Virus record (IMG/VR): IMGVR_UViG_3300017747_005082 | Coordinates: 9,618 to 73,617 of that record | Direction: 5' to 3' (one strand) | DNA length: 64,000 bases | From: a virus | Lineage: Duplodnaviria > Heunggongvirae > Uroviricota > Caudoviricetes | Part shown: in pieces, positions 1-64,000 of the stretch | Position numbering within the stretch: position 1 is the stretch's first letter | Layout: each line of letters starts with the position of its first letter | Made by a program: the position numbers and the translations under genes | Notes under the pieces: generated by a model | The model's input: the letters and a program-made list of their open reading frames with translations, nothing else | Databases searched by the model: none | Told to the model about the DNA's origin: nothing

Positions 1-186
1 CTTTCAGCTAAAAATATAGTTTGCCCTTTTAATGTAGAATCACTATTTAATGGTATTCCTAAATCTCTTAAATATTTACTTCTTTCTGTTGCAATATAAT
101 AATCTTTGAATTGTGGTAATTTTGATAAGGCTTTTACTAATGTTGTTTTTCCAACGGATACTGTACCTACAAATGCTATTTTCATA

Positions 187-429
187 TTATTTAATTTCTG
201 TTACTTGAGGATTTTTATGAGGGGGTTCTCCATTAGTATCTTGTTTTGCTGCATTCCATTGATCTTTAGTATATTGAATCCCATATAAATAATATTCATC
301 TTTTGATTTTGATCCAGGTGGATATTGAATAGCTGCATGTTCCCAACAATGTAATTTACCATCAAACATTGTTATAGATTTACCATCAGGTGTTTTAAAT
401 GTTTTAGTTTTAAATTCGTTTTTAATCAT
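187..429 (-). CDS. small phage repeat protein (DGKLH-x-AAI-x-YP motif)
   Basis: One copy of a DGKLHxxxxAAIxY repeat common in phage small proteins. Confidence 0.4.
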   Translation of the reverse strand: MIKNEFKTKTFKTPDGKSITMFDGKLHCWEHAAIQYPPGSKSKDEYYLYGIQYTKDQWNAAKQDTNGEPPHKNPQVTEIK

Positions 430-634
430 ATTTATTTATTATTTTTTGTAATGTTTGACCAAATTGATCAGTAGTAATTTGATTTATCATATAATGAATC
501 CAATCATCATTAATATCATATATTTCTTCTTGTGTTAATATATTTTTTAATTCTTCCCAAATTTTAGAAGCTTTATTTTGATTACTTTCTCTTCTACATA
601 AAACTTGATTTTTAAAATTATTTAATAGCTTCAT
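422..634 (-). CDS. hypothetical protein
   Basis: 70-aa ORF packed in the minus-strand operon. Confidence 0.55.
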   Translation of the reverse strand: MKLLNNFKNQVLCRRESNQNKASKIWEELKNILTQEEIYDINDDWIHYMINQITTDQFGQTLQKIINKYD

Positions 635-657
635 TTTTATTTTAATATATGAAAATT

Positions 658-2031
658 TTAATTATTTTCCAAAATAGATTCAGCAACATAAATACCATGG
701 GCTCCACTAACAGTTATTCCTCTAGCAGACAAAGCATCTCCTACAAAATGAATATTAAGGTAATTTTTTAAAGATAAATCATTATAATTTACAATTGGTT
801 CTGGTGAAAGATATTTTACCTCTGGTATATATAATCCATAATCATCTCCCATATCAGGGAATATTTTTTTCATATCATCAATAAAATTGGTAATATAATC
901 AGCATATTCACCTAGTGCTTCTTTAAATGTAATCAAATTATCTACCTCACTTGCTAATATTTCTTCATTTTCTGAAGAATAAGATAATTGTCTAGTAAAA
1001 TTTGGAGAATAATATAACCCACCATTACTTTGTTTATTTGAACCATCCATATTCATTAAATATGTTTGACATTTTTTAACTGCATTTCTACACCATTCAA
1101 AGGGATTTTCGATACCTTTAATTTCCATCAGGATACCAAAATTAGTCATATCATTTCTAAATTCTTCTCCTTTTTTAGCATGTCCATTATAACTTATATC
1201 CCCATAAGTCTGTTCAACAGCCACATAAGCTGCGTTATTATTTGTACAAAATGTACGTAAAGAAACAGTATCAAATTTCTGATACAATTTAAAATCATAT
1301 GAAATATCAATTAATTTTTGGAAATATTTTTGTGGTGCTTCAAATCTAACACCTATTTGAACTGATTTAGGTTCAGTCTCTAATTCATATTGTTCTGCTA
1401 ATTTTTTACCAAAATCAATTCCTGATTTCCCAACAGCGAATATAAGAGTATCATATGGAATTGATGTATATTCATACCCTTTTCCTAATATTTTGTTTGT
1501 TTCTTGGTTAAAGAATTGAATATAATTTATTTTGAAATCAATTTTTTTTACTTCAGATTCCCATCTAAAATTAACTCCTTTATCTATTAAATATTGATAC
1601 CAAGATTTTGCAATTTCATGTAAATAGTTTGAACCAATATGCCATACAGGAAATAATCTTAATCCAAAATATGGTTTAATAAATTCAGGTTCTTCAACAG
1701 GATTGGACATGAATATTTCTTCGGGTTGTGGATGAAATCTACGGAAATTAGATATTACTTGATCCATTAAATCCATAGCTTTTTCCTCACCACAATATTT
1801 AGCTAATTGTCCTCCGATTTCAGTATGGTAAGTAAGTTTACCATCACTCCATCCACCAGCTCCTAACATACCTTCCATTACTTCCTCAGGTAATCTATTT
1901 TCTGGATCTTTACCTTTATCTATAATAGTAATTAATTCTCCAGGATATCCTTTATCAACTAATTTAGTAGCAGCATTAATTCCGGCCACTCCAGCACCAA
2001 TAATAACTATTTTTTTATTGTATTTGATCAT
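658..2031 (-). CDS. NAD(P)/FAD-dependent oxidoreductase
   Basis: N-terminal IIGAGVAG Rossmann motif, GAGGWSDGK, C-terminal GDALSARGI. Confidence 0.85.
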   Translation of the reverse strand: MIKYNKKIVIIGAGVAGINAATKLVDKGYPGELITIIDKGKDPENRLPEEVMEGMLGAGGWSDGKLTYHTEIGGQLAKYCGEEKAMDLMDQVISNFRRFHPQPEEIFMSNPVEEPEFIKPYFGLRLFPVWHIGSNYLHEIAKSWYQYLIDKGVNFRWESEVKKIDFKINYIQFFNQETNKILGKGYEYTSIPYDTLIFAVGKSGIDFGKKLAEQYELETEPKSVQIGVRFEAPQKYFQKLIDISYDFKLYQKFDTVSLRTFCTNNNAAYVAVEQTYGDISYNGHAKKGEEFRNDMTNFGILMEIKGIENPFEWCRNAVKKCQTYLMNMDGSNKQSNGGLYYSPNFTRQLSYSSENEEILASEVDNLITFKEALGEYADYITNFIDDMKKIFPDMGDDYGLYIPEVKYLSPEPIVNYNDLSLKNYLNIHFVGDALSARGITVSGAHGIYVAESILENN

Positions 2032-2064
2032 TATTTATATTTAAGTTTAAATCCATAACATATT

Positions 2065-2433
2065 TTAATATTCAATAATATTTAAATTAAATTTTTTAAA
2101 AATTTCATCTGCATTTTTAAGATTGACTTGAATCCAAATAAATACTTCACCATAATCATTATTAGCAATATTACACCCTCCAAATTCCCAATAATCTTCT
2201 AATTCAGAATTAAAATAAGATTGATTTCTAAAAGATATAACCCAATGTGGTTTATTTTTATTAATAATATTATATGCTTCTTCATATAATAATTTACTCA
2301 ATTTTCTTTGAAATATACTAGGATTATCTTTAGTTCCTTTTTCATCAACCCAAAATAGAAAACATTTATCTTTAGCCAAATTTAAAATTTCTTTGGGATT
2401 ATTAGGGATATTGTCTATTATAGCATGTTTCAC
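2065..2433 (-). CDS. hypothetical protein
   Basis: 122-aa ORF in operon. Confidence 0.6.
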   Translation of the reverse strand: MKHAIIDNIPNNPKEILNLAKDKCFLFWVDEKGTKDNPSIFQRKLSKLLYEEAYNIINKNKPHWVISFRNQSYFNSELEDYWEFGGCNIANNDYGEVFIWIQVNLKNADEIFKKFNLNIIEY

Positions 2434-2645
2434 TTATCTATATTATTTTTATTGAATTTATTTAATCTATATTTAGCTTTTTCTTCAACTTTACCTGGAC
2501 TACATAAAGGGCAACTACAAGGTTTTCCTGTAGTCTTTAATTTATAATTCTGTCTGTTTTGAATTTTAGAACAATTATACCATTGTTTTAATCTTTTAAT
2601 ATATTTGTAATATCCTTTAGTTCTACGTTCTAATTTATTCATCAT
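2430..2645 (-). CDS. small basic protein with CxC-xxC motif
   Basis: Lys/Arg-rich, TGKPCSCPLCS. Confidence 0.5.
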   Translation of the reverse strand: MMNKLERRTKGYYKYIKRLKQWYNCSKIQNRQNYKLKTTGKPCSCPLCSPGKVEEKAKYRLNKFNKNNIDK

Positions 2646-2810
2646 TAAGAGCTATATAATTTCTTAATTTTTCAGCAGCTTCAATATATTCTTTTCTTAT
2701 TTGGTGAAATTTTTCATCTTTGATTTCATCAAAATCAGAATAATCTTCAAAAGTATAACCAAAACCTTCATTATATATTATAGATGTAACATAATCTTTT
2801 TCACTTCTAG

Positions 2811-3332
2811 TCATATTTTATTTTTAAATATTTTTTTCATTTCTTCTTCAGTCAAACATTCTAGATCATTATTATTTCCTGTCAAAACTTTAATTATTGC
2901 TTGTCCTAAATCTAATTCATCTCCTACCCCCCATTCATTATAACTAAAAAGAACATTTCCATCTTCCTCTAAAACCCTTATAAAATCATTACTATTTTGA
3001 AAATGAACATAAAGATTTTTATATTCTGTTGAACCATAAGGTCCTTGAGTTACATATTGAATTTTTTTATAAATATTACTCATTATTTATTTTATATGAG
3101 CTAATTTTTGTAATCTTTTTACCTCTTTCAATTCTTGAGGTTGTGAAGTATTATCAACTATAGAATCATAATTATCCATAGTTAATATATTTCCCTCTTT
3201 AGATAAAGATAATATATTTTCTGTTACTTTATGAAGATCCATATCATCTTTAGCATCCTCTCTAGCATATTCTAATAAGCGAATAAATAATGGTATATCT
3301 ACCACTATTTTATCTGTTGGGTTAAAGTTCAT
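2811..3332 (-). other. two small hypothetical CDS (2811-3083, 3087-3332)
   Basis: Tightly packed minus-strand ORFs. Confidence 0.55.
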
Positions 3333-3342
3333 TTTTATATTT

Positions 3343-3726
3343 TTATATTTTTATTTTAAATTCAATATTAGTTCTCTTCTCTTCAATAAAATAATCAATT
3401 ATTCTTACTTCTTTTCCTTGTTCCTCAGCCCATTTTATTTCCTGTTGGACACCTTTTGATTTTTCAATCAAATTTAACCCATCATATCCTACAATATTAA
3501 CAACCCAAATTTCATCAGCCCATCTTACAAATTCTTCATCTTGTCCTAACCAAACATCATAAGTATGTTCTACCATTTCTGTTTTCCAAATTGGATAACT
3601 ATGACTTATTGGAGAAAATACAAAATATTTTCCTTTTGCTATTAATAAAGATGCCACTTCATTAGCACATTTAAAACTTAAATCCTCTATATTAGAAAAA
3701 GGGATAGCTAAATATATTTTTTTCAT
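3343..3726 (-). CDS. DUF1937 / nucleoside-deoxyribosyltransferase-like fold protein
   Basis: KIYLAIPFS, VFSPISHS, SKGVQQEIKWA pattern. Confidence 0.55.
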   Translation of the reverse strand: MKKIYLAIPFSNIEDLSFKCANEVASLLIAKGKYFVFSPISHSYPIWKTEMVEHTYDVWLGQDEEFVRWADEIWVVNIVGYDGLNLIEKSKGVQQEIKWAEEQGKEVRIIDYFIEEKRTNIEFKIKI

Positions 3727-3831
3727 TTTTATTTTAATATATGAATTAAAAAAATAAAATCCAAATTTTATAATATTTCTTTTATTTCAAAATTTTATAT
3801 TATACGAAAGTTCCTTTAAATATCAAAAATA

Positions 3832-3848
3832 GGACTCAAATTGAGTCC
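3832..3848 (-). terminator. intrinsic terminator-like hairpin
   Basis: ggactcaa/ttgagtcc inverted repeat just downstream of a CDS, T-run on minus strand. Confidence 0.6.
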
Positions 3849-3858
3849 AGAATTTATT

Positions 3859-4818
3859 TTACCATTTTTTACATGACCAATATCTTGCTTTCCATTTTGG
3901 TCCTGGATTCTCACAATTATGCCTTGCTCTAAAAGCTTTTCGTCTAACAGGATTGTTTTTCTTTATATTCATTCCTTTAGCTCCAAAATTTACTTTTACA
4001 ACATTTCCTTTTTCATTTTTAACATATACTTTGAATTTTTTGGAATCACCTTGCATCGGTTTATTTAAAGTAACTTTTCTACCTTGATATTCAGATTCTT
4101 CTAAAATTGATTCTTTTAAATCAGAACTACATTTTTTTAATTCTTCTAAAAATCCTTCCATTTCTTCATCATTAATAGTATATTCTTTTATTGTACTATC
4201 TATTTTGTATTGTTTTCCATTGATTTTTAAAGCCTCTAAACCATCAATATTAATCATACGATATCCTTTAGGTCCATTTCCTATTTTTAAATCATAAACA
4301 GGTATAACTCCTTTATCTTTTGGAGAATAAGGTAATTCACCACCAGAAGTATATTTTCTTACCCCAGTCATTCCATTCATTACTCGTTGTTGTCCATCTT
4401 TTTTAGTAAAAACAGCAGTAAATATTTTTCCTTTATATGATAATAACTCTCTTGCTTCTTCCCTACTTATATATTCTATTCCTTTAGGTTCTACATCACT
4501 TTTTGGTTCTGTTTTTTTAGTTGGAGGAATACGTTTTGAAGTAGGAGGTTCATCAGGTTCTACCTCAGCAGCAGGTTCTTCTTCAGAATCTTCATCATCT
4601 ATCTCAGGATCTTGAATATCATCAGGTTCAATAATTATTTCTTCTTCATCTTCTACATTTTCTTCATCATCCTCATCTCCTTCAACTTCTTTTAATAATT
4701 GATTATATTTTAATAATTCAATTTTTTCCCATACTAAACCTCTAACATATCTCATGTCATATTTAGTATTTTTAGTTAAATCAAGAATTTGGTTAGCTAT
4801 TTCTGAAAGTTTTATCAT
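3859..4818 (-). CDS. multidomain phage protein (acidic linker, SH3-like domain, conserved basic C-terminal domain)
   Basis: Acidic D/E tract; C-terminal YQGRKVTLNKP...RARHNC...ARYWSC resembles a domain in T4-like/large phages. Confidence 0.5.
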   Translation of the reverse strand: MIKLSEIANQILDLTKNTKYDMRYVRGLVWEKIELLKYNQLLKEVEGDEDDEENVEDEEEIIIEPDDIQDPEIDDEDSEEEPAAEVEPDEPPTSKRIPPTKKTEPKSDVEPKGIEYISREEARELLSYKGKIFTAVFTKKDGQQRVMNGMTGVRKYTSGGELPYSPKDKGVIPVYDLKIGNGPKGYRMINIDGLEALKINGKQYKIDSTIKEYTINDEEMEGFLEELKKCSSDLKESILEESEYQGRKVTLNKPMQGDSKKFKVYVKNEKGNVVKVNFGAKGMNIKKNNPVRRKAFRARHNCENPGPKWKARYWSCKKW

Positions 4819-6116
4819 GATAATTTAAGGAAAACAGATGATTCTTCTAATTGGGAAGAAGCATAATTTATTATTTCTGTTATTATTTTATTTTTTATAT
4901 CTTTTGGTTGATTTAATATATTAGATAATAAATTTAATCCAAGTAATTTAGATACTTTCCAATCAATATTTTTTTCTTGTATAAATATATTGAAAGATCC
5001 TCCTATACCACCAACAAAATCTCCCAATAATGTGAATAAAACCATTTCTGCATATGTTGGGTCTTCTTCCCAAATTAATTTAATCTCTTTGGCTGTTTTA
5101 AGTTTAATATCAAACTTATTTAATATAGTATTTATAGCACCAAATCCTATTTTACCATGAGAAGCAGTTTTACCTAAAATCTCTCCTGCCCAATTTGTAG
5201 CAAAATTAAATGTTCTAAAACATATTTTTCCATCATTATATAATATATTTATATCTTTTGATTTTAATGTTGTTTTAAAACCTTCATAAGTATATTCTTT
5301 TCTCATTTTTCCTTTATTTACTACTTTAATATTTGGTTCTTTTCCTAGTTTTTTAAGCGATACTCCAATTAATTCTTTTTTATCAAACATATCTTCTACT
5401 TGTTGATTTAATTCTTCTAAACTAGATGAAAACTGCGTATATAAAACATTTTCCTTTACAAACCATATATCTGATGGATTCCATTTATCAGATTGAAAAC
5501 CTACGTTGATTTCACGGTAAGAATCATATAATTTATTTATAAGTTGAGAATCTCTATGATGTTCAAATTCTTCATTATCTAAATACTCATAAAGCATATT
5601 TGAACTTGTTAAAAATGATTGTCTCCAAGTAGGATTTTGAGAAAAATCAAATATTTCTTCTAGTTCAGTAGATGTTTGACAAAATTGATATGATTCAGAA
5701 ATAGCAGTGTATGTTATATCTATATTATCAATATAAGATTTTTTAACATTAGTTGCTAAAGCATTAAACACACATTGAGTTGATTCTTGTAGAGCTGTGT
5801 TTTTTGAGCCTGCTCCTATTCCTGTACCAGCTCCAAATTCCTCAGTTTTCTTAAAATTAGATAATGCAATTAATCCAATTTCGGTATCAAATAATTTTTT
5901 ACCACCACTTAATTCTTTATAATTTTTCTCCTCCAAAAATTGAATTCCAGGAGAAGATTTTAATATAGTTAATAAAGAACCATCTGTTAATTCAAATGGT
6001 TCTTCTTTATTTATTTTTTCTAAAAATCTTTCTCCTCTATCTTTATATAAACCATAAAATTCATGATTAGAATGATACGGCTTTTCTAATTGGGAATGGG
6101 ATAAAGCTACACTCAT
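4815..6116 (-). CDS. putative restriction-endonuclease-fold protein
   Basis: TALQES, DKWNPSDIW, LIGVSLKK pattern consistent with PD-(D/E)XK-like fold. Confidence 0.4.
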   Translation of the reverse strand: MSVALSHSQLEKPYHSNHEFYGLYKDRGERFLEKINKEEPFELTDGSLLTILKSSPGIQFLEEKNYKELSGGKKLFDTEIGLIALSNFKKTEEFGAGTGIGAGSKNTALQESTQCVFNALATNVKKSYIDNIDITYTAISESYQFCQTSTELEEIFDFSQNPTWRQSFLTSSNMLYEYLDNEEFEHHRDSQLINKLYDSYREINVGFQSDKWNPSDIWFVKENVLYTQFSSSLEELNQQVEDMFDKKELIGVSLKKLGKEPNIKVVNKGKMRKEYTYEGFKTTLKSKDINILYNDGKICFRTFNFATNWAGEILGKTASHGKIGFGAINTILNKFDIKLKTAKEIKLIWEEDPTYAEMVLFTLLGDFVGGIGGSFNIFIQEKNIDWKVSKLLGLNLLSNILNQPKDIKNKIITEIINYASSQLEESSVFLKLS

Positions 6117-7573
6117 TTATTCGTCTTCATCTTCATATTCGTCTTCTTCATCATCTTCTTCATCAGAAAATACAGCACTTAATATATCTTCAGTACTAGC
6201 TTCTGGATTTTCATCTTCAGCTATATCACTAAATTTATCCATATATTTAGTAATTATTTCTACCGGTAAACCCATTTTTTTAGATAAATTTAAATACATT
6301 TGTTCTGCATCATATATATATTCTAGTTCATAATTTATATCATTAATATGATTATAAAATATTTGTTTTATATCTTCTTTAGATAGATCTTGATTTTCAT
6401 TTAATATTTTTATTCCTGCTAATTGTTGCATTCTAGCAACTTCATTTAATTGTTTCATTTTATAATTTTAAATTTTTTAGGAGGTTTTGGTACTTCTACC
6501 TCTTGTAATTCTTCTTCAGATTCTTCATTATCAGTTTCTTCTGTTTCTTCGCCAGGTTCTGATGTTAAATCACTTACAAATTCATCTTTCATATCTTTTT
6601 CATTAGAATCTTCTTCACCTGGGCCTTCGGAACCTGGAGGCATACCCATTAATAATAGATCAGTGATAGCTTTCATAGCATATTCTTCATCTTTAATATT
6701 CATTAAATGATATTGTTTTCCAGCTATTTTAGCTATATAAGCTTTAGGATTATATGTAAGATAAAAAGATTGACCATTATGTAATAGAATTTTAAATGTT
6801 GTTGGTTTTGGAGCCATTACATATATCCCTGTTAGATAATCTCTAAACACAGAAGTCATTAGTTCTTCTAGAGTAGCCTCTAAAGAAGGATATTTTTTAA
6901 TTATATATTCTAAAGGATCTTTTTCAAATGTTAATATTTCCTCTTTACGATTTTGTATTTCATTATCAATTTCCTCACTAAGTATTTTTTTTAATGTCAT
7001 TGGTTGTTCTGTAATAAACTTACCGTCTATTTTTTTAATACTATTTAATGGTTTATAGAAAATTTTATCATTATTATCTAAAGTTAAATAAGCGTGAGTA
7101 AAATTATTTGCTATATTTTTAAGATAATAAGTCTTAGGATCATTATTTAATATAACCCTAGAGCCTCTACCTAACTTATTAATAATATTATCGTAAGCCA
7201 TTTATTTTAATAATTTAGCTTGGAAATTTCTAGCTAATTTAGAAGGACGTTCAAATTGTTTTTCCCCTTCTCCAAATTTAATCTTATCAATAGCCTCTGT
7301 TAATGATTTTGCTTTAACATTAAAATCATAATCTATTTTATTATCATTTTGATGAATAATAAAATATACATTATAATAATTTTCTTTAATTAAAGCATTA
7401 GAATAACCATCTCTGATAGCAACTTTCAATTTTGTTCTATCTAGTTCAGGAAAAGTGTTTAATACTGAAGAATATATATTTTGTATAGTTTTATCATCTT
7501 CAGCAAAACGTTGTTCCGGAGATTCTCCAGTTATTACTTCTTTAATTATATCTCTTAATCTACTTTTCTTCAT
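6117..7573 (-). other. three hypothetical CDS (6117-6458, 6455-7201, 7202-7573)
   Basis: Contiguous acidic ORFs with overlapping start/stop. Confidence 0.6.
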
Positions 7574-7745
7574 TAGAAGTTGTTTTTTGTTTAATAAAAG
7601 CAGACCATATTATACCAACTAATGATACTGCACTACCACTAATAGTAGCTATTGTAGCTTCATCTGTTACTCCATAAGTCACTAAAATTCCACCAACAAA
7701 AGTTAAACCATGTCTAATAAGTCCTAATATTTGATCTTTATTCAT
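7560..7745 (-). CDS. small two-TM membrane protein, holin-like
   Basis: Two hydrophobic segments and a basic C-terminus. Confidence 0.45.
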   Translation of the reverse strand: MNKDQILGLIRHGLTFVGGILVTYGVTDEATIATISGSAVSLVGIIWSAFIKQKTTSNEEK

Positions 7746-7780
7746 ATTATTTATTTTAATATAAATATATTAATCTTTAA

Positions 7781-7966
7781 TTATCCATGTAACATTTTTG
7801 ATTTGGGAATAGATGGCTGTGATTTTTTTACTGCTTGATAATAACCATTACTATCACAAGCTATTCCTCCTAATAATTCATAATCAGAATGTGATTGAAG
7901 AAAATTATTTACTTCTTCTTGTAAATCTTGAAAAAAATTAGCGGCAATTATTATATAATCTAACAT
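7781..7966 (-). CDS. hypothetical protein
   Basis: 61-aa ORF after a terminator/promoter cassette. Confidence 0.5.
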   Translation of the reverse strand: MLDYIIIAANFFQDLQEEVNNFLQSHSDYELLGGIACDSNGYYQAVKKSQPSIPKSKMLHG

Positions 7967-7990
7967 ATTTTATTTTTAGGGAATATACAA

Positions 7991-8009
7991 AGGCCTCTTT
8001 AAGAGGCCT
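7991..8009 (-). terminator. GGCC-type terminator hairpin
   Basis: aggcctctt/aagaggcct inverted repeat; related copies at 12429, 36761, 51001. Confidence 0.65.
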
Positions 8010-8024
8010 AATATTTTATAATTT

Positions 8025-9787
8025 TTATTCTGTGGGAGTTTCTTTTTGTTGTTTTTCCTTTTCCAAATCTTCTCTTGTCCAAAATCCTTTTACTCCTGGT
8101 ACTCTTCTAATAGCTGTTTTTACAGTAGATTTAATATCTGAATTTTCTTCACTTGAAAATGGGAACGGATCTATTTTAATAGATAATTTGGTTCTTTTAT
8201 CTTGATTTGCTATATCTATATTTCTAACAACAGTTATTCCTGTTATACTTCTTATATCTGATAAGATATCAGTTAAATTAAGTCCATCTTTAATATAAAG
8301 AATACCATCCATATGAATAATATTATTTATTGCAGATTCTTTAATTTCATCTTTAGGTTCTACCTCATATTTTCCATAATATGGATTATCTTCAGTATTA
8401 TCTGCTATTTTCTTTAAATCGTTGAAATCAAATGAAGTGGTAATCCCAGTTTCATCTAATTTTACTGCATAAAAAGGATGTTTAGATAATGAAATAACTC
8501 CTTCTTGTCCATCTTTAGTAGATACTCTATCTCCTTCTTGGAATTTGGTTTCATCTTCCAAAATTTGAATAATACTTTCTCTAATTAAATGTCTAAGATT
8601 CTGTTTCATTTTTAGGTTTTTCCTCGGGTTTTTCTTTGGATGGTTTTTCTTTTTCTAGTGAAGACTTTAATCTTTTTAATAATTCTTCGAATTTATCTAA
8701 TTGATCATATAAAGTATTTATATCACTAGAAATAGCTGAACGTTTACCTGGATCAGAAATACCTTCTGTAGTTTTAGATTGTATCTCTAATTTTATTTCA
8801 GCAATTTTGTCTTCTAATTCTTTTACTTTTGAAGAACCTGTTTTAATATCTTCTTTTAATTCTGAATCCCTCTGTTTTAATAATTTTCGAGAAGTGGTTC
8901 TAGCTTTACCTTCGGATTTGTAAAGGCCTACAATATTTTCCTTTGTTAAACCTTGAGAAGAAAGCATTTCTGCTAAACCAAAAACATCAAGTTCTTTAAT
9001 TAAATCATCCTCAGTAGATTCTTTAATAGCTTTTGTTACTATCCAAAAATTTCCAATTTGGTCTTCTAAATTATATGCTTCTTGTGGTTGTGAATCTAAT
9101 ATATTTAGGTTTTCTTTAAGTAACTTTTCTTTTAATTCTTCCTTTATTAATGATATAAGTTCCGTTTTTTTCATTATTTATTTTTTATTAATGTCTATTA
9201 TAAATATATTAAATTGTTTTGGATTTCTGTTCTTTAATTTGTTCTTTAATTTTTTTAATAAATTCTCTATCTATTCCTCCCCCTAACCATGTTTCTTTAA
9301 CACCATCTTCAGTAATAAAGGAATCATTTGTAGAATTACTATATTCTTCCAAAGCAACTTCTAATTCATCCAATAATGAATTTCGGTTTGAATTCATCAA
9401 TTTTCTTTCATATTCCTCAAACTTACCTTCTAATTTAAGTTTAGTTTCCATTTCAAAAACACAATCAGAACAAGTTCCATGTATATTATACATTTTTTTA
9501 TTAAGTTCGCTTATTTTAAAATGAGTTTTACAATTTGGGCATGTTAAAGGATAATGTAATATTTTTTTTAGTTTATCAAACTTAGTAATGGTTTGTTTTA
9601 ATCCATCTTTGATAGTCCACGTTTTATCATTTTCTTCCCAAATATCTCCTTCTTTATATTCTATTTTTTGTGAAGTATATCCTGTTTGAGTTTTCGTTTT
9701 TTCTCCATATCTTCCAGTAGTTAAATTACGAATACGAGCTAGATCACTTTCTGAAAATTCTTTTTTTAATAATGTTTCTTTACTCAT
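8025..9787 (-). other. three hypothetical CDS (8025-8609 KOW-like; 8593-9174 coiled-coil; 9209-9787 with CxxC...CxxC)
   Basis: ORF track; motifs read from the translations. Confidence 0.55.
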
Positions 9788-10322
9788 TTTTTATTCCTAT
9801 TTTTTGTAATTCTAATATAACTTCTTCTGCTGTAGTATATAATATACCAATTCCATTTTGAGACTTCCATTGAAGAATATTATTTTCTTGATCATCAATA
9901 AGTATTCTATTAGGGCCTGATAATTGTTGTTTTTCAGAAGCTCTTTTAAATATTATTTCATTATCTCCTAGATTATCTTGTACCCATAATGTTTTTCCTT
10001 TGATAGAAGTATCACTTAATGAAGGAGAAGTTAATATTGTAGGTTTATATGACTTAATATAATTCCAAAGTTTTTTACCTTCAGGAGTCCATTTCATTCC
10101 TCTCCAAAATCTTATTCCAACTTGATTATCTATTAAATCCCAAAAACGTTCTGTTCCTTTTTTATCACCAAATTGTTTTTTAGCCTTATAAGTATATTCC
10201 TCAGGACTTATCCCTGAAAAATGTTCAAATCTTTCAACAAAATCACATAATACACCATCTAAATCACAGTATATATCATATTGATCTGTAAATTCTTCAG
10301 TTAGTAATTCGTTTAAATTCAT
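9780..10322 (-). CDS. HAD-family 5'(3')-deoxyribonucleotidase-like protein
   Basis: DLDGVLCDF motif I, LIDD motif IV. Confidence 0.75.
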   Translation of the reverse strand: MNLNELLTEEFTDQYDIYCDLDGVLCDFVERFEHFSGISPEEYTYKAKKQFGDKKGTERFWDLIDNQVGIRFWRGMKWTPEGKKLWNYIKSYKPTILTSPSLSDTSIKGKTLWVQDNLGDNEIIFKRASEKQQLSGPNRILIDDQENNILQWKSQNGIGILYTTAEEVILELQKIGIKNE

Positions 10323-10510
10323 AATTGTTTAGTTTCTTTTATAACAGAATACCAAGACATTCCTTCTTCTAATCTATTAATTATATGAATAATTTTACTT
10401 TTATCACTAATATACCACCAAATAATCCACAATAGATCTTTAAATGTTACATATTTTTTATGTGGTTTTATTAATTCAGATATTTTATCTTGTATTTCTT
10501 CTTTTGTCAT
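10319..10510 (-). CDS. hypothetical protein
   Basis: 63-aa ORF in operon. Confidence 0.5.
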   Translation of the reverse strand: MTKEEIQDKISELIKPHKKYVTFKDLLWIIWWYISDKSKIIHIINRLEEGMSWYSVIKETKQL

Positions 10511-11505
10511 TATTCAAATATTTCTGGTATATTTCTACCTATTTCCCTCATTATTTTCCCAGCATAAGAATTTGCTTCATTTTCAAATTCATCCCCATCT
10601 TTTCCTGCATCTACTGTTAATCTTCCTTCTAAATCTTGTTTAAAATGATATAATTCATGAGCTATAGATCTCATTATATCTGCCATATTTCTATTATATA
10701 TTACAGCATTGATCTTTTTTTCTGAAGGGATATATCCTCCAAAACTAGAATGCTGTTTTACATAATTAGGATTGTTAATTAAAGTAATCTCAGGTTTTTC
10801 TATTTGTAAATTATTACAAACATATTCAATTGCTTTATTTAAAGTTGGAGCATGATTTTTTTTAAAAATTTCTTGAATAGGTTCAGGTAAATACTTTTTT
10901 CCCAATGGAGTTAATCTATCAGGGTCTTTTCTTTTAGCCATTGCTACTAATAATTCATGATAATCTTTTTTTTCATGAATTTGAAAATTTAATAAAAAAT
11001 CATTTAATTTAATACCTTCAGGAATTAATGTTTTGATTTTATTTAGATCTCTTATTCCAATAGCTTCTCTTAAAGAAGTAGCAGATAAACCTTCGATATT
11101 TCCGGCATTTACTATATCAACATTAAAGTATTTATCTCTATTTTCTTTTATAGAATTATATCTTTCTTCATCATCTTTTCCATAAATGACAATATAATTA
11201 TTATTCTGATTTTTTACTTCATTATAAATTTCTGTTATTGGAGATGTTGATTTTGCGATTCTAATTTGAACATTTTCTGGAAGTAACGTTTTATATTGTT
11301 TCCATATTTTTAATGATAATTCAGGTGTATATCCTTCAGTAGTATTATTAGAAATAATAACATGAACTTCATCTACTTTAGAAGCGGCAGTTTTTACCAC
11401 TTCAAAATGTCCTTTATGAGCAGGTTTAAATTTACCTGGATATAATGCTATTATAGGGGTAGATTCATTAATTATTCGTTCTGCTATTTCTTTTCCAATA
11501 TCCAT
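10510..11505 (-). CDS. HxGH nucleotidyltransferase (cytidylyltransferase-like) fused to a HEXXH metallopeptidase-like domain
   Basis: YPGKFKPAHKGH and SATSLR; C-terminal AHELYH...ENEAN. Confidence 0.7.
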   Translation of the reverse strand: MDIGKEIAERIINESTPIIALYPGKFKPAHKGHFEVVKTAASKVDEVHVIISNNTTEGYTPELSLKIWKQYKTLLPENVQIRIAKSTSPITEIYNEVKNQNNNYIVIYGKDDEERYNSIKENRDKYFNVDIVNAGNIEGLSATSLREAIGIRDLNKIKTLIPEGIKLNDFLLNFQIHEKKDYHELLVAMAKRKDPDRLTPLGKKYLPEPIQEIFKKNHAPTLNKAIEYVCNNLQIEKPEITLINNPNYVKQHSSFGGYIPSEKKINAVIYNRNMADIMRSIAHELYHFKQDLEGRLTVDAGKDGDEFENEANSYAGKIMREIGRNIPEIFE

Positions 11506-12209
11506 TTTTGTAATTCTGTTATTGTTATATGTTTTGGAGGGTGATGTAAATATATCGGAAATTCAAATTCTTCTACATTTTTATCTATTTCCTCTAAAGT
11601 TTTTATAAATAATTTATTTTTTAATTCAATTTGTTCAGTACTATACTGTGTATTATTTTTTGAAAAAGATGATTTAGCTTCAATATTTGTTAATTCACTC
11701 TTAGCAGAAATTCTTAACATTTGATAATCATTTACAACAGTCATTTCTTTTTCAGTATAATCTGTTTCATAAGTATAAATATTATTTTCTCCGAACATTT
11801 TTATATACTCTTTTGTATTTGAATATACTTTAATCCAATTATCTAATAATATTTGTTTTGGAAGTTTACGTTCTCTATTAAAGTTTCTATAAAATGCAAT
11901 TACAGGATTACAATAATTAATTATTAATTTAAATTCATAATTATTATTACTTTTAATTAAATTTTCAATGGTCTTCAAATTAGCTCCAGTAGTATCCAAT
12001 ATAAAATCTTTATTTGATTCAATTATAGAAGGTAACCATACTTTATGTAAAAAACTAGCTGCTTTCAAAGGATTATTATAATAACCACTTTCTTTATTTT
12101 CAACTAAAATATCAGAATTAACCATTATAAATTCATCAAATATTAATTGTTTTAATAATGTAGTTTTTCCACTCGCTGCAGAACCTATAACTATTATACC
12201 TTTATTCAT
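11484..12209 (-). CDS. P-loop nucleotide/polynucleotide kinase-like protein
   Basis: GSAASGKTT Walker A, VNSD, ILDTTG, RNFNRER lid. Confidence 0.7.
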   Translation of the reverse strand: MNKGIIVIGSAASGKTTLLKQLIFDEFIMVNSDILVENKESGYYNNPLKAASFLHKVWLPSIIESNKDFILDTTGANLKTIENLIKSNNNYEFKLIINYCNPVIAFYRNFNRERKLPKQILLDNWIKVYSNTKEYIKMFGENNIYTYETDYTEKEMTVVNDYQMLRISAKSELTNIEAKSSFSKNNTQYSTEQIELKNKLFIKTLEEIDKNVEEFEFPIYLHHPPKHITITELQKWILEKK

Positions 12210-12402
12210 AACTAATTAATTCAAATGTTAATTTATTATATTTCTCATCTTTAGAATTCTCAACAAAATCTTGACATAAATATAAATTTTTCGTTGCTAT
12301 ATTTAATGAATTATATACTTTACCAAATTTACTATAACTAATCCAAGTTCCATCACATGTTTTAGTTACATATTTTCCATTACTACATTTAATTTTATAC
12401 AT
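12202..12402 (-). CDS. hypothetical protein
   Basis: 66-aa ORF. Confidence 0.5.
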   Translation of the reverse strand: MYKIKCSNGKYVTKTCDGTWISYSKFGKVYNSLNIATKNLYLCQDFVENSKDEKYNKLTFELISYE

Positions 12403-12428
12403 ATAATATTTTTGAGGAAATATATAAA

Positions 12429-12446
12429 AGGCCTTTTATAAGGCCT
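12429..12446 (-). terminator. GGCC-type terminator hairpin
   Basis: aggcctt/aaggcct inverted repeat after exonuclease. Confidence 0.6.
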
Positions 12447-12450
12447 AATA

Positions 12451-13224
12451 TTATTGTTTTCTTTTAATTATAGTGGGAAAGCTATCACTTATTGGAGCTT
12501 GTTTTGGATTTTCTAAATCAAATAAAGTTCTAATTACTTTAAATATTTCTATATTTTTTTCATGCTTACGTTCAGGTTCAATTAAATTCCAATTTTTCCC
12601 TTGTATCTTTTTCCCAGTTTTATCAGGTCCTCTAGATGAAGATTTTAACCATAAAATACCAGTTCTAGCTACTTTCCTACCAAAACATTCTTCATAACAA
12701 TGTTTATATAAAGAAGTTTGTATTTCATAAGTTGATTGGACTTGGTTAGAAGTTTTTAAATCTATAATCCATATTTCTCCATTAATTTCACATACTATAT
12801 CACAAGTTCCTGCTATTTTTAAAGTATCTGAGAATAAATGTACTTCAGTCTCCAATAATATTGGGTTGTAAGTTTCCCAAAAATCCACAAACCTTAAAAA
12901 CATTCTCCATACATCAGGATTATATTTTGGTTGTTGATATTCATCTAAGAAATGTAATTCTTCTCCCAATAAATATAATTCACATAATTCATGAGTTTGT
13001 GTTCCTTCTTCAGCTGCTTTTCTTGCAATATGTTCAGAAGTATATCCATGTTTTTTTAACCAATCTTCATAATGTTTTCCTTTTGGATATACTGATAAAA
13101 CATGAGTTATAGAAGGATAATATTTACCATTTCTTCTATAGAATCTTGAATCTAAACTTGTTATTTGTAAAGCATCTTCAGATATTTCTAATAATCTTTT
13201 ATACTTTTTATTCTTTAGGATCAT
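12451..13224 (-). CDS. PD-(D/E)XK exonuclease (RecB/Cas4-like phage exonuclease)
   Basis: YYPSITHVL, EGTQTHE, AGTCD...IIDLKTS, YEIQ. Confidence 0.75.
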   Translation of the reverse strand: MILKNKKYKRLLEISEDALQITSLDSRFYRRNGKYYPSITHVLSVYPKGKHYEDWLKKHGYTSEHIARKAAEEGTQTHELCELYLLGEELHFLDEYQQPKYNPDVWRMFLRFVDFWETYNPILLETEVHLFSDTLKIAGTCDIVCEINGEIWIIDLKTSNQVQSTYEIQTSLYKHCYEECFGRKVARTGILWLKSSSRGPDKTGKKIQGKNWNLIEPERKHEKNIEIFKVIRTLFDLENPKQAPISDSFPTIIKRKQ

Positions 13225-14162
13225 ATTTCCATTTTTAATTTAACTAAATCAGAATATGTAAATGGTTTTAAATTCTGTACTAGTTGGTTATATTTCTCAA
13301 AACCTATAACGTTGGGATCTTTCCCTTTTAATCTAACAACATAAACTTTTTTACCTAAATTAATTAATTCCTCCGATATTCTTAAAGTATTTTTCAAAGC
13401 ATCTTCATCCAAAGACAAATATATAGATTTAACTGAGTTTAATGTTAATTGTTTTTTGAGTTTTTCGGGTATACTTTTACCAAATAATGGGATTGCATTT
13501 CTTTTAATAGATAATGCATCAAAAGGTCCTTCACATATAGTAATAGGCAAATCCCAATTTATTAATGATTCAAATCCAATTATATTCTTATCAGATTTAG
13601 GAGCATCTAAGGGAAATGTAGATTCTTTATCAAAAGATCTAGCTACAAAATAGTCTAGATTTCCTTCTTTTGAATATGAAGGAATAATTATTTTATTTCT
13701 ATATCGACCATCTTCACAATAACCAATATTATGTTTAATTATATCTTCAAAAGATATTCCTCTATCTTTAATTAAATATTTTAAAGCATGTTTTGATAAA
13801 ATATCCGTTTTTTTTAATTCTATAAAAGGTCTAAATTCTTTTGGTAGTTCAACATTAATATCAAGTTTTATTTTATCAGCTTTAAATGCAGTTCCTAATA
13901 TTTTATTTAATTCTTCAAATTTAGAAGTATTAACTTTTAATGCATTAAATAATGATTTTAATGTAGTACCTTTAAAATTACTACAAGTCCAGCAAGCCCA
14001 TCTATTTTCATTTTTAGTAGTGGGAATCATATTTACTTCTAGTTTTCTTTTATGATGCTTACATTTAGGACAATAAAAAGCATAATTATTTCTAGAACGT
14101 ACTTCTCCTTTACCAAGTACAGATTCTACAAGGCCTAAAAGTACATTATTTATTATTTCCAT
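13221..14162 (-). CDS. DNA primase (Zn-binding + TOPRIM)
   Basis: CPKC..H...CWTC zinc module; CEGPFDAL and LSLDED TOPRIM. Confidence 0.85.
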   Translation of the reverse strand: MEIINNVLLGLVESVLGKGEVRSRNNYAFYCPKCKHHKRKLEVNMIPTTKNENRWACWTCSNFKGTTLKSLFNALKVNTSKFEELNKILGTAFKADKIKLDINVELPKEFRPFIELKKTDILSKHALKYLIKDRGISFEDIIKHNIGYCEDGRYRNKIIIPSYSKEGNLDYFVARSFDKESTFPLDAPKSDKNIIGFESLINWDLPITICEGPFDALSIKRNAIPLFGKSIPEKLKKQLTLNSVKSIYLSLDEDALKNTLRISEELINLGKKVYVVRLKGKDPNVIGFEKYNQLVQNLKPFTYSDLVKLKMEI

Positions 14163-14352
14163 TACATAATAATTTTTTTACAATAAATAATTTGTCAAAT
14201 TCTTCTATTGGAAGATTTTTTATTGTTTTAAAATAATTATGAGCTAATTCATCTTCACCTATCTTATATCTTAAAGAATGTGAAAAGTTAGTTTCAAAAA
14301 TTGAAATTAATTCTTTTAAATTATTTTTACTATATAATCCATATTTAGCCAT
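14146..14352 (-). CDS. hypothetical protein
   Basis: 68-aa ORF. Confidence 0.5.
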   Translation of the reverse strand: MAKYGLYSKNNLKELISIFETNFSHSLRYKIGEDELAHNYFKTIKNLPIEEFDKLFIVKKLLCNGNNK

Positions 14353-14403
14353 AGAAAGAAATTTTTGTTATAATATATAAAATAAATTTGAAATAACCTA
14401 ATA

Positions 14404-14850
14404 TTATATAAAATCTTTTCTATGGAATTTACCTAAAATAGAATGATTATAAGTATCTCTCTGAAGTACATTCTCCTTCATTTGATACATAGTTTCATAA
14501 TAAGTTAATTGTTTGGAATTAAAAGCAAATTGAATAATAATTCTTTCGTATTTTTCTTTACCATTAATTTTTAATTCTTCTAATAATTCCTTAGACGAAC
14601 CATAATAATCTTTCCAATCAGATTCAGTTATTACTCTTTTTGAAGTTGGTCGTCTCCCAGGTTTTATTTCTATATTCGCTAATTCTTTTTTACCTAATTT
14701 TTTCTTTCGATCAAACTGAAGAACTTTTTTTCCAATATAAAATTTGCCTGATTCCTTATTTACTATTTTATATACAAAACCCACACAATTATTTGGGAAA
14801 TCTTCTAAACAAAGATATTTTTTTTTACCTGATATATCTATCCAATTCAT
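14404..14850 (-). CDS. GIY-YIG (Seg-like) endonuclease
   Basis: GFVYKIVN...FYIGKK, YYGSS, YYE, YN motifs. Confidence 0.7.
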   Translation of the reverse strand: MNWIDISGKKKYLCLEDFPNNCVGFVYKIVNKESGKFYIGKKVLQFDRKKKLGKKELANIEIKPGRRPTSKRVITESDWKDYYGSSKELLEELKINGKEKYERIIIQFAFNSKQLTYYETMYQMKENVLQRDTYNHSILGKFHRKDFI

Positions 14851-14853
14851 ATT

Positions 14854-15129
14854 TTAAAAATCTAATCTTACCATAAATACTGTATCTGTTGTTGATGACA
14901 ATTTTATAGGTTGTCCTAATTTTGCCACTGCTATTAATTCATTAGCATCATTATATAATCCAATAGTGGTAACATATGGAGAAAAATCTTCGGCTAATGC
15001 AAAAGGTTTTAGTTCTCCAAATGAACCGGTTTGTAATGTAGGATTTGTTGAGTAATTAAATTCATTTTCTCCTACATTACATCTTATTTCAGTTTCATAT
15101 ATTATATATTCGTTTTTAAATTCTATCAT
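14854..15129 (-). CDS. virion structural protein, paralogous to the C-terminus of 17674-18693
   Basis: Both share NEFNYSTNP and TT[IV]GLYN..NEL[IL]AVAKL..P...LDF. Confidence 0.65.
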   Translation of the reverse strand: MIEFKNEYIIYETEIRCNVGENEFNYSTNPTLQTGSFGELKPFALAEDFSPYVTTIGLYNDANELIAVAKLGQPIKLSSTTDTVFMVRLDF

Positions 15130-15132
15130 AAT

Positions 15133-15660
15133 TTATATATCACAAGATGAAGATCTAACATTAGAATAAGAAGAATTTCCACTTCCACTACATTGATTTG
15201 CTACTCTAAAATAAACAGGAGAACTACCATTTATTGGTAAATTTTCTAATGTACCAGAAATATTAACATTAACTAACATTGAAGAACCAGTATTAGTAAT
15301 TAAACTTATACCTATTTCTCCAGTAAAATTAGATTGTAAACTATATTCTATAAAACTAGTAGGTATAGAACTAGTTGTTCCATTTAAAGCATATCTTATA
15401 TTATATACATAATCATAATCAGGTCCACATGGAGTAGCTGCTCTTAATAATGTTGGGGCTATACAATATCCTGTTATAGGACAATTCTCAGGATCAAAAA
15501 TTTTATAAAAATATTGAGTATTACATAAAAAAGAAGATGTAAAACTAGAACTTAGGTTGAAATTTATACTATATGAAGGATTTACTACAGATCCTGAATT
15601 TGGACCTGTAGTAAATATTTGTATCACGCTTGGGTTTATTATATATCCTGTATTTGCCAT
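15133..15660 (-). CDS. putative tail/fibre structural protein
   Basis: S/T/N/G-rich, Fn3-like YFRVANQC, in structural operon. Confidence 0.5.
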   Translation of the reverse strand: MANTGYIINPSVIQIFTTGPNSGSVVNPSYSINFNLSSSFTSSFLCNTQYFYKIFDPENCPITGYCIAPTLLRAATPCGPDYDYVYNIRYALNGTTSSIPTSFIEYSLQSNFTGEIGISLITNTGSSMLVNVNISGTLENLPINGSSPVYFRVANQCSGSGNSSYSNVRSSSCDI

Positions 15661-15669
15661 AATTATTTA

Positions 15670-17667
15670 TTATTGTTCACAATATGATCCACTATAAATA
15701 TTTACTCTACCATAAACTTCAGGATTAACAATATTACTAACACATCCTGAAGCATCAATTACAGATGCTATTACTGTCATTGCATTTAAACCATCACTAT
15801 ATAATGTTATACTAGATGAATCTGATACATATACAGTACTTGGACTTATAATATTATATGTATAAGGACTAACTCCTCCAGAAATATTAAAATTAATTGT
15901 TGAATAACATTCATTATCATATGAAGCTGTAGCTGATATAACAAATAATCCTGGTGACGTTAGTATTACATTTGATGATTGGATACAAGTTTGGTTATCT
16001 ATAATTATATTATATGAACCACTTACTAGATCTTCTAATAATAAAGAAGAAGTGTTATATATTGAAGAAGAAGTATTAGGGTAAATTACTTCTATACTAA
16101 CAATATCAGTATCATTCTCAGTATAATTAATATTAATTGTTCCATTATCATTGTTATAACATGAAATAGATGAAGTTACTATAGTGTAAGTAAATGGAGG
16201 ATTTTGACCTATATTAAATGAACTTGTTATTGAACAATTATTATTATCATATAATGTAATATAGTTAGAACCAGTAGATAATGTAATTAAATTTGGTATT
16301 GTATATTCTGTAGGATTTACTCCTACAATAAATTTAATAGCATTTGATGATGATACAATTATTGAACCACTTGTTGTACATGAAGGAGAATTATTAATAG
16401 TCATATCTACATCAATTTCATCATGGAAAAAACTTATAGATTGAGATATAATATTTCCAATATAATCTTTAATATATAAAGTATTATTATTACTATTTAT
16501 AGATCCTGTTACCTCAATATTATAAAAACCAGATATATTAGTATAATTAGTATTATCAAAAGAAAATGAATATTCAGGAACTCCTCCATTTATATCAAAT
16601 GAATAACTAGTTAGAGTTGAAATCCCAGGACATACTTTTTCAGTTTGAATATTATTTACTTTTAATTCATCTGCAGTAATAACAATATTAATAGTTGCAA
16701 TATTACTTAATAATCCTATATTATTTTCAATTTGGTAACCAATTTGATAATTACCTGGTATAAAACTTTGTTGGTTTTGTATTATATATAATAAGGTATC
16801 CCCCCCAATATAACAATCAGGAAATGATGATGATAATGGAATTAAATTTATAGATGAATAATTTATCCCTCCACAATCACTAAAATCATTTTCTAATATA
16901 TCAAAATTTACAGGTTGATTTAAATTATTATAAGTATAATAATTATTTATAGCTATTGGAGGTAAATCAATAGCACAAATATATTCAGGATTTGTTAATA
17001 TTATTAAACCATGAGAATAAAATATATTTCCTACATATATTGCAGTTGGAATTCCCGATTCTATAATTGTATTATAATTTTCTAAATTACCATAATCAAA
17101 AATATTTCCTTCACCATCATCTCTTATATAAAAACTACCTGATTCTAAAATAAATGAAGAAGGTTTTATGTTGGAGCCATAAATATTTTTATCAATAGAA
17201 ATTACAGATATAATTGTTCCTTGTCCAGAACTATAAGCACTTTCATCATATAATGCATCTTCATCATATAATGCACCATTATATATACTATTAATTCCTT
17301 GAAAAGAAGAACCAGTTATATTTCCAATTCTTCTTAAATTAGTAGTGTATGAACCTGAATATAATGTAGTTTGAGGATATTCTTCATATGATGAAGATGT
17401 TGTAAATATCCCATCATTTTCTATGTAATTTTGATAGAATAATTTTTTAATAGAATCAAAAATAAGACGTCTATATTCATTATTAGTAGTCTTATTATCA
17501 TTTATTGGATCAAAACTATTAATAGTATTAACGGGGGTATTTTCCCCCGCATATATATTAATACCATTATCATTTAATTCATTAAAATTAACTTTAAATG
17601 ATTTATTTGATTTATATTTTGTGACATTTATATCACTAGATGTTATTTTTTTATATGAGAAACTCAT
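15670..17667 (-). CDS. putative tail/baseplate protein with SprB-like repeats
   Basis: ISCY..DNGTINI...L.SGSYNIII...C and FDINGGVPEY / FNISGGVSPY repeats. Confidence 0.55.
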   Translation of the reverse strand: MSFSYKKITSSDINVTKYKSNKSFKVNFNELNDNGINIYAGENTPVNTINSFDPINDNKTTNNEYRRLIFDSIKKLFYQNYIENDGIFTTSSSYEEYPQTTLYSGSYTTNLRRIGNITGSSFQGINSIYNGALYDEDALYDESAYSSGQGTIISVISIDKNIYGSNIKPSSFILESGSFYIRDDGEGNIFDYGNLENYNTIIESGIPTAIYVGNIFYSHGLIILTNPEYICAIDLPPIAINNYYTYNNLNQPVNFDILENDFSDCGGINYSSINLIPLSSSFPDCYIGGDTLLYIIQNQQSFIPGNYQIGYQIENNIGLLSNIATINIVITADELKVNNIQTEKVCPGISTLTSYSFDINGGVPEYSFSFDNTNYTNISGFYNIEVTGSINSNNNTLYIKDYIGNIISQSISFFHDEIDVDMTINNSPSCTTSGSIIVSSSNAIKFIVGVNPTEYTIPNLITLSTGSNYITLYDNNNCSITSSFNIGQNPPFTYTIVTSSISCYNNDNGTININYTENDTDIVSIEVIYPNTSSSIYNTSSLLLEDLVSGSYNIIIDNQTCIQSSNVILTSPGLFVISATASYDNECYSTINFNISGGVSPYTYNIISPSTVYVSDSSSITLYSDGLNAMTVIASVIDASGCVSNIVNPEVYGRVNIYSGSYCEQ

Positions 17668-17673
17668 TATTTT

Positions 17674-18693
17674 TTAGAAGTCTAACTTAACTCTCAAAAG
17701 CATTTCTTTTGTAAAATCCTTAGTCAATGGTTTACTTAATTTAGCTACTGCTAATAATTCATTAGAATTATTATATAATCCAACTGTTGTTATAAAAGTT
17801 TGAGGATTATTAACTAAACTAGGATAATAAAACTCTCCATTATCATTTATAATTGAAGGATTTGTTGAATAATTAAATTCATTATTTCTAACTCTAATAA
17901 AAACATAATCAGAAGTAATTGTTTCTTCACTATTTAATGAAAAATAACTTCCTGAATTTATAGCATTGAAAAATTGTAAATTATTTTGATTTAAAGTAAC
18001 ATTATCTTGTGCTGTTCCAGGAACAACATTTATACCTCCACTAACAAAAGGTAGTGCTAAAGCTTTTGGATTTAATAAAATTAAACCTACGTCTGGTAAA
18101 AATTTACCATATGAACCAGAAGCTGTATAACCTGGTGTTGTACTATTAGAAGTAGTAATTGCATTTCCATTACTTCCACTAACTACATCAAATACTCTAC
18201 CTGCATCACAATAACTAATAGTTGTTACATCCTTACTATTATTAGTTAAATTAATAGTACCTGATACTCCAGTTAAGTTAAGATTAAATGTTGGAGAAAA
18301 TAATTTTTCTTTATATCTTGTTCTATTTATATTAATTATATAAATATCTTCTGCTACAGTATTTCCATTTCCAAAATTTATATCTGTATTTTCGTCTCCA
18401 TTTATTAATGTTCTAAATTGACCATATAATACTCTTGTTATAGAATTATTTGGAACTAAAGGATTAATTAATGCAGAACCAGATCCATACTTATTTCCAT
18501 AGGCTATAGAAAATTGTACATCTAAACTAGAACTTATATTAGGATCTGAAGAATATACCTCTATATAAGGTTTAGTAGATGTATTTTCTTTATAGAAGTT
18601 ATTTAATATAGTTTTATCATCACTCCATAAAGTAGATACTATTGAATCCGAGCTTACTACTATATCTTCATTGTTTAATGGTGAAAAACTCAT
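17674..18693 (-). CDS. virion structural protein
   Basis: In baseplate operon; shared C-terminal domain. Confidence 0.6.
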   Translation of the reverse strand: MSFSPLNNEDIVVSSDSIVSTLWSDDKTILNNFYKENTSTKPYIEVYSSDPNISSSLDVQFSIAYGNKYGSGSALINPLVPNNSITRVLYGQFRTLINGDENTDINFGNGNTVAEDIYIININRTRYKEKLFSPTFNLNLTGVSGTINLTNNSKDVTTISYCDAGRVFDVVSGSNGNAITTSNSTTPGYTASGSYGKFLPDVGLILLNPKALALPFVSGGINVVPGTAQDNVTLNQNNLQFFNAINSGSYFSLNSEETITSDYVFIRVRNNEFNYSTNPSIINDNGEFYYPSLVNNPQTFITTVGLYNNSNELLAVAKLSKPLTKDFTKEMLLRVKLDF

Positions 18694-18694
18694 A

Positions 18695-19354
18695 TTAGTT
18701 TATTGTTTTAGTTAAAGTTATTGGAATTGTTATTCTTGCTCCTGAATCTCTACCTACTATTGTTAATATAGTTGAAATAGATGATTGTGTATTGAATAGT
18801 GTGTTAATAGTTGTTCCTGTAATATTAATAGTTGTTCCTATTACAGTTTTAGATACATTAGTTCCTAAAGTAGTTGTTGAATTTAATGTTGTTACATCAG
18901 GAGTTGTTATACCTACCCCTTCAAAATTAGATAATAATCGTGAGTCTCCTATAGTTGCTGTATATCCAGATGATTCAAATGTAGAAGCAGCACCTAAATA
19001 ATTTAGTGTTTGAGGAGTAATACTTAATGAAGCTCCCTGTTTTAAACTTATTGCAACATAACCAACATCTAATATAGGTAATTTAGCTGTTCCTCTAGGT
19101 AATGAAAGTAACTTATATTTCATTATTTGATTTTCATCAGGGAAAGCTTCTATTATTGGCATAGCTTCTATGGCTTCACCAAAAAATGCAGATCCCGATG
19201 GATGTTCTGGATTATATAATGTATAATCTATTTCATCATCAGATAATGAAAATTGAGTTATTCTAAATGAGCCATCATTTTTAGCTAAAAGTTCACGACC
19301 TTTTTTAGTAAGAATAGCATCAATTGAAATTGTATTTGAATTTAAAAATCCCAT
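18695..19354 (-). CDS. virion structural protein
   Basis: DAILTKKGRELL...FSLSDDEIDY; operon context. Confidence 0.55.
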   Translation of the reverse strand: MGFLNSNTISIDAILTKKGRELLAKNDGSFRITQFSLSDDEIDYTLYNPEHPSGSAFFGEAIEAMPIIEAFPDENQIMKYKLLSLPRGTAKLPILDVGYVAISLKQGASLSITPQTLNYLGAASTFESSGYTATIGDSRLLSNFEGVGITTPDVTTLNSTTTLGTNVSKTVIGTTINITGTTINTLFNTQSSISTILTIVGRDSGARITIPITLTKTIN

Positions 19355-19388
19355 TTGTTTTTATTTTATAATTATAAATATATACAGA

Positions 19389-22300
19389 TTAAATTAAGTT
19401 TTGGTTTTTTAGTTGTTTAATAATATTACCTGCTTTATTTTTTACGTTATCACTTATGTTATTAGGTAATATAATTCCAGATGAAGTAGCTCCAGGTTTT
19501 TTACTAGTATTTAATACTAAATTAGTTTCATCAGATATTTTTGATAACATAATAAAGTTTTGAATATTTTTAGCTAAGCTACCACTTTCACTATAATCTA
19601 AACAAGCTTGATTTGGAATACTATTTGTTAGTTCAATAACAAGTCTATTATCATAACTAGATGATATTGGTTGAGATTGTGGAAAATGTATGGCTTTAAT
19701 TTCATTCTCAAAATTAATTGGAAATGATCTTCTATCATTATTATAAAATCTTACTAAATCTCCTACTTTTAAATGGAATATAGTTTCTATTTCTTCATAT
19801 CCCAAAGGAGAAAATAAAGGTGATGTTTGTATAAATTGATTTCCTTCATTTAATATTCTATTATAAATAATATCAGATAGATAAAATGAACCTGTTAATA
19901 AATTATAATTACTTCCATTAGTATCACTATTCCCTCTTTCAAAATACCAATTATTAATTGGAGCAGAACCAGAATTAAATCCATAATCTAATGATCCTGT
20001 TATGTAAATATAATCTGGTGGAGAAGTATATATAAATGGAGTTCCAATTCTAGCAAATGCATTTTGATTAGATTGAGGTAACTCAGTAAATTGTATATTA
20101 TTAACTCCAGTTTTAGTTAGATTTACTGTAGCACGTATATTTCCGATATTATTATTTATATCTCGTAATTCAATATTTCCTGAGTTTACTCCATCAGGTA
20201 ATATGATTATACCTTCAATATTAAAATTAATTATTATTTCTAAATTATTAGCTGATTCTATAGGATAATTTCCTTCAGGAATATTAGATGTAGGTACATT
20301 ACCAAAACTATTAAGTTTATTACTAATATTAAAAGAAGCACTGGTACTTAATACCATTAAATTAGCACTAGTAACTCCATTAGTAAGTGGATTAACTATA
20401 TTTGGGTTTTGGGTTGGTCCTGTAAATGAATTAATTAATGTATCTAAATTTGGATGTCTATATATATCTGCTTTAATACCTGCAGGTACCTTTATAGAAC
20501 GTACATTATCATTAAATCCAGGAAAATCAGGATCATTATTAAAATTATTATATACCCCAGGTTCTAATAAATATTCTACACCTGTATAATTTGTATTTCT
20601 ATAAAATCTAGTAATTAGATTTGTAGGGGGTGATACTTTAGTTATAAATGATACAGAACCTGTTACCTTTTGAATTATTTGTCCTGGATATAATGTATTT
20701 CTAGTTACATTAACTAATATTCTTGAATTTAAATTTGATTGTAATGTATTAGATAAGGTATTAAGTCCAGGAGTTATTGTTGGGTTAGATTGTAAAGATA
20801 AAAAATTAATAGACAAATCTTCATTAGCTAAAGGTGATGTTACTTCACTCCCTGATATATTTTGGATTGGAATATCATTTAAAAATGTATATTCTAATGA
20901 ATTATGAGTAGAAGTTGTTGTTGATAAATTTTGTAGTACTGTTTCATATCTAAATCCTCCAGCAAATATAGGTTTTAAACCATCTAATATTTTTTGGTTG
21001 CTTGGATTTTGATTATCATCTAATAGTACATCAGCTTTATTTACATTAAAAATTGATTGTATATCAAAAAGATTTTTATTTTGCCTTGTTAATTCTGTAA
21101 TATTTGAATTTTCATCTATTAGATATTTTATATAAGCGTTTGTTCTTCCAGGTAATGTTAATGATTGAGAAGTCATTTCCTCAAAATAAACAAATTTATT
21201 ATTATTTTTATTAATTACAGGATTTTTACCATAAGAGATATCTCCAATATTATATATATTATATTCTTTAGAAATTAATTTACTTCCTAAATATCTAGGT
21301 TGTGTATATCTTTTTAATGTATAGTTACTTTCTTGAATATCAGCATTTATAACTTCATTATTAACATTATCAAATAATGAAGAGGTAATATAATTTAAAT
21401 TCACTGGAATATTTATATTCCCATTATAATCAACATTAAAATATTTTTTTGATGTTCTTGCTTTTTCAACATTATTTAATATTGGATCAAATATTAATTT
21501 AGAATAATTTTTACTAATTTCCTCATTTTCTAATTTAATTTTATTTAATTCATATACTATATTAGTACTAGGTAATTTATATACTTCTATTTCAGAATCA
21601 CTTAATTCTCCGTTATATAATTCTTTATTATCTGTACTAACTTTAGCAACTATTCCTATTTCAGTATTATAATATTTAGTATTAGAAGAATCTATAGTTG
21701 AATTAAGACCATTTGAACCTGTTATAAAAGCAGTTTGAATTTCTGTTTCCATATATTTAGATTCTACTACAGGTTCAAATTTTTGAACCTTATTTCTTTC
21801 TAAAATATGAGGTTTTATTACTAAACCAGAAGATAAATTAGCTTTAGCAGGAACATAATCTTTTATCATTTTAAATAAAGAATTATCTAAATATGATAAT
21901 AATTTAATAATATCAAATATATCTTGTTTTTCTAAATACTTTTTAAAATAAAATGATCTTAGTTCATCTAATTTAGGATAAGTTAGTTTATTAGCATCTC
22001 TAGGATCACCTATATATTCATCTAAATTAAAATTACCTAATTGTTTTATTATATCATCATTTATAGAATTTTGGGGAGAAATAGCTATTTCTAATTTAGA
22101 TGAATTTTTTACTTGATTATATTTTTGTTTTTTTACTATTGAAACATTTGGAGATAAGGTATTATCAGGTAATGTTTCAGTTTCAATAATTTTTATTTTT
22201 TCATTTGATTCAATAAAACTACCTCCATTCGGTGAATTTACTAAATATTGCTCATAATTAGGAATATATCTTATAAATGATGGATTTGAATTTACAGCAT

Positions 22301-24851
22301 ATGAAGATGATAATCCCCCAGATATAAAAGTTTCAATATTAGATGGATGCACAGAATAAAATCTTGATTCACTAATTATATCTAATTCTGATCCTAAAGG
22401 TAATCTAAAAACTAAATTTTCATATGAACTAGTTTCATTAAATTGAGAAAAAGATTTTGGATTTAAAATATGATCAGTAAAATTATTTATTGGAATAGAG
22501 TTAATCCAATATCTAAATTCTTGTAATGAACCTGAAAATGCATTATTTACTGATCCTCCTCCAAATAATAAACTTCCAGTACTATTCCATGTTTTATTAT
22601 ATGAGCTCGAAGTTGAACCATTAATATAAATAGAGCTAGAATATATATTTTGTATACCATATTCGTCTTTATTCCCTATGGTTAAAGTATAAGTGTTATT
22701 TATAGAATCATTTCCTATTTGGATACTTCCAGTTTCTCTACTTATATTTACATTCCACCAATCACCATTATATAAAGGTAATCTTAAAGACGAAGATACT
22801 AATTGTGTATTGTTATCAGCATTTTTTAATATAAATTTAATATCTCCTAAAGTACCAGTAACAAAAGTTGTAGTAAGTAATACTCCAGTATTATTAGCTT
22901 CTAATAAAGATTGAGTAAAATTACTTACAGGATCTGGGTAATTTTTAAATCTGAATTCTATAGTATCATGAACTATATTATCAAATCCTGTATTAATATA
23001 TTGCTGATTTAAACCTCTCCAAGGAATAGTTAATATATTTAGAGAATTTAAATATAAACTATAATTAAATTTTTCTACATTTTGTTCTATTAAATCTAAT
23101 TCTTTGATAACTCCACCAAATTCTTTTACATCTAAAATAGTTTCGGGGATACCAAAACAATTGATTAAAGCGCGTAACCCTTTTTCTGTACCACGTGACT
23201 TAAGTAGGTAAGGTAAATTGTGATAAACGCGTTTATATGTTGATTTTACGATATCATTTGACGGTATAGTATAGTTAGAAGCAGTAATATAATTATCTAT
23301 TTTATAAGATCCAGTGTATGGAAGAAAAGTACCATCAGGATTAACTCCTAAAATAGAAGAATATATATTTTCATTATTTCTTGAATTAGTATATAATTTA
23401 ATACCAAACGATCTTAAAGCATCTGCTACTAAATCTTTAGAAATACCAAACTTAAGTCTATTATCAGCTACATTTTTATTTGTTATATCTTTAATATAAG
23501 TCCAAATATAATCAAAATGTTGACCCATCATAGCCACCATTAGCTCTAATTTATTATTTTGAGGATCATATTTTATATATTCAGGTAAATTATTCCAAAT
23601 ATAATCTCTATTTTGATAATCATAAGTAGATGCTTCTAATACAATTCCCCCATAATATATAGATGCTTCATCTTCAGAACCTAACCATGTTATAGATTGA
23701 ATAGAATTAACATCATCGTTTATATATGGTCTTATTGAATTTAATTTTGGAAAACTATTAGAACCTGATTCATAGAATAAGAAATTTTCATACCCATCAA
23801 AATTTTGAGTGATATTATTAATTTGGTTTTTTAATGTTAATATAGAATTATTAATACTTCCACTATCTATAGAAGAAGTTAAATTTGTAATTATATTTAA
23901 ATCACTTTCTAACTTTTGTATTTGTGTTAATTTATATATAAAATTATTTACTCTTTCTCTTGCTGAAGAAAAATGGATGAAATTAGAAAAACTATTATAA
24001 TCAATATTAATATCAATATTATCTTTAATTATTGATTGTAATTGATTATATGATGATGTTAAATCAGTACTTAATATATTAGATATATTTAAATATGGAG
24101 TTGTAGTACTAATTTGGTTATTAATCTCAATATTAAAATTAGGCCCTCTTAATTGGGAAACTGTACTATTTCCTTCAACAATAACTTCACCATTAATTCT
24201 AAAAGAATAAGGTTCAGAAATTATTTCTGCTAGCCAAAATGTAGATTTTATTTGATAGTTAGAAGGTAATGGTTCATATAATTTTATATAAAGACTAGGA
24301 ATAGAAGTATTATCATTATCTAAAGCAATGTTAACTCCTATTATACTTTCATTTTGACCAAAATTTAATATAAAATCGGAATAAAAATTTCTTTGATTTC
24401 TATTTACTATAAATTCAACATATAAAGATTGAAGAGTTAAATAATCAATATTATTAGTAGTTATTTTTAATTCTGTTCTATCATTAGATATTTCTTTTAT
24501 AAAGAAATTAGAATTAATTGAACTACTAAATAATAATCTATTAAAATTATATAATAAATCAAATTGACCTTTATCATAACCATATTCAAGTAAATCATCC
24601 TCTGGAGATATCTCTATAGTATTATATAGAGATGAATTATCAATTACATTTTTATTTTTATAATTTTTATAATTATAATTAGATTCCAGTACCTCTCCAT
24701 TAGGAGATATTATATGAAATTCTATTATATCATTTACATTCCCAAATTCCTTATTTATATTAATTGGAGATAATAAATTAGTATCATCTGATTTATAATT
24801 TTGAGAAATATATTGATTTGAATCTATATTTTGTATTTGGAATTCTTCCAT
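19389..24851 (-). CDS. large baseplate/tail protein with LamG-like and beta/gamma-crystallin-like domains
   Basis: 1820 aa; LLKSRGTEKGLRALINCFG wedge-like segment; TIEFRFK...FSGSLQEFRYW; FYRNTNYTG...NDNVRSIKVP. Confidence 0.65.
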   Translation of the reverse strand: MEEFQIQNIDSNQYISQNYKSDDTNLLSPININKEFGNVNDIIEFHIISPNGEVLESNYNYKNYKNKNVIDNSSLYNTIEISPEDDLLEYGYDKGQFDLLYNFNRLLFSSSINSNFFIKEISNDRTELKITTNNIDYLTLQSLYVEFIVNRNQRNFYSDFILNFGQNESIIGVNIALDNDNTSIPSLYIKLYEPLPSNYQIKSTFWLAEIISEPYSFRINGEVIVEGNSTVSQLRGPNFNIEINNQISTTTPYLNISNILSTDLTSSYNQLQSIIKDNIDINIDYNSFSNFIHFSSARERVNNFIYKLTQIQKLESDLNIITNLTSSIDSGSINNSILTLKNQINNITQNFDGYENFLFYESGSNSFPKLNSIRPYINDDVNSIQSITWLGSEDEASIYYGGIVLEASTYDYQNRDYIWNNLPEYIKYDPQNNKLELMVAMMGQHFDYIWTYIKDITNKNVADNRLKFGISKDLVADALRSFGIKLYTNSRNNENIYSSILGVNPDGTFLPYTGSYKIDNYITASNYTIPSNDIVKSTYKRVYHNLPYLLKSRGTEKGLRALINCFGIPETILDVKEFGGVIKELDLIEQNVEKFNYSLYLNSLNILTIPWRGLNQQYINTGFDNIVHDTIEFRFKNYPDPVSNFTQSLLEANNTGVLLTTTFVTGTLGDIKFILKNADNNTQLVSSSLRLPLYNGDWWNVNISRETGSIQIGNDSINNTYTLTIGNKDEYGIQNIYSSSIYINGSTSSSYNKTWNSTGSLLFGGGSVNNAFSGSLQEFRYWINSIPINNFTDHILNPKSFSQFNETSSYENLVFRLPLGSELDIISESRFYSVHPSNIETFISGGLSSSYAVNSNPSFIRYIPNYEQYLVNSPNGGSFIESNEKIKIIETETLPDNTLSPNVSIVKKQKYNQVKNSSKLEIAISPQNSINDDIIKQLGNFNLDEYIGDPRDANKLTYPKLDELRSFYFKKYLEKQDIFDIIKLLSYLDNSLFKMIKDYVPAKANLSSGLVIKPHILERNKVQKFEPVVESKYMETEIQTAFITGSNGLNSTIDSSNTKYYNTEIGIVAKVSTDNKELYNGELSDSEIEVYKLPSTNIVYELNKIKLENEEISKNYSKLIFDPILNNVEKARTSKKYFNVDYNGNINIPVNLNYITSSLFDNVNNEVINADIQESNYTLKRYTQPRYLGSKLISKEYNIYNIGDISYGKNPVINKNNNKFVYFEEMTSQSLTLPGRTNAYIKYLIDENSNITELTRQNKNLFDIQSIFNVNKADVLLDDNQNPSNQKILDGLKPIFAGGFRYETVLQNLSTTTSTHNSLEYTFLNDIPIQNISGSEVTSPLANEDLSINFLSLQSNPTITPGLNTLSNTLQSNLNSRILVNVTRNTLYPGQIIQKVTGSVSFITKVSPPTNLITRFYRNTNYTGVEYLLEPGVYNNFNNDPDFPGFNDNVRSIKVPAGIKADIYRHPNLDTLINSFTGPTQNPNIVNPLTNGVTSANLMVLSTSASFNISNKLNSFGNVPTSNIPEGNYPIESANNLEIIINFNIEGIIILPDGVNSGNIELRDINNNIGNIRATVNLTKTGVNNIQFTELPQSNQNAFARIGTPFIYTSPPDYIYITGSLDYGFNSGSAPINNWYFERGNSDTNGSNYNLLTGSFYLSDIIYNRILNEGNQFIQTSPLFSPLGYEEIETIFHLKVGDLVRFYNNDRRSFPINFENEIKAIHFPQSQPISSSYDNRLVIELTNSIPNQACLDYSESGSLAKNIQNFIMLSKISDETNLVLNTSKKPGATSSGIILPNNISDNVKNKAGNIIKQLKNQNLI

Positions 24852-24857
24852 CCTTTA

Positions 24858-25193
24858 TTATTGGGTTAAATCATTTATTGTTTGTTGTGCTTCCAATAGT
24901 TCTAGTCTTAGTTGATTAATTTCATCTAATAATAAATCTATTTCATCAGTATTTTGGGTTTCCCCTACATATTCTGTACTTCTTTTAATTAATTCTTTAT
25001 GTGAATTAATTTCTCCATCTATAGGTATTTCAAAAAATAAGGTATTATATAATTCAAAAAATTCATCTACTGTTGGAGTAGGAATTGAAATGGATGAAGA
25101 AGGTTGAATAAGTTGACTAAATTCAATGTCTATAACTTTTGGGTAGTCTCCTTTATCATATACCGTTTTATTTAGTTTAATAACTTCTACCAT
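24858..25193 (-). CDS. hypothetical structural-module protein
   Basis: 111 aa with a C-terminal coiled coil. Confidence 0.5.
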   Translation of the reverse strand: MVEVIKLNKTVYDKGDYPKVIDIEFSQLIQPSSSISIPTPTVDEFFELYNTLFFEIPIDGEINSHKELIKRSTEYVGETQNTDEIDLLLDEINQLRLELLEAQQTINDLTQ

Positions 25194-26209
25194 TATCTAG
25201 TTACTTTAAAATAATTATTATTGTTTTCTATTATTACTATATCTTCATTTATTGTAGTTTTTATTAAAATTTGATAATATCTCTCAGGTTGTAAACCATT
25301 CATATATATAGTAAAATAATTTCCATTATCATCTCCTCCTATTTTAGTACCCAAAGAATGATAATCTATAACTATTTCCTCAGTCTTCATATCTTTTAAA
25401 GCCCAAAATGATTCTTCGGGCAATATTTTATTATTTAAATATAATGAACTAGTTTGGAACTGCCTAATAGGATATAAATCTCTTGATTTAATTCTAAATG
25501 TATATATACTATCTTCTTCAAATTCACTTCTATTATTTATAATATTAGAAACAAATAAAGTATTATTTATTAAAGGTAATGATGAAGAATAAGATACATC
25601 ATTCCAATATAATTCTAAATGTGGAGGATAAATAGTATGAGTATCCATTGAAAAAAATTGAGCAAAATAATTTAATGATGAAGACTCAGAGATATTATCA
25701 AATTTTAATAATAATCCATAATTATTTATATCATTATTATTCCATCCTAATACCATATCTGTTACATTACAATTAATATCTTTTGTAGAAGTATAATTAA
25801 ATGATTGAGATGTTACATATTGAGATGGGACTGATAGCCATTCATTCCATGGGATGTTTGGGGAATTAGGGTTTGGGTAATTCCAACATGCTCCATTTTG
25901 GGGATTATGGAAATCACCTTCTCTGCCCGTACCCATTATCCAACTTTGAGATAAAGGACTTATAACAAAAGAAAAATTATCAGGTATTTGGTATGAATTC
26001 GCTAAAAACAGTTTTAAACTTGATGAAAATGCATTATTTGATAATGATATATATTGAGATATTTCATCAGTATCAAATTGGATTAATGCTCTAGATGTTG
26101 AGTCTAATCCTGTTCTAATATCAAGAATTTCATCTCTACCATAATTTGAAAATGGATTATGAGATGAAATAAATGTATCTTTTATTGGAAAAATTTTTAC
26201 TACAGCCAT
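25193..26209 (-). CDS. DNRLRE-like beta-sandwich structural protein
   Basis: DTFIS..NYG...RALIQFD...NYGLLLK...F.S...YPPHL pattern. Confidence 0.5.
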   Translation of the reverse strand: MAVVKIFPIKDTFISSHNPFSNYGRDEILDIRTGLDSTSRALIQFDTDEISQYISLSNNAFSSSLKLFLANSYQIPDNFSFVISPLSQSWIMGTGREGDFHNPQNGACWNYPNPNSPNIPWNEWLSVPSQYVTSQSFNYTSTKDINCNVTDMVLGWNNNDINNYGLLLKFDNISESSSLNYFAQFFSMDTHTIYPPHLELYWNDVSYSSSLPLINNTLFVSNIINNRSEFEEDSIYTFRIKSRDLYPIRQFQTSSLYLNNKILPEESFWALKDMKTEEIVIDYHSLGTKIGGDDNGNYFTIYMNGLQPERYYQILIKTTINEDIVIIENNNNYFKVTR

Positions 26210-26242
26210 ATTTTATATTATATAGCTATAAATATCCATGAA

Positions 26243-28084
26243 TTAAAAACTAACTGTTCTACCTTGAATATCAATAGAAGGATATTTTATTTCAAATATA
26301 CTAGGATCTAATGATGGATATATTATTCCATTAATAGTAGCAGATTTAATATCATATCCATATTTAGAATAACCATTTTCCTCCCCATTTTTATTATATA
26401 TTTCTATATTTTTAACAGTTTGAACTCCATCTACTTTATCTAATAAATTATAAATTTCTGATATAATAATAGGATCATTTATTTTCCATTTATCTATATT
26501 AAAATATGTAGTTAATTCTTGTAAACATGAATTAATTACCAGTCTGTTATTATAATTAGGTCTTAAAGTAATATCGAAATTAATTCCAATATTTATTATA
26601 AAAGCATCTTTAATATTAACAGCATCTGTTTCAGATTTATATTCAGTTAAATATGTTTGTAGATTTGTTTTTAAGGCTAAATCAGCTATAGCTAGATTGT
26701 TATTAATATCTTTTGATAAAATATAAAGAGATAATAAATTAGAATCTCCATCTCCATTAAATGAATCTTTGTTTATAAATGATTTAGAAATTAATCCAAA
26801 ATCAGGAGGTAATGATAAAGTTCTAATTAAATAATCATCACTTGTAACTGCTCTTAATTGAGTAGGATATGATGATAAAGTTTTTAATCTAAGGTCATCA
26901 TTAGAATCTCCATCTCCACCGCCAACTCCAGGTGTTTCATTATTAAATGATAATGAATTTATAATAGTGTTAGATAATTGTGGATCTAAATTATTATTTA
27001 AAAAAGACACATTCCCAGATGATAATATATTTAATGTACTCGATGGAGTATTAGCTTCAGCACCTCCTCCTACTAAATATTTAACAGTTAATTCTGTATT
27101 AGAAGGTGATATTCCATAAGTATTTGTATATAAAAAGTTAGATGGATCAAAAGCCGTTTCTAATTTAGATACTCCATAAGGTAATCCTAATCCTATATTT
27201 TCAAAATTTGGAATTATTTCTTCATCAGGTGATGAAGAAACTCCAGACCCAAATTGTATTTCTAATTGATTATTAGATTTAAATCTAGATACAAATCTTT
27301 TAGGTACTTTTTTTAAACTTAATAAATATGGAGTTGTTGTTTTATTTAATTGAAGATTATTTTGATTATTTGGAATTTTATCAAATATTGTTTCTTGAGC
27401 TAAGTAAGGTACTTCATACCATCTTTCATTATTACTATCTGTTATTTCTAATATTTTGATTATTTTAGAATCATTAATAGTAATAGTTTTAAATTGTTCA
27501 GGTTCAGTAAATTGAAAATTTAAAGATTTAATTTCTCCAGAATAAGCTTTAGCCTGTTTTTTTAATAAATAAAATTCTGGAATTTGATTACCATCAAAAG
27601 AATATATACTTACTTCAGTTGGATCAAAAGATCCTGATTTATTAAATTCTACTTTATTTTCAATGAAAAATTTGATAGAAGGATTTAATGAAGATTGAAT
27701 TTGTGTATTTTCCTCTAATATTAATGAATAAGTAAAATCAGGAAATACTGAACCTGATATATTAATTGATGGTACTAATTGATAAATATCTATTATAGTA
27801 TTAGATACTGTTGTGACTTGAGGTTTATAACCTAAGACATATGCTTGGGAAATTAAGTTTTTTCTTTGTTTTGAAAATTGAAGAAAATTTTCTTGTATTT
27901 GATTATCTTGATATAAAGATAAAACATCACCAATATATGATGACATTTCTATTAACATCATCCCAGGAGATGCTTCAGAAAAATCATTATAAGTATTAGG
28001 GTAATAAGTTTTAGCAAAATTAATTAATTTTGCCTTATACGCATTAAAATCTTTATTTATATAATTTATATTTTTTTCAGTCAT
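26243..28084 (-). CDS. baseplate wedge protein (T4 gp6 / baseplate J-like)
   Basis: DFSEASPGMMLIE, YLVGGG.EAN, GGGDGDS...QLRAVT..DY. Confidence 0.85.
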   Translation of the reverse strand: MTEKNINYINKDFNAYKAKLINFAKTYYPNTYNDFSEASPGMMLIEMSSYIGDVLSLYQDNQIQENFLQFSKQRKNLISQAYVLGYKPQVTTVSNTIIDIYQLVPSINISGSVFPDFTYSLILEENTQIQSSLNPSIKFFIENKVEFNKSGSFDPTEVSIYSFDGNQIPEFYLLKKQAKAYSGEIKSLNFQFTEPEQFKTITINDSKIIKILEITDSNNERWYEVPYLAQETIFDKIPNNQNNLQLNKTTTPYLLSLKKVPKRFVSRFKSNNQLEIQFGSGVSSSPDEEIIPNFENIGLGLPYGVSKLETAFDPSNFLYTNTYGISPSNTELTVKYLVGGGAEANTPSSTLNILSSGNVSFLNNNLDPQLSNTIINSLSFNNETPGVGGGDGDSNDDLRLKTLSSYPTQLRAVTSDDYLIRTLSLPPDFGLISKSFINKDSFNGDGDSNLLSLYILSKDINNNLAIADLALKTNLQTYLTEYKSETDAVNIKDAFIINIGINFDITLRPNYNNRLVINSCLQELTTYFNIDKWKINDPIIISEIYNLLDKVDGVQTVKNIEIYNKNGEENGYSKYGYDIKSATINGIIYPSLDPSIFEIKYPSIDIQGRTVSF

Positions 28085-28484
28085 TACTAAAAGTTAATTG
28101 TATATCATCTGTAATATTTGTATTTATTACAGAATATCTAAAATATATAGTTATTGTATTATTATCAGGAGTTATGGATAATTCTTCTAATTTTATATTA
28201 GGAAAATAATTTTTAATATAACTATAAATTATATTTTCTATATTTTCTAAAGTATTATTATTCATTTGCTCAAATATTTGATTTCGTATTCCCGAACCAA
28301 AATTAGGATTCATTATCCTTTCTCTAGTTCCTGTTAATAAAAAATTTAATAAATTAGCTCTAATAGATTCTTTAGTATTATATGTTATATTTAATCCAGT
28401 AGCACCATCAAAAGGTATATTTATTCCAATACCCTTACTAGGTTGGAGATCTAATGGATTAATATTTTGAACTATATAATTCAT
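28077..28484 (-). CDS. baseplate wedge/sheath-initiator protein (gp25/GPW-like)
   Basis: NLLNFLLTG..ERIMNPNFGS motif. Confidence 0.85.
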   Translation of the reverse strand: MNYIVQNINPLDLQPSKGIGINIPFDGATGLNITYNTKESIRANLLNFLLTGTRERIMNPNFGSGIRNQIFEQMNNNTLENIENIIYSYIKNYFPNIKLEELSITPDNNTITIYFRYSVINTNITDDIQLTFSND

Positions 28485-30618
28485 TAATCTTCACTTTTAT
28501 TTAAGACTTTCATAAAATTTGAAAAATCAGGAACTACATCAATATCTACTTGATTTATATCTTGTACTCCTTTATTTTGAACTAACATATCATTAACAGT
28601 TCCTACTTTTACATCTGTCATAGGATTAGGAATATTTCCACTAAATCCACTTACATTATCTGTTTTAAAATTACCTATACTTTGCCAATCTTCTCCAGTC
28701 ATATTACTTTTTGTTTCATTTAATAAATCAATAAGTGGATTATCTGATGAATTAGATTCCTTTTTGGGTTTTTTATTTTGTGGTTCCAATTGATTAATTG
28801 GTTGTTTTAATTCAATTAATTTATTTTCCACTAATGAAGGAATAAATTCTTCTTTTAGAACTTCCCTCATACATTCTTTTAATAAATTTTTAAATTGTGT
28901 TACTTTCATGACTATAAATATTTTAATTTCTAATTTCTACTAATAGTAATATTATTATTTATTATTCTGATATTAAATTTATCAGAATAAGTATATTTAA
29001 ATGCAGATTCTATTTCTTCTGGAGTATATCCTTTTTTAAGTAAAGAATCTGCTAATAATTTTAATCGATTTTGTAGTAAAATACTACCTAATGATGAGTT
29101 ATTATATTGGTTAGAAATAATATTAGCTACTCTTTTTATTTGTTCAACTCTTTTTGGATTGGGATTTATATTATCTCCACTTACGGAATCATATATTTTT
29201 TTATCTTCTGGATTATTTTGAATTTGGTTATATAAAGTTTCATTAATTTCATTTTCCTTAATAACAGCTTCTTCTAAAGATACAGTATCCATACCAATTT
29301 GGGATAATAATATTGAAGTTTCTTCATTAGTGATATTATCTGTTCCATTATCTGATGTTCCCATTTCAGATTTAGAATCTATATAATATTGTCCTTCTTT
29401 TATTAAAATTTGATCATCATTAGAAAAAGTAGGGGTACTTTCATATTCAATGATATCTTGGGAGTTAGTTACAATTACTCTTCTTCTAATTAATGATGTA
29501 TTATTATCTGTTGTTTCTTCTTTAATAATAGATATGTTATATCCTTTATATGAAGAAGTATTAATATTATCTCTAACTGAAGGGAATAATTCATCTAATA
29601 AAATAATATCATTATTTAATGTTGTTATAGCATCACTAATATTACCTAATAAGTCACTATTAGTAAAGTAAGGGCAAGCTGAAATATTTTCATATAATTG
29701 GTTTAGTCCAATTAATAATATAAAAATTTCATTTCTTATTCTTTTAATCTGTTTTATTACTGATGTAGAAAGAAATATAGATACACTATTTAGTAGTTTT
29801 TCCAGATCACTAATATCAGATTCAAATTTAGCTACTTTAGTTGATGAAGTAACAATAGCTCCAGATGTCATATATTTCGCTGGCATTGGGAGTTTTTGGA
29901 TTATTCTTGATGATATTTTGAATACTTTAATTAAAACATTTATAGCTTTAATTATTTTATTCATTAATATAATTATATTTTGTATTTGAACAATAGATTT
30001 ATCAACTTTGATTACTAATTTAATTAATTTTAATAAATCATTTCTAAATTGTTCAGGTCTAATTATATTACGTAATTGTCTATTTAATGAATCTGCTTGA
30101 CTAGATAGTAAAGCTTCAGTTAAATTAATAGGATTTGATAAAGGAATTAATCTATTAGTAAAAGATTTTATTAATGTTTTTTTATCATTATTAGATAATA
30201 AAGTATTTGTAATGACTAAAGAATCATTCAAATCTTGTATCAATTTAGTTAATCCATCAGCTCCCGGGATTATATCTTTTAATTCCTCAGGCAATATTAA
30301 ATCTTCTAAAGATAATCTTAATTCTTCAATATCATCCGGTAAAGTATTAGTATTATTATTTAATTCTAGTTTTTTAGTAGAAGTATTAATAAATACAGTA
30401 ACTTTTTTTCCATATTCTTTTAATAAATTATCTATTAATCCTTCGGGAGGTAAAGCTCTTGTTAGAATATATCCTAAAGGGTTACAAAAATCTACAGAAT
30501 TTAATTCTCTTACAACTTCATTAATTTGAAATAATACATCAAGGATATTTTCCGTAATATTATTTATCTTTTTAGGAGATTTATCCAATAATATATTAGA
30601 AAATTTGGTTGTTGTCAT
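28484..30618 (-). other. two hypothetical structural-module CDS (28484-28909, 28930-30618)
   Basis: Long minus-strand ORFs inside baseplate operon. Confidence 0.55.
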
Positions 30619-30621
30619 TTA

Positions 30622-31038
30622 TTATAAAGTAAAATTTTGTGTTGAATTTAAATTTTTTAGTAATATTTTTATTCTTTTCATAGAATATATTAAACTATTA
30701 CCAGCAGTTTGTACTGATGGAATAGGATTTCCATTACTATCAGTAGCTGTAAATAATTGATCACCAACATTTTCCAAATTAGAAAATAAAGTTTCTAATA
30801 TATTTTTTAATTGATTTCCTTTTACTAAAGGTTCTTCAGCATTTAAACCTAATTGTATATTGGAAGAATTTATAATAACATTTTTTTCAGTATTTAAATG
30901 TATTCCTTCATTAGAAGATAGTCCTATAACTTTGTTTGAAAATAAAAATATAGAATCATTTTTAGAATTAATTAAAACTCTATCTGAATTAAATACTATT
31001 TGATTCCCATTATATGGAAATTGTGGTGTATATGCCAT
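30622..31038 (-). CDS. baseplate spike/hub-associated protein (gp5 C-terminal-like)
   Basis: Beta-helix-like repeats, IQLG.NAEEPLVKG. Confidence 0.55.
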   Translation of the reverse strand: MAYTPQFPYNGNQIVFNSDRVLINSKNDSIFLFSNKVIGLSSNEGIHLNTEKNVIINSSNIQLGLNAEEPLVKGNQLKNILETLFSNLENVGDQLFTATDSNGNPIPSVQTAGNSLIYSMKRIKILLKNLNSTQNFTL

Positions 31039-31838
31039 TATTGAAAATTATTACTATCAAGAATTTGTAATGAAGAATTAAAACTATTAGATAAAGTCAC
31101 ATTAAATGATTTTAAATTTTTAGAACCTAATTCTAGAGGTAGTTCTTGACCAGAAGTCAAATATATAGATGAATCATCTCCATTTATATCTTCATATATA
31201 GGAGTCCATGGAGATGAATTATTTTGTATTACTTGCCCATTTCTAATAATAATTATAGGTTTTCCATTTTCACCTGTATCACTCCAAGGATTTCTATTAT
31301 TTTTTTTATTTGAAGTTGATGATAATCTAATTGAATTCCCAAATCTTCCTTCAACTAAAACATCTCCCTCTTCAGGTAAAAGATTTCTTATACCTTCCTT
31401 TTCTTTAAAAATATTCCCTAGATTTAAATCTTTAGGATCAAATTCATAATTAGGAATATCAGGAAATGAGTTATGATGAATACTATTCCATATACCTATA
31501 GGAAATGGGAAATAATAAAAATCAGTAGCATTTGGGTTATCATTTAATTTATTCGAAGGGGCATTTAATATAAGAACTATTTCCTCTTTTATAGGATATT
31601 GTTTTATATTAGTATATAAAGGCTTAGCATATAATATAGAAACATTATTAGTATCAACTGATTTATATAATGGTTTAAATTGAATTAAACCTATATCAGC
31701 CCATCCTTCTGATTTTTCAAAGAATGGTTGATCATTAGATAATAAGATATCCTTAACTCTAGCAGGAAATAATACATTAAATGACTTAGATGTTTTATCT
31801 GAATTATTTCTTTTTGATAAAGATGGATATTTACTCAT
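31038..31838 (-). CDS. baseplate hub protein (gp5 N-terminal-like)
   Basis: YPIKEEIVLI and EGDVLVEGRFGNSIRL motifs. Confidence 0.6.
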   Translation of the reverse strand: MSKYPSLSKRNNSDKTSKSFNVLFPARVKDILLSNDQPFFEKSEGWADIGLIQFKPLYKSVDTNNVSILYAKPLYTNIKQYPIKEEIVLILNAPSNKLNDNPNATDFYYFPFPIGIWNSIHHNSFPDIPNYEFDPKDLNLGNIFKEKEGIRNLLPEEGDVLVEGRFGNSIRLSSTSNKKNNRNPWSDTGENGKPIIIIRNGQVIQNNSSPWTPIYEDINGDDSSIYLTSGQELPLELGSKNLKSFNVTLSNSFNSSLQILDSNNFQ

Positions 31839-32176
31839 TATACTATTTTTAGTTTATCAACCTCTTTCATTAATTGTTCTTTTTCATCTTCAGATAATTC
31901 AAAATCTGACCCATCTGCTTTTTTCCCAGCAGCCATAGCTTTTTGAACTATCATAGCCATTTTGATTAAATTATCATCATTTTTAACAGCTACATCAATA
32001 TAAGATTTAATTAAAGGTACTATAATTACAGCGTCACCAGCAGTTTGAATTAAAGGTTTTAAATCAGAAATTAATTTTTTTAATTCCTGTTCTTTATCTT
32101 GTTGATTACTATGTATTTCTTTTAAAACATCAGAAAATGTTTTCTTACCATATAATTTAATTTCATTAAAATCCAT
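31838..32176 (-). CDS. hypothetical protein
   Basis: 112-aa helical ORF. Confidence 0.55.
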   Translation of the reverse strand: MDFNEIKLYGKKTFSDVLKEIHSNQQDKEQELKKLISDLKPLIQTAGDAVIIVPLIKSYIDVAVKNDDNLIKMAMIVQKAMAAGKKADGSDFELSEDEKEQLMKEVDKLKIV

Positions 32177-32191
32177 TGTATTTATATTTTA

Positions 32192-32380
32192 TTATAAATA
32201 TGAAAAAGTAAAACCTTTTAATGTATTACCTCCATATTTTCCATTTAAAAATCTCCTGATAGAACCAATTACTAAATTCATTTCATTACTACAATCTTCT
32301 ACACTTTTATAAATTATACCAGTTTCATTACATATTAATATTTTTGGTTTAACTCCCCAAAAACATTTAGTTAATTTCAC
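32192..32380 (-). CDS. small NUMOD1-like DNA-binding protein (homing-endonuclease remnant)
   Basis: ILICNETGIIYKSVEDCS...I...L.G...GFTFSY. Confidence 0.5.
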   Translation of the reverse strand: MKLTKCFWGVKPKILICNETGIIYKSVEDCSNEMNLVIGSIRRFLNGKYGGNTLKGFTFSYL

Positions 32381-32477
32381 CTTCTTTCCTATATTATTCT
32401 GTTTTTTTATAATTTTAAAATTTTTATAACTATTAATAGAGGAAGATAAACATTTAGTAATAATATTGAAAATTCTG

Positions 32478-33227
32478 TCAAAAATTAAGACTTATAAACC
32501 CATATTCTAAATATTGATTTTTTAATCGATTATATATTTTCTTTATTTTCTTCATAATTTTCGTTACTTGAGTAGTCTCTTGATGAGTCATTTCTCGAAT
32601 GTAAATATATAAAGCTTTTTTATCAAAAATATCTATATTTTCTCTATTTTTGAATAATTCCATTATTGCATTACAAGATTTTAAATCTTCTTCTTCAGGA
32701 AATATATATTTTTCATATCGATTCATATATTCAATAAACATTTCAATACAATAATTTTCATCATTAAATGGCTGTTCATTAGGATTAGGATTATTTAATA
32801 AATCTATAACAATACTTTTATCTTCATCAATATTATCTAATCCTTCAATACCTAAAACTTTTTTATATGCTTTATTATTTTCATTAATAAGATATCTTAA
32901 AGTTATAGTACCAAAATAAGAATATGCAGCTCCTTTAGATTGTGTATATTTTGATAATTTTTCTAAAAGAAAACAAATACATTCCTGCTGTATATCTTCA
33001 ACTGAACCATCTAAATATGGAAATTTATATGTGTTAATGATATTTTGGGTTAGTTTGAAAAAAGGATAATCTATCCTTGTTCTATATATTTTATTTCGGT
33101 TATTTTGATTATCCGAAGCTACATATTCTAAAATGGCTTCCTCAGTATCTTTAGTGAAATAGTATATTTTTTGTTTTGGTTTTCTTTTACGTGGCGTTCC
33201 TTTTTTTGTAAGTTCTAATGTTTCCAT
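32478..33227 (-). CDS. sigma-factor-like protein (possible late sigma)
   Basis: DIQQECICFLLEKLSKY...GAAYSYFGTI resembles sigma region 2. Confidence 0.5.
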   Translation of the reverse strand: METLELTKKGTPRKRKPKQKIYYFTKDTEEAILEYVASDNQNNRNKIYRTRIDYPFFKLTQNIINTYKFPYLDGSVEDIQQECICFLLEKLSKYTQSKGAAYSYFGTITLRYLINENNKAYKKVLGIEGLDNIDEDKSIVIDLLNNPNPNEQPFNDENYCIEMFIEYMNRYEKYIFPEEEDLKSCNAIMELFKNRENIDIFDKKALYIYIREMTHQETTQVTKIMKKIKKIYNRLKNQYLEYGFISLNF

Positions 33228-33294
33228 AATTTTTATAGACTCAAATAGAGGATTCTTTTGGAATCCTCTTCTCGAGTTATTTTTTAGTTTAATA

Positions 33295-33585
33295 TTATTT
33301 CATAAATTTAATATACTCTGATAATTGTTCTTGGAGGCCTTTAATAGACGTAAAAAAGAATCCTATTTCATCATCGCTTTGGAATATTTGAGCTTTATCT
33401 ATTTCTTTAATTTTTCTTTCAGTCATAGAAATAGTTTCATACATTTGCTCCAAATATTTATTTTGTTTTTCTACAATTTCTTGTAGTTTTTTATTTTTAA
33501 TAAAAGTATTTCTAACAATCCAAATTCCTAAAATTAATAATATAATAAATACTTGTATTAATAAAAAAAATCCTATATCTCCCAT
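33295..33585 (-). CDS. membrane-anchored coiled-coil protein
   Basis: N-terminal TM segment followed by heptads. Confidence 0.5.
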   Translation of the reverse strand: MGDIGFFLLIQVFIILLILGIWIVRNTFIKNKKLQEIVEKQNKYLEQMYETISMTERKIKEIDKAQIFQSDDEIGFFFTSIKGLQEQLSEYIKFMK

Positions 33586-34253
33586 TATTTTTTATTTTTA
33601 TAAATTTCTTCTTTTAAATATTGTTGCTCAAATTCTATACGAGCAGCCATCATATCAGCTTGGTGAAGGATATAAGGTAGTGCTGTTCTTGGTTTAGCTT
33701 CAGGCATAAATGATTTTAAATAAGCTTCATTTGCCTGATCATATAATCCATCATGAGTTTTAATAGCTATATATTCATTTTGAGAAACTGATATTTCATG
33801 TTGTTGTAATAAAAATAATGATCTATCAGGAATAGACATAAATGATAATTTAGTATTATGACTATATAATTCTCCTAAATTTGTTTTTCTCCATTCATCT
33901 GCTGATGGTAAATAAGCATCATTGAATATATCTCCCATTTTACCTAAATCATGATTTATAGCTGAAAATACTAATTCCTCTAATGTATAAGTAGAAGTAT
34001 CGGTACCCATTTTTTCCCATAATTTATTTAAATAAAGAGCTCCTTCAATTACTTTATTTACATGATAAATGTATCCTCCAGGAAAACAACTATGAAATTT
34101 AGTCATATTAGAAGCAGGCATTAGAGCCACTCTACTTTCATATTTTCTATAGAAATCTTTAAGTTGATTTTTTCTATTTCCCTGAATATATGTATCTATA
34201 AAACCATTAAAACGATCCCAATTATCTTTAATTTCTTGTGGTGTTAAAGTCAT
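33585..34253 (-). CDS. HD-domain phosphohydrolase (YhaM-like)
   Basis: H...GG...H, HDLGK, HDG, HQAD. Confidence 0.75.
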   Translation of the reverse strand: MTLTPQEIKDNWDRFNGFIDTYIQGNRKNQLKDFYRKYESRVALMPASNMTKFHSCFPGGYIYHVNKVIEGALYLNKLWEKMGTDTSTYTLEELVFSAINHDLGKMGDIFNDAYLPSADEWRKTNLGELYSHNTKLSFMSIPDRSLFLLQQHEISVSQNEYIAIKTHDGLYDQANEAYLKSFMPEAKPRTALPYILHQADMMAARIEFEQQYLKEEIYKNKK

Positions 34254-34418
34254 TATTGTTGGTCTGAATTTGTGTTTATTAATGTTTGGACTTCTTCAAG
34301 AATCTCTTCTAATAGAATTGTTTTTTCTCTATATTCCTTCATTTCACCACGTTCTGCGTGGAACCTTAGTTGTTTTAATCCGTTTGATATACTGATAATT
34401 TTATCAGTAATTAATTGC

Positions 34419-34739
34419 TTATAACGCATAAATTTCTTTTAATTTATTAATAATTTGATCTATTGTCTCGAATATAAAAAGTCCTTCTCGCTCATCCAAA
34501 TCTGTTTTAGAAACAAAAAATAAATCGTAATTAAATTTATTATTTATTTTTAATATTGGATACGATTCAGTTTTAAATAATTTCTCTAGTTTTTCACCTT
34601 GTGAAATATTAAAACCATTATCTATTACTATTTCAGTATATGATAAGTTTAATTCTTTTAATTTTCCCTTTAATACTTTACAATATATACATTCTTTTAA
34701 TGTATAAAGAATGATTATAGAATTATCTCTTATTTCCAT
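34419..34739 (-). CDS. glutaredoxin-like protein
   Basis: YTLKECIYC (CxxC) and SYP cis-Pro. Confidence 0.7.
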   Translation of the reverse strand: MEIRDNSIIILYTLKECIYCKVLKGKLKELNLSYTEIVIDNGFNISQGEKLEKLFKTESYPILKINNKFNYDLFFVSKTDLDEREGLFIFETIDQIINKLKEIYAL

Positions 34740-34923
34740 TATATTTTTTATTTATACCTTTTTATTTATTTCTAATCCCTTCTATCATCTTCATTTCATA
34801 TATTTTATTAAAATTATGATTAACTTATTTTATAAATTATAAAGAGAATCTACGAAAAATTATTTTAATAAGCCACATAAATTTTATTTAGTAATAATTT
34901 AGTAATATTAAAATGACTAGAGT

Positions 34924-36693
34924 TTATTTTAAAATAGAGATAATCATTTCATTAGTATCATTTATTTGTGATTTAAAATCATTATTTTTAACTTGTAATG
35001 TTTGTTTAACTGCCCCTTTATATATATTATCTATAGGATCGTATCCTTTATTCTTTTTACAAAAATTTTCAAAATGATAATTGTTTATTTCTATTTCTGA
35101 TTTAATAATTTCTCTATATTTTTCTAATATAAAAACACTTATCTCTTTTTCTAAATCTTCTGCCTCTTTCTTACCCAGATATTTACTAATTTTCATAAAT
35201 ATATCTTCCCGGTCACATAATTTTATCATTATATAAATTTTAAATTAATTGATTTAAACATATAAATTTTTTTAAACATATTATATCGTGAGATCTAAAA
35301 GATATTGTTTTAAATCGCTTAAAATCGCGCAATTTTTAGTATTTTTTTGTGTAGAATAATATACTAAACTATCTTCTATAAAAATTAAAATAAAATCAAT
35401 AGTTTCTTTATCTTCTTTAGTAATTAAACCTGATTCTTTCATTTCTAGAATAGAAGAAAGAGAATTATCCATAAATTCTCCTAATACAGGATTTAAATAA
35501 TCATTAATTATTTCATTTTCATCTTTATTTTTCATCTTGTTGTATAATTAATTGTGCATAATTTTTCCAATGACCAGCTTTTGCATTTGGATCTCGGTTT
35601 ATCTCAACTTCATGTGATTCTTTTCTTTTTACTTCTTGGATTATAAAGACCTCAACGGGTTCAATATCTCCAAAATGTTTATAAAAATATCTAATTACCA
35701 TAAATCTTCTGAATAAAGTGTTTCTTTTAATTCCTCAGTCTGACCTGAGTCAAATGCTATTTTAGCTCCTTCTTTTCTATCAACAAATCGATTCTTGTTT
35801 GTTAAAAATCCTTGGGATACTTCTCCTAATTTACGACTTGGCAGACCTGATATTGCAACAGCCTGATAAATACAGTTAGCGTGTCTCCATCCACTAAAAA
35901 CAATTCCTCTATCAACATTATAAGGAGAAAAACCTCTCATTCGTAAAATATGTGCATGTTCCTCGTCTAAAGGGAAGTTGTCATACCAGACTGCTGAACA
36001 TAAAATATATTCTTTCATACTTTATCCATTAATGTTTTTGACCAATTTATATTTAATGAAATACTATTTCTTCTAGAAAGTTCCATTTCATTTGATATTA
36101 ATTCCTTTAATGCTTTTTTACATTCCTTTAATTTAGCATAATTGAATTTACAATAAAAATTATCAGGGGCTCTTTTCATTTCTAAAAAATCTAATAAACA
36201 ATAAACAGGATATTTATTTGCTGATTCAAAAGATTTATAACCTTCGTCTTTAATTAATTTTTCATCTTCAATTCTATCTAATGGTCTTGTACATACTGCA
36301 TATCTATCTGATATAGCTTTTATCATGTATGGAAGGTTTTCTTCCATAAAATAAATTTCCATATTTTCTTTTAAATTTTCTTTCATATTTAATTTAATAT
36401 TGTGTTAATTTAGTAAATTCATCATATCTTTGCCAAGTATTATCATTGTAAACAAAACCATGACCTGATATAATAGGTCTTTGAGTATATAAAAATTTAT
36501 TTTTAGTCCATTTATTTTTTCTTGCTTGAAATTTTATTTTCTCTCCAGTAGAGTTTCCATATCTGTCTGTTATTATAATAAAATCTTCATAATATTCCCA
36601 ATTTCCTATATTAAATAATTCCAAAATATCAGAAAATAAAATAAGTATAATTTTTAAAACATGAATTAAAGGTTGTAATGTAAAATTTTTCAT
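34924..36693 (-). other. run of small hypothetical CDS (34924-35229, 35281-35535, 35695-36018, 36015-36386, 36394-36693)
   Basis: ORF track, contiguous minus-strand packing. Confidence 0.55.
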
Positions 36694-36760
36694 ATTTTTT
36701 AATTTAATAATATAATAATTAATGTTATTGAATTTCTTATTTCCATTTTTTATATTAAAA

Positions 36761-36781
36761 AAGGCCTCAAAATGAGGCCTT
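36761..36781 (-). terminator. GGCC-type terminator hairpin after TROVE gene
   Basis: aaggcctca/tgaggcctt plus T-run. Confidence 0.65.
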
Positions 36782-36785
36782 ATTA

Positions 36786-38396
36786 TTAAATTACTATTGC
36801 TTCAATTTCATCAATTAACGCTTTATATCCTTTACAATTAGATTGAATTAAATCAAATATCTTATCTGACCAACCAGCAATTTGTAAAACATTTAATGAT
36901 TTATCAAATACTGAAGTTCCCTTTGTTTGTTTAATATCAACACATATAGTATTACATTGTGGATTTACTTGTTTGAATTTTTTAAATAATATTTGAAATG
37001 ATCCTAAACCAGCATTTGAAGTATTATCCCATCCTCCAATTCCTCCAGAACTAATAACCATATCTGAAAATATAACTAAATTATCAACTTTTGTGTTATT
37101 TTTAATAACATCGTTTAAGAAATAATATAATCCATTTTCTGTATTGGCTCCACATTCTTTTCCTTTTTCAAATGAACGTTTATTAAAATCTAATAAACCT
37201 AATTTTCTATCCATATTAATTGAAATTAATTCATTTCCAAATAATCCCATATAAACATCTCTTTGGGAATATGCTAACATAGAACCAAATAAATTCCCAA
37301 TCATAGCAGTTGTTGTTTTAGAAAAAGCGGATATTTTAGAACTACCTCCTGCATCTCCTCTTACGGAACCTGAATGATCTACTAATATGGCAGTATTACC
37401 TTCTAATGCTGGAATATTATCTACAGAATATTCTAATGCTTTTTCTAATGCTTTTAATACTTTTTCTATAAGTACTTTAGGTTTCATATCTGATTCAAAA
37501 GCTATTTTAGAAGATGAAGTAGTTGGGTTTATATCTTCTACTTCTTTATATGCTGATACAAATCTAAAAGGTAATAATTTAGATTTTAACACTTTATCTC
37601 TATTAGTTAATTGACTAATAGCGTCATCTACTTTATCAGGAGCTAATAGAATAATATTTCTTAAATTTCTTACCAAATTCATCATTGGCATTCCTTTTAC
37701 ATTATCTAATACAGTAGTAATAGCTTCTTCTTTAAGAGTTTCAACTTTAACTCCTGTAGATTTAGCAATTTGACCTGCTTTAGACATTTCTTTTTCAAGA
37801 ATTTTAGTATTATATAATCCATCTAAAGATTCTCCTTTTATTAAACGTTTATACGCTTCTTCATTAATTTGAGAAGGTACTGGATGTGTTAAATTAACTA
37901 AATCTACTAATGAAATTCCTTTTTTAGCCATTTTATACTTATCTATTAAATAAGGATCCATTGACTCTAATTTAGATTTAAATCCTCTCTTCATAGCACT
38001 TGCTATTTTTGTATTTCCTTTTGAGAAATAATAAGCTAGAATTTCTGACATATCATCAGGTCTAGAAGCAATTTTTCTATAAAATCTTGAAGCATATTCT
38101 TTTCCTGATAATCTTGGAGCTAATTCTCCCGAAAGTAAATGAGTTACTGATCTCATATTAGCATCATTTCTTAGATATAAAGCTAATTTTGCTACAAATT
38201 GTTCATCAACAACAGAAGCAGCTTTATTTATTCTATCAACTACTTCTTTTTCTTTTTCATAATATGAATTTGAAAGAAATGTAGTCAAACAAGTTGATAC
38301 TAATTCTTCTTTAGCGCTTAATTGATACGCTTTTTCTCCCATTTTATTTACTGTAGTTGGAACTACTGGTTCTTTTGTTTTGTTAAATTTCGACAT
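36786..38396 (-). CDS. rsr: Ro60/Rsr TROVE-domain RNA-binding protein with C-terminal vWA domain
   Basis: FVAKLALYLR....MRS, KYK......SLVDLVNLTHP, LLPFRF..AY, LVDHSGS MIDAS, VIFSD. Confidence 0.9.
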   Translation of the reverse strand: MSKFNKTKEPVVPTTVNKMGEKAYQLSAKEELVSTCLTTFLSNSYYEKEKEVVDRINKAASVVDEQFVAKLALYLRNDANMRSVTHLLSGELAPRLSGKEYASRFYRKIASRPDDMSEILAYYFSKGNTKIASAMKRGFKSKLESMDPYLIDKYKMAKKGISLVDLVNLTHPVPSQINEEAYKRLIKGESLDGLYNTKILEKEMSKAGQIAKSTGVKVETLKEEAITTVLDNVKGMPMMNLVRNLRNIILLAPDKVDDAISQLTNRDKVLKSKLLPFRFVSAYKEVEDINPTTSSSKIAFESDMKPKVLIEKVLKALEKALEYSVDNIPALEGNTAILVDHSGSVRGDAGGSSKISAFSKTTTAMIGNLFGSMLAYSQRDVYMGLFGNELISINMDRKLGLLDFNKRSFEKGKECGANTENGLYYFLNDVIKNNTKVDNLVIFSDMVISSGGIGGWDNTSNAGLGSFQILFKKFKQVNPQCNTICVDIKQTKGTSVFDKSLNVLQIAGWSDKIFDLIQSNCKGYKALIDEIEAIVI

Positions 38397-38961
38397 GACT
38401 TAAAATTTTAATATTTAATATTTGTTCTAAATATTCAAACATAGGTTTGAATTCTTCTCTATATAATTCTTTTTTAATAATAGGATATTCTTCTTGGTAT
38501 TTATTATACATGGTTGAATTAGTAAGTAAACCATAAGAAGTATTTGCAATTATATCACATAATTTAACAAATAATCCTAAACGACATTCTTTTAAACCCA
38601 TAATATATTCAATTCCATGTCTTTCTTTTCTATTTTTACCTTTTAATTCAGTACAAGAATAAATAACTTCTGCAACTTCTTTAGAAATATTAATTTTATT
38701 AGATCCATTTGGATAATGTTCTTCAAAATATATAGAATATTGAAGTATATCATTATATGTTATTCTGGCATCTTCAATCAAATCATGCCCCCAAGCTCCA
38801 TTTAATGCTATACATAAATCTTTTGGATTTAATATAAATTGAAATTTTTCTACTTGTTTTGCTACTAGATTTAAATGAAATGAATATGGTAAATTTTTAT
38901 CATATTTTTGATTACAATTAATATCATGTTGTTGTTTACAAAATTCTATAAATTTACTCAT
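38383..38961 (-). CDS. RelA/SpoT-type HD hydrolase (small alarmone hydrolase/Mesh1-like)
   Basis: QKY...PYSFHL..V, AWGHDLIED, VKLCDIIAN. Confidence 0.7.
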   Translation of the reverse strand: MSKFIEFCKQQHDINCNQKYDKNLPYSFHLNLVAKQVEKFQFILNPKDLCIALNGAWGHDLIEDARITYNDILQYSIYFEEHYPNGSNKINISKEVAEVIYSCTELKGKNRKERHGIEYIMGLKECRLGLFVKLCDIIANTSYGLLTNSTMYNKYQEEYPIIKKELYREEFKPMFEYLEQILNIKILSHVEI

Positions 38962-39128
38962 AATCTCTATTTTTTAAATTAATATTATTATTTTCTTTTC
39001 TTTGAGATGGAGTAAAAAACATTGCTCGTTTAGGTCCTTTATCTATTTTATTTTTTAGAATAGATCCTACTCCATAACTATTTTTTAATTTTTTCTTTTT
39101 ATTTTGACTAGCCATAATTTTTAAAAAT

Positions 39129-39163
39129 AAAAAGGGTTAAAGTTGCTTAGCATCCTTAACCCT
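39129..39163 (-). terminator. terminator-like hairpin between the Y-like RNAs and the HD-TROVE genes
   Basis: agggttaa/ttaaccct stem followed by TTTTTATTTTT on minus strand. Confidence 0.5.
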
Positions 39164-39171
39164 GTTAATTT

Positions 39172-39310
39172 TAGTAGAGAAATCTAGTAGAGTGTTAATC
39201 TAAATGATTGTTTAAGAGACAATTGCCTTACCACTTGGCTAATTTTCCATGCAGAAAATATAGGATTCGAACCTATGAAAACGAAGTAACTCTAGCTATT
39301 ACAACTACTA
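39172..39310 (-). ncRNA. Y-RNA-like element with circularly permuted tRNA-like domain (YrlA-like)
   Basis: Outer TAGTAG/CTACTA stem, bulged-C helix, TACTTCG, then T-arm, loop-closed acceptor, D-arm, anticodon-like arm. Confidence 0.7.
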
Positions 39311-39319
39311 ATATAATTA

Positions 39320-39406
39320 ACAAGGGAATTATTGAACTGAGAATTTGGTTGAAGATTAATTTTAGAATAATTATGTTCGAAGTATCTCAAATTTCTTACC
39401 ACTTGT
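39320..39406 (-). ncRNA. minimal Y-RNA-like element
   Basis: ACAAG/CTTGT stem, TGGTAA, GAA(A)TTTG/CAAATTC stem, TACTTCG. Confidence 0.55.
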
Positions 39407-39415
39407 ATATGCGAT

Positions 39416-39550
39416 TAAGTAAGGGAAAGTTTAGAAAAGGTTGTTATAGTTTTTTGTGGGAGTTGAACCCACGACCTTAAATTCCAAATATTTACGCTCA
39501 ACCAACTGAGCTTAAAAAACGAAGTAACTTTTCTAGTTACCACTTACTTA
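39416..39550 (-). ncRNA. Y-RNA-like element enclosing a complete tRNA-like cloverleaf (TTG loop) at 39448-39520
   Basis: TAAGTAAG/CTTACTTA, TGGTAA, TAGAAAAG/CTTTTCTA, TACTTCG, then GTTTTTT/AAAAAAC acceptor with D, anticodon and T arms. Confidence 0.7.
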
Positions 39551-39564
39551 TATTTATCAATGAA

Positions 39565-39610
39565 CTTATTATATTGTGAATATATGAATTAAAAATTTAT
39601 AATCCAAATA
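39565..39610 (-). promoter_or_regulatory. Bacteroidota-type promoter driving the Y-like RNA cluster
   Basis: TTGGATT...TTCATATATTCACAATATA, matches the repeated promoter motif. Confidence 0.6.
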
Positions 39611-39652
39611 TATTTTAAGTAATTTTTATATTATTTATATAAAAATAATTTG

Positions 39653-39726
39653 TGGCCAAGAAAGGTAACGATCCTTCTATCTTCTGATTATGAGTCAGTT
39701 GCTTTTACCATCTAAGCTACATGGCC
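39653..39726 (-). tRNA. tRNA-Met/Ile2 (CAT)
   Basis: Cloverleaf, loop CTCATAA, atypical T-loop ATCGTTA. Confidence 0.75.
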
Positions 39727-39909
39727 AATTTTGTGGAGAATAGGTACTCACCCCACTATACTTTCCCATACCTAATAACTTAAGATACTAAAGCTTTAAA
39801 TTTTAATACACTTTATAGCCCTGTAGTTTTCGCTGTTCTCGAAACCGTATCTACTTAGGAGACTTCTGCTATAAAATTCACATAAAACTGATGTTAAGTA
39901 TTAAAAATA

Positions 39910-40176
39910 TTATTCTGTGTATTCTAAGATATATTTATCAATTAATGATTGAGATATTTCTTTTTTAACACATTTTTGTCTTTCTTTACCTTTCAAAACA
40001 GCGTAAGCTTCATATAAATGTCTTAATTTTTCTCTATTACTAAAAACATTATAAGTGGCTTGATCTGCTTCTACTGTTCTTATACCGGTAAAATGAATTG
40101 TTTTTCTTTGTGGTTTTAAAACTACTTGTTGATCAACTAATTGTTTAATATCTGTTCTAATTTTTGTATATTTCAT
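39910..40176 (-). CDS. hypothetical basic protein, translationally coupled (ATGA) to the Pth2-like gene
   Basis: Its ATG overlaps the TGA of 40173-40514. Confidence 0.65.
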   Translation of the reverse strand: MKYTKIRTDIKQLVDQQVVLKPQRKTIHFTGIRTVEADQATYNVFSNREKLRHLYEAYAVLKGKERQKCVKKEISQSLIDKYILEYTE

Positions 40177-40514
40177 GATAATGTTAATTTTAATTTTTTA
40201 AATAATTGTTTGTGTAATTCTGATGGAAGTGATTCAATAGCAATAGCTGTTAATTGATTACCTATATCAGGTTCTAAAAACACACTATATTTAATTTTAA
40301 GTTCATCTAATTTTGATCTTAAGATCTCAATTTTGAACTCTGATTCTTCCAAACAGCATAAATAATTACTTTTAAATTGCCATTCTTTAAATTCATGATA
40401 ATACTTTACAGCAAAATCAGCTAACGCATGAGCGGATTGTACTACCTTATAACCAGGTGTTAAATCCTTTCTTGTAACAATAGTGATAAAATCACCTTCT
40501 TTAATCTACTTCAT
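40173..40514 (-). CDS. peptidyl-tRNA hydrolase 2 (Pth2)-like protein with in-frame TAG at codon 3
   Basis: Hand translation MK*IKEGDFITIVTRKDLTPGYKVVQSAHALADF...FLEPDIGNQLTAIAI...; 114 codons, TAG at 40506-40508; absent from the ORF track. Confidence 0.8.
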
Positions 40515-40537
40515 AATAAAAATTATTTAATTAGTAG

Positions 40538-40611
40538 TGATTTTAATGGGACTCGAACCCATAACCTTCAGTTTTAGAGACTGCTGCTCTTACCAATTGA
40601 GCTATAAAACC
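40538..40611 (-). tRNA. amber suppressor tRNA (anticodon CTA)
   Basis: Cloverleaf GGTTTTA/TAAAATC, D-arm GCTC/GAGC, loop CTCTAAA, T-arm ATGGG-TTCGAGT-CCCAT. Confidence 0.9.
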
Positions 40612-40831
40612 AATTTTCATTACATGAGATTACTGTAACTAGATTTTAACTGTTTTTTTTCTTAAAAATTCAACAATTAGTGTCTTACCACATGAACTAA
40701 AATCAACCTTTCCGTGGAGGAGTAGGTAGTTCTCCTTTTATCCAATCGGCCCCTTCTGTAAAATCGTAGACGGAACAACTATAACTTTGTTAATGTAAGT
40801 TACAAAACATCAAGTATCTCTTACTTATTCG

Positions 40832-40901
40832 TAGCGGTCGCAGGAATCGAACCTGACCTTAGGGTTATGAGCCCTTCGTGCTACCCTTACACTACCCCGC
40901 G
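40832..40901 (-). tRNA. initiator-like tRNA-Met (CAT), atypical
   Basis: CGCGGGG start, GGG/CCC anticodon stem, mismatch at 1:72; shortened variable/T region. Confidence 0.7.
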
Positions 40902-41036
40902 ATATATTTTTATTATTAAACGGTGACAGCTCTTCATGTTTTTTGAACATTATGTCAATAATATGTAATATAAATCCGCTGTACCTAAAGAGTCTCGTAT
41001 CTCTCATTGATAGCCGCCTCCGTTTAATAATTTTTG

Positions 41037-41110
41037 CCGTCCTTATGGGACTCGAACCCATGATCTCCTACGTGACAGGCAGGCATCCACTCCAACTGGA
41101 CCGAAAGACG
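41037..41110 (-). tRNA. tRNA-Asp (GTC)
   Basis: Cloverleaf, loop CTGTCAC, G73. Confidence 0.9.
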
Positions 41111-41202
41111 AAGCTTGGTGTTTTATATTAGTTTCCATTTTTTTAATATAAAAAATCGACCACCGCCTCAAACACCATGAGGGATAAATGCTTTAAAAAT
41201 TG

Positions 41203-41275
41203 TGGATACGCAGGGATTCGAACCCTATCTTCCTAATTGCAAATCAGGAGCATTTGCCATTTATGCTAGCGACCC
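41203..41275 (-). tRNA. tRNA-Ala (TGC)
   Basis: Loop TTTGCAA, G3:U70, imperfect lower acceptor stem. Confidence 0.8.
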
Positions 41276-41279
41276 ATTG

Positions 41280-41352
41280 TAAGAGAGAATACTAAGAAGA
41301 GTTTATTGTTAAAATCCATTTATCGAAGTAACTCTATCTTTTACTACTCTTA
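41280..41352 (-). ncRNA. minimal Y-RNA-like element
   Basis: TAAGAG/CTCTTA stem, TAGTAA, GA(T)AGAGTT/AACTCTTC bulged helix, TACTTCG. Confidence 0.6.
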
Positions 41353-41353
41353 G

Positions 41354-41427
41354 TAACGCATATGGGATTCGAACCCACGATCTTATCATAGAAAGTGATA
41401 CGTGTTAGCCAACTACACTAATGCGTC
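41354..41427 (-). tRNA. tRNA-Glu (TTC)
   Basis: Cloverleaf, loop CTTTCTA. Confidence 0.85.
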
Positions 41428-41606
41428 ATTTTAAATAAGTTGTAGAGGCTTTTAGGGATAATTATAGGCAACTTTTCACCGTAAACTCGGCTTCCCAAAC
41501 TCATTTGCACTTATATCTTATCTTTTACGCGTGCAACTTATTATATTGTAAATATATGAACTTATATTTTATAAATCAAATATTTTTTAAAATATTTTTA
41601 TTTTTG

Positions 41607-41682
41607 AGCAGAATGTGGGATTCGAACCCACGATGATTCTACATTGGAAGTGTAGCGCAATCGGCCGCTATGCGAATTCTGC
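41607..41682 (-). tRNA. tRNA-Gly (TCC)
   Basis: Cloverleaf, loop CTTCCAA, U73. Confidence 0.9.
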
Positions 41683-41740
41683 AAATAGTAAGAAATAAAA
41701 TATAGAACCACGAGCACTGATGAATTCTATTCTTACTTTG

Positions 41741-41814
41741 TACTCTGAGAGGGGGTCGAACCCTCAAAAATCTTGTTCCTAAGACAAGCGCGTATGCCAT
41801 TCCGCCATCAGAGC
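41741..41814 (-). tRNA. tRNA-Leu (TAG), short variable region
   Basis: Cloverleaf, loop CTTAGGA, variable region only ATTTTT. Confidence 0.8.
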
Positions 41815-41822
41815 AGTTTTTG

Positions 41823-41907
41823 TACCGCTACCGGGAGTTGAACCCGGACGCCCATTCTGGACACAAGATTTTAAGTCTTGCATGACTACCAATTCCATCA
41901 TAGCGGC
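41823..41907 (-). tRNA. tRNA-Leu (TAA)
   Basis: Class II cloverleaf, loop CTTAAAA. Confidence 0.92.
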
Positions 41908-41945
41908 GTTTAAAGAAGAGTATGATGTTGATTCTCTCTTCTTTG

Positions 41946-42021
41946 AGGTAAGGATAGGATTTGAACCTACGAACATATGGGTTGCAACCATCTCCCTTAA
42001 ACCAAACTCGGGCACCTTACC
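41946..42021 (-). tRNA. tRNA-Cys (GCA)
   Basis: Cloverleaf, loop TTGCAAC, U73. Confidence 0.9.
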
Positions 42022-42029
42022 AAGTAAAT

Positions 42030-42098
42030 TAAATAGTATGGTTTTGAATTCATATCTCCTCGAAAATCAAGGGCTCTAATATTTGAGCTAACTATTTA
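42030..42098 (-). pseudogene. degenerate tRNA-like sequence
   Basis: TAAATAG/CTATTTA acceptor and GCTC/GAGC D-arm, but broken anticodon and T arms. Confidence 0.5.
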
Positions 42099-42234
42099 AT
42101 TATCATATTGTCCATAATTTGTTCTTGGACTTATTTCTTCAAAATCTCTAAAACTTGATTCATCTTCCATAATCCAATTATTTAAATTTCTATGTTATAA
42201 ATATATGAATTAAAATTTTATAATCCAAATTTTT

Positions 42235-42738
42235 TTAAAAAAGTAAATATTTTTCCCAACTTTTAGGTAAATTATCTATACCTTTTAACAACATAAGATA
42301 ATGTGGACGTTTTGGTTGAGGAATTTCTTTACCATATTCTGTTAAAGTTAAATCCGCTTTTTCACTATTACATTTTTTACATGCTGTAACTACATTTTCA
42401 AAAGTATTCTGACCACCTTTTGATGTTGGATGAACATGATCTAATGTTAAAGTTTTTTTATTATCACAACCACAATAAACACATTCAAAATTATCTCTTT
42501 TAAATACATTTTCTCTTGAAAATGGAACTTTTTGAAAAGGTTGATTTACATATTTAAAAACTCTAATAACTGATGGTTTTTTAATATCTAATTCAGGATT
42601 AACTAGTTTAAAGCTCTCGTCATGTTCCTGAATTACTTCAGCATTTCCTTTATAGGAAATAACAAAGGCTCTTTCTGTTGAGATAATACTTCTAGCTATA
42701 TAACTTGAATCTATTACTAGTGTTTTTCTATTATTCAT
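42235..42738 (-). CDS. HNH endonuclease (McrA-like)
   Basis: RDNFECVYCG...TLDHVHP..KGG...ENVVTACKKCN. Confidence 0.9.
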   Translation of the reverse strand: MNNRKTLVIDSSYIARSIISTERAFVISYKGNAEVIQEHDESFKLVNPELDIKKPSVIRVFKYVNQPFQKVPFSRENVFKRDNFECVYCGCDNKKTLTLDHVHPTSKGGQNTFENVVTACKKCNSEKADLTLTEYGKEIPQPKRPHYLMLLKGIDNLPKSWEKYLLF

Positions 42739-42920
42739 GACTTTATTTTATGTTGTGTTTTTCTATTATGTTTCCAAGAACGGTATTCTCTATATTTAAA
42801 ATATCCATGTCCTGCTTCACATCCTTCTTCACAATATGGAGGATATAGATCATTTAAAAACATTACTCTATATTCCTTATTGTTAATAGCTTTTTTATAT
42901 CTATCTCTATTTATACTCAT
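42735..42920 (-). CDS. small basic protein (RSWK..RKTQ motif)
   Basis: 61 aa; TGA overlaps the HNH ATG. Confidence 0.6.
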   Translation of the reverse strand: MSINRDRYKKAINNKEYRVMFLNDLYPPYCEEGCEAGHGYFKYREYRSWKHNRKTQHKIKS

Positions 42921-42932
42921 TTTTGCTCATTT

Positions 42933-42974
42933 TTAGGTTATTTAAACCTAATAAGCGTCAAATTTCTTTTTCAT
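42933..42974 (-). promoter_or_regulatory. TAG-terminated uORF (MKKKFDAY*) plus hairpin upstream of 42735-42920
   Basis: ATG 42972-74, TAG 42948-50, TAA 42942-44; TTAGGTT/AACCTAA stem. Confidence 0.55.
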
Positions 42975-43060
42975 AATTACTAATTTATATGTTTAAAACA
43001 ATCTTGATAGAATTCTGGTAAGTTTTTCTTTACCAAACTACTAAAAATGGGTGCGACTTG

Positions 43061-43131
43061 CACAGATGGTTGCAATCGAAGCAACTCGTTGAGATTTTGG
43101 AGATCTAATCGACACCAAGCCTGTCATCTGT
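43061..43131 (-). tRNA. tRNA-Trp (CCA), weak D-arm
   Basis: ACAGATG/CATCTGT acceptor, loop CTCCAAA, G73. Confidence 0.75.
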
Positions 43132-43138
43132 ATTTTTG

Positions 43139-43211
43139 AACCCCCATTCAGATTCGAACTGAAATAAAATATCTTAGAAGGATATGGCATTTCCATTTAT
43201 GCTACAGGGGC
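43139..43211 (-). tRNA. tRNA-Arg (TCT)
   Basis: Cloverleaf, loop CTTCTAA. Confidence 0.85.
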
Positions 43212-43490
43212 AAATTTACCTAGATTTCGTTCTAGGAAGACGTAAATAATAAATTCCTGGAACCTATTATTTAACAGCTTATTAAGCCGCTATTGCAAAG
43301 TTGTCCTTTACGTTTATATTAATCTCTATCTATTACTTAATCTAATGTCAAAGCCATTCCTCCCCTTATACAGTAGAGATAACTATAAGTTATCTCAACA
43401 CCCTAAAATACACATGGTATAAGGGCTTAGTGGAGAGGCTGGGTTTCGAACCCAGGTCCATTAAAATGTTAATAAACGTCAACAATTAAT
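43212..43490 (-). ncRNA. ssrA: circularly permuted (two-piece) tmRNA
   Basis: 3' piece GAC-CTGGG-TTCGAAA-CCCAG-CCTCTCC-A (to 43431) precedes 5' piece GGGGAGG-AATGGCTTT-GAC (from 43365); G3:U70; tag frame 43282-43311 VKDNFAIAA* TAA TAA; outer ends approximate. Confidence 0.88.
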
Positions 43491-43495
43491 ACTTG

Positions 43496-43570
43496 TGCAC
43501 CAACGAGGATTCGAACCCACGATATCTCTTAGTCCGTAGCTAAGTGTTTTTCCATTTAAACTATAAGTGC
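43496..43570 (-). tRNA. tRNA-Arg (ACG)
   Basis: Cloverleaf, loop CTACGGA. Confidence 0.85.
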
Positions 43571-43623
43571 TGGTGGGCATCCAAACCTAACTAAATAGGA
43601 AACCTGGCCATGTAGGTTTTTAG

Positions 43624-43712
43624 GGTGAAAGATGGGATTCGAACCCACATTAGAAAATTAATTCATTCCAGATCCACAATCTAGTCGGCATCCCTTACCG
43701 GTTACAATCACC
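43624..43712 (-). tRNA. tRNA-His (GTG) with 19-nt variable region
   Basis: G-1:C73, loop TTGTGGA. Confidence 0.8.
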
Positions 43713-43789
43713 ATATTAAAAATAAAGCTGACCTCCTAGTGGGCTTTAACCGTTAGCATTTAAGATACATTTACTCCACTTTATTTTAG

Positions 43790-43862
43790 TAGCGATGATA
43801 GGTTTTGAACCTACTACCTGAAGTTTATGAATCTTCCGCTCTACCAATTGAGCTACATCGCC
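43790..43862 (-). tRNA. tRNA-Met/Ile2 (CAT)
   Basis: Cloverleaf, loop TTCATAA. Confidence 0.85.
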
Positions 43863-43866
43863 AAAT

Positions 43867-43938
43867 AATCCCCTAATGGATTTCATACCATTATCTCCTG
43901 CTAGCTAGTCGGTTTATGAATATTAACTTAAAGGGATT
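43867..43938 (-). pseudogene. degenerate tRNA-like sequence
   Basis: AATCCC/GGGATT closing stem and AATGG-TATGAAAT-CCATT T-like arm; no proper anticodon arm. Confidence 0.4.
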
Positions 43939-43940
43939 TG

Positions 43941-44025
43941 AAGAGAGTATGAGATTCGAACTCATGCCGCGAATTAACGCGGACCGATTAGCAATCGGAT
44001 GCAATAACCACTCTGCCAACTCTCC
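43941..44025 (-). tRNA. tRNA-Ser (GCT)
   Basis: Class II cloverleaf, loop TTGCTAA. Confidence 0.9.
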
Positions 44026-44080
44026 ATAAATACCTCACCCTGAGCGCGCTGATCTTAAGGGAAGCGGGGTGAGTATGTTG

Positions 44081-44155
44081 TACTCATAGCTGGATTTGAA
44101 CCAGCGCGTAAAATCTTATCAGGATTTCTTTCTACCAGACTGAAAATATATGAGT
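44081..44155 (-). tRNA. tRNA-Ile (GAT)
   Basis: Cloverleaf, loop CTGATAA. Confidence 0.85.
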
Positions 44156-44233
44156 AAATAATTATAAGCTTAGGGACCACTTTTATGTTGCAACTAACCC
44201 TTGATTGAAAAGATGTGCTTCACTTATAATTTG

Positions 44234-44305
44234 CTCCTCCGGGGAATTTCGAAATCCCGACCATCGACTTAACAGGTCGCCGCTCTACCTCTGAGCTACG
44301 GAGAA
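44234..44305 (-). tRNA. tRNA-Asn (GTT)
   Basis: Cloverleaf, loop CTGTTAA, G73. Confidence 0.9.
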
Positions 44306-44346
44306 TTTTATTTTATTTTATTTTATTATTTCAATTTCGATTTTTG

Positions 44347-44420
44347 TGGAGATAGATGGATTTGAACCATCGTCCACCTCATCTTCAGTGAGGCACTCTA
44401 CCAGGCTGAGTTATATCTCC
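44347..44420 (-). tRNA. tRNA-Phe (GAA)
   Basis: Cloverleaf, loop CTGAAGA. Confidence 0.9.
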
Positions 44421-44480
44421 AATTTACTACTTTGATTTGGACACAGGACAAAGTAGAGAAAAAACCTCCCGTTTTGTTAA

Positions 44481-44714
44481 TTATTGGTGGTGTTTTATAT
44501 AACGACCAAATTTATCAATACGTAAATTCATACGTGTTAAAGATAAATTCCAAGAATTAAAATTAGACAATTTTGTTTTTTGTTGTGCCATTTTAAGAGC
44601 ACTAACTTCTGCTTTTGAACGATCCTTCTCTGTTGTTTCAACAAAGTAAGTGGGAGCTTGAGCACCAGTAATACTAGTAGGAACTACTCTCCAAATTCTA
44701 ATTTGTGTTTCCAT
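44481..44714 (-). CDS. hypothetical protein
   Basis: 77-aa ORF inside the tRNA array. Confidence 0.6.
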   Translation of the reverse strand: METQIRIWRVVPTSITGAQAPTYFVETTEKDRSKAEVSALKMAQQKTKLSNFNSWNLSLTRMNLRIDKFGRYIKHHQ

Positions 44715-44716
44715 AA

Positions 44717-44759
44717 TTTTAACGCTAAGTTAAAACTAGGAAGAATTTAGATTTGTCAT
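44717..44759 (-). promoter_or_regulatory. TAG-terminated uORF (MTNLNSS*) plus hairpin upstream of 44481-44714
   Basis: ATG 44757-59, TAG 44736-38, TAA 44730-32; TTTTAAC/GTTAAAA stem ends 2 nt before ATG. Confidence 0.6.
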
Positions 44760-44769
44760 AATTTTAATT

Positions 44770-45051
44770 TTATTTTCTTGAATATTTTTTAACATCTTCA
44801 AGGTCCCATCCTCTAAAAATGTTCATTCTATTATCTTTTTCTTTATCAACATAAATTCTAAAAATATAATCACAATAACTATATTGATCATAAATTGATT
44901 TAGGATTTGTAAAAGAAAAATCTTCATCCCAAAATTTAGAGCTTTTTATTTCATTATTCCAAGCTCTTCTAATTGTTCTCCAATATAAAGATGTTCTTTT
45001 GTAATTTCTTGGTTTGTCTTTAATTATTGGTTTTTTTCGACTTCTTGACAT
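44770..45051 (-). CDS. small basic protein (MSRSRKKP...DY...RK family)
   Basis: 93 aa, Arg/Lys/aromatic-rich. Confidence 0.6.
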   Translation of the reverse strand: MSRSRKKPIIKDKPRNYKRTSLYWRTIRRAWNNEIKSSKFWDEDFSFTNPKSIYDQYSYCDYIFRIYVDKEKDNRMNIFRGWDLEDVKKYSRK

Positions 45052-45057
45052 TTTTTT

Positions 45058-45096
45058 CTAGGTTTAAATTAATACCTAGAAGACTGAATATTTCAT
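45058..45096 (-). promoter_or_regulatory. TAG-terminated uORF (MKYSVF*) plus hairpin upstream of 44770-45051
   Basis: ATG 45094-96, TAG 45076-78, TAA 45064-66; CTAGGT/ACCTAG stem ends 6 nt before ATG. Confidence 0.6.
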
Positions 45097-45099
45097 AAT

Positions 45100-45747
45100 T
45101 TATTTTTTAATATTTCTTCCTTTATAAGTAGGTGTTTGGGAATGACAATTTGGGCATAATATTTTTAAATTTTCTAATAAATTATTTGAAGAATTACCAT
45201 CTATATGCTCTAAATCAAATGAAATTATTTTATTATTCCATTCTTTAATTCCACAATCTTCACATTGTTCTATTTTCAATCCTTCTCTATATAAATATCT
45301 TTTTAAACATCCAGTAAATGAATTATAATATTTATTTTCAATAAATTCTTCTCCTTTTAATAGTTTAGAAAAATCTCTAAATTTCCCTCTCCCAGATTTT
45401 TGTAATTTTTTATTTTTTATATAATTTAAATTATATTTATTGAATAATAATATTATATATGGTTTTGAAATTTTATAAATTTTATTTATCTTATAAATAG
45501 AATAGTTTAATTTTATTACTTCATCTAAAAATGTTTTTTCATCTTTAAATCCTAATTTTTTTAATATTTCCCAATAATCTATTGGTAATTTTTTTGGTTT
45601 AGATTTATTCCTTTTTTTGGTTTTGGGGTAATCTTTTAGATAATATCCTACAGTACCCTTTCCAATTTGTAAAATTTCACAAATTTGAGGTATAGTTTTT
45701 AATTCTTTCCTCAAATCCCAAATCATTTCTTTCCTTTCTAAATTCAT
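45100..45747 (-). CDS. HNH homing-endonuclease-like protein with N-terminal HTH
   Basis: CEDCG...DLEHIDGNSSNN.LENLKILCPNCHSQT. Confidence 0.85.
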   Translation of the reverse strand: MNLERKEMIWDLRKELKTIPQICEILQIGKGTVGYYLKDYPKTKKRNKSKPKKLPIDYWEILKKLGFKDEKTFLDEVIKLNYSIYKINKIYKISKPYIILLFNKYNLNYIKNKKLQKSGRGKFRDFSKLLKGEEFIENKYYNSFTGCLKRYLYREGLKIEQCEDCGIKEWNNKIISFDLEHIDGNSSNNLLENLKILCPNCHSQTPTYKGRNIKK

Positions 45748-45799
45748 ATTGTATATTTAATATAAATATACGAACATATTTATAATTAGCAAAGGTTTG

Positions 45800-45880
45800 T
45801 GGGAGGTAGTGGACTCGAACCACTCCCGTTAGGATTCGATTTACAGTCGAACTGCTATATCCAAATAACTTTTACCTCCC
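45800..45880 (-). tRNA. tRNA-Tyr (GTA)
   Basis: Class II cloverleaf, loop CTGTAAA. Confidence 0.85.
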
Positions 45881-45891
45881 AATTTATTTTG

Positions 45892-45962
45892 TACCTCGGG
45901 AAGGAATCGAACCTTCTCCATATCCGTGTAAAAGATAGACGCTACCATTACATCACCGAGGT
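45892..45962 (-). tRNA. tRNA-Val (TAC)
   Basis: Cloverleaf, loop TTTACAC. Confidence 0.85.
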
Positions 45963-46000
45963 ATAATTAGGTTTTTTATGGAAACCTGTAAAACCATTTG

Positions 46001-46073
46001 TACCCCCGGCAGGCCTCGAACCCACTACCCCTCCGTTAAAAGCGGAGTGCCCGTCCACATGAGCTTCGAAGGC
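46001..46073 (-). tRNA. tRNA-Lys (TTT)
   Basis: Cloverleaf, loop CTTTTAA. Confidence 0.9.
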
Positions 46074-46126
46074 AAATTTAATTCTATGATACCACAAGGT
46101 CTATGAATTAATAACAGTCTCCATCG

Positions 46127-46199
46127 TCTAAGTGAAAGGTCTCGAACCTTCGGCCTCGTAATCCCAAATCACGCGCTCTACCAACTGAGCTACACCTAG
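46127..46199 (-). tRNA. tRNA-Pro (TGG)
   Basis: Cloverleaf, loop TTTGGGA. Confidence 0.9.
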
Positions 46200-46207
46200 A
46201 AATATTG

Positions 46208-46278
46208 TTTCTCTGCAGGGACTCGAACCCCGACGATAAAATCCAAAATTTTAGATGCTACCATTACATCACAGAGAA
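46208..46278 (-). tRNA. tRNA-Gln (TTG)
   Basis: Cloverleaf, loop TTTTGGA. Confidence 0.85.
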
Positions 46279-46284
46279 ATATTG

Positions 46285-46373
46285 AGGAAGAAGTGGGACT
46301 CGAACCCACAACCCAGTTACTCACCGAATTACTACTTTTCAAGAGTAGCCCCTCATCCAGCCGGATTCCTTCC
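46285..46373 (-). tRNA. tRNA-Ser (TGA)
   Basis: Class II cloverleaf, loop CTTGAAA. Confidence 0.88.
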
Positions 46374-46473
46374 AAATTTTACCGATATGTCAAAGTACGA
46401 CTTATTTAATTTCTTATTTAGTAAATATATGAATTTAATTCTTATAAACCAAATATTTTTTAAATTCTTTTTG

Positions 46474-46545
46474 AGGTCAATAACAGATTCGAACTGTTGT
46501 CTCCTGGTTACAAAGCAGGAATTTTACCAATTAAACTAATAGACC
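46474..46545 (-). tRNA. tRNA-Thr (TGT)
   Basis: Cloverleaf, loop TTTGTAA. Confidence 0.88.
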
Positions 46546-46546
46546 A

Positions 46547-46576
46547 ATAAAAAACCCGTTCTGTTGGGAACGGGTT
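46547..46576 (-). terminator. intrinsic terminator immediately 5' of the first tRNA
   Basis: AACCCGTTC/GAACGGGTT stem plus T-run. Confidence 0.75.
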
Positions 46577-46598
46577 ATATTTTAATATATAAAAATGA

Positions 46599-46733
46599 TT
46601 ATATTAAATCATTATCCCCGTTTTTATTTTTATGTAAATCTTCAATTCTAAAATTATTCACATTCATAGTTGAACCCGCCCATTGACTTACTTGAAGCGT
46701 CGGATAATTCGATATATGTTTATAATTTTTCAT
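46599..46733 (-). CDS. 44-aa putative leader peptide (attenuator)
   Basis: MKNYKHISNYPTLQVSQWAGSTMNVNNFRIEDLHKNKNGDNDLI*; contains the antiterminator GGGCGGGTT (46673-46681). Confidence 0.55.
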   Translation of the reverse strand: MKNYKHISNYPTLQVSQWAGSTMNVNNFRIEDLHKNKNGDNDLI

Positions 46734-47111
46734 TGTTGTTTTTATTACGTATATAAATATATGAAAGATTTTTTAAAATCCAAAATATTTTTAAAAATTT
46801 ATGTTATTTGGAATTTTTCCAAATTATCCTTCCCAAGTTTTTCCATAGAGAATTAAATCATCTCCGTACCAAGTACTTCCTTTAAATTTCATACTTCAGT
46901 CCCCCCATTTTTTTGAGTCCATGTTCCTCCACCCAATAATTCTATACATATTTTCATACTCCAATTCCTCCATTTTTAATCCCATGAACTTTATCCCAAA
47001 CTATTAAATCACTTATGACTATATCAAATGATATAATATCCATTCCTGTTCCTCCTTTAAAATTTTTCATATTATTAATTTTTATTTAATATAAATATAT
47101 AAAACTAAAAT

Positions 47112-47903
47112 TTAAACTCCAAATTTATTTTTAAATGAATTTGTTAATCCTAATCTTTCAAACCAATTATTAAAATAAATTAATAATTCTTTACTTCTAG
47201 GATGTGTTTTTTGATGATAAAGTATAAAATCTTTGCAATTTTGGATTTTATCAGCTTTTAACATATCATTTACCTCTTTCTCTTTTGATAATTCAATTTC
47301 ATTAATTGATGAAATTTTTCTAGTAGAAAGATAAGCATTTGCTACTCTAGCATATTCAATAGCTAAATTTAAAACTCTTTCACTTACATTATTAAAATCT
47401 CTATACATCCAAAATTCATCAGTTTGTATTATTGGGTGTAAACAATATGCTTTTTTAGCATCTTCAGTTGCATCTATTTTAGATAGATAAGCTAATCCTT
47501 CATCAATATGATTCATGAGAAAAACACCGCTACGTTTAGCTCGTTTATCACCATATTCATCTCGAATAATTTTATATTCAGGCCATTCTTCTAAATCATA
47601 TGAAATGTATGGAATATTATTTTTTTCTAAAAATTTAGACAATTCACATTGTATAGATGTAAGAATAGGTAATTTCTTTTCTTTATATAATTCTAGAAAT
47701 TTACCTTTTCCTCTAGCATTTTTAAGAATATAAATACTCATATATTCAACCCCATCTATTAAAAAATAAGCAATCACACCTATATCAGTTCTATATTCAG
47801 TTCCTATATATATGATTTCCTTAAACTTTCCTAATTGAAGAATTCTATTTTCTATATAAATAGTAGCTTCGCCTATTGAATTTGCATCAAAATTAAATCT
47901 CAT
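47112..47903 (-). CDS. hypothetical protein, GNAT-like N-terminus and His/Asp-rich helical C-terminal domain
   Basis: ARGKGKF acetyl-CoA-like motif; RSGVFLMNHIDEGL, LHPIIQTD, ADKIQN. Confidence 0.4.
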   Translation of the reverse strand: MRFNFDANSIGEATIYIENRILQLGKFKEIIYIGTEYRTDIGVIAYFLIDGVEYMSIYILKNARGKGKFLELYKEKKLPILTSIQCELSKFLEKNNIPYISYDLEEWPEYKIIRDEYGDKRAKRSGVFLMNHIDEGLAYLSKIDATEDAKKAYCLHPIIQTDEFWMYRDFNNVSERVLNLAIEYARVANAYLSTRKISSINEIELSKEKEVNDMLKADKIQNCKDFILYHQKTHPRSKELLIYFNNWFERLGLTNSFKNKFGV

Positions 47904-47906
47904 AAT

Positions 47907-48164
47907 TTAATAAATTTCATAATTAGATTTTATTTTTTGTGGAAATATTTTACCTTTTTTTTCATTAAATCTAATAAACTTTCCACATACAGTTTCTAAT
48001 GTACAATAATTCCCATGTTCTGTAGCCCAATCATCATAATATATAAATTTGATAATATATTTTGCATTAACATTATATACATTTTCACGATTATACCCAG
48101 GAGCATTGGAATTATTATATCCACCTATATTCATTTCAACTTGATCACCAACATTAATTTCCAT
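47907..48164 (-). CDS. small KOW/SH3-like protein ending YEIY
   Basis: INVGDQV start; C-terminal NYEIY*. Confidence 0.6.
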   Translation of the reverse strand: MEINVGDQVEMNIGGYNNSNAPGYNRENVYNVNAKYIIKFIYYDDWATEHGNYCTLETVCGKFIRFNEKKGKIFPQKIKSNYEIY

Positions 48165-48588
48165 ATATAATTTTATTTAGTTTTAATATTATTTCTTCTT
48201 TTTTATGATATTTTATTAATTCAGTATTTCTTCTAGAAGGATGGGGGATAAAAATGGTGTTTTTAACTATATTTTCTTTTCTAAATTTATGATTAAGAAC
48301 CATAGATGCTGTATTTCCTAAAATAATAATTTTTTCTGCTTTTAATACTTTCTCTCTTAAAGATCTTTCCCAATAATCTTCACATTGATCAAAACTAGGT
48401 TGTTTATGTTTACCTTCAGAAGTATATCCTGGAAACATATCATAAACCGCGTCAAAATCAAATAAATCCTGCGCATATTCTACACTAATTCCTACCCATG
48501 ATAATATATCATATAATAAAGTAGTATCATAAGGATAACGTTGTTTTTTAGCTGGAGGGGCTTGACCTATTATTAATATTTTCTTCAT
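48154..48588 (-). CDS. uracil-DNA glycosylase-superfamily protein
   Basis: IIGQAPP, IIILG, IPHPSRRN. Confidence 0.7.
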   Translation of the reverse strand: MKKILIIGQAPPAKKQRYPYDTTLLYDILSWVGISVEYAQDLFDFDAVYDMFPGYTSEGKHKQPSFDQCEDYWERSLREKVLKAEKIIILGNTASMVLNHKFRKENIVKNTIFIPHPSRRNTELIKYHKKEEIILKLNKIIYGN

Positions 48589-48594
48589 TGATTT

Positions 48595-48930
48595 TTAATA
48601 AATCTCATAATTACCAGGAAGATAATCTATATCCGCCCAAATACCATCTTTATAAATTGTATAACCAGTACCTATTCTTCCCTTTCTTAGACATGATCTA
48701 TAATCTATTATTATACTATTAGACTCATAATATGAGAATAAAGTTCCTGTAACTTCAATATTATCACACCCACATTTTAAATTTTGATTATTAAATAAAG
48801 TTCCTATGGGGAATCTATTTTGAGCTTCTTCTAATGAAGGTATTTTCATAATTATATTTTCATTTTTTTGAATTAAATTTATCATAATCTTCTTTAGTAA
48901 CAATTTTATGTATTTTTTCATCAAATCCAT
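48595..48930 (-). CDS. small protein ending YEIY
   Basis: C-terminal GNYEIY*. Confidence 0.55.
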   Translation of the reverse strand: MDLMKKYIKLLLKKIMINLIQKNENIIMKIPSLEEAQNRFPIGTLFNNQNLKCGCDNIEVTGTLFSYYESNSIIIDYRSCLRKGRIGTGYTIYKDGIWADIDYLPGNYEIY

Positions 48931-49531
48931 ATTTTAAAAAACATTCAAAAGACCGAGCGATTTCTTTTGGTGCATCTTTCAAATCTTTTACTTCAACTAC
49001 AATACCTGGCATCTTATCAACATATACAGTCCAAATATTATCTTCACTTTCAATACAAATTAATTTTATATCTGATAATTTCATAAAAATTCTATTTCGT
49101 AATCTCTTACAGTTAAACAATTTTTTGATGGTTTTATACCATTAATTTCTTTAACAATATACATTCCTTCATATCCTGAAAATTGGGAAAAACAATTTTC
49201 AATTAACAATATATCTCCATCTTTAAAATATTTCTTTTTAATTTCTCGTAAAGTATCTCCCAACACTTTAACTTTAAAAGTCTTAGATTCTGTATTAGTG
49301 TTCATTTATAAGTTCATTTTTATATTTAGACTCCCCTATTTTAACAGAATGGGTTCTCCACTCTGTTATATTATGATCTTTTACAGGTAAAACTAGGATT
49401 TTAACTCTATCTAGTTTTTCCATTTCTATAATCAATTCTTTTAATTGATTTATTGTAAGTTCTAAACCAACCCTACCAGAAGGTAAATCTAATAATTTAC
49501 CATAACCTATATAACGTTCAGGATTATCCAT
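48860..49531 (-). other. three small hypothetical CDS (48860-49120 HicB-like, 49081-49305, 49295-49531)
   Basis: ORF track; WTVYVDKMPGIVVE resembles HicB N-terminus. Confidence 0.45.
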
Positions 49532-49552
49532 ATTAATACTTTAATTATTTAG

Positions 49553-49719
49553 TGATAATGACAGGATTCGAACCTGTAATTAGGATTTGCTTTTACCCGC
49601 TCTTGATTATCTGCTGACGGCCCACAACAAGTACATCCTATTAATTGTGGTGTTTTACTGTTATTCATTATCTAGCTCAAAGCTACTACAGTCAGCGTCT
49701 ACCATTCCGCCACATTACC
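49553..49719 (-). ncRNA. tRNA-like RNA with greatly expanded anticodon and variable regions (167 nt)
   Basis: GGTAATG/CATTATC acceptor, Leu-type D-arm, ACAGG-TTCGAAT-CCTGT T-arm; GCTGAC/GTCAGC stem encloses two sub-hairpins. Confidence 0.75.
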
Positions 49720-49791
49720 TTTTTATTAATCCCAGAAGATTCAAACTGGGATATTCCCCTACTTAAGAACGAATCATCTTTTATTTTACCT

Positions 49792-50809
49792 TCATTCCCC
49801 TATTTTCAAATAGCATTTTCCAAAATGATCCGCATCTTCTTTTACAAATGGATTGCCTCGAAAATCTACAAATTCCCAGCCTTCTTCATACTCTCCTTCT
49901 AGTTTTGGATTTACAAAATCTATATGTCCATAGCTTTCATATCCACTAGGATCTTGTTGTACTGCAAATTCTACAATTGTCTCATCAGGAAAATTATTAA
50001 GCCACTGTTTTAAATCTTTAACTGTTGTCATATCATCTTTTTTGTAGTGAATACCACTTCACTTATTTTCCATAAGTTCCGTTATCTACTTTTTTCTGTA
50101 TAATTAAAGCATCTCCTATTCCTACACCACAATAATCCAAGTTTGCACCTTGCATAATTACAGGATGCACCCAGTTATCATCATTCCATAATGTATACCA
50201 TCCATTTTCTATAAGATATTTTTTGTTGTCCATTTTATTTTAATTTTTTTATAATTTTTTCTTTTCATAAGTTGTTTTTGCGGCTTCTCTAATTGTAGGT
50301 TTATGACCTAGTCTTTTTTCTGTATTAATAAAAGAAGATTTCCATAATATATCACAACTAAATCTATTTAATTTTCTTATAGAAGCATGAGCTAAATGTA
50401 ATATACCTTTTGTTTTTACTTTAAAATAAGCGACTTTATCTACTTTAATACAAAGATTTAACATTGGGTAAGGAGATTGTCTTGTTACAACATGAGAATC
50501 AGGTCCAAAATATTGAACCCAAGAAATATTATCATCTATTCTTAAACGTAATCCTTGATACAAATCATTTATTTCTTCAATATACATTCCGTTATTTAAT
50601 GCCCATTCTTTTACTGAATGAATATTTTTTCCTGGAAATATTATTGATAGAATATATGTATCTTTATCCCATTCTAATTTTTTTGGAGATATTTGAAATT
50701 TCCAACCAATATCTTCTCTAAATCTTATTAAAGTTGAAGCAAAAGTACATCCAATCTTACCTGAACGAATCCATTTAATATTACTCTCTAATGGATTAAT
50801 AAATTTCAT
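49792..50809 (-). other. hypothetical CDS (49792-50031, 50249-50809)
   Basis: ORF track. Confidence 0.5.
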
Positions 50810-51000
50810 AAACTAGTTCTTTATTATATTTAAGTAATTCTCTTTTAGAAAAAGTTAAATGATAATTTAGAATATCAATAGTATAAGGTTCTTCCCTAAA
50901 GACATTAATATCAATTATTGTTCCTTCTTCTTTGTCATTAATTTTTACAATTTGACCTATTTGGAATTTCATAACATTTCAATTTGTGTAAAAATACGAA

Positions 51001-51018
51001 AGGCCTCTTAAGAGGCCT
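51001..51018 (-). terminator. GGCC-type terminator hairpin
   Basis: aggcctct/agaggcct inverted repeat. Confidence 0.65.
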
Positions 51019-51021
51019 AAT

Positions 51022-53152
51022 TTAATTTAATAAATCTTTTAAAGATTTTGTTTTGGAAAATTCTTTTAAATTTTCATATTTCTCCAGTTTATATTTAACA
51101 CCTGCATTATCCATCACTGTTTTCAAAATATTAGCAGTTGCAATTTGAGAATGATTTTTTTCTTTTGGAAATATAAGTCCTTTATCTCCTTCCTTCTCAT
51201 AAGTTAATATATTGGGTTTACTTGAAAATGATTTTATTAAATCTTCCATAGCTTGTCTTGTTTTGGGAGGAAAAGGCTCACCTCTTTCTTTTTCAAGTTT
51301 TTTCTTAATTACAGGAGTAGTAGGACCAAAATGATTTACAATAGCTTGTTCCACCTCCCTTTTATTACGAGTATTGATTAAATAATTCCCATAATTATCT
51401 CTATTTTCTAAAGCACTGATCAAATCTTCTACTGTATTTCCTGGTTTTGGAGTTAAAAAATAATCTAATTCTGAACGTGAATGTCCTCTATTAGAGCCAT
51501 CATCTTCAGTATTTTCTACAATTTTAAATTTCTGCATATATAGTTTTAGTATAAATATTTACTTTATACTATTTAATAAAATTTTCGTTAAATTCCTTGT
51601 TAAGTTTATTTATTGGAGCTAATTTTGCTTCTCTTTCTAATTTTTTCTTTTTTGCTTTTTCAATCTTTATATTATATAATGAATTATACATTTCTTCTAA
51701 ATTTTCGGTTCCATCAAAATCGTCACCTTTAGATTTTAACACATACATCGAATCAATAAAACAATAACGATATTGGGTAAATAAAGGAATAAAAGGTAAA
51801 AATAAAGCTAACCAACCATTATTCATAAAACTATATTTTAATTCCCATTTTTCTATCATCCATTCTTTTTCTAAATAATGAGTACCCTTAGATAATTTAT
51901 AAATTGGAGTTTTCTTTCCTTTATAAATTTTCTTTTTAGGAAATTTTAACCAAGATATACCATTAGGAAAAATACTATATAATAATAAATTTAAACCAGC
52001 ATTTATAATTATATAAACTAGTAAATACAATAAATAAAATCCCATCATTTTTTTATTTTTTCTAATTCATTAATTGCATAAATCAAATTATCTATAGATT
52101 GGGCTGCAATTCCTCCTACAAATATACCCTGCAAATCAGAGACTAATATTTTTGAATGATGTAATACCAAAGTTAATTTTTCTAATTGTTCTTTTGTATC
52201 AAGATTAATAGTATTATTCTCTAAAGATCCTGTTGTTGGGATCTCACTATTTTCATTTTTCTTTTTTGCCATTATTTATAAAATTTTATTGATTTTCCCA
52301 ATTTAATTAATTTTCCATCTTCATAATACTCAGAAGCATATCCTATAAAGTTAGGATTAATTTCTTCCGTTAACACTGCAGTTGATTCCATTCTTGAAAA
52401 TTCAACTAATTTTCCATTAATAAATACTTGTTTCATAATTTTCTTAGGTTTATTTTTCTTTTGTAATGCAAAACATATAGCAATAAATGCCATAATTAAC
52501 ATAATATCTTCCATATCACTTTTGTTTTAAATAATATTTATCTTCTCCTAACATAATATAGGCATCATTAGCTAATACGAAATATTTATATATTTCAGGG
52601 TTTAAATGTTTATAAGATAAAGAAACATACCCTTTTTCAAAATCTGAGAAATGGGTAGGATTGAAATCTTTTCTTTCTAATTCTAAGTGTATTTTAGCCA
52701 TAATTTATACTTATGTTTAAAATTTAAATATTTATCAGATTTATAACTTATACAATGTAAACAGATATTATGTATACTAAATCCTAACCAGGAAAGAATT
52801 AAAAACCATTTAAAACAGTATTTTGTTTCATCAAATTGTCTTGGAGATAAATCATTAATAAAACCTCCTATTCTACCATATGTTATTATAACACCTAGTA
52901 AATATATTCCTATTCCTATGTATATATTATTCATAATCATCTAATTGTATCTCCTTCGTTATATTTTTCTAAATCAAAATTCAATACTTCAACATTATAT
53001 ATTGAGTCTTTATTTTTCATAATAATATAAGAAGTAGTGCTATATTCACTTCTTACTTTAATAAAAACATCACCTTTATAACGTTCAATAGGATAAACAT
53101 CTCTTTTACCACAACTATATAATAGAAATAATAATAAACTAATATATTTCAT
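51022..53152 (-). other. run of hypothetical CDS, including membrane proteins (51569-52048, 52683-52940) and a lipoprotein-like ORF (52937-53152)
   Basis: ORF track; hydrophobic segments; LLYSC lipobox-like. Confidence 0.5.
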
Positions 53153-55567
53153 AACTAATCCCTAAATTAGATTTATGTTCTTTTAATAATTTATAAAAAT
53201 CTGTTGGGCTAATTTGAATTCTCCCTAATAATTCTCCTAATCCTAAATCATGAATTGATTGAAAACTTAATATTCCAAAGTCATTGATGTAATAATAACA
53301 AGTATCATGAAATCCAAAATGATTATTAATATCCATTAATCCTTTGTTTTTAAGTTCTTTATTCATTAGTATTTCTACTTGTGAAGTAATACCACTTGAA
53401 TTCCATCCTATAGAATACCAAGTATTATCTTCTATATTAATATATTTCATAATAATTTATTTCTGTTAATTCTAAATCATACCAAAAACTCCAACAACAA
53501 TCAATACTTCTATTTCCAACTTTTACTAAAAATTGTCCTTCTCCTCCATCCTTAACAATTTTCCCTATTTCACCAACTTTGTTATTACTACCTGCTTTGT
53601 TAGAAATTAGCTTTACTGTATCTCCTATAATAAACTTTCTCATAATGTAATTATTTAAAAAACCATATTGTTATTGGCCAAAATAATACTAATAATAAAT
53701 TTTTTATTGTAAAATCTTCATCAAAAATTTTTGACCAGGAAAATGTTAAATATACTAAAAAACATGTTATTAAATAATAAAATAACGCTGTAACTAAAAA
53801 TACCAATTCCATAATTTAATAAATTGGATAAAGTGATTCAGTAAATTGTCCTTCCAATACTGATAGATAATGTTCTGGAGTAACTATTTTGTAACCTCTA
53901 GGTCTATTATATGAATATGTAAATTCTCCTTTATTAATATAATAAAATATATCCGAGGAATTGTATGAATAATTTACACTTTTAGGAGATAATTTTAGTT
54001 CCTTCATTTTTTTCTCAATTTGAGAAAATATATCAGATGACTTATTAATTCTATTATATTGTCCTTTAAAATAAATTTTTTCTTCCATTTTTAATATATT
54101 TTGTATGTTTCTGTACATAATTCCAAATCATCTTCCTCACTCCAACAATTTCCAGGATCGTATGATCCATGATCTGGATCTATAGAATATCTACTTCCAA
54201 TTCCTTTTCGTACAATTCCTGTATCACCAATATTATTTTTGCTATAAGTTGTATTATTAATTAATCTTACTCTATCACCTATTTTAAATTTATTCATAAT
54301 TAATATATTTCGTATGTTTTATTATTCAATTCTAAATCTCCTGGATAGTGCCAATTTCCATTATTTGGATTTCCAGGAACATGAACTCTATATGGTGTAA
54401 CATATGAATAATTGATTTCATCAATTTTCCCTATTTCACCAATAAGATTTTGAGAAAATGATTCGTTTTTAACTATTTTAACAATATCCCCTATTTCGTA
54501 TTCCATTGCTTCTTTAATTTTTTGTAAATAATCTTTTCCATCACAAACTTTCCCTAAAGTAGAAGCAAATTCAAGTCTATTTGCACTAGTAATACGATAT
54601 ATTCTTGAAATTCCTAATTTTTCAGGACAAGTTATTCCTTTCTTTATAAGAAATGATTTAATATCTTCATATTCTTCTCCTTTAATATCTCCATTTAGAT
54701 ATGTATTCAATATAGAATTTCCCATGACTAATATATTTCGTATATTTTATTAACATTATTTAATATTTCCCAAAATTCATCCATGGATACTAATTTATAA
54801 CCTGAATAATCAAATTTTGATAAAGTACTTATGTATTTAATAGAATTAGTTTTATTATCTATATAATATTTTCCATTACCGAAAAATCTTAACCCATTTC
54901 TATTTATATTTAACTTTTTTAATTGTTTTTCAATATCTCTCCAAGAGTATGAATATTTACTAGATCCTGAAAAACCTTTAAAACATATTTCGTACAAATT
55001 TTCCATAAACTATTATTTAATATATTTCGTAATCATCATTATAAAATCCATTAAGCATATTAAAAAAAGTAACAATATCAACTTCTATTAAATGTTTTGA
55101 GAGTTGATCAAGAATAAAATCACTTAAAAATGTAAACTGCCCTAAAGAATTAAGAAAATAAACACACCCTTCAGAATCAAATCCAAAGTCATTTCCTTTA
55201 TATTTAGGATCTACTATGTCTTTTCTTACTAATAATTTATTAAATTCTTTTTTAGAGAAAGGAAGATTTAACCAATCTTGTGGCTTAATAGCTTTAAAAT
55301 AAATTTTATTATTCATAATTAATATATTTCATATTGTTCTTCAATTAATTCTAAATCAGAATCAGCATGCCAACAACCATTAGTTTTTCCTGGTTTTACT
55401 TCTACCAAAAAACTATCTTTATTTATTCCTACGCGAGTAATAATTCCTATTTCTCCTACTCGATTATTACTACCTGATTCGTTTTTGATTATAAGAACTC
55501 TATTTCCAATTTGTAATTCCATAATTTTAATTTTTGTAAATATATAAAATATAAGTATATACACCAA
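53139..55567 (-). other. tandem family of eight small genes ending Y-[E/P/K]-I-Y (53139-53450, 53437-53643, 53816-54118, 54091-54297, 54300-54725, 54728-55006, 55017-55316, 55319-55567)
   Basis: Shared C-terminal tetrapeptide; KOW-like FxIGDxV...G.IG.I domain in several. Confidence 0.75.
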
Positions 55568-55709
55568 ATTTTTGAACGTAAATTTTTTTCTTCTCTTTTT
55601 TATAGATACGAGATTTTAGCCCGAAATGGTTATTTCGGAAATGGGTTTTATATAAGTATATACTGGGAGATTTTTGTAAAAGATGTTATCGGTATGAACT
55701 TATATCTAA

Positions 55710-55818
55710 TGCCTTTTCCCGCAATGCCGGCACCGTTGATGGACATCAACGCGGCGGTAGGGGACGGACAAGGGCCGTTAACGACCCGTTAACGCCCTTA
55801 CTACCTCTTCCCTTGTCC
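55710..55818. repeat. GC-rich palindromic non-coding island
   Basis: cgttgat/atcaacg, two cgttaacg palindromes, ggacaaggg/cccttgtcc. Confidence 0.6.
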
Positions 55819-56044
55819 AATCTAAGTGTTCATTATACATCATAACCAATATTTATATTTTTGTTAATAATTCTTTTTCTTCTAATGCTTCCAGAAATTC
55901 CCTCATTTCAAATTGGATTTTAACTCCCATATCTAATGTAAGTTTATCTGTGTTATAACCAGCGGCCATTAAAAAATCTGCAATTATTGATAATCCTTTT
56001 AACCCTTGTAATGTGTTACTTTTAACAATTTCTGCTTTAAGACT

Positions 56045-56089
56045 TTCCATAACTATATTGTTTTAATTATTATTACAGTGTGAATATAC
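56045..56089. repeat. 45-bp exact direct repeat (promoter/RBS/start cassette), second copy at 58239-58283
   Basis: ttccataactatattgttttaattattattacagtgtgaatatac occurs at both sites. Confidence 0.85.
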
Positions 56090-56410
56090 GAAATTACCTT
56101 ACAATATCCCATTCCCAGAAAAAATTTGAATATATAAATATTCCCAATCAAATATGTTTGGATCTACTTCCACATATTTAGATGGTGTATCATAACCCAT
56201 ACTTTGAATTTCTGATGTAATATTTCCTTCTTCATCAATAATAGAAATGAATAATTCATTCATATAATGAAATTGAATAGCCCCACCACCTGATTTGATA
56301 TATTGTATGATTTTTTCTTTCATAACGTTTATTATTTAATTATTTAATTATTTATTTAAATTTCTATATTGTAAATATACGAAATAATAATTAATAATCC
56401 AATACCTCCG

Positions 56411-56791
56411 TTATGAATAGAATTCTTTTTGAATGTGTTCCAATGTTAGTTTTAGAACGTATTCCTTAGTTAATATTTTGTTTACTTCTTCATTAACTAA
56501 ATTAGGTAAATCAATACCTAAATCTTTATGAAATGATACTAATTTTGTCCAACTCGCGTAGGTATTTTCCGTAGGCATATTCATATATGAAACATCTTCT
56601 ACATCAATATGATCTATATCTACATGAAATTTGGAACCTTTCACCTCTACCTCCTCAGATTTATTTTTATATACCCATACTTGTGTAATACTAGTACCTC
56701 TTACTTCACCTATCTGAAATGGTAATTTTACTATTATTGATAAGCACCCGCGTTCAGTTTGTGGTTGTGTTGGTGTTTTATATGTTGCCAT
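56411..56791 (-). CDS. hypothetical protein, paralog of 63681-63971
   Basis: Shared Y..LV..HK.[LI]GID.P...[LI]TKEY. Confidence 0.6.
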   Translation of the reverse strand: MATYKTPTQPQTERGCLSIIVKLPFQIGEVRGTSITQVWVYKNKSEEVEVKGSKFHVDIDHIDVEDVSYMNMPTENTYASWTKLVSFHKDLGIDLPNLVNEEVNKILTKEYVLKLTLEHIQKEFYS

Positions 56792-59700
56792 AATTATTTA
56801 TTTTTTAATTATTAATTTATATTGTAAATATATGAAACAATTTTAATAAATCAAATGCCTAAGATGTATATTACTTTTCTATTTTACGTAATTCCGTCAA
56901 CGAAAGGGTATATCAACTTGCCTCTATATTATCTTTGAGATTTTTCACCATTTCCTCTAATGTAGCTAGTAAATCTAATTCTTCTTGTTTATTACCATAA
57001 GTAATAATTTCTCTGCTAATGAATTTATCTATTCTTTGCATCCAATTTATTTTAGCTTTACCTTCCATGATTTGTTTTATTTATTGGTGTCAAAATAATA
57101 TTTTCTATAACCACTTTCCCATTTTTTACGTTCAATTTTTGTCATTTTTCTTAAATGCCAATTTGGTAACATATGAACATAATCATCTATAAAAGAATAT
57201 TCAATTCCTGGTGCTAATGATTCTTTATGTCCTTCTTTAAATGTAGGATAATAAGGGTCTGCTAATGATATTTCAATTATTTGACCATCATAATCAGCAG
57301 TTTGGTATGTATCAATTAGAGATGATCTAATTTCAATTGAATAATGAACATATTTAAGTTGATTTTTTGTTTTCATAACTGTAAAATAATTAATTATTAT
57401 TTAATCTTATACTATAAATATATGAAAAAAACAATTATAAAACAACGTGGATTTTAATTATTTTATTGCGAGTCAACAATTGCGATGTAGGTCGAGAGGT
57501 AATCGATATTTTCCGCTTGTACTTGCTTATATACCGTATATTTTTTATAGGGAGTTCAGGCATGACTGAAAGAAACCTAGATACCAGGTCTGAACTTAAC
57601 TACCTCTTCCCTCGTTTCTCACTTCTTACTACCACTTTTCAACCCCAATATATACGTATCTCACCCTTCCTTAGTTGTACCTCACACTTTATTTAGATCG
57701 CTCTACCCTAAAGTTTAGATGCATCTAAAAATTCATTTAGTCTGTAATATTCCAAGGTACATTCGTTACATCAATATCAATTCTACAAGCATTATCTAGT
57801 TTTGCTTTTCTTACCATATATGGAATATTAGCATCTTTTAATGATTCTATAGTTTTAATATAACTTTCACTATCTACTATTTCCTCTACCCACATTAAAT
57901 TGTCTCCTTTTAATTTCTTAGAAGCATATTTATTGTTTTTATAAAGGGTTCCTACAATAGATTTAATTGATGTAACATAGGTATCAGGTGTTCCAGGGGG
58001 ATGATATAATACTTGAATAATTAATGTATTTTCAGACCCACAATGATCTTTATATGCTCTCATAACCATTTTGATTTAATTAATCTTTTTTATACTCATT
58101 ATAGAATTGTATAATATCTTCCTCATTAAAACACTCAGTTAAATAGTTAATTTTTTGTGAATTACTTAAATCAGAAATTTCTGCATCACTACAAAATTGT
58201 TTATTTTTAATTAATAAAAGAATTTTTACTCTTACAGATTCCATAACTATATTGTTTTAATTATTATTACAGTGTGAATATACAAAAGTAGTTTTAAATA
58301 TCAACGACCTGATTTATTCAGCATCGTGATCGTAATTAGTTAATTCGTTTAATAATTTCTCAGCATCTTCCTGTGACAGTGTCTTAAATATATCAGCATA
58401 ATCTAATTCATGATTTAACATTACTTCCTCAGAAATATATTTTTCCAATATAGGATTTAAATCAATATCATCATAAGTATCATACAATTCAAAGAATAAT
58501 TCAACAATTGAATCTACGGTAAGTTTATTTGCTTTCATAGCCTTTATTTATATTACCGATGCACAACCATTAAGTAAATATAAGATTTCATCTATATTTT
58601 CTTGTACATACTCTTTAGTACTTTCATCACATTCCCAAGCATAAGATACACTATTAATATTTTTATAGGGTGTATCATATTCTCCAAATTCATTTCTTTT
58701 TTCAGAAATCATTTCTAATATGCTTTTGAATTGTTCTTCCTCTGTTCTACCTAAAGTATATTTTTTTAAATTAAGAGGAATTTGTTGTAAAATTTGCATA
58801 ACAACAGAATGTATATAATCTTCTAATGATATATTCATAACTTTAATTATTTAATTATTATAGTGTAAATATACGAAATAGTAATTAATAATCCAATACC
58901 TTAATTATTAGGATAATTTGGTACTAGAAATGTTAAAATACTAGAAATATTCTCCCCTACTCTTTCATAAAATTTACAGTTATGAAGAAATTTTACTAGT
59001 CCTAATTTTGTTTTTTGATTTAGATGTTTTCTATATAATAATCTCATTTCTTCATCATTAAATAGTTTATCTACCTCTACATAACCTTTTTGTAATAATT
59101 CCTCTTTACTTAGAAGATTTAATTCAGCAGCTATTTTTTTCATAACTATAATGTTTTAATTATTTAAATTTCTATATTGTAAATATATGAAGTTAAATTA
59201 TATAATCCACTACCCTTACTACATTTCCACTCCCAAAAATAGAATGGTCTGTTCCACTATACCATAATTTTTTAATACATTCTTTTACATCATATGGAAT
59301 TGATTCATCTTCACCTGAAGTGATTACCAATACCTTAAATATATCTTCATATTCATTAGTTATATGAACTTTCTCTACATAAATTAATCCTCCTTCCCCA
59401 CAATCATATTCAAATAAGTTAGATTCATAATCATCTTCCTCATATGATTTGTTTATTTCTTGGGATAATATTTCTGGTGTTTCACTACATAGATTTACTC
59501 CATATTTTCCTACTATATATTCCGTTTTCTGTATACATAACTATTATATTTAACTATTATGTTGTAAACATACGAATTATTATTTATAACTCAAATACCT
59601 ATTATGGATATTTTTATTTTTCTATATCTTGTTCTATTTTCTCAAAATATTTTTTAAATTTTTTCCATTGTTTTTTTGAAATATCATTATACGTTTCAAC

Positions 59701-60856
59701 GTTTTTGATAATTCTTTTAATATCTTTTTGATATTTTTTATTATGAAGGTATTTTTCTACTTTAATTATTAAATAAGTAGCTTCTTTTTCTGGAATTGTA
59801 TAAATTGAATTCATAATAAAAATATTTTGTTGTAATTACTATGTTGTAAATATACGAAATTCAACTTAATAATCCTATACCATTATTGTGTATATTTTAA
59901 CTCAACCATTTTAACCCAGCTAATACAATACAAAATGCGATAGCAGCTGATATCATTAACCAACCACACCCTTTCATTTCTTCTGAATCTTTACTCATAA
60001 TATTTTTATTTTAAACCTTCATTATACCATTTTATAATTCCTTTGAAAATAATAATAAAATCAACTTGATCAAAGTCCTCTAATTCATCAACAACAAAAC
60101 CCCATCTGTCATAACTTACATGAATAGTATCCTTTCCGTTATTAATTTCCAATACCATTTCATCTCCACCAGTACCTCCATAATTTTCTTTGATATAATC
60201 CCAATTTTCTTTAAAGGGAATTTGAGCTTTTTCTAACTCTTGTCCCAAAAAACGAGTATTATCTAGGGTCTGTTGTTTAGTTGGACCTGCAGGACCTTTG
60301 TATGGATTGTAAGTAAATACTTTTGGAGAATATTCCTCATACAATTCTTGTCTTCTATTATATTCTTCTAACAATTCTTTTTTGAATAAAGATAATGGTT
60401 TAATAATATCAGAAGGTAAATATTCTGATACATGAAGGAAATCATGATTTATAGTATTGTCTATTCTATTCAATAGACATAATAATTCTTCTAATGAATT
60501 ATCACTTATAAGATTTAATTTTTTCATAACTATATTATTTAAATTTCTATATTGTAAATATATGAAATATTATTTATAATTCCAATTCCTTCAATTTAGT
60601 TTATATAAAATACTGCTAAACCATTCTCATATGCCCAACTAGCAACTAATAGTAAATCTTTAATTTGTTGTACCCAGACATCTCCTTGTATAGCTAATCT
60701 AAAACTACCATTACTTAATTTAGATAAATTGAATAAATTATAATTATTTTGTGTAAGTAGTAACCTAATTTGATCTTCTCCCATAATATTAATTATTTTC
60801 ACTAAAAAAAAGCATCAAAATTAATTGATGCTTTCCTTCCCTTAAATCTAACTTAA

Positions 60857-61330
60857 TTATGCTGTTACTTGTTCAGCAATATTTTCTTGTAATACTTCCT
60901 CTACTGGTGCAGTTGGAATTACTTCCTCTATTACTTTTGCAGGGCGACCTCTTTTAACTGTTCCAACTTTTGCTAAGCGTTCTTGTCTTGCTGATGTTGG
61001 GTTTACTGGTCTTCCCAATTTTAATTCCCCAGCAGCTTTTTTCTCAGCTAATGCTTTTTGTTTAATATTCCAAGCAGATGTTGGGTCAGGTTTTCTACCT
61101 CTTTGTCCAGTTCCTTGTGTTGCCAAACGCAATTGTCTTGCACTGTTTGGGTCTACTTTGCGACCTCTTGTTTCAGTTTTAGCTTGAGCTGCTTTGAATT
61201 CTTCAATTCTTGCTGCAATTTCAGCTGCTTTACCTGTTGTTGGTAGACCTAGATCTTTAGCTTCTACTTTTAATGCATTGTAATCTAATTTTACACCTGC
61301 AACTTCTGTTTTTTGAGCATGTTTGTTCAT
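60857..61330 (-). CDS. SAP/HeH-domain protein with AT-hook-like GRP/GRK repeats (nucleoid-like DNA binder)
   Basis: YNALKVEAKDLGLPTTGKAAEIAARI; repeats RGRKVDPNSARQ, RGRKPDPTSA, LGRPVNPTSARQ, RGRPAK. Confidence 0.6.
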   Translation of the reverse strand: MNKHAQKTEVAGVKLDYNALKVEAKDLGLPTTGKAAEIAARIEEFKAAQAKTETRGRKVDPNSARQLRLATQGTGQRGRKPDPTSAWNIKQKALAEKKAAGELKLGRPVNPTSARQERLAKVGTVKRGRPAKVIEEVIPTAPVEEVLQENIAEQVTA

Positions 61331-62196
61331 AACCTTTAATTTTAATTTTGTTAATTATTTTATTTAAATTTCTATACTGTAAATATACGAATTCTTTTTT
61401 ACTAATCCAAATTTATTTTAATATGTTTTAAAATCTTTTATTAATTAAAAAAACATTATTTAAATGAACTTATATTTGTAAATATACGAAACTAAATTAT
61501 ATAATCCAAATATATTTATAAATAATTTATAGTTATTTTGTTATTAGTTATTATACTACACCGTTGCTTTATTTTTCCCCTACTATACTTCAAGGTAAAG
61601 TTTTTTCACTTCCAGGTCTAAATTATTTATAAACAATATTTAAATGAACTTTTAATTTCACATTGTAAATATACGAATTAAAAATTATAATTCCAATTCC
61701 TTAATTGAAATAAAATATAAGATGACCTACAACTTATATTATTTGAAAAACCTACCACAAATTTTTCATTAAATCCCTCATTTTTATAAGAACGTTTAGG
61801 TTTGTTTTTTATAAATATAGATTGTATCTATTATTTTACCATCTGTTGTTAATTTAATTTCAGGTTTAATTTTATTATTTGAACGTATTTCATTCCCAAA
61901 TTTAGTTCCAATTGCTAAACCTAATATAAATATCATTACAGCCATAAATATAGTAGCTGCACATCCATTTTTTTCATCATTATTCATAACTTTAAGGTAA
62001 ATAAATTCCTATTAAAAATATTGTAACTAATATCTGAATTATTAATAGAAATGATGCAAATACTTCTAATTCTGAAGTTTTGATAGCATTTTTAAAATAA
62101 CCATTAATTCCTATTTTTCTAAATATAATACCTTGTATTATAAATGAAAGAATATAAAGTGTCCACATATTGTTTTAATTTAATTCGTTAATAAAA

Positions 62197-62730
62197 ATAA
62201 ACTATTGTAAGAAATGATGTATTTAATGCATTTACTCAGCCCAATGGGTCATTCTCCTTATGAATGTACAAGGTCTTACAATAGTTTATAAAATAAACTT
62301 CTAATAGCTCTAACTTCATTAGTCTTATATCTTAGCTATTATATCCACTATTTCAGGATAGCTTATCAGATTATTTCAGGGCTTGGTTGTGCTACCTGTA
62401 TTAGAAGTTATTGAGTATTTACAGATTTTTAGAGAGGTATCAAATACACAACGTTATCATCCTCTGTTCCTTTACATTTCTCTGTAAAGTAGGTAGAATA
62501 TTAATAGTAGTCAGAACTTCTTATTTTAAGTCTCTTGATTTTTATTCTCTACTGTCATACTATCAATATTAATTTTTAATCCCTCTGCATTTTATTATAA
62601 TATAATAATCACACCTTGGGAATGTGAAATGATGCATTACTTAAACTCTTACAAGGTTGCACCTTAACTAACACATATTTTTAGTAAGTGTTATATAGGT
62701 AGAGCGAATCATAGCTATCCTGCAATTGGA
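62197..62730 (-). ncRNA. cluster of about six closed-stem small-RNA-like units behind a promoter
   Basis: Terminal inverted repeats of 16, 11, 8, 13 and 10 bp; promoter near 62770; no ORF. Confidence 0.5.
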
Positions 62731-63680
62731 TAAGAGTTTATTATTTATTTCAATGAACTTATTAAATCTTATATTGTAAATATACGAATTTACCTTATAA
62801 TATCCAATACCTTAACTAAGTAAAATTACTTTTCTCACCATTTTATCCTTAGGTGTAGTTTCATCTTCCAAACATTCTTCATATTCTTCTTCTGTAGCAA
62901 TTTGATCTGTTCGATGATAATCGGAGTATTTTGTATATCCTTCAGATGCATCATTGATTTTCCCTGCTAATTCAGTTCTCCAATAATCTCCTGAAGGGTA
63001 TGAAAATTTAACTTCCATAGTTCCATCTTGATCTTCTTCCTCAAAACCTTCCAAATAAAATATTAAATCTTTTCTAGTCATAACGTTTATGTTAATATTA
63101 ATTATAATGTAAATATATGAAATTCAACTTAATAATCCAATACCTATTTTATAGGTCTTAATGATTTATCAATTAGAGACAAGACCATTAAATCAGTAGC
63201 TAGCCATTGTAGCATTTTTACTTTATCTTCCTGACTAAATTTATTAGCGTAAGCTTTAAATTTTTCCTCATTAAAAGAAGTAAATTTTTTATTAATAGTT
63301 ACTTTTGGATAACCCTCTGCTAATTCTCCAAAAGCATAAAGAGTTTCTATTTCTTCAAAAGTTAAAGTTTCCCATCTTCTTCCAATACCTATAAATTCAG
63401 TATTTGTATCACATAATTGGGTTTTGGATAAACTAGATAAATTACTCCACCATAAAATAATTTTTTTCATAGATAATTCATTGTTTGTTAACCCAAACTT
63501 ACCACAATGATTACAAATTCCAGTTTGTACTCCTTCTTTTTCTTTATTGCAGTGATTGCAAATTACTTTAGATGTTTCATTCGTTTTCATCTTTTCTTAT
63601 TTTAATTATTATGTTGTAAATATATGAAACGTAATTTAATACTCCTATTCCTATATTAATATATCCTATTGGATCTAATA

Positions 63681-63971
63681 CTATTCACCTATACCGTAAA
63701 AACTTACTTGTTTCTCCAAATATTCTTTAGTAATAATTTCATTTTGTTTATCTTTTAGTATTTTAGGAAAATCAATTCCTATACTTTTGAAGTGTGTTAC
63801 TAAAGAAGTATAATTTGAAACAGGCATACCATTTAAAGTTAAATCTTTTATCATTGTTGTAATATTTTTATGTTCAACAATATCTCCAAGTTTAGTAGAG
63901 GTACTTATAACTATTAAATTACATTTTACTGAACTAAATTCAATAGGAATTTTAGTTTCTGTCATAGCCAT
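63681..63971 (-). CDS. hypothetical protein, paralog of 56411-56791
   Basis: Shared C-terminal motif; ends in TAG. Confidence 0.55.
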   Translation of the reverse strand: MAMTETKIPIEFSSVKCNLIVISTSTKLGDIVEHKNITTMIKDLTLNGMPVSNYTSLVTHFKSIGIDFPKILKDKQNEIITKEYLEKQVSFYGIGE

Positions 63972-64000
63972 TAAGCTAAGATTTTTTGAGGAAATTTTTG

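What the first reader, a model, noticed from the sequence alone, without database searches (positions are those of the whole stretch)
36786..41352. Phage Ro60 with a family of at least four Y-RNA-like repeats sharing a new scaffold
Seen: four elements (39172-39310, 39320-39406, 39416-39550, 41280-41352) share the same design: stem 1, T[T/G/A]GTAA internal loop, stem 2 often with a single bulge, TACTTCG, variable cargo domain, stem 2', pyrimidine-rich strand, stem 1'. Three are in tandem between their own promoter and the HD-TROVE genes. Stem sequences differ between copies but keep their pairing. Established: Ro60/Rsr binds a bulged helix of Y RNAs, bacterial YrlA RNAs mimic tRNA, and some mycobacteriophages encode Ro with Yrl RNAs. 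The reported GNCGAA-type motif is not what I see here. Inference: a distinct Y-RNA class where one Ro-binding handle carries interchangeable cargo (none, whole tRNA, permuted tRNA).
Basis: partly seen in the sequence, partly recalled or inferred. Interest (0 to 1): 0.85.

Follow-up and report, generated by a model that had tools for sequence, protein, structure and literature searches.

The report
Phage Ro60 with four Y-RNAs
A 180-kb freshwater phage encodes a Ro60 RNA-binding protein and four small RNAs that share one conserved base-paired "handle" around different bodies (a scrambled tRNA look-alike, a whole tRNA, or almost nothing). The same handle sits beside Ro60 genes in most of 80 related phage contigs, including human-gut crAss-like phages where some copies are annotated as ordinary tRNAs.

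Summary
Four minus-strand elements (39172-39310, 39319-39407, 39418-39548, 41280-41352) share one design. It reads: stem 1, a bulged U, two pairs (RG with CY), URA, stem 2, G-W-UACUUCG, cargo, stem 2', a U-rich loop, stem 1'. The composite motif occurs 4 times against 0.07 expected, and nowhere else in the 180.5-kb genome.

Three copies form their own unit between a promoter-like motif and a terminator, just upstream of the HD phosphohydrolase and Ro60 (TROVE) genes. The fourth lies between two tRNAs.

In 80 Ro60-encoding viral loci, 77 carry the motif, always on the Ro60 strand, and 191 of 210 copies lie within 1 kb upstream. Both stems covary: 16 of 17 pairs show double changes, with 86.5% of cells paired against 59.9% in shuffles.

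These are most likely Ro60-bound Y RNAs. They form a divergent branch of the YrlA/YrlB kind rather than a wholly new scaffold:
- The two-stem layout and the UUAC (YUAY) junction match YrlA.
- UACUUC also occurs in the YrlA of a Gordonia phage and the YrlA-like RNA of Bacillus phage G.

What differs:
- The 5' motif is RGURA instead of GNCGAA.
- Some cargo is a complete, un-permuted tRNA body.
- The genes lie in tandem arrays.
- The family is common in crAss-like phages.

Transcription and Ro60 binding were not tested. This scan has noted the same motif on other DNA before.

The parts
36786..38396 (-). Ro60 (TROVE plus vWA) protein gene, 536 aa
   Evidence: Pfam PF05731 TROVE, E 2.6e-15, 57 bits against a 23-bit cut-off. 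phrog_850 'RNA-binding protein', E 4.9e-37 over residues 1-521. Best solved-structure match is Thermus phage phiLo Ro60 (9KOP/9L5Y), E 1.5e-20, with LVDHSGS aligned to its LVDVSGS metal-site motif.
38383..38961 (-). HD-type metal-dependent phosphohydrolase gene, 192 aa, overlapping the Ro60 start by 14 nt
   Evidence: phrog_990, E 9e-24. It has a GHDLIEDA motif in the translation. No Pfam hit even at E 10. The same gene precedes Ro60 in L001 and L002.
38954..39115 (-). 53-aa lysine-rich ORF, first gene of the ORF-HD-Ro60 block
   Evidence: ORF list; no family hit. Coding status unproven.
39123..39163 (-). Intrinsic-terminator-like hairpin plus U-run ending the three-RNA unit
   Evidence: Fold gives -15.8 kcal/mol, z -3.6, followed by UUUUUAUUUUU. 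The simple terminator scan missed it; I attribute this to the length of its loop.
39172..39310 (-). W1: handle plus circularly permuted tRNA-like body (T arm, closed acceptor hairpin, D arm, anticodon-like arm with CUU)
   Evidence: R1 55.4 bits. Rfam YrlA 27 bits, E 0.0068, and tRNA 28.7 bits, both sub-threshold. Fold.
39319..39407 (-). W2: handle with a 35-nt body that is not tRNA-like
   Evidence: R1 50 bits; fold; no tRNA-like part.
39418..39548 (-). W3: handle enclosing a complete, un-permuted tRNA-Gln(UUG) body at 39448-39520. The G of UACUUCG is tRNA position 1, and the acceptor stem has 7 bp.
   Evidence: R1 74 bits. ARAGORN calls tRNA-Gln. Rfam tRNA 60 bits. Fold z -2.6. Only 67% identical to the phage's other tRNA-Gln(UUG) at 46207-46278.
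39565..39588 (-). Promoter-like 24-nt motif TTCATATATTYACAATATAATAAG ahead of W3
   Evidence: Seven copies on the minus strand of the window, none in shuffles. Its role as a promoter is inferred.
41280..41352 (-). W4: minimal handle RNA (21-nt body) wedged between tRNA-Glu (41353-41427) and tRNA-Ala (41204-41275)
   Evidence: R1 57.6 bits; fold; tRNA coordinates. It lies 0 nt after tRNA-Glu and 4 nt before tRNA-Ala, so tRNA processing would set its ends (inferred).

Best explanation
The four elements are genes for small non-coding Y RNAs that partner the phage's own Ro60 protein. They form a divergent branch of the bacterial and phage YrlA/YrlB kind. W3, W2 and W1 are made as one transcript from a phage promoter and end at an intrinsic terminator. 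They are then cut apart at spacers about 8-10 nt long. W4 is released from a tRNA operon when RNase P and the tRNA 3' processing enzymes trim its neighbours. Each RNA closes its two ends into a handle: stem 1, a bulged U, two pairs (RG with CY), an asymmetric loop (URA opposite a U-rich strand), stem 2, then G-W-UACUUCG. This handle is the docking site for the Ro60 ring, in the way Ro60 binds the bulged helix of other Y RNAs. The variable body sticks out and acts as the effector module. A tRNA-shaped body would recruit tRNA-binding host factors or an exoribonuclease such as PNPase, as shown for Deinococcus, Salmonella and Thermus phage phiLo. That would let the phage direct RNA decay or quality control during infection, for instance over its 25 or more tRNAs. 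Shown here: the sequences, the covarying structure, the conserved motifs and the strict linkage to Ro60 genes. Inferred: transcription, processing, Ro60 binding and the downstream function.
For: The family is real, with the motif at 4 against 0.07 expected and only four copies in the 180-kb genome. Linkage to Ro60 is strong. In 80 Ro60 loci from viral contigs, 77 carry the motif and none of 210 copies is on the other strand. Of those copies, 191 lie within 1 kb upstream of Ro60, and 57 loci have three tandem copies there. Whole-record scans of six genomes of 102-351 kb place every R1 hit 0.1-14 kb from Ro60 on its strand. Selection acts at the RNA level. RNAalifold on a plain MAFFT alignment finds stem 1 plus the bulge, with 7 of 8 pairs compensatory. 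On the model-fitted alignment of 68 distinct sequences, 86.5% of cells pair against 59.9% in shuffles and 47-59% when slid, and 16 of 17 pairs show double changes. Each stem 2 pairs with its own partner at -10.3 kcal/mol against -4.3 for foreign partners. Single-stranded positions are nearly invariant regardless of cargo: bulged U 67/68, G9:C208 68/68, and U24, C26, U28, C29 and G30 each 68/68. The handle persists next to Ro60 proteins only 30-32% identical, in roughly 50% GC contigs. Weaker forms occur in crAss001 and Bacillus phage G. The protein is a Ro60 homologue of phiLo Ro60, which binds upstream Yrl RNAs and PNPase in vitro (PMC12135203). Y RNAs within 4 kb of Ro60 on the same strand are the published rule (PMC4201824).
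Against: There are no expression data. No run on record as RNA held more than a small share of the stretch, and the single read-laying run was lost to a filter error. No binding data exist. The published Ro-contact motif GNCGAAN0-1G is absent. Rfam YrlA is far below threshold (27 against 69 bits), and the metazoan Y_RNA model gives no match at E 10. Single-copy folding energies are not exceptional. W3 looks like a fully competent tRNA-Gln, so at least that copy could simply be a tRNA precursor. The genome has no RtcB, Rnl2-type ligase or CCA-adding enzyme, so the RNA-repair context seen in Salmonella is missing.
Confidence: 0.78

Rival explanations
1. The elements are tRNA and tRNA-derived genes with a base-paired leader and trailer that serves processing, stability or ordered maturation in phage tRNA operons. 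Ro60 lies nearby only because it belongs to the same tRNA island.
For: W3 holds a complete tRNA-Gln with a 7-bp acceptor stem starting at the G of UACUUCG. A tRNA-Pro-like copy in the 282-kb phage is equally complete. W4 and several copies in relatives sit inside tRNA arrays. GenBank annotates two copies in csAssE-Sib as tRNA-Tyr and tRNA-Lys, and one in cr111_1 as tRNA-Gln. Chen 2014 showed that a YrlA can be cut by RNase P and receive CCA.
Against: 21 of 77 members have no tRNA-like body, yet keep the same handle and its invariant unpaired bases. In the gut-phage group the 'tRNAs' have acceptor stems of only 5-6 pairs. Permuted bodies cannot yield a tRNA. Most of the 25 ordinary tRNAs in this window lack the handle. 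In 57 of 80 loci three copies sit directly before Ro60, where there is no tRNA array.
Confidence: 0.1
2. The handles are cis-acting Ro60-binding sites in the leader of the Ro60 messenger. They allow autoregulation of Ro60 synthesis and are not free-standing RNAs.
For: In most relatives the three copies lie 100-500 nt before the Ro60 start codon on the same strand.
Against: In this genome a strong terminator and two other genes separate W1 from Ro60. W4 is 2.9 kb away in a tRNA operon. In the 282-kb and 351-kb phages the copies lie 4.5-9.5 kb downstream of Ro60. In crAss001 they follow the gene.
Confidence: 0.05
3. The repeats are a selfish or mobile DNA element (a miniature inverted-repeat element or homing-endonuclease-associated repeat) that happens to have terminal inverted repeats.
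For: There are multiple copies with paired ends. In L001 the copies alternate with GIY-YIG-like endonuclease ORFs, and a transposase-like insertion sits before Ro60 in L003.
Against: The stems covary with different sequences in every copy, including G-U pairs, which indicates selection on RNA rather than DNA. All copies have one orientation relative to Ro60. Only four copies exist in 180 kb. The cargo includes functional-looking tRNA modules.
Confidence: 0.02

Closest known systems
YrlA (Rfam RF02553), the tRNA-mimicking Y RNA of bacteria and phages (Chen et al. 2014, PMC4201824)
   Same: It is encoded within a few kb of Ro60 on the same strand. The ends pair into stem 1, internal loop and stem 2. 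A YUAY (here UUAC) leads into a tRNA-like domain with the T arm first, then a closed acceptor hairpin, then the D arm; W1 has all of these. UACUUC itself is present in the Gordonia phage Neville YrlA and the Bacillus phage G YrlA-like RNA.
   Different: GNCGAAN0-1G is absent from all four copies; RGURA with a bulged U stands in its place. The Rfam model scores 27 bits against a 69-bit cut-off, and my model R1 scores the YrlA-type RNAs of the Gordonia phage and phage G at 21 bits or less. W1 and several relatives keep a full anticodon-like arm. Many members carry an un-permuted tRNA body or none.
YrlB / Yrn2-type short Y RNAs (Salmonella, Mycobacterium smegmatis, Deinococcus; PMC4201824)
   Same: This is a second, smaller Ro60-bound RNA that shares the Ro-binding motif but lacks the tRNA-like domain, encoded next to YrlA. 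W2 and W4 fit that role.
   Different: The binding motif has a different sequence. Here there are up to four or five copies per genome, in tandem under one promoter-like motif or inside tRNA operons.
Thermus phage phiLo Ro60 with Yrl1 and Yrl2 (PMC12135203, 2025)
   Same: It is the closest protein with a solved structure (E 1.5e-20). Its two Y-like RNAs are encoded just upstream of the phage Ro60 gene, with a stem, bulge, stem design. Binding to Ro60 and host PNPase was shown in vitro.
   Different: The phiLo RNAs were picked out by a CGAA motif in a large internal bulge. Here CGAA follows UACUU in only some copies (1 of 4 in this window). No tRNA-like cargo is described for phiLo in the passages I read.
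Metazoan Y RNAs (Rfam RF00019)
   Same: The paired 5' and 3' ends form a helix with a single bulged pyrimidine, followed by two pairs and an internal loop. Ro60 recognises such a bulged helix, mainly through its 5' strand GGUCCGA (as cited). The phage motif GGUGA/GGUAA resembles a shortened GGUCCGA.
   Different: There is no Rfam match at E 10. Metazoan Y RNAs, as far as I recall, have no tRNA-like body. The resemblance in sequence is my own reading, not a test.

Membership tests
Ro60 / Rsr (TROVE) proteins | TROVE domain | tested here: met
   Pfam PF05731, 57 bits against a 23-bit cut-off, E 2.6e-15; phrog_850 over residues 1-521.
Ro60 / Rsr (TROVE) proteins | C-terminal vWA domain with a DxSxS metal site | tested here: met
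   LVDHSGS at residues 338-344 aligns with LVDVSGS of phiLo Ro60. No separate Pfam vWA hit.
Ro60 / Rsr (TROVE) proteins | Ring-shaped HEAT-repeat fold | not tested
   No structure was predicted. Sequence homology to 9KOP/9L5Y covers residues 18-285.
YrlA (RF02553) | Score at or above the Rfam gathering threshold (69 bits) | tested here: not met
   W1 scores 27 bits, E 0.0068. W2, W3 and W4 give no match at E 10.
YrlA (RF02553) | GNCGAAN0-1G motif near the 5' end | tested here: not met
   Absent from the 5' part of all four copies (sequence). The position is occupied by U-RG-URA.
YrlA (RF02553) | Conserved YUAY leading into the variable-loop side of the tRNA-like domain | tested here: met
   UUAC in W1, W3 and W4; AUAC in W2. 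It aligns with CUAc of the Rfam consensus. Feature as described.
YrlA (RF02553) | tRNA-like domain in the order T arm, closed acceptor hairpin, D arm | tested here: met
   Met for W1 only. W3 has the normal tRNA order; W2 and W4 have no such domain.
YrlA (RF02553) | Encoded within about 4 kb of Ro60 on the same strand | tested here: met
   W1-W3 lie 0.8-1.2 kb and W4 2.9 kb upstream of the Ro60 start, all on the minus strand.
Y RNAs in general | Physical binding by Ro60 | not testable with these tools
   Needs EMSA or RIP. Only linkage and covariation are available.
Y RNAs in general | Expressed as a stable small RNA | tested here: inconclusive
   One metatranscriptome run held 4% of the sampled words.
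tRNA (RF00005), for the body of W3 | Cloverleaf above threshold with a 7-bp acceptor stem and an anticodon loop | tested here: met
   60 bits against 29. ARAGORN calls tRNA-Gln(UUG). GUUUUUU pairs with AAAAAAC. No CCA is encoded. Aminoacylation is not testable.

The most novel reading that the evidence does not exclude
The handle is a portable Ro60-docking tag that phages graft onto complete, anticodon-bearing tRNA bodies. The bodies seen here are Lys, Tyr, Gln, Glu, Arg, Ile and Pro, in at least four topologies. This would make Ro60-tethered tRNA decoys, or a caged tRNA reserve, that counters host anticodon nucleases or tRNA depletion during infection. It would give Ro60/Y RNPs an anti-defence role centred on tRNA identity rather than on general RNA decay.
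Probability: 0.12. Interest if true: 0.85.

Novelty: new variant of a known kind. Interest (0 to 1): 0.6.

Why it matters
Ro60/Y RNA particles are known from animals, some bacteria and a few phages, but what Y RNAs recruit is still poorly understood. This family offers a natural experiment: one docking handle combined with many bodies, including full tRNA shapes with defined anticodons.

It is common in crAss-like phages, among the most abundant viruses of the human gut. One of them, crAss001, can be grown in culture and expresses its TROVE gene early, and it may carry weak, unconfirmed forms of the handle just after that gene.

The family is not in Rfam, and I found no paper describing it. 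Some copies are annotated as ordinary tRNAs in GenBank, which inflates phage tRNA counts.

The shift of motif from GNCGAA to RGURA alongside divergent Ro60 proteins also gives a handle on how Ro60 recognises its RNAs.

Tried and rejected
- **Expression:** no listed holder on record as RNA held more than a small share. One metatranscriptome run held 0.04 of the words.
- **Megablast** of the locus against GenBank phages gave no match.
- **Pfam on the HD protein and the 53-aa ORF** found nothing, even at E 10.
- **RNA-repair genes:** RtcB, Rnl2-type RNA ligase and CCA-adding enzyme are all absent from the genome. The Salmonella-type rsr-rtcBA context does not apply.
- **Metazoan Y_RNA and other Rfam families** gave no match over the region at E 10, apart from YrlA and tRNA.
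- **MAFFT alone** put stem 2 out of register (62% paired). A covariance model was needed to fix this.
- **My first automatic search for 3' ends** misplaced several elements and was redone with duplex energies.
- **An alternative hairpin** between GUAA and UUAC, which would exclude stem 2, was considered. I did not adopt it because the position before UAC is A in 22 of 70 handles opposite an invariant A, with no compensating change.
- **The weak R1 hit at 46269-46340** (19.7 bits) lies inside tRNA-Ser and was rejected.
- **W3's body** is not a recent copy of the phage's other tRNA-Gln (67% identity).
- **A collection-wide scan for the bare motif** was not run, because 14-16 specified bases would give hundreds to thousands of chance hits.

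Full report
**Where the window lies.** The window is bases 9618-73617 of a 180,524-bp viral genome with direct terminal repeats. The one DNA run that holds it is a freshwater metagenome. All features discussed here are on the minus strand. The region is part of a large tRNA island: 25 tRNAs by ARAGORN, including a CUA suppressor, plus a permuted tmRNA.

**The genes.**
- ORF 36786-38396 (536 aa) is a Ro60 homologue. Pfam TROVE gives 57 bits against a 23-bit cut-off, and phrog_850 covers residues 1-521.
- Its best match among solved structures is the Ro60 of Thermus phage phiLo (9KOP/9L5Y, E 1.5e-20). The vWA metal-site motif aligns as LVDHSGS against LVDVSGS.
- Upstream, overlapping the Ro60 start by 14 nt, lies a 192-aa HD-type phosphohydrolase (phrog_990, E 9e-24; no Pfam hit).
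- Before that lies a 53-aa basic ORF with no family hit.

**The observation.**
- TACTTCG occurs exactly four times in 64 kb, once in each reported element.
- GTAA-N6-14-TACTTCG occurs four times against 0.07 expected.
- The whole genome has no further copy, by pattern or by covariance model.

The three tandem copies W3, W2 and W1 (39548 down to 39172) are separated by spacers of about 8-10 nt.
- They are preceded by a 24-nt motif at 39565-39588 that recurs seven times on this strand of the window and never in shuffles.
- They are followed by a -15.8 kcal/mol hairpin with a U-run.
- So they look like a separate transcription unit ahead of the ORF-HD-Ro60 block.

W4 (41352-41280) starts directly after tRNA-Glu and ends 4 nt before tRNA-Ala. 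Ordinary tRNA processing would therefore define its ends.

**Anatomy of the handle.** With relatives in hand, the handle can be written more exactly:
- stem 1 (about 6 bp)
- a bulged U
- two pairs (RG on the 5' strand, CY on the 3' strand)
- URA
- stem 2 (about 9 bp, often with one bulge)
- G-W-UACUUCG
- the body
- stem 2'
- a 5-7-nt U-rich strand
- CY
- stem 1'

In 68 distinct sequences aligned by the model:
- The bulged U is present in 67.
- The G:C of the two-pair step is present in all 68.
- U24, C26, U28, C29 and G30 of the junction are present in all 68; A25 is present in 67 and U27 in 63.

**Comparative evidence.**
- A search with the Ro60 protein found three viral contigs. A search with an alignment of four proteins found 207 relatives, of which 80 loci were kept.
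- A simple pattern finds the handle in 77 of the 80 loci. None of the 210 copies is on the opposite strand, and 191 lie within 1 kb upstream of the Ro60 start. In 57 loci three tandem copies lie there.
- RNAalifold on an unguided MAFFT alignment of 27 diverse copies predicted exactly stem 1, the bulge and the two-pair step. Seven of eight pairs showed compensatory changes. The N:Y pair is AU in 13 sequences, GC in 13 and other in 1.
- MAFFT put stem 2 out of register. I therefore built a covariance model, R1, and realigned 77 hits. On that alignment 86.5% of cells pair, against 59.9% in shuffles and 47-59% when partners are slid. Sixteen of 17 pairs carry double changes. That alignment is fitted to the model and leans towards it.
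- An independent swap test agrees. Each stem 2 strand pairs with its own partner at -10.3 kcal/mol on average, and with partners from other copies at -4.3.
- R1 finds only the four copies in this genome (50-74 bits; next hit 19.7 bits, inside a tRNA).
- In five further whole records of 102-351 kb, every hit lies 0.1-14 kb from Ro60 on its strand.
- The handle is also found upstream of Ro60 genes only 30-32% identical, on contigs binned as Saprospiraceae and Brevinema. There the GC content is near 50% and the stems are completely different.

**The bodies.** Among 77 members I counted:
- 17 clearly permuted tRNA-like bodies, with the T arm before the D arm;
- 4 more with a recognisable T arm only, W1 among them, since my D-arm pattern missed its D arm;
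- 32 bodies that ARAGORN reads as linear tRNAs (Lys UUU 13, Tyr GUA 9, Gln 3, Glu 2, Arg 2, Ile 2, Pro 1);
- 3 with T and D arms in linear order that ARAGORN did not call;
- 21 with no tRNA-like part.

In the linear class the G of UACUUCG is usually the first base of the acceptor-like stem.
- That stem has the full 7 bp in W3 and in a Pro-like copy of the 282-kb phage.
- It has only 5-6 bp in the gut-phage group.

Other topologies exist:
- a tRNA body with no acceptor stem;
- one opened between positions 7 and 8, with the acceptor closed as a hairpin at the end (L024);
- in crAss001, a tRNA-ended molecule whose anticodon arm is replaced by the capped handle.

W1 and two copies in the 282-kb phage keep an anticodon-like arm on a permuted body.

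**Relation to what is known.**
- Chen et al. 2014 (PMC4201824) defined YrlA by five features: position near Ro60; GNCGAAN0-1G near the 5' end; a conserved YUAY that begins the variable loop; T, acceptor and D stem-loops in permuted order; and, in tested species, binding by Rsr.
- The Rfam consensus shows stem 1, a loop, stem 2, CUA, and then the tRNA-like part. The phage handle has the same layout, and its UUAC is the YUAY.
- W1 has the permuted domain. GNCGAAN0-1G is absent from all four copies.
- Rfam YrlA gives 27 bits on W1 and nothing on the others.
- Conversely, R1 gives 21 bits or less at loci whose RNAs match Rfam YrlA below its threshold: Gordonia phage Neville at 44 bits and Bacillus phage G at 36 bits.
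- Yet both of those carry UACUUC after a stem.
- Phage G has six such elements before its TROVE gene, with AGCGGUAA where this phage has AGUGGUAA.
- RGURA sits where GNCGAA sits. In its commonest form, GGUGA, it differs from GNCGA by one transition. This last point is my reading, not a test.

I therefore file the RNAs as a divergent branch of the YrlA/YrlB kind, not as members of Rfam YrlA and not as a new scaffold.

The nearest experimentally studied system is phiLo. Its Ro60 binds two upstream Yrl RNAs and forms a ternary complex with host PNPase (PMC12135203).

**Who carries it.**
- The closest GenBank Ro60 proteins are in crAss-like gut phages: cr111_1 at 55% identity and csAssE-Sib at 54%.
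- In csAssE-Sib the three R1 hits (69-77 bits) lie just before the 'Ro sixty-related protein' gene. Two of them are annotated as tRNA-Tyr and tRNA-Lys.
- In cr111_1 one hit is annotated as tRNA-Gln.
- crAss001 has four weak hits (20-25 bits) confined to the 900-nt non-coding gap after its TROVE gene. Two of them fold into the two-stem handle, and a tRNA-ended RNA overlapping a third carries the handle in place of its anticodon arm.
- That TROVE gene is expressed early in infection (PMC8375218).
- I found no paper that describes Y RNAs in crAss-like phages.
- Earlier notes of this scan report the same UACUUC junction motif and Ro60-linked handles on other genomes. So the scan has seen this family before, and I treated those notes only as leads.

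**Mechanism.** The best reading is that these are Ro60-bound Y RNAs.
- The handle docks on the Ro60 ring and the body recruits a partner.
- The linkage, the covariation and the invariance of unpaired handle bases whatever the body all point to a shared protein partner.
- Ro60 is the only gene that travels with them.
- What the particle does for the phage is inferred by analogy. It could redirect a host exoribonuclease, or perform quality control of the large phage tRNA set.
- The genome lacks RtcB, an Rnl2-type ligase and a CCA-adding enzyme, so a repair operon of the Salmonella type is not involved.

**Rivals.**
- tRNA precursors with a paired leader and trailer. This is plausible for W3 alone, but it does not explain the members without cargo, the permuted members, or those with shortened acceptor stems.
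- Cis-regulatory leaders of the Ro60 messenger. This is contradicted by the terminator, by W4, and by copies lying downstream or far away.
- Mobile DNA. This is contradicted by RNA-type covariation and the fixed orientation.

**Verdict.** The finding is a new variant of a known kind, well supported by comparison and untested at the bench. It has practical value for annotation and offers a tractable model in crAss001.

Noticed in passing
window 43282-43477 (-): Permuted tmRNA (Rfam RF04321, 60 bits against a 47-bit cut-off) inside the phage tRNA island.
   Followed up: no
window 40537-40611 (-): tRNA with a CUA anticodon, called tRNA-Pyl by ARAGORN, Rfam tRNA 70.7 bits. It is a TAG suppressor, which hints at TAG read-through or recoding in part of this phage. 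Ro60 itself has no in-frame stop under table 11.
   Followed up: no
window 49553-49719 (-): Rfam tRNA hit of 33.8 bits stretched over 167 nt. It may be a tRNA with a long insertion, or another handle-type or intron-bearing tRNA-like RNA.
   Followed up: no
window 39565-39588, 41537-41560, 58854-58877, 59168-59191, 60543-60566, 63098-63121, 63605-63628 (-): A 24-nt motif TTCATATATTYACAATATAATAAG occurs seven times on one strand and never in shuffles. It is probably a phage-specific promoter. L001 and L002 show a related TTCGTATAT motif before small ORFs.
   Followed up: partly
window 39727-39905, 40612-40832, 40901-41035, 41111-41203, 41428-41536 (-): Spacers of 90-220 nt between tRNAs have no ORF or RNA family assigned. 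The one I folded (41428-41536) is not unusually stable (z 0.29). Others may hold further small RNAs.
   Followed up: partly
L018 4503-4990 (+): A GOLLD RNA (Rfam RF02032, 152 bits against a 150-bit cut-off) lies in the tRNA array of a related 120-kb phage, 0.4 kb before one handle RNA and 3 kb before its Ro60 gene.
   Followed up: no
L100 (Bacteroides phage crAss001, MH675552) 5905-6624: The 900-nt unannotated gap after TROVE gp96 holds four weak R1 hits with UAGUGU...UACUUCA handles. One (6084-6227) is a tRNA-ended RNA whose anticodon arm is replaced by the capped handle. Published infection RNA-seq could test expression.
   Followed up: partly
L099 (Bacillus phage G, JN638751) 2510-4660: Six elements sharing [stem]-(A/U)GCGG-NAA-[..ACAGU]-UACUUC(G/A/U) lie before TROVE gp540. 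Only the first has a tRNA-like body (Rfam YrlA 36 bits).
   Followed up: partly
L096 (phage csAssE-Sib, OR575929) 2666-2738 and 2811-2884; L097 (cr111_1, MT774387) 3917-3992: GenBank tRNA-Tyr, tRNA-Lys and tRNA-Gln annotations coincide with handle RNAs (R1 41-77 bits). Acceptor stems in this group have only 5-6 pairs, so phage tRNA counts may be inflated.
   Followed up: partly
L003 2500-4720 (+): By eye, a serine-recombinase-like ORF plus a TnpB-like ORF with a CxxC zinc-finger motif (an IS-type insertion) sit directly before the Ro60 gene of the 282-kb phage. They displace the position where relatives carry their handle RNAs.
   Followed up: no
L001 340-860 and 1070-1720 (+): By eye, two GIY-YIG-type homing-endonuclease-like ORFs are interleaved with the handle RNAs and tRNAs in a close relative.
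   Followed up: no

Follow-up and report, generated by a model that had tools for sequence, protein, structure and literature searches.

A tRNA array with lodged cassettes as the probable basis of a translation-accessory hot spot in a myovirus-type phage

A translation-accessory hot spot in a standard-code, myovirus-type phage probably has a tRNA gene array as its backbone, with several independently mobile cassettes lodged in or beside it. Related phages carry the pieces in different combinations; the stretch is therefore a mosaic built of small cassettes and was not inherited as a single machine. The components occupy positions 36761-46790 on the minus strand of the window, the whole 64,000-nucleotide stretch of DNA that was analysed. 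Nearly all those listed in the original prediction are present, among them the permuted tmRNA, Ro60, the RelA/SpoT-type HD hydrolase, a Pth2 gene with an amber codon near its start, the short upstream ORFs and the terminator that precedes the array. The activities and timing given below are predicted.

The phage genome (180.5 kb, 26% G+C) comes from a freshwater metagenome assembly, and its baseplate wedge genes identify the myovirus type. The regional G+C of 0.29-0.35, compared with about 0.25, is as high as a run of tRNA genes would make it. The genome uses the standard code. Taking TAG as sense raises ORF coverage from 77% (code 11) to 81%; the gain in the TGA control is at least as large. 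Of 296 gene calls, 25 stop at TAG. Elsewhere in the genome, eight candidate ORFs for read-through proved to be separate genes, with no family match.

Distribution of the parts among related phages

In the syntenic sister genome L039 the tRNA array is retained, along with both HNH genes, the small alarmone hydrolase (SAH) gene and the permuted tmRNA in its corresponding position, and a tRNA-Trp is present; no Ro60, suppressor tRNA or Pth2 was found in its fetched 20-kb locus. Three complete genomes of 157-160 kb with the suppressor tRNA and Pth2 contain no TROVE protein, and two complete Ro60-bearing phages contain no PTH2. PTH2 is also missing from five SAH-bearing relatives, one of them a 100%-complete genome of 187 kb and one with the SAH-Ro60 pair. 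Among the records of relatives that bear SAH or Ro60, six are thus without Pth2, and three of the six are complete genomes; in a seventh, Pth2 lies more than 20 kb from Ro60. Within 3 kb of 68 Pth2 loci, SAH was found in none, Ro60 in two and an ARAGORN tmRNA in two. The 80 SAH loci include seven with Ro60, 26 with any tRNA and none with a suppressor or Pth2. Four other lineages (L046, L068, G008, G009) have Ro60 no more than 8 kb from the suppressor-Pth2 cassette, which exceeds expectation for a gene present in about 0.2% of phage records.

It was proposed that the 10 kb form one counter-defence island, a single module that would sense translation shutdown caused by the host (tRNA nucleases, toxSAS, ribosome stalling) and repair it by replacing tRNAs, rescuing ribosomes, recycling peptidyl-tRNA, removing alarmones and controlling RNA quality. 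All functional themes do lie on one strand between two strong intrinsic terminators (46553-46576 and 36761-36781, terminator scan), and every identifiable non-selfish gene or RNA relates to tRNA, ribosome rescue, alarmones or RNA quality control. The leader ORF and terminator ahead of the array are conserved, and the four lineages with Ro60 near the suppressor-Pth2 cassette point the same way. In published work, toxins that target tRNA are reported to be countered by phage tRNAs and by SAH-type enzymes. The parts are also more clustered than expected from chance placement in a 180-kb genome and lie between the two terminators, so they may be co-transcribed and may cooperate functionally. Against a single island, however, the components are distributed separately among relatives, and the neighbourhood co-occurrence check (68 Pth2 loci, 80 SAH loci, whole records) showed that they are largely not co-conserved. 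No sensor element was identified in the sequence of the stretch, no PADLOC or anti-defence family matched it, and selfish HNH genes fill about 1.15 kb of it. No SmpB, CCA-adding enzyme or RtcB was found in the phage, so repair would depend on host factors; nor was an RNA ligase found in it. We consider the single sensing and repairing module unlikely, and favour the mosaic of cassettes.

The tRNA array, the two-piece tmRNA and the inserted genes

The array and the elements ahead of or within it are:
46599-46733, minus strand: leader ORF, 44 aa, preceding the terminator
46553-46576, minus strand: intrinsic terminator hairpin, 9-10 bp with 5 GC pairs
39448-46545, minus strand: tRNA gene array, 25 ARAGORN tRNAs for 19 amino acids, including one CUA suppressor
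45100-45747, minus strand: HNH homing endonuclease, 215 aa, inside the array (phrog_14736, E=5.5e-25)
44481-45051, minus strand: two small conserved ORFs of 93 aa (44770-45051) and 77 aa (44481-44714)
43282-43477, minus strand: circularly permuted (two-piece) tmRNA gene
43061-43131, minus strand: atypical tRNA-Trp(CCA)-like gene
42735-42920, minus strand: 61-aa ORF upstream of the second HNH gene
42235-42738, minus strand: HNH homing endonuclease, 167 aa (Pfam HNH_5, E=2.1e-14; phrog_16726, E=1.5e-32)

The tRNA set is near-complete, mostly with U34, and its gene order is the same in the sister genome. The predicted number of 26 tRNAs is reached with the 25 ARAGORN genes, two of which have a CAT anticodon, and a third CAT tRNA called by Rfam only (40833-40900). 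Coverage of all 20 amino acids is less secure: tRNA-Trp was called in the array by neither ARAGORN nor Rfam, and the twentieth amino acid therefore rests on the atypical CCA-anticodon gene at 43061-43131. This gene has a good 7-bp acceptor stem, a good T arm and a CUCCAAA loop, with a poor D arm, and is syntenic with the tRNA-Trp of the sister genome. As predicted, CCA is encoded by none of the array tRNAs; in most of them the discriminator is followed by C-A-A. The set would sustain translation of the AT-rich phage mRNAs under conditions in which host tRNAs run short or are degraded or cleaved. The earlier list did not include a degenerate tRNA-like element at 42030-42097.

The T-run of the terminator in front of the array stops about 7 nt ahead of the first tRNA (Thr). 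The sister genome keeps the terminator stem, the start of the leader ORF and a promoter-like TATATTTATATAC box; a switching role for this element is putative.

The tmRNA gene matches Rfam RF04321 at 60 bits, above the gathering score of 47. It consists of an acceptor piece with the T arm, a 62-nt intervening segment, and a coding piece with G3:U70, the tag (A)VKDNFAIAA and a stop. Homologues at the same array site in L039 (62.3 bits) and L005 (33.8 bits) indicate that a tmRNA at this fixed position is a recurring unit. Across the three phages, the acceptor pairs 5:68 and 6:67 covary, the intervening segment ranges from about 13 to about 190 nt, and the tags are conserved, with AA directly before the stop. 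Processing of the RNA, CCA addition and charging with Ala would be left to host enzymes, and loading to host SmpB. The loaded tmRNA could then release ribosomes that have stalled and label their products with ...NFAIAA.

Neither the two HNH genes nor the conserved small ORFs had been listed before. The L039 copy of the 215-aa HNH protein is 76% identical and located at the same site, and homologues of the 167-aa protein occur in L039, L043 and L005. The two homing endonucleases plausibly drive mosaic exchange. Both small ORFs (homologues in L039 and L043) are preceded by a short TAG-ended uORF and a hairpin, features conserved in the sister genome. The hairpin of uORF1 shows a compensatory change in L039, where uORF1 terminates at TAA; the stop of uORF2 is TAG both in the window and in L039. 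The TAG-ended uORFs could link the two genes to the suppressor tRNA, and a function as switches is putative.

The suppressor tRNA and the early stop of the Pth2-like gene

Three genes would form one cassette:
40537-40611, minus strand: amber suppressor tRNA, anticodon CUA (ARAGORN; Rfam tRNA, 70.7 bits)
40173-40514, minus strand: PTH2-family peptidyl-tRNA-hydrolase-like gene (Pfam PTH2, 26.1 bits, cut-off 23)
39910-40176, minus strand: 88-aa ORF, its ATG overlapping the Pth2 stop

The suppressor is 87% identical to the Pth2-adjoining suppressor of L008 and 57-63% identical to tRNA-Trp of relatives. It lies directly upstream of the Pth2-like gene, with a gap of 23 nt. The gene starts ATG-AAG-TAG, with the TAG as codon 3 (40506-40508), which agrees with the anatomy of an amber-gated Pth2 proposed earlier. 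The hydrolase would be made only if this UAG is read through, so that its synthesis would depend on the activity of the suppressor tRNA encoded by the phage itself. Homologues of the 88-aa ORF adjoin Pth2 in 14 of 68 loci; the ORF gave no family match and no fold match.

An early in-frame stop is found in 57 of the 68 non-redundant Pth2 loci. These gated genes share an ATG, 1-8 codons (20 in one locus), the stop and then the conserved domain, at identities as low as 32%. A suppressor tRNA lies within 3 kb on the same strand in 55 of the 68 loci, often as the only tRNA of the locus. Two complete genomes with the suppressor-Pth2 cassette are not recoded. In the cultured Mycobacterium phage Sauce, Pth2 starts ATG-TAG-GTG and is accompanied by a tRNA(CUA) and a tRNA array with a tmRNA inside; Ro60 is 37 kb away. 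We found no paper describing an amber-gated Pth2.

Where standard-code relatives of recoded phages carry suppressor tRNAs, these have been termed pre-emergence, or incipient code change (PMC7886860; bioRxiv 10.1101/2021.08.26.457843). By this precedent, and with TAG a minority stop here, the suppressor and the Pth2 TAG could mark an early change of the genetic code, the TAG being a tolerated drift mutation and no regulatory gate. This is hardly plausible: in nearly all 57 gated homologues the stop has the same position, 7-14 codons ahead of the R-x-D motif, TAG hardly occurs among about 6,000 Pth2 body codons, no homologue ends in TAG, and a search of this genome gave no further TAG used as sense. 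The stop type also tracks the anticodon; it is TAG in 56 of the 57, and the remaining locus combines TAA with a tRNA(UUA). The same match argues against suppressor-independent expression, in which ATG-AAG-TAG would be a two-codon mini-ORF with re-initiation at the next codon (ATT here) by stop-start coupling, and the nearby tRNA(CUA) would have another purpose. In 39 of the gated homologues the stop is followed by an Ile codon and in nine by a Val codon, and the Sauce gene is annotated from its GTG, as re-initiation would allow; however, Thr, Ser or Asp follows in the other nine, and the suppressor is a neighbour even where it is the only tRNA. We regard re-initiation as very unlikely and prefer read-through by the suppressor tRNA.

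The SAH-Ro60 pair and its neighbouring RNA

The SAH-Ro60 gene pair behind a tRNA-mimic Y-like RNA would form a fourth cassette:
39195-39305, minus strand: YrlA-like Y RNA candidate
39122-39163, minus strand: terminator-like hairpin and T-run, separating the RNA genes from the SAH-Ro60 genes
38954-39115, minus strand: 53-aa ORF upstream of SAH
38383-38961, minus strand: SAH with a RelA/SpoT-superfamily HD domain, 192 aa
36786-38396, minus strand: Ro60 (TROVE) homologue, 536 aa (Pfam TROVE, E=2.6e-15; full-length phrog_850, E=4.9e-37), overlapping the SAH stop
36761-36781, minus strand: intrinsic terminator, 5 nt past the Ro60 stop

The HD protein is confirmed as an SAH. A profile search against the PDB returned SpoT, Mesh1 and SAH at 6.6e-7 to 1e-5; the AlphaFold model has a pLDDT of 93.8; and its top Foldseek matches are the P. 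aeruginosa SAH, a Bacteroides (p)ppApp hydrolase, RelH and Mesh1. The HD..ED motif is invariant. The enzyme would remove (p)ppGpp, (p)ppApp or 3'-pyrophosphates on tRNA, and a Ro60 RNP may bind misfolded or damaged RNAs. SAH is followed by Ro60 in at least five lineages (L004, L005, L043, L119, L147/149/162), with some Ro60 proteins only 29% identical to that of the window. The hairpin at 39122-39163 is kept in L004 and L005 with changed stem bases.

Several Y-like RNAs had been predicted, and one is independently supported. The candidate at 39195-39305 scores 27 bits with Rfam YrlA, below the gathering score of 69 (E=7e-4 in a local search). Its fold contains a T arm, a closed 7-bp acceptor, a D arm and an anticodon-like arm within a long 5'/3' stem, consistent with a permuted, YrlA-like tRNA mimic. 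A regex scan found YrlA-like modules beside Ro60 in L006 and L002.

Directly 5' of tRNA or tRNA-like elements lie three copies of a 9-nt motif, GWTACTTCG:
39282-39290, minus strand: first copy
39378-39386, minus strand: second copy
39520-39528, minus strand: third copy

With a fourth copy at 41324-41332, the count of four compares with 0.19 expected and was reached in 0 of 100 shuffles. The motif is new here and, across all fetched loci, is concentrated in those bearing Ro60, beside the Ro60 genes.

Gene order and the phage genome

The record is complete (180,524 bp, direct terminal repeats), with a G+C content of 26% and nearly all genes on the minus strand. Baseplate-wedge genes resembling gp6 and gp25, including a GPW_gp25 homologue, lie just downstream of the tRNA/Ro60 stretch, indicating a phage of the contractile-tail type. 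The best named relatives of the Ro60 protein are found in Crassvirales phages (54-55% identity). The crAss-like identity suggested by these matches was dropped, because the phage carries the baseplate-wedge genes. Searched by megablast, the 10-kb stretch had no match among 50,697 phage records. The sole public run containing the sequence is a freshwater metagenome DNA run, probably the source sample, and no RNA run is listed.

Features of the tRNA/Ro60 stretch in transcription order (window positions, all on the minus strand).
46553-46576, minus: strong terminator following a 44-aa leader ORF; it ends ~7 nt before the first tRNA
After the leader, minus: tRNAs Thr, Ser, Gln, Pro, Lys, Val, Tyr
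45100-45747, minus: HNH endonuclease
After the first HNH gene, minus: two small ORFs, each preceded by a hairpin and a short TAG-ended uORF
After the small ORFs, minus: tRNAs Phe, Asn, Ile, Ser, Met, His, Arg(ACG)
43282-43477, minus: permuted tmRNA
43061-43131, minus: atypical Trp(CCA)-like tRNA, preceded by tRNA-Arg(TCT)
42235-42738, minus: second HNH endonuclease, preceded by a 61-aa ORF
42030-42097, minus: degenerate tRNA-like element
After this element, minus: tRNAs Cys, Leu, Leu, Gly, Glu, Ala, Asp
40833-40900, minus: CAT tRNA (Rfam only)
40537-40611, minus: tRNA(CUA)
40173-40514, minus: Pth2-like gene, its stop overlapped by the next ORF
39910-40176, minus: 88-aa ORF
After the 88-aa ORF, minus: tRNA-Met, tRNA-Gln
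39195-39305, minus: YrlA-like RNA
about 39133-39163, minus: terminator-like hairpin
38383-38961, minus: small alarmone hydrolase (SAH), preceded by a 53-aa ORF
36786-38396, minus: Ro60
36761-36781, minus: strong terminator

As originally predicted, CCA is not encoded in any tRNA of the array. In most of these tRNAs (39448-46545) the discriminator is followed by C-A-A, not C-C-A, which looks like a common 3'-processing context. The element at 42030-42097, with an anticodon loop of 3 nt and a broken T arm, was dropped as a usable tRNA. ARAGORN at low threshold with introns allowed returned noise only. The small ORFs of 53, 61, 77, 88 and 93 aa have no match in Pfam or PHROGs, nor do those of 77, 88 and 93 aa in PADLOC; ESM Atlas yielded nothing usable for the 88-aa ORF.

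There is no room for a promoter between the terminator at 46553-46576 and tRNA-Thr, so transcription of the array has to read through from the leader. In L039, a 20-kb locus of a syntenic sister genome, the promoter-like box, the start of the leader ORF and the hairpin arms are kept. This arrangement fits an attenuator-like leader, and its conservation does not indicate the controlling signal.

The Pth2-like gene and its suppressor tRNA

The Pth2-like ORF is not intact under code 11, as its third codon is TAG. Solely when this codon is read through does the product pass the Pfam PTH2 cut-off of 23 over the whole profile, with 26.1 bits and coverage of positions 4-114 out of 115. Half of the domain is lost from the next canonical start after the TAG, a TTG at 40352. 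The R-x-D-L, Q..HA and E-P-D-I-G-N-Q columns, which we take to correspond to the canonical Pth2 catalytic residues, are invariant or nearly so in 10 homologues.

The phage uses the standard code. ORF coverage barely moves when TAG is treated as sense, and TAG terminates 25 of the 296 gene calls; the code-15 pattern of TAG in many, mostly late, genes with low code-11 coding density was not seen. Thirteen stop-spanning frames and eight read-through ORFs in the genome were rejected as cases of sense TAG, being adjacent genes or ordinary TAG stops. None of these candidates has a match in PHROG, and many are members of a paralogous family ending ...YEIY-TAG. Outside the window, at genome positions 86000-99000, lie small paralogous genes; their products have ...YEIY (or SIY/DIY) at the C-terminus, and TAG is the stop codon. 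Paralogues of this type provide several of the genome's TAG stops.

We surveyed 68 non-redundant IMG/VR loci of this PTH2 subfamily (32-70% identity). In 57 of them, an ATG plus 1-8 codons (20 in one locus) are followed by a stop just ahead of the conserved R-x-D motif, and all but two of these gated loci have no ATG between the stop and the motif. The gate stop is TAG in 56 of the 57; the remaining locus has TAA, and the tRNA directly upstream carries the anticodon UUA. A suppressor tRNA is located within 3 kb on the same strand in 55 of the 68 loci, directly before or after the gene and often as the sole tRNA of the locus. The gene bodies are nearly free of TAG, and none of the homologues is itself terminated by TAG. 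A complete 160-kb genome carrying the cassette (G005) is not recoded either. The early stop behind the originally proposed amber gate is a recurrent feature of the subfamily.

The window suppressor is 87% identical to that of a relative locus (L008) and just 57-63% identical to the tRNA-Trp genes of relatives, which argues that the cassette arrived as a unit and not by mutation of a resident Trp gene. In 14 of the 68 loci, Pth2 has a homologue of the 88-aa ORF beside it, which would make this ORF the third conserved gene of the cassette.

Translation of Pth2 might also restart at the codon after the TAG, without the suppressor. In keeping with re-initiation, among the 57 gated homologues this codon specifies Ile 39 times and Val 9 times, and Pth2 of Mycobacterium phage Sauce (NC_054722) is annotated from a GTG directly after ATG-TAG. 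Re-initiation, however, leaves unexplained both the match between stop and anticodon and the adjacency of the suppressor tRNA, and we consider it highly improbable. The proposed read-through by the suppressor tRNA resembles the situation in recoded phages (code 15 or 4; Lak, crAss-like, Jade), where a phage suppressor tRNA is needed for genes with an in-frame stop. Unlike these phages, the window phage uses the standard code, and only one clear target was found, with the stop at codon 3. The region showed neither a release factor nor an aminoacyl-tRNA synthetase of the phage. Iyer et al. listed PTH2 in jumbo phages without the gate (PMC7824862), and our literature search found no published description of a stop-gated Pth2 with a suppressor tRNA. 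The gated gene provides a conserved target for suppressor tRNAs whose presence in standard-code phages has been puzzling.

Our comparison with Bixzunavirus (Bxz1-like, cluster C1) rests on the cultured phage Sauce. Like the window, Sauce has a PTH2-family gene behind ATG-TAG with a tRNA(CUA) about 300 nt downstream, a large tRNA array by baseplate/tail genes, a tmRNA inside the array and a TROVE/Ro60 gene in the genome. Unlike in the window, the tmRNA is annotated as a gene of ordinary one-piece length, and Ro60 is located 37 kb from the array, despite the nearly identical repertoire. No SAH annotation was found in the 40 kb around Sauce Pth2, a span that does not cover the Ro60 neighbourhood. 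The annotated peptidyl-tRNA hydrolase of Sauce (19974-20354) begins at that GTG, in frame with the ATG-TAG. The deposited annotation may hide the same stop gate, which is ambiguous there since GTG follows TAG.

The two-piece tmRNA and the SAH-Ro60 pair

The tmRNA gene scores 60 bits against Rfam tmRNA_permuted, above the gathering score of 47; ARAGORN did not call a two-piece tmRNA on the window. In the Rfam alignment, A-C-U-A comes after the T arm and acceptor 3' strand; the intervening segment of 62 nt is next, then GGGGAGG and finally the tag frame. Homologues occupy the same place, just before tRNA-Arg(TCT), in L039 (62.3 bits) and in the relative locus L005 (33.8 bits). Across the three phages, the acceptor stem keeps the Ala-identity pair G3:U70, and the pairs 5:68 and 6:67 covary. 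The length of the intervening segment varies between about 13 and about 190 nt. Each of the tags (VKDNFAIAA, VKDNFAFAA and ISNNYQLAA) ends in AA followed by a stop. The score, G3:U70, the covariation and the degron-type tags agree with the permuted tmRNA that had been proposed, and judged by sequence the gene is a real two-piece tmRNA.

Searches found no SmpB in the complete phage genome and no CCA-adding enzyme in the phage genome, so the tmRNA must rely on host factors. Phage tmRNAs usually go without a phage SmpB, and its absence is compatible with membership in the two-piece class. Two-piece tmRNAs are already known from phages, mostly marine, such as Melnitz (PMC9004378), and the permuted-tmRNA family model derives from PMC11915505. 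Like those of Alphaproteobacteria, Betaproteobacteria, Cyanobacteria and marine phages, the window gene has the permuted order and an excised intervening segment (PMC9004378, PMC11915505), together with the acceptor G3:U70 and a proteolysis-type tag ending in AA. It differs in being very short (196 nt), in lying within a tRNA array and in belonging to a freshwater phage. In L008, from a genome without Ro60, weak beta_tmRNA and YrlA-model matches were observed at 2138-2370, upstream of the suppressor-Pth2 cassette; they may represent another permuted tmRNA.

The HD protein alone has no match in Pfam, NCBIfam or PDB sequences and was identified solely by its family profile and fold. It has 618 metagenomic homologues, and a profile of homologues matches SpoT, Mesh1, Lmo0812 and P. 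aeruginosa SAH (E=6.6e-7 to 1e-5). The residues H59, D60, E63 and D64 of the HD..ED motif are invariant in 25 homologues. The top Foldseek matches of the model (pLDDT 93.8) are SAHs (PaSAH), a Bacteroides (p)ppApp hydrolase and RelH, at probability 1.00, and Mesh1; the best structural matches have TM 0.63-0.68. Profile and fold matches bear out the call of a RelA/SpoT-type HD hydrolase, and the modelled protein is assigned as a RelA/SpoT-superfamily small alarmone hydrolase, with predicted hydrolysis of (p)ppGpp, (p)ppApp or tRNA 3'-pyrophosphate. It shares the single-domain HD fold and the HD..ED motif with PaSAH, RelH, Mesh1 and the SAH antitoxins of toxSAS systems; its sequence identity to them is just 15-20%, and it does not reach any Pfam or NCBIfam model. 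No toxSAS was seen adjacent to the window SAH. A further difference from those SAHs is that some loci pair it with Ro60.

Ro60 matches PF05731 TROVE with 57 bits (cut-off 23) and phrog_850 over its full length (E=4.9e-37). SAH is directly followed by Ro60 in the relative loci L004, L005 and L043/L044, whose Ro60s are 71-75% identical to that of the window, and the same order occurs with Ro60s of ~29% identity in L119 and L147/149/162. Ro60 is absent from 73 of 80 SAH loci, and L006, cr111_1 and csAssE-Sib carry Ro60 without SAH.

The YrlA-like RNA shares its strand with Ro60 and lies 800 nt upstream of it. It shows the diagnostic order T-arm, closed acceptor, D-arm, enclosed in a long terminal stem. 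The features by which Chen et al. 2014 recognise YrlA are present: a distance from Ro60 of <4 kb, the same strand and a tRNA-like T/acceptor/D module. The original prediction of Y-like RNAs is matched, for this one candidate, in architecture and Ro60 proximity but not in the Rfam score, which at 27 bits misses the RF02553 gathering score of 69. A strict pattern scan detected similar modules beside Ro60 in L006 and csAssE-Sib, and YrlA-like RNAs near Ro60 have been reported in mycobacteriophages (PMC4201824). As in bacterial Rsr with YrlA/YrlB (Salmonella rsr-yrlBA-rtcBA), a TROVE protein is accompanied by a same-strand tRNA-mimic RNA within 4 kb (PMC4201824), with the same T-arm, closed acceptor, D-arm order. 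Unlike in rsr-yrlBA-rtcBA, the window RNA keeps an anticodon-like arm and the partner is SAH, not RtcB/RtcA; the conserved motif, in a further difference from YrlA/YrlB, is GWUACUUCG. No RtcB was found in the window phage genome.

The window contains four copies of the DNA motif GWTACTTCG where 0.19 would be expected, a 20-fold enrichment.

Copies of GWTACTTCG in the window.
39282-39290, minus: GWTACTTCG
39378-39386, minus: GWTACTTCG
39520-39528, minus: GWTACTTCG
41324-41332, minus: GWTACTTCG

Three of the four are found no more than 250 nt upstream of the SAH-Ro60 genes. Across all loci compared, the motif is concentrated in those bearing Ro60 (L002, L004, L005, L006, L043, L046 and L068); its copies there share the strand of Ro60 and sit immediately 5' of tRNAs or permuted tRNA mimics. 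We regard the motif as a candidate Ro60-recognition/binding or leader motif. Together with the SAH-Ro60 pairing, it offers candidate handles on the targets and the partner enzyme of the phage Ro60 RNP.

Probable exchange of parts around the tRNA array

Large phages are known to carry tRNAs, tmRNAs, Pth2 and Ro60, and genes for translation and RNA functions do tend to cluster by tRNA arrays. The sister locus L039 shares with the window the order of the array, the two HNH genes, the small ORFs, the tmRNA and SAH. Its tRNA-Trp is called normally by ARAGORN, and neither Ro60 nor a suppressor nor Pth2 was found in its 20 kb. Complete genomes with suppressor and Pth2 occur without TROVE, complete Ro60 genomes occur without PTH2, and five SAH relatives have no PTH2. 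In four other lineages, Ro60 and the suppressor-Pth2 cassette are separated by no more than about 8 kb. The original prediction of a single module that senses and repairs translation shutdown is largely at odds with this comparison, since L039 and the suppressor-Pth2, Ro60 and SAH relatives carry the parts in separate combinations. We conclude that the region is best read as a hot spot at a tRNA array, where exchangeable cassettes form a mosaic. In this locus and its relatives, the pairs that travel together are the suppressor tRNA with the stop-gated Pth2 and SAH with Ro60; other parts do not travel together. A vague idea of a translation island is thereby resolved into separate, testable units of two or three genes.

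Homing endonucleases are a plausible vehicle of the cassette exchange. In T4-type tRNA regions, homing endonuclease genes (SegB) are found among the phage tRNA genes and provide a route to mosaic inheritance. Endonucleases lie between tRNA genes in both cases; those of the window are of the HNH type, with a putative homing role.

Cooperation among the parts is possible. The suppressor could switch on the Pth2-like hydrolase as well as the two uORF-led array genes, with the tmRNA and a SAH-Ro60-Y RNP clearing collateral damage; we regard such an amber regulon as rather unlikely. If it were true, UAG read-through would relieve the TAG-ended uORFs with start-occluding hairpins before the two small genes. 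The damage would stem from read-through and from host tRNA-targeting defences, and what is cleared would include ribosomes past TAG-ended message ends, peptidyl-tRNA drop-off and pyrophosphorylated or damaged tRNAs. Co-location would then be functional though the parts are exchangeable. A uORF encoding MK(Y/N)SVF-stop is found with its hairpin at 45058-45096 (minus strand) and at 3980-4025 in L039, with a compensatory G-C to A-T change. Its stop is TAG in the suppressor-bearing window and TAA in L039, where no suppressor was seen; the second uORF ends in TAG in both. Compared across two genomes, these stops neither support nor refute the regulon.

Two further tRNA-related elements were observed. 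In L043, a relative bearing SAH and Ro60, a GOLLD RNA (7394-7881, 152 bits) lies within the tRNA array and surrounds a tRNA that ARAGORN reads with the four-base anticodon TTAA. In the window, a tRNA-like gene at 49553-49719 (minus strand; Rfam tRNA 33.8 bits) has good acceptor, D and T arms, with a 112-nt insert in place of the anticodon arm. This gene may represent a tRNA with an intron or a further tRNA-mimic RNA.

What the first reader, a model, noticed from the sequence alone, without database searches (positions are those of the whole stretch)
39172..39310. Circularly permuted tRNA-Lys-like domain joined to the Y scaffold through its variable loop
Seen order 5' to 3': T-arm (ATAGG-TTCGAAT-CCTAT), acceptor closed by a loop (ATTTTC-TGCATG-GAAAAT), D-arm (GCC-AAGTGGTAA-GGC), then an intact anticodon arm (ATTGT-CTCTTAA-ACAAT, anticodon CTT). 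Established: YrlA has the T, closed acceptor, D order but loses the anticodon arm. Inference: this variant keeps a Lys anticodon loop but cannot be aminoacylated, so it could be a decoy for anticodon nucleases (e.g. PrrC-type tRNA-Lys cutters) or for ribosome or synthetase binding.
Basis: partly seen in the sequence, partly recalled or inferred. Interest (0 to 1): 0.75.

Follow-up and report, generated by a model that had tools for sequence, protein, structure and literature searches.

The report
Phage Y RNA with full anticodon arm
Next to its own Ro60 (Rsr) gene, a 180-kb freshwater phage encodes a small RNA that is a back-to-front tRNA look-alike which, unlike the described bacterial Y RNA YrlA, keeps a complete and evolutionarily conserved anticodon arm, so Ro60 partner RNAs can mimic a whole tRNA and not only its elbow.

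Summary
On the minus strand, 39311-39171 encodes a stem-enclosed RNA. Its core (39276-39207) reads T arm, 7-bp loop-closed acceptor, D arm, then a 5-bp/7-nt anticodon arm (CUCUUAA).

It lies about 780 nt upstream of a phage Ro60/Rsr gene on the same strand. It shares a conserved bulged scaffold with three neighbouring modules.

I found seven further examples of this wiring in other phage contigs. Seven aligned members, this one included, pair in 98% of cells. All five anticodon-stem pairs change compensatorily, the 15:48 tertiary pair covaries, and loop positions 32, 33, 37 and 38 are tRNA-like. The anticodon itself differs: CUU, UCC, UGA, UUU, UGA, UCA, CAU (AUG in the eighth, which was not aligned).

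The scaffold leaves from the variable-arm position. In canonical YrlA it leaves from the anticodon stem, and close relatives carry canonical YrlA at the same site.

Best reading: a new wiring variant of the YrlA-type Y RNA, a complete tRNA mimic tethered to Rsr.

A working tRNA-Lys is unlikely. AAG makes up 8.8% of Lys codons, and the discriminator does not track the anticodon. The PrrC/Lys-decoy idea is only weakly supported.

The scan noted similar RNAs on other DNA (e1-5411948).

The parts
39289..39311 (-). 5' strand of the Y scaffold: outer helix UUAGUAG (39311-39305), bulged U (39304), UG (39303-39302), internal-loop UAAUAGC, inner helix UAGAGU (39294-39289)
   Evidence: Read. Same design as the other modules. 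Duplex with the 3' strand -15.3 kcal/mol.
39277..39288 (-). Conserved scaffold motif UACUUCG (39288-39282) plus connector UUUUC. C39277 acts as tRNA position 48.
   Evidence: The motif is present in every module. It occurs at 2.09/kb upstream of Rsr genes against 0.04/kb elsewhere. The G15:C48 / A15:U48 pair covaries in 7/7 RNAs.
39260..39276 (-). T arm ATAGG-TTCGAAT-CCTAT
   Evidence: 100% paired in 7 homologs, with 2 pairs compensatory.
39242..39259 (-). Loop-closed acceptor stem: AUUUUCU / GGAAAAU (7 bp, G1.U72), loop GCAU
   Evidence: The five inner pairs are all compensatory across homologs. The loop reads N73-C-A then U(-1), like the ends of this phage's own tRNA genes.
39224..39241 (-). 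U8 A9, D arm GCC-AAGUGGUAA-GGC, A26
   Evidence: Rfam tRNA and YrlA alignments.
39207..39223 (-). Anticodon arm AUUGU-CUCUUAA-ACAAU (anticodon CUU, 39216-39214)
   Evidence: 5/5 pairs show compensatory change and 100% are paired in 7 RNAs. Loop is always 7 nt, with C32 7/7, U33 6/7, A37 7/7, A38 6/7.
39171..39206 (-). 3' connector CAUUUAGAUUAAC (39206-39194) and 3' strand of the scaffold: inner helix ACUCUA (39193-39188), pyrimidine-rich loop strand, CU, outer helix CUACUAA (39177-39171)
39123..39162 (-). Terminator-like hairpin GGGUUAA...UUAACCC followed by a U run, ending the three-module transcription unit
   Evidence: Read. An equivalent hairpin plus U run follows the last module in L158, L160 and L162. 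The consensus scanner does not flag it because the loop is 14 nt.
36786..38396 (-). Phage Ro60/Rsr (TROVE) gene, 536 aa, the presumed protein partner
   Evidence: Pfam TROVE E 2.6e-15. Best solved relative is Thermus phage phiLo Ro60, 9KOP/9L5Y, E 1.5e-20. PHROG 850.
39318..39408 (-). Neighbouring cargo-less Y-scaffold module (same transcription unit)
39411..39555 (-). Neighbouring Y-scaffold module whose cargo is a complete normal-order tRNA-Gln(UUG) (39448-39520)

Best explanation
This is a phage Y RNA of the YrlA kind, the third of three tandem scaffold modules transcribed just upstream of the phage's own Ro60/Rsr gene.

Shown:
- A conserved terminal stem encloses the cargo: outer helix, one bulged U, two G/C pairs, internal loop, inner helix GAGU/ACUC, then UACUUCG.
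- The cargo folds like a whole tRNA: T arm, 7-bp acceptor closed by a 4-nt loop, D arm and a full anticodon arm.
- The stem leaves the tRNA body where a class II tRNA has its long variable arm. In canonical YrlA it leaves from the anticodon stem.
- The anticodon arm is kept by selection.

Inferred:
- The bulged stem binds the Rsr ring.
- The tRNA-shaped cargo is the effector module. It is a non-decoding tRNA look-alike that docks onto, or competes for, a host factor that reads tRNA shape including the anticodon loop. This tethers Rsr (and, as in other Ro60-Y RNA particles, host PNPase) to that factor.
- The wiring is what a tandem duplication of one tRNA gene gives when the outer halves are turned into the Rsr-binding stem.
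For: - Same strand and about 780 nt upstream of a TROVE/Rsr ORF.
- That protein's closest solved relative is a phage Ro60 shown to bind phage Y-like RNAs and host PNPase (PMC12135203).
- YrlA is the only non-tRNA Rfam family that matches.
- The scaffold motif is about 50-fold enriched within 1.2 kb upstream of Rsr genes and present in 71 of 83 loci.
- The outer helix covaries across about 20 different sequences. The 2-bp step switches GG:CC <-> AG:CU (11 vs 11) and the bulged U is kept.
- Relatives with Rsr 71-77% identical carry canonical YrlA-like cargo at the same last position.
- L160 (Rsr 74%) carries the same anticodon-arm wiring there.
- Seven RNAs with this wiring are 98.4% paired, all four helices covary, and no shuffle of 500 reached the observed score.
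- The Levitt 15:48 pair covaries and CA follows the anticodon stem in 6/7 RNAs.
- Un-permuted versions are all called tRNAs by ARAGORN.
Against: - No RNA data exist for this phage, so ends, processing and Rsr binding are unobserved (listed under Tried and rejected only).
- The Rfam YrlA score is far below the gathering threshold (27 vs 69 bits).
- One complete 115-kb phage record with the same wiring (L068) has no TROVE gene. The RNA can therefore exist without a phage-encoded Rsr.
- The scaffold also encloses an apparently ordinary tRNA-Gln. This could mean it is a processing cassette and not only an Rsr handle.
- In this module the CGAA-type motif reads CUUCGUU.
Confidence: 0.8

Rival explanations
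1. Working permuted tRNA gene. RNase P cuts 5' of G1 in the acceptor loop, the 3' end is trimmed and receives CCA. The resulting two-piece tRNA-Lys(CUU), held together by the acceptor and by the scaffold acting as a long variable arm, is charged and decodes AAG, in analogy to two-piece tmRNA.
For: - The 7-bp acceptor has G(+1) and U(-1), and its loop reads N73-C-A like the phage's own tRNA 3' ends.
- All cloverleaf parts and tertiary pairs are present.
- M. smegmatis YrlA, with a 7-bp acceptor, is cut by RNase P and CCA-added in vivo (PMC4201824).
- The same phage carries a permuted two-piece tmRNA gene that needs this kind of host processing.
- No other tRNA-Lys(CUU) exists in the genome.
Against: - AAG is only 8.8% of Lys codons.
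- Every other NNR box is served by a single U34 tRNA.
- RNAs sharing nearly the same acceptor and G73 carry CUU, UGA, UCA or UCC. The phage's real tRNA-Lys has A73 and its tRNA-Gly has U73, so the discriminator does not track identity.
- L129 already has tRNA-Lys(UUU) beside its UUU-bearing copy.
- L160 has an 8-bp acceptor and L018 has G33.
- No RNA ligase or CCA enzyme is found in the phage.
- The RNA sits in the Rsr scaffold.
Confidence: 0.08
2. Anticodon-nuclease decoy. The Rsr-bound mimic offers an uncleavable or sacrificial anticodon loop to host tRNA-cutting defence nucleases, or brings Rsr/PNPase to them or to cut tRNAs. The displayed anticodon is tuned to the host's nuclease.
For: - Positions 32, 33, 37 and 38 are conserved while 34-36 differ between lineages.
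- In a large related clade, scaffolded tRNA-like cargos keep GUA (21/25 distinct sequences) and UUU (12/14) across different stem alleles.
- From my own knowledge, Tyr and Lys are the classic targets of anticodon nucleases such as PrrC, PARIS and colicin E5.
- The locus sits in a tRNA/tmRNA/HD-hydrolase island.
- Bacterial rsr-Y RNA operons respond to tRNA damage (PMC7790460).
Against: - There is no direct evidence of any nuclease interaction.
- The anticodons in the permuted set are heterogeneous (Gly, Ser, opal, Met as well as Lys).
- Many relatives do without an anticodon arm.
- The host is unknown.
Confidence: 0.22
3. Processing cassette. The 'scaffold' is a leader-trailer duplex that serves maturation or stability of tRNA-type cargo (like rRNA processing stems). 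The permuted element is a by-product of tRNA-gene rearrangement in such a cassette, with no role for Rsr.
For: The same scaffold encloses a normal tRNA-Gln in the window and complete tRNAs in relatives. L068 and L018 lack a TROVE gene in their records.
Against: - The scaffold is tightly linked to Rsr genes.
- Cargo-less modules are common and conserved, which a processing cassette does not explain.
- The stem-bulge-stem plus CGAA-type loop motif is the published Y RNA hallmark (PMC12135203, PMC4201824).
Confidence: 0.1
4. Decaying relic. The element is a tandem-tRNA remnant on its way to becoming a canonical YrlA, and the anticodon arm has not yet been lost and has no function.
For: It fits the dimeric-tRNA origin model for YrlA (Wang 2018, 10.1101/312249). 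Relatives at the same site lack the arm.
Against: All five stem pairs show compensatory changes, and the loop length and hallmark bases are kept in seven divergent RNAs spread over at least two scaffold types.
Confidence: 0.04

Closest known systems
YrlA (Y RNA-like A; Rfam RF02553; Chen et al. 2014 PMC4201824; structure in Wang et al. 2018, 10.1101/312249)
   Same: Encoded next to and on the same strand as Ro60/Rsr. Has a terminal bulged stem plus a tRNA-like domain in the order T arm, loop-closed acceptor, D arm. tRNA tertiary nucleotides are conserved, including a covarying Levitt pair. Found in phages as well as bacteria.
   Different: In YrlA the Rsr-binding stem continues from the anticodon stem, there is no anticodon loop, and a V hairpin often sits before the T arm. 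Here the stem leaves from the variable-arm position and a complete 5-bp/7-nt anticodon arm follows the D arm. Scores 27 bits against a gathering score of 69.
Deinococcus radiodurans Yrn1 (Chen et al. 2014)
   Same: A Y RNA that can be drawn with a 5-bp 'anticodon arm'.
   Different: In Yrn1 the order is not permuted (the scaffold sits at the acceptor end), the loop has 6 nt, the D arm is doubtful and there is no V arm (PMC4201824). The window's tRNA-Gln module and the GUA/UUU cargos of relatives resemble that topology. The RNA studied here does not.
Thermus phage phiLo Ro60 with Yrl1/Yrl2 (PMC12135203)
   Same: A phage-encoded Ro60 with tandem Y-like RNAs just upstream. It is the closest solved relative of this Rsr. 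The RNAs have a stem-bulge-stem with a CGAA-type motif and form complexes with host PNPase.
   Different: Yrl1 and Yrl2 are described as simple hairpin RNAs without a tRNA-like domain.
Circularly permuted tRNA genes of Cyanidioschyzon merolae, some green algae and Thermofilum (recalled from my own knowledge; referred to in 10.1101/312249)
   Same: The 3' half lies upstream of the 5' half, the acceptor ends are joined by a short linker, and all cloverleaf parts are present.
   Different: Those genes are matured through a bulge-helix-bulge cut, circularisation and RNase P/Z into working tRNAs. Here there is no BHB motif, no ligase in the phage, no decoding need, and the element is embedded in an Rsr scaffold.
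Two-piece (permuted) tmRNA, e.g. the phage's own copy at 43282-43477 (Rfam RF04321)
   Same: A permuted tRNA-like domain whose acceptor is closed in the precursor, in the same genome.
   Different: tmRNA has a long intervening segment, a tag reading frame and no anticodon arm.

Membership tests
Y RNA / YrlA | Encoded within about 4 kb of a Ro60/Rsr (TROVE) gene on the same strand | tested here: met
   The Rsr ORF at 36786-38396(-) lies about 780 nt downstream of the RNA. The same holds in L160, L129/L153 and L194. It does not hold in L068, a complete record with no TROVE gene.
Y RNA / YrlA | 5'/3' terminal stem with a bulge (Ro-binding module) flanking an internal loop with the CGAA-type motif | tested here: met
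   The outer helix, bulged U and 2 bp covary across modules. The motif UACUUCG(AA) is present in all modules. In this particular module it reads CUUCGUU, so the AA is missing.
Y RNA / YrlA | tRNA-like domain in the order T arm, loop-closed acceptor, D arm, with tRNA tertiary nucleotides | tested here: met
Y RNA / YrlA | Rsr-binding stem continues from the anticodon stem; no anticodon loop | tested here: not met
   A full anticodon arm lies at 39223-39207, and the stem joins between position 43/44 and position 48.
Y RNA / YrlA | Reaches the Rfam RF02553 gathering score | tested here: not met
   27 bits against 69. Canonical relatives L162, L158 and L231 also score only 30-38 bits.
Y RNA / YrlA | Physically bound by Ro60/Rsr | not testable with these tools
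   Needs co-immunoprecipitation or EMSA.
Circularly permuted tRNA gene (functional) | 3' half upstream of 5' half, with all cloverleaf elements present | tested here: met
Circularly permuted tRNA gene (functional) | Leader and trailer form a bulge-helix-bulge site for splicing endonuclease and ligation | tested here: not met
   The leader-trailer duplex is helix, 1-nt bulge, 2 bp, then a large internal loop. No RtcB, Rnl1 or Rnl2 is found in the phage (the Rnl1 control search rang nowhere, so it is uninformative).
Circularly permuted tRNA gene (functional) | Anticodon and identity elements fit a decoding role | tested here: not met
   AAG is 8.8% of Lys codons. G73 is shared by RNAs with four different anticodons. 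The phage's own tRNA-Lys has A73.
Circularly permuted tRNA gene (functional) | Mature aminoacylated tRNA is produced | not testable with these tools
   No RNA run holds this sequence.
Yrn1-type Y RNA | Normal D-anticodon-T order with the scaffold at the acceptor end | tested here: not met
   The order here is T, acceptor, D, anticodon.

The most novel reading that the evidence does not exclude
Phage Ro60 particles carry interchangeable, anticodon-bearing tRNA bodies on one constant handle: permuted through the variable arm here, normal order in relatives. The displayed anticodon is the specificity element. It aims Rsr (with host PNPase) at, or shields the cell's tRNAs from, host anticodon-reading defence nucleases. 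Alternatively, after RNase P cutting and CCA addition, it yields an Rsr-tethered chargeable two-piece tRNA.
Probability: 0.2. Interest if true: 0.85.

Novelty: new variant of a known kind. Interest (0 to 1): 0.6.

Why it matters
The function of the tRNA-like half of bacterial Y RNAs is an open question. Published work concludes only that an unknown factor reads the D/T elbow.

A natural series of Rsr-linked RNAs changes that picture. The same handle carries no cargo, an elbow-only mimic, a whole permuted tRNA with a conserved anticodon loop, or a normal tRNA. This shows that the anticodon arm can be part of the effector module.

It also supplies ready-made variants for binding and cleavage tests with Rsr, PNPase, RNase P, the CCA enzyme, synthetases and anticodon nucleases.

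It provides the intermediate form predicted by the 'dimeric tRNA' model for the origin of YrlA.

If the anticodon proves to be a targeting element, this would link Ro60 particles to the tRNA-centred arms race between phages and hosts.

Tried and rejected
- BLASTN of the locus against GenBank phages: no match.
- Public sequencing runs: one DNA holder (freshwater metagenome, probably the source sample) and no RNA holder listed. Nothing can be said on expression or RNA ends.
- Phage-encoded RtcB, Rnl2-type ligase or CCA-adding enzyme as support for a repair/circularisation route: none found. The Rnl1 search is uninformative because its control rang nowhere.
- The idea that GAGTTACTTCG is a promoter: rejected. 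It lies inside the conserved stem design and is followed by a covarying 3' partner.
- Matching the anticodon arms to resident tRNAs as a sign of gene conversion: the best matches have 1-4 mismatches to tRNAs of other phages. By my rough estimate that is within chance for about 1,600 tRNAs, so no claim is made.
- RNAalifold on MAFFT-aligned cargo-less modules recovered only the inner helix because the 3' strands were out of register. The outer helix was therefore tested with a script. That script's shuffle control is weak (7.29 observed vs 6.96 shuffled), so the argument rests on fixed position and GG:CC/AG:CU covariation.
- Model R1 also hits junctions of tightly packed tandem tRNAs. These were removed by overlap with ARAGORN calls.
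- Sim & Wolin 2018 and Sim et al. 2020 reviews could not be read. A prior description of this wiring there cannot be excluded.

Full report
**What is there**

The window is part of a complete 180.5-kb virus record with terminal repeats, about 25% G+C, from a freshwater metagenome. All genes in this part lie on the minus strand. They include a tRNA array (25 ARAGORN calls), a permuted tmRNA (Rfam RF04321) and an amber-suppressor tRNA.

- T arm AUAGG-UUCGAAU-CCUAU, 39276-39260.
- Acceptor AUUUUCU/GGAAAAU, closed by the loop GCAU, 39259-39242.
- U8 A9, then D arm GCC-AAGUGGUAA-GGC.
- A26, then anticodon arm AUUGU-CUCUUAA-ACAAU, 39223-39207.

Two corrections apply. The acceptor is 7 bp with a 4-nt loop. 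The enclosing stem reaches 39311 and 39171.

Rfam's tRNA model scores the 5' half at 28.7 bits (cut-off 29). YrlA is the only other meaningful match, at 27 bits and E 0.0015, far below its gathering score of 69. MFE folding returns the T arm, the acceptor and the enclosing stem.

**Genomic setting**

A 536-aa TROVE/Ro60 (Rsr) ORF lies at 36786-38396 on the same strand (Pfam E 2.6e-15). Two small ORFs separate it from the RNA. One is an HD-type phosphohydrolase (PHROG 990).

The closest solved relative of this protein is the Ro60 of Thermus phage phiLo (9KOP/9L5Y, E 1.5e-20). That protein binds two phage Y-like RNAs encoded just upstream of it and forms complexes with host PNPase (PMC12135203).

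A hairpin followed by a U run (39162-39123) follows the RNA. Relatives have an equivalent terminator after their last module.

**The scaffold**

The RNA is the third of three tandem modules. A fourth lies at 41273-41359. All share one design:
- An outer helix that is free in sequence but always complementary.
- One bulged U.
- A 2-bp step that switches GG:CC <-> AG:CU (11 vs 11 among perfectly paired modules).
- An internal loop, UAA.. opposite ..AUU.
- An inner helix GAGU/ACUC.
- The motif UACUUCG.
- The cargo.

I reached them independently.

The motif occurs at 2.09 per kb within 1.2 kb upstream of Rsr genes on the same strand. Elsewhere in 83 Rsr-bearing loci it occurs at 0.04 per kb, and 71 of the 83 have at least one copy. 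Many of these loci are close relatives, so they are not independent.

A stem-bulge-stem flanking a loop with a CGAA-type motif is the published hallmark of Y RNAs (PMC4201824, PMC12135203). Cargo-less modules here read UUCGAA. The module studied reads UUCGUU.

Cargo differs from module to module:
- Nothing.
- Canonical YrlA-like (V, T, closed acceptor, D).
- A normal tRNA, such as the window's tRNA-Gln at 39448-39520.
- An acceptor-less tRNA-like body.
- The permuted body with anticodon arm studied here.

**Homologs and covariation**

Pattern scans of viral and metagenome contigs, look-ups of Rsr homologs and a covariance model (R1) gave seven further RNAs with the wiring T, closed acceptor, D, anticodon arm:

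| Locus | Anticodon | Notes |
|---|---|---|
| L160 | UCC | Rsr 74% identical; RNA directly upstream of Rsr |
| L168 | UGA | Same scaffold and acceptor as the window |
| L129 / L153, first copy | UUU | Contig has a TROVE gene just downstream |
| L129 / L153, second copy | UGA | Tandem with the first copy |
| L068 | UCA | Complete 115-kb record without a TROVE gene |
| L018 | CAU | Has G33 |
| L194 | AUG | Found later; not included in the alignment |

On the alignment of seven RNAs (the window plus all of the above except L194), 98.4% of cells are standard pairs, against 69.5% in shuffles. No shuffle of 500 reached the observed score, and sliding the partners gave 29-48%.

All five anticodon-stem pairs and all five counted acceptor pairs show compensatory changes. 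The loop is always 7 nt, with C32 in 7/7, U33 in 6/7, A37 in 7/7 and A38 in 6/7.

The base before the T stem covaries with position 15: G:C in two RNAs, A:U in five. CA follows the anticodon stem in 6/7. The strand 5' of the T arm therefore enters at tRNA position 48, and the strand 3' of the anticodon stem leaves at position 44/45.

Un-permuted constructs, built in a script with a 5-nt variable loop and an added CCA, are all called tRNAs by ARAGORN.

**Relation to canonical YrlA**

In YrlA the Rsr-binding stem continues from the anticodon stem and the anticodon loop is absent (PMC4201824; 10.1101/312249).

Close relatives of this phage carry such canonical cargo at the same last position before the terminator. 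These are L158 (Rsr 77%) and L162 (71%), whose best Rfam hit is YrlA at 30-38 bits.

A large clade with Rsr about 55% identical has a canonical module with the same T arm and almost the same acceptor as the window, but no anticodon arm.

Both forms are five-helix junctions modelled on a class II tRNA. They differ only in which helix is left open to become the handle.

The form with the anticodon arm is what a tandem duplication of one tRNA gene would give. This matches the 'dimeric tRNA' origin model cited in 10.1101/312249. The acceptor loop GCAU reads like the N73-C-A start of this phage's tRNA trailers joined to the U(-1) of its leaders.

**Is it a working tRNA-Lys?**

Arguments for:
- The 7-bp acceptor has G(+1) and U(-1).
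- M. smegmatis YrlA is cut by RNase P and receives CCA in vivo (PMC4201824).
- The same genome carries a two-piece tmRNA gene.

Arguments against:
- AAG is 8.8% of Lys codons, and all other NNR boxes are served by U34 tRNAs only.
- RNAs with nearly the same acceptor and G73 carry four different anticodons. The phage's real tRNA-Lys has A73 and its tRNA-Gly has U73.
- L129 has a normal tRNA-Lys(UUU) beside its UUU-bearing copy.
- L160 has an 8-bp acceptor.
- No ligase or CCA enzyme was found in the phage.

I judge cleavage by RNase P plausible. I judge a decoding role unlikely, at about 8%.

**What the anticodon arm may do**

The arm is under selection, but the anticodon differs between lineages. 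A dedicated tRNA-Lys/PrrC decoy is therefore not indicated.

In the 55% clade, the normal-order cargos keep GUA (21 of 25 distinct sequences) and UUU (12 of 14) across two or three different stem alleles. Their acceptor, D and T parts are nearly invariant. This suggests the triplet itself matters there.

From my own knowledge, Tyr and Lys tRNAs are common targets of anticodon nucleases. That keeps a decoy or adapter reading alive, but nothing here tests it.

**Verdict**

This is a real, conserved RNA. It is a new wiring variant of the YrlA-type Y RNA that mimics a whole tRNA.

I found no description of it in the papers I could search. Two reviews could not be read.

The scan has noted similar permuted, anticodon-bearing RNAs beside Ro60 genes on other DNA (e1-5411948).

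Noticed in passing
window 39411-39555 (-), tRNA-Gln 39448-39520: A complete normal-order tRNA-Gln(UUG) sits inside a full Y scaffold. The motif UACUUC|G abuts tRNA position +1. A second tRNA-Gln(UUG) lies in the array at 46207-46278.
   Followed up: partly
window 39318-39408 (-) and 41273-41359 (-): Two cargo-less copies of the same scaffold. The second lies inside the tRNA array, just upstream of tRNA-Ala.
   Followed up: partly
L231:2490-2910, L183:2540-2900 and about 70 similar IMG/VR loci (L176-L251): A clade with Rsr about 55% identical has three modules upstream of Rsr: a canonical YrlA-like one, then two normal-order tRNA-like cargos attached through a short acceptor. Their anticodons are GUA (variants GUU, GCA) and UUU (variants UUC, GUU). 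Anticodon stems occur in 2-3 alleles while the rest of the cargo is nearly invariant.
   Followed up: partly
L160:2155-2300 and L160:2551-2614: One relative (Rsr 74%) carries four cargo types in a row, including a permuted Leu-like body without an anticodon loop and an acceptor-less tRNA-like body (loop CUUUUCA).
   Followed up: no
L068:1560-1720, L163, L165, L169, L170: A second scaffold type marked by ...CAGCAAA... 5' of the T arm. L068 (anticodon UCA) combines it with the anticodon-arm wiring and lies in a complete 115-kb record that has no TROVE gene.
   Followed up: partly
window, all 25 tRNA genes 39448-46545: Nearly all (23 of 25) of the tRNA genes continue N73-C-(A/T) after the acceptor, and none encodes CCA. 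The position before +1 is usually T.
   Followed up: no
window 38383-38961 (-): A 192-aa HD-type metal-dependent phosphohydrolase (PHROG 990, E 9e-24) lies between the Y RNAs and Rsr. It is conserved at this place in L003, L004 and L158.
   Followed up: no
L004:2835-2852, L158:40-58, L160:2488-2500, L162:2608-2628: The conserved sequence ACGTTCTTTAAAATATT lies a few bases 5' of the first scaffold module of a series. It is probably the promoter of the Y RNA unit. No clear copy was seen in the window.
   Followed up: no
window 49553-49719 (-) and 40833-40900 (-): Rfam tRNA hits that ARAGORN does not call. One spans 167 nt (33.8 bits) and may be an interrupted tRNA. The other is 68 nt (38.9 bits).
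   Followed up: no
L194:5375-5463, L184:2838-2924: Further permuted cargos with a hairpin after the D arm. L194 has a 7-nt loop UUAUGGU and lies downstream of Rsr. L184 has a 9-nt loop, so not every such hairpin is anticodon-like.
   Followed up: no

What the first reader, a model, noticed from the sequence alone, without database searches (positions are those of the whole stretch)
40173..40611. Amber-gated peptidyl-tRNA hydrolase: Pth2-like gene starts ATG-AAG-TAG directly behind a CUA suppressor tRNA
Seen: a 114-codon minus-strand frame (40514 to 40173) reads MK*IKEGDFITIVTRKDLTPGYKVVQSAHALADF...FLEPDIGNQLTAIAI...LS*. Its only interruption is TAG at codon 3. The ATG has the AT-rich 'attATG' context used by neighbouring genes and lies 23 nt downstream of a tRNA with anticodon CTA. 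Its TGA overlaps the ATG of the next gene, which suggests coupling. Established: the VxRxDL..G...Q.AHA and EPD...TAIA motifs are Pth2-family features. Two-codon minigenes such as lambda bar cause peptidyl-tRNA drop-off, and Pth limitation starves tRNA-Lys. Inference: full-length hydrolase is made only when amber readthrough wins over RF1 termination. The gene would then sense suppressor availability or termination stress, and without readthrough it is an MK minigene producing the hydrolase's own substrate. I know no description of such a tRNA-sup/Pth2 cassette.
Basis: partly seen in the sequence, partly recalled or inferred. Interest (0 to 1): 0.93.

Follow-up and report, generated by a model that had tools for sequence, protein, structure and literature searches.

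The report
Stop-codon-gated phage tRNA hydrolase gene
A complete 180-kb freshwater phage that otherwise uses the normal genetic code carries its own UAG-reading tRNA 22 bases in front of a peptidyl-tRNA-hydrolase-like gene whose third codon is UAG, and dozens of related phages keep this pairing, so the tRNA seems to act as a private switch for that gene.

Summary
Gene 40173-40514(-) reads ATG AAG TAG ATT... and is otherwise an intact, well-folding Pth2-type protein. A good tRNA with anticodon CUA ends 22 nt upstream, and the gene's TGA overlaps the ATG of an 88-aa gene.

The TAG is neither an error nor a private mutation. All four nearest relatives I fetched keep it (71-82% identical; three with a tRNA-CUA by ARAGORN, one read by eye). 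Their database proteins show "Q" only because they were called under code 15. Of 81 distinct Pth2-like phage loci, 54 have ATG, 1-9 codons, a stop, then the conserved core. Of these stops, 53 are TAG and one is TAA, and the TAA case sits beside a tRNA-UUA. The next base is a purine in 53 of 54.

The phage is not recoded. TAG ends 23 of 238 ORFs, and no other long gene has an internal TAG.

Best reading: the hydrolase is translated only when the phage's suppressor tRNA outcompetes RF1.

I found no publication describing this. This scan has already flagged the same cassette on other DNA (at least 34 genomes).

The parts
40537..40611 (-). Amber-suppressor tRNA. Its anticodon is CUA in the loop C-U-CUA-A-A, its discriminator is A73, and no CCA is encoded.
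   Evidence: ARAGORN. Rfam tRNA, 70.7 bits. It is closer to the CUA tRNAs of other Pth2 loci (0.73-0.87 identity) than to any tRNA of its own genome (at most 0.67).
40515..40536 (-). A 22-nt A/T-rich spacer between the tRNA 3' end and the start codon. It contains no promoter-like site, so the tRNA and the gene are probably co-transcribed (inferred).
   Evidence: Sequence. The promoter scan finds no site in the spacer. The spacer begins CACTAAT- in the window, L103, L104 and L106.
40506..40514 (-). The gate: ATG AAG TAG, followed by A (TAG-A).
   Evidence: The same layout occurs in L103 (ATG ACT TAG ATT), L106 (ATG AAG TAG ATT), the pT24 phage (ATG AAA TAG ATA) and 50 further loci.
40173..40514 (-). 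The Pth2-like gene, 113 residues if UAG is decoded.
   Evidence: Pfam PTH2, 26.3 bits against a cut-off of 23. Profile against PDB Pth2 chains, E 5.8e-9. AF2 pLDDT 94.3, with Foldseek TM 0.7-0.8 to Bit1, SsPth2 and AF2095. dN/dS 0.17-0.29 against four relatives.
39910..40176 (-). An 88-aa gene of unknown function whose ATG overlaps the Pth2 TGA (ATGA). It is probably translationally coupled and would then share the gate.
   Evidence: An orthologous small gene with a shared ...Q..K.QRKT..F.G.R... motif follows Pth2 in L003, L023-L026 and L103-L106. The overlap is ATGA in six of these. It has no Pfam, PHROG or Atlas match.

Best explanation
This is a two-part cassette: a phage amber-suppressor tRNA and, directly behind it, a Pth2-type hydrolase gene whose third codon is UAG.

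Ribosomes start at ATG 40514 and make fMet-Lys. They then meet UAG. If RF1 wins, or the dipeptidyl-tRNA drops off, nothing useful is made. The 88-aa gene that overlaps the Pth2 stop is then probably not translated either. If the phage tRNA-CUA decodes the UAG, the full 113-residue enzyme is made.

The stop lies in an unstructured N-terminal tail, so the identity of the inserted amino acid should not matter. The following A gives a suppression-friendly context.

Production of the enzyme is therefore tied to the amount of working (made, processed, CCA-tailed, charged) suppressor tRNA.

Shown by sequence and comparison: the anatomy, its conservation, the standard code of the rest of the genome, and the Pth2 fold.

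Inferred: that suppression really occurs, and the purpose of the gate. My preferred purpose is dose-matching of a peptidyl-tRNA recycling or rescue enzyme to the load that stop-codon suppression and heavy phage translation create. The gate could equally be a check that the phage's own tRNA set is functional before the enzyme appears.
For: (1) The TAG is real and conserved in the nearest relatives, each with a CUA-anticodon tRNA just upstream: 20-130 nt in L103, L105 and L106 by ARAGORN, and read by eye in L104, where ARAGORN called no CUA tRNA.

(2) 54 of 81 distinct Pth2-like loci carry ATG, 1-9 codons, a stop, then the core. 53 stops are TAG. Among in-frame stops upstream of other ORFs in the same loci only 19% are TAG (binomial p about 1e-36, though the loci are not independent).

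(3) Natural covariation: L003 has TAA in the gate and a tRNA-UUA 19 nt upstream.

(4) 45 of 54 gated loci have a same-strand suppressor tRNA within 4 kb, against 10 of 25 ungated loci (Fisher p 2e-4). In tRNA-poor gated loci, 42 of 80 tRNAs are suppressors.

(5) There is no ATG, GTG or TTG between the stop and the conserved core in this window (the first is a TTG at codon 55), and no ATG there in 50 of the 54 gated loci.

(6) The base after the gate stop is A in 41, G in 12, C in 1 and T in 0. After the 23 true TAG terminators of this genome it is T in 10, A in 7, G in 4 and C in 2.

(7) The complete genome uses the standard code. TAG ends 23 of 238 ORFs, no other long gene has an internal TAG, and there is no release factor or GlnRS gene.

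(8) The frame after the TAG is under purifying selection (dN/dS 0.17-0.29) while dS is 0.6-1.1, so the TAG outlasted near-saturation of silent sites. The gate sits on nearly all deep branches of the family tree.

(9) In the model, residues 1-5 after the TAG are coil.
Against: Nothing here is experimental. It is unknown whether the tRNA is expressed, processed or charged, and with which amino acid.

An active amber suppressor would also extend 23 of the phage's own proteins and many host proteins, which should be costly.

Nine gated loci show no suppressor tRNA within 4 kb. Ten ungated loci have one, so the link is not absolute.

A test on phylogenetically independent pairs has no power (3 supported pairs, p 0.25-1).

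ATT follows the stop in 26 of 54 loci. ATT can serve as a weak start codon.

In mycobacteriophages a TAG sits directly before a GTG start with good Shine-Dalgarno spacing. There the TAG may simply lie upstream of the gene.

The catalytic Lys of archaeal Pth2 is not conserved in this family (K or Q in the aligned columns), so the enzyme's substrate is uncertain.
Confidence: 0.68

Rival explanations
1. There is no regulatory meaning. An amber mutation arose in the dispensable N-terminal tail of a gene that happened to lie beside a suppressor tRNA. It was tolerated, and it now only locks the two together as neutral dependence or a maintenance ratchet. The suppressor's real job lies elsewhere, for example reading through host or phage terminators, or countering tRNA-targeting defences.
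For: The inserted residue lies in an unstructured tail. Suppressor tRNAs also sit next to ungated Pth2 genes in 10 loci. The XacN1 authors found CUA tRNAs without any target.
Against: A neutral TAG should be lost quickly, because seven of its nine single-base changes give a sense codon. Instead it is kept on almost every deep branch at 35-85% protein identity and at dS near 1. Its type follows the anticodon, with TAA alongside UUA. Its +4 base is a purine in 53 of 54 loci. Under this rival, translation would still depend on the tRNA, so it differs from the best explanation only in purpose.
Confidence: 0.15
2. Translation of the hydrolase starts after the TAG, at ATT or by re-initiation, and does not depend on the suppressor. 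ATG-AAG-TAG would then be a tiny upstream ORF, a start-stop-like element or bar-type minigene, that tunes or attracts ribosomes.
For: ATT, ATA, GTT or GTA follows the stop in 40 of 54 loci. In mycobacteriophages the annotated GTG start directly follows a TAG and has proper Shine-Dalgarno spacing. A few relatives have an ATG five codons after the stop (L023, L025).
Against: The codon after the stop is not a near-cognate start in 14 of 54 loci (ACA, ACT, AGC, AAC, AGA, GCC, CTT, AGT, GAC). Ungated homologs read M-A-T-I-K, so the Ile is an internal conserved residue. A mini-ORF would not need TAG specifically, yet TAA and TGA are absent except where the tRNA reads TAA. It would also not need a linked tRNA-CUA. 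The -3 to -1 context of the ATT (T, A, G) does not fit the genome's start context.
Confidence: 0.12
3. The phage is a TAG-recoded (code 15) phage, and the TAG is just an ordinary Gln codon.
For: Gene callers chose code 15 for short contigs of relatives. Some huge-phage relatives have a second TAG inside the gene (L012, L084, L030).
Against: In this complete genome TAG ends 23 of 238 ORFs, including proteins of 562 and 474 aa. No other long ORF has an internal TAG. Reading TAG as sense gains no more ORF length than reading TGA as sense. The same holds for the 8-kb neighbourhoods of nearly all gated loci.
Confidence: 0.03
4. The gene is a pseudogene, or the TAG is a sequencing or assembly error.
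For: A single in-frame stop close to the start is what a fresh nonsense mutation would look like.
Against: The same stop occurs in 53 other loci. dN/dS is 0.17-0.29. A second assembler gives the identical sequence at about 40x.
Confidence: 0.02

Closest known systems
Stop-codon recoding in phages with phage-encoded suppressor tRNAs (code 15 in crAss-like and Lak phages; Borges et al., bioRxiv 10.1101/2021.08.26.457843, including the Jade-phage 'code change module')
   Same: A phage tRNA that reads a stop codon is proposed to switch on genes that carry that stop in frame. The authors also note suppressor tRNAs in standard-code relatives.
   Different: In recoded phages many late (structural and lysis) genes carry many in-frame stops, and the stop is abandoned as a terminator. 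Here a complete standard-code genome has one gated gene with one stop at codon 3. It is physically joined to the tRNA, and TAG is still used as a terminator. The preprint does not contain the word 'hydrolase'.
PTH2 in jumbo phages (Iyer et al. 2021, PMC7824862)
   Same: The same protein family. It is reported across jumbo phages and proposed to hydrolyse peptidyl-tRNA during ribosome rescue.
   Different: That paper does not mention an in-frame stop or a link to suppressor tRNAs ('stop codon' and 'suppressor' each occur 0 times).
Orphan amber-suppressor tRNAs of standard-code phages (for example Xanthomonas phage XacN1, PMC5852040)
   Same: CUA tRNAs occur in a phage that uses the standard code.
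   Different: Those authors read through the 18 amber terminators and could not identify any target gene. Here a concrete target is next door. XacN1's own Pth2-like domain is fused to an N-terminal domain and is ungated.
prfB (RF2) autoregulation through an early in-frame UGA (own knowledge)
   Same: An early in-frame stop makes synthesis of a translation factor depend on how that stop is decoded.
   Different: In prfB the escape is a +1 frameshift, and the product itself reads the stop. Here the escape is a dedicated tRNA. It is not shown that the product acts on UAG decoding.
Lambda bar minigenes and Pth limitation
   Same: The form is the same: ATG, one sense codon, then a stop. Lys is the commonest sense codon before the stop in the family (18 of 54).
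   Different: bar is a free-standing toxic minigene in Pth-defective hosts. Here the two-codon ORF is the head of a longer gene. No drop-off or toxicity has been shown, and 19 of 54 relatives have leaders of 1 or 3-9 codons.

Membership tests
PTH2 peptidyl-tRNA hydrolase (PF01981) | The sequence matches the family HMM above the curated cut-off. | tested here: met
   26.3 bits against a cut-off of 23, covering profile positions 4-114 of 115. 25.4 bits in the six-frame genome search. The family profile A1 hits PDB Pth2 chains at E 5.8e-9 to 1.5e-3.
PTH2 peptidyl-tRNA hydrolase (PF01981) | The Pth2 alpha/beta fold. | tested here: met
   AF2 model with pLDDT 94.3 and pTM 0.87. The top 13 Foldseek PDB hits are all Pth2-family structures (human Bit1, four archaeal Pth2 enzymes and the unannotated Ta0108), with TM 0.62-0.80 and probability 1.00.
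PTH2 peptidyl-tRNA hydrolase (PF01981) | Conserved catalytic residues: the Lys of the G-K motif and the Asp of the D-A-G motif in archaeal enzymes (recalled from the literature, not checked here). | tested here: inconclusive
   Q23, H26, E78, P79, D80, T86 and A87 are invariant in the phage family. The Q..HA motif and an acidic residue align with the archaeal enzymes. The column aligned with the G-K lysine is Y, Q or A, and the next column is K or Q.
PTH2 peptidyl-tRNA hydrolase (PF01981) | Hydrolysis of peptidyl-tRNA or N-blocked aminoacyl-tRNA. | not testable with these tools
   This needs an enzyme assay.
Amber suppressor tRNA | A cloverleaf tRNA with anticodon CUA flanked by U33 and a purine at position 37. 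| tested here: met
   ARAGORN gives anticodon cta at position 35. Rfam tRNA, 70.7 bits. The loop CTCTAAA is read directly.
Amber suppressor tRNA | The tRNA is expressed, CCA-tailed, aminoacylated and able to compete with RF1. | not testable with these tools
   No CCA is encoded. Only assembled contigs of public runs were available, and none is informative for the RNA.
Code-15 (TAG = Gln) recoded phage | Many genes have in-frame TAG, and TAG is not used as a terminator. | tested here: not met
   One gene has an in-frame TAG. 23 of 238 ORFs end in TAG. Reading TAG as sense gives no excess ORF gain over reading TGA as sense.
bar-type two-codon minigene | An ATG-NNN-stop ORF whose expression causes peptidyl-tRNA drop-off and is toxic when Pth is limiting. 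| tested here: inconclusive
   The form is met here (ATG AAG TAG) and in 35 of 54 relatives. Drop-off and toxicity are not testable with these tools.

The most novel reading that the evidence does not exclude
The cassette is a self-contained translational sensor and feedback loop. A two-codon minigene head (fMet-Lys-UAG) partitions ribosomes between RF1 termination, dipeptidyl-tRNA drop-off and suppression. The hydrolase and its coupled 88-aa partner are made in proportion to suppressor activity. They then act back on the tRNA pool in one of three ways: recycling dropped-off peptidyl-tRNA, trimming the suppressor's own charged or peptidyl form, or selectively discharging host tRNAs once the phage's own tRNA set is proven functional. 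Under this reading the 'orphan' suppressor tRNAs of standard-code phages are regulatory parts rather than decoding aids.
Probability: 0.2. Interest if true: 0.92.

Novelty: new variant of a known kind. Interest (0 to 1): 0.8.

Why it matters
Many phages that use the standard code carry suppressor tRNAs, and their targets have been an open question. The XacN1 authors looked for targets and found none (PMC5852040). This cassette gives such tRNAs a concrete, conserved target gene that is physically linked to them.

If suppression is confirmed, it would be a natural minimal example of gene control by a dedicated stop-codon-reading tRNA inside an otherwise standard code. That would be a plausible stepping stone towards full stop-codon recoding, and a ready-made orthogonal switch.

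It also has an annotation consequence. Gene callers either truncate these genes, as with pT24 BPT24_235 and the 104-aa 'MTIIT...' database proteins, or they silently print Gln under code 15 and so hide the stop.

A cultured phage, Tenacibaculum pT24, carries the same gate, so the idea is directly testable.

Tried and rejected
(1) I first read the 113-aa database homologs 'MKQI/MTQI/MMQI' as showing a sense Gln codon at position 3. That would have meant an isolate-specific nonsense mutation. Fetching their DNA showed TAG, because the proteins had been called under code 15.

(2) Genome-wide recoding is rejected.

(3) I searched this genome for a second gated gene or a tiny amber-containing leader, as earlier notes describe in huge phages. 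The 16 other ATG..TAG..open stretches mostly either lie over the tRNA-array region or look random, and none is convincing.

(4) I considered whether the tRNA-CUA is a mutated tRNA-Trp, since the genome has no tRNA-Trp(CCA). This is not supported. Its nearest relatives are the CUA tRNAs of other cassettes. L103 has both a Trp(CCA) and a CUA tRNA.

(5) The amino-acid identity of the suppressor could not be inferred. The acceptor stems and discriminator bases of 66 linked suppressors are diverse. There is only a weak hint of kinship with a tRNA-Lys(CUU) in L046.

(6) The correlated-evolution test of gate against tRNA has too few independent contrasts.

(7) Public reads gave little. Only the probable source run holds the locus, and only as contigs. 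An RNA run holds a relative's fragment that stops short of the TAG.

(8) The function of the 88-aa downstream gene is unknown. It has no Pfam, PHROG or Atlas match.

(9) Seven full-text literature searches found no description of a stop-gated phage Pth2.

Full report
**What is there**

The window lies in a complete virus genome: 180,524 bp with direct terminal repeats, CheckV 100%, 26% G+C, and almost all genes on the minus strand. Positions 39.4-46.5 kb hold an array of 25 tRNA genes by ARAGORN, plus one more that only Rfam finds.

One of these, at 40537-40611(-), has the anticodon loop C-U-CUA-A-A and scores 70.7 bits as a tRNA. Twenty-two bases behind it the sequence reads ATG AAG TAG ATT AAA GAA GGT GAT TTT ATC ... 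TCA TGA. The TGA overlaps the ATG of an 88-aa ORF, 39910-40176.

**The protein**

The 110 residues after the TAG match Pfam PTH2 at 26.3 bits against a cut-off of 23. A profile of the family hits solved Pth2 structures over their full length, with best E 5.8e-9.

An AlphaFold model has pLDDT 94.3. Its 13 best Foldseek hits in the PDB are all Pth2-family structures, including human Bit1, with TM 0.62-0.80.

The first five residues after the TAG are coil, and the first strand starts at F-I-T-I-V-T-R.

The invariant residues of the phage family are Q23, H26, F76, E78, P79, D80, T86 and A87. The lysine of the archaeal G-K motif is not conserved. I therefore call the protein Pth2-like and leave its exact substrate open.

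**The TAG is not an error, not a private mutation and not recoding**

At first the closest database proteins (113 aa, 71-86% identical) seemed to have Gln at codon 3. Their DNA shows otherwise. They translate to the database sequence only 'with_TAG=Q', and the loci read as follows:

- L103: ATG ACT TAG ATT
- L106: ATG AAG TAG ATT
- L104: MKKGGTGM*I
- L105: MKKELDSL*I

ARAGORN finds a tRNA-CUA 20-130 nt upstream in L103, L105 and L106. In L104 a CUA-anticodon, tRNA-like sequence directly upstream was read by eye, because ARAGORN did not call it.

Against these four relatives the frame after the TAG has dN/dS 0.17-0.29 at dS 0.6-1.1. The frame is therefore translated, and the TAG has survived near-saturation of silent sites.

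A second assembler gives the identical sequence at about 40x from the probable source run.

In the complete genome TAG terminates 23 of 238 ORFs of at least 80 aa. Reading TAG as sense gains no more ORF length than reading TGA as sense.

The Pth2 gene is the only case of ATG, TAG and at least 60 open codons with no ATG after the stop. A search for short gated ORFs found nothing convincing.

The genome encodes no release-factor domain and no GlnRS-type synthetase.

**The pattern across phages**

I gathered 81 distinct Pth2-like loci from IMG/VR, from the annotated phage collection and from this window.

- **Gate frequency:** 54 loci have an ATG, then 1-9 sense codons (2 codons in 35 loci), then an in-frame stop, then the conserved core. 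None of the four ATG-containing exceptions aside, 50 of the 54 have no ATG between stop and core.
- **Stop type:** 53 stops are TAG. Among in-frame stops upstream of other ORFs in the same loci only 19% are TAG.
- **The exception:** L003 (67% identical) has TAA, and its adjacent tRNA has anticodon UUA. This is a natural compensatory pair.
- **Base after the stop:** it is A in 41, G in 12, C in 1 and T in 0. After the genome's true TAG terminators T is the commonest (10 of 23). A purine after UAG is the classical good context for suppression (own knowledge). The conserved Ile or Val codon also contributes to this bias.
- **Linked tRNA:** a same-strand suppressor tRNA lies within 4 kb in 45 of 54 gated loci and in 10 of 25 ungated loci (Fisher p 2e-4).
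- **Specificity of the link:** in the 45 gated loci with at most four tRNAs, 42 of 80 tRNAs are suppressors. The link is therefore not a by-product of lying in a tRNA array.
- **Origin of the tRNA:** the window's tRNA-CUA resembles the CUA tRNAs of other cassettes (0.73-0.87) more than any tRNA of its own genome (at most 0.67). That speaks for co-inheritance of tRNA and gene.
- **Age of the gate:** on a tree of the proteins the gate is present on almost all deep branches. A mostly G+C-rich clade that reads M-A-T-I-K-M-G-D-K lacks it.
- **Limit of the tree test:** independent contrasts are too few to test co-loss of gate and tRNA (p 0.25-1).
- **Local code:** the 8-kb neighbourhoods of nearly all gated loci show no sign of TAG recoding.

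Gated examples include four of the six uncultured huge-phage records retrieved from the annotated phage collection that I classified: LR756501, LR756502, LR756504 and LR745206. They also include cultured Tenacibaculum phage pT24. In pT24 the annotated CDS starts at an internal ATG, because the true head reads ATG AAA TAG ATA.

**How it most likely works**

The phage does not use Shine-Dalgarno sequences (10 of 238 ORFs). Its starts have A at -3 and T at -2 and -1, as the gate ATG does and as the ATT after the TAG does not.

No promoter-like site lies in the 22-nt spacer. The tRNA and the gene are therefore probably one transcript that is cut by tRNA processing (inferred).

Translation from the ATG reaches UAG with fMet-Lys-tRNA in the P site. 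RF1 termination or drop-off ends the attempt. Decoding by the phage tRNA-CUA gives the full enzyme and lets ribosomes reach the ATGA junction of the 88-aa gene. That small gene is conserved in this clade. It overlaps the Pth2 stop by ATGA in six relatives (L003, L026, L103-L106) and lies 10 nt downstream of it in L023-L025.

Because the stop sits in a disordered tail, any inserted residue should do. This fits the very diverse acceptor stems of the linked suppressors.

The purpose of the gate is inference. Three ideas seem reasonable:

- The gate matches a peptidyl-tRNA recycling or rescue enzyme to the load created by suppression.
- It reports that the phage tRNA set is functional before the enzyme appears.

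The neighbourhood supports a translation and RNA quality-control theme. It holds a candidate permuted tmRNA, a TROVE/Ro60-like protein and an HD-domain protein.

**Rivals**

- **Initiation at the ATT after the stop, or re-initiation:** this cannot be excluded without proteomics. It does not explain why the stop is always TAG, why a TAA gate goes with a UUA anticodon, or why a tRNA-CUA is linked. In ungated homologs that Ile is internal.
- **A neutral locked-in amber:** this still implies dependence on the tRNA. It is hard to square with retention of the TAG over this depth of divergence.
- **Mycobacteriophages IkeLoa and Myrna:** a TAG directly precedes the annotated GTG start, whose Shine-Dalgarno spacing is good, and a tRNA-CUA lies 0.5 kb downstream. 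I treat this case as ambiguous.

**What is known**

PTH2 in jumbo phages is described, without any mention of a stop codon or a suppressor (PMC7824862).

Stop-codon recoding by phage suppressor tRNAs as a late-gene switch is a published hypothesis. Its preprint does not mention a hydrolase.

The XacN1 paper states that no targets of its CUA tRNAs could be found.

Seven full-text searches found no description of a stop-gated Pth2.

Within this scan the same cassette has been noted before on other DNA: 46 notes in at least 34 genomes. Those notes are AI leads, and I re-derived the evidence independently here.

**Verdict**

The purpose of the gate is open. I class it as a new variant of suppressor-tRNA-dependent gene expression in phages. 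It is of high interest and is directly testable in a cultured phage.

Noticed in passing
window 43282-43477 (-): Rfam permuted tmRNA (RF04321) scores 60 bits against a gathering cut-off of 47, inside the tRNA array. ARAGORN did not call it here. A distant relative's locus (L010:3706-4028) has an ARAGORN permuted tmRNA next to its Pth2-like gene.
   Followed up: no
window 40833-40900 (-): An extra tRNA with a CAT anticodon is found by Rfam (38.9 bits) and missed by ARAGORN. With it the array has 26 tRNAs that cover every amino acid except Trp. There is no tRNA-Trp(CCA) anywhere in the complete genome.
   Followed up: partly
window 40612-40832 (-): The roughly 220-nt non-coding stretch between the CAT tRNA and the CUA tRNA is conserved block by block with relative L103 (contig of 5.1 kb). 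It contains a hairpin, AGGAG-N9-CTCCT. It is possibly an ncRNA. Another first-reader note on this window calls such elements Y-RNA-like.
   Followed up: no
window 36786-38396 (-) and 38383-38961 (-): A 536-aa protein matches phrog_850 'RNA-binding protein', and its ortholog in L105 carries Pfam TROVE (Ro60-like). The next gene is an HD-domain phosphohydrolase (phrog_990). The tRNA genes checked here encode no CCA end.
   Followed up: partly
L018:2963-3915 (Tenacibaculum phage pT24, LC168164): This cultured phage has the same gate (ATG AAA TAG ATA). An annotated tRNA-Sup (BPT24_227) lies 2.6 kb upstream. The annotated CDS BPT24_235 starts at an internal ATG and so cuts off the first strand of the Pth2 domain. 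Here the domain is fused to a C-terminal extension of about 165 residues.
   Followed up: partly
L022:2970-2985 (Mycobacterium phage IkeLoa) and L021:2970-2985 (Myrna): The annotated GTG start of the 'peptidyl tRNA hydrolase' is directly preceded in frame by (A/G)TG TAG. A tRNA-CUA lies about 0.5 kb downstream. The Shine-Dalgarno spacing fits the GTG, so this may be a relic or a coincidence.
   Followed up: partly
proteins P0001-P0013 and P0077: Public protein collections hold these genes translated under code 15 (Q at the gate) or, for this window's own fragment, under code 4 (W at the TGA stop). The stop codons are therefore invisible at the protein level. Others are truncated to an internal Met (104-aa 'MTIIT...').
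   Followed up: yes
whole genome (G000): Only 10 of 238 ORFs have a Shine-Dalgarno-like motif, and start sites are A-rich with A at -3. This resembles Bacteroidota-type initiation and suggests a Bacteroidota host in fresh water. The only run holding the locus is a freshwater metagenome.
   Followed up: partly
window 59243-59265 (-): A short stretch reads ATG GTA TAG followed by 30 open codons without an ATG, and it has a good A/T-rich start context. It is probably chance, but it is the only other intergenic candidate with a start-like context.
   Followed up: no
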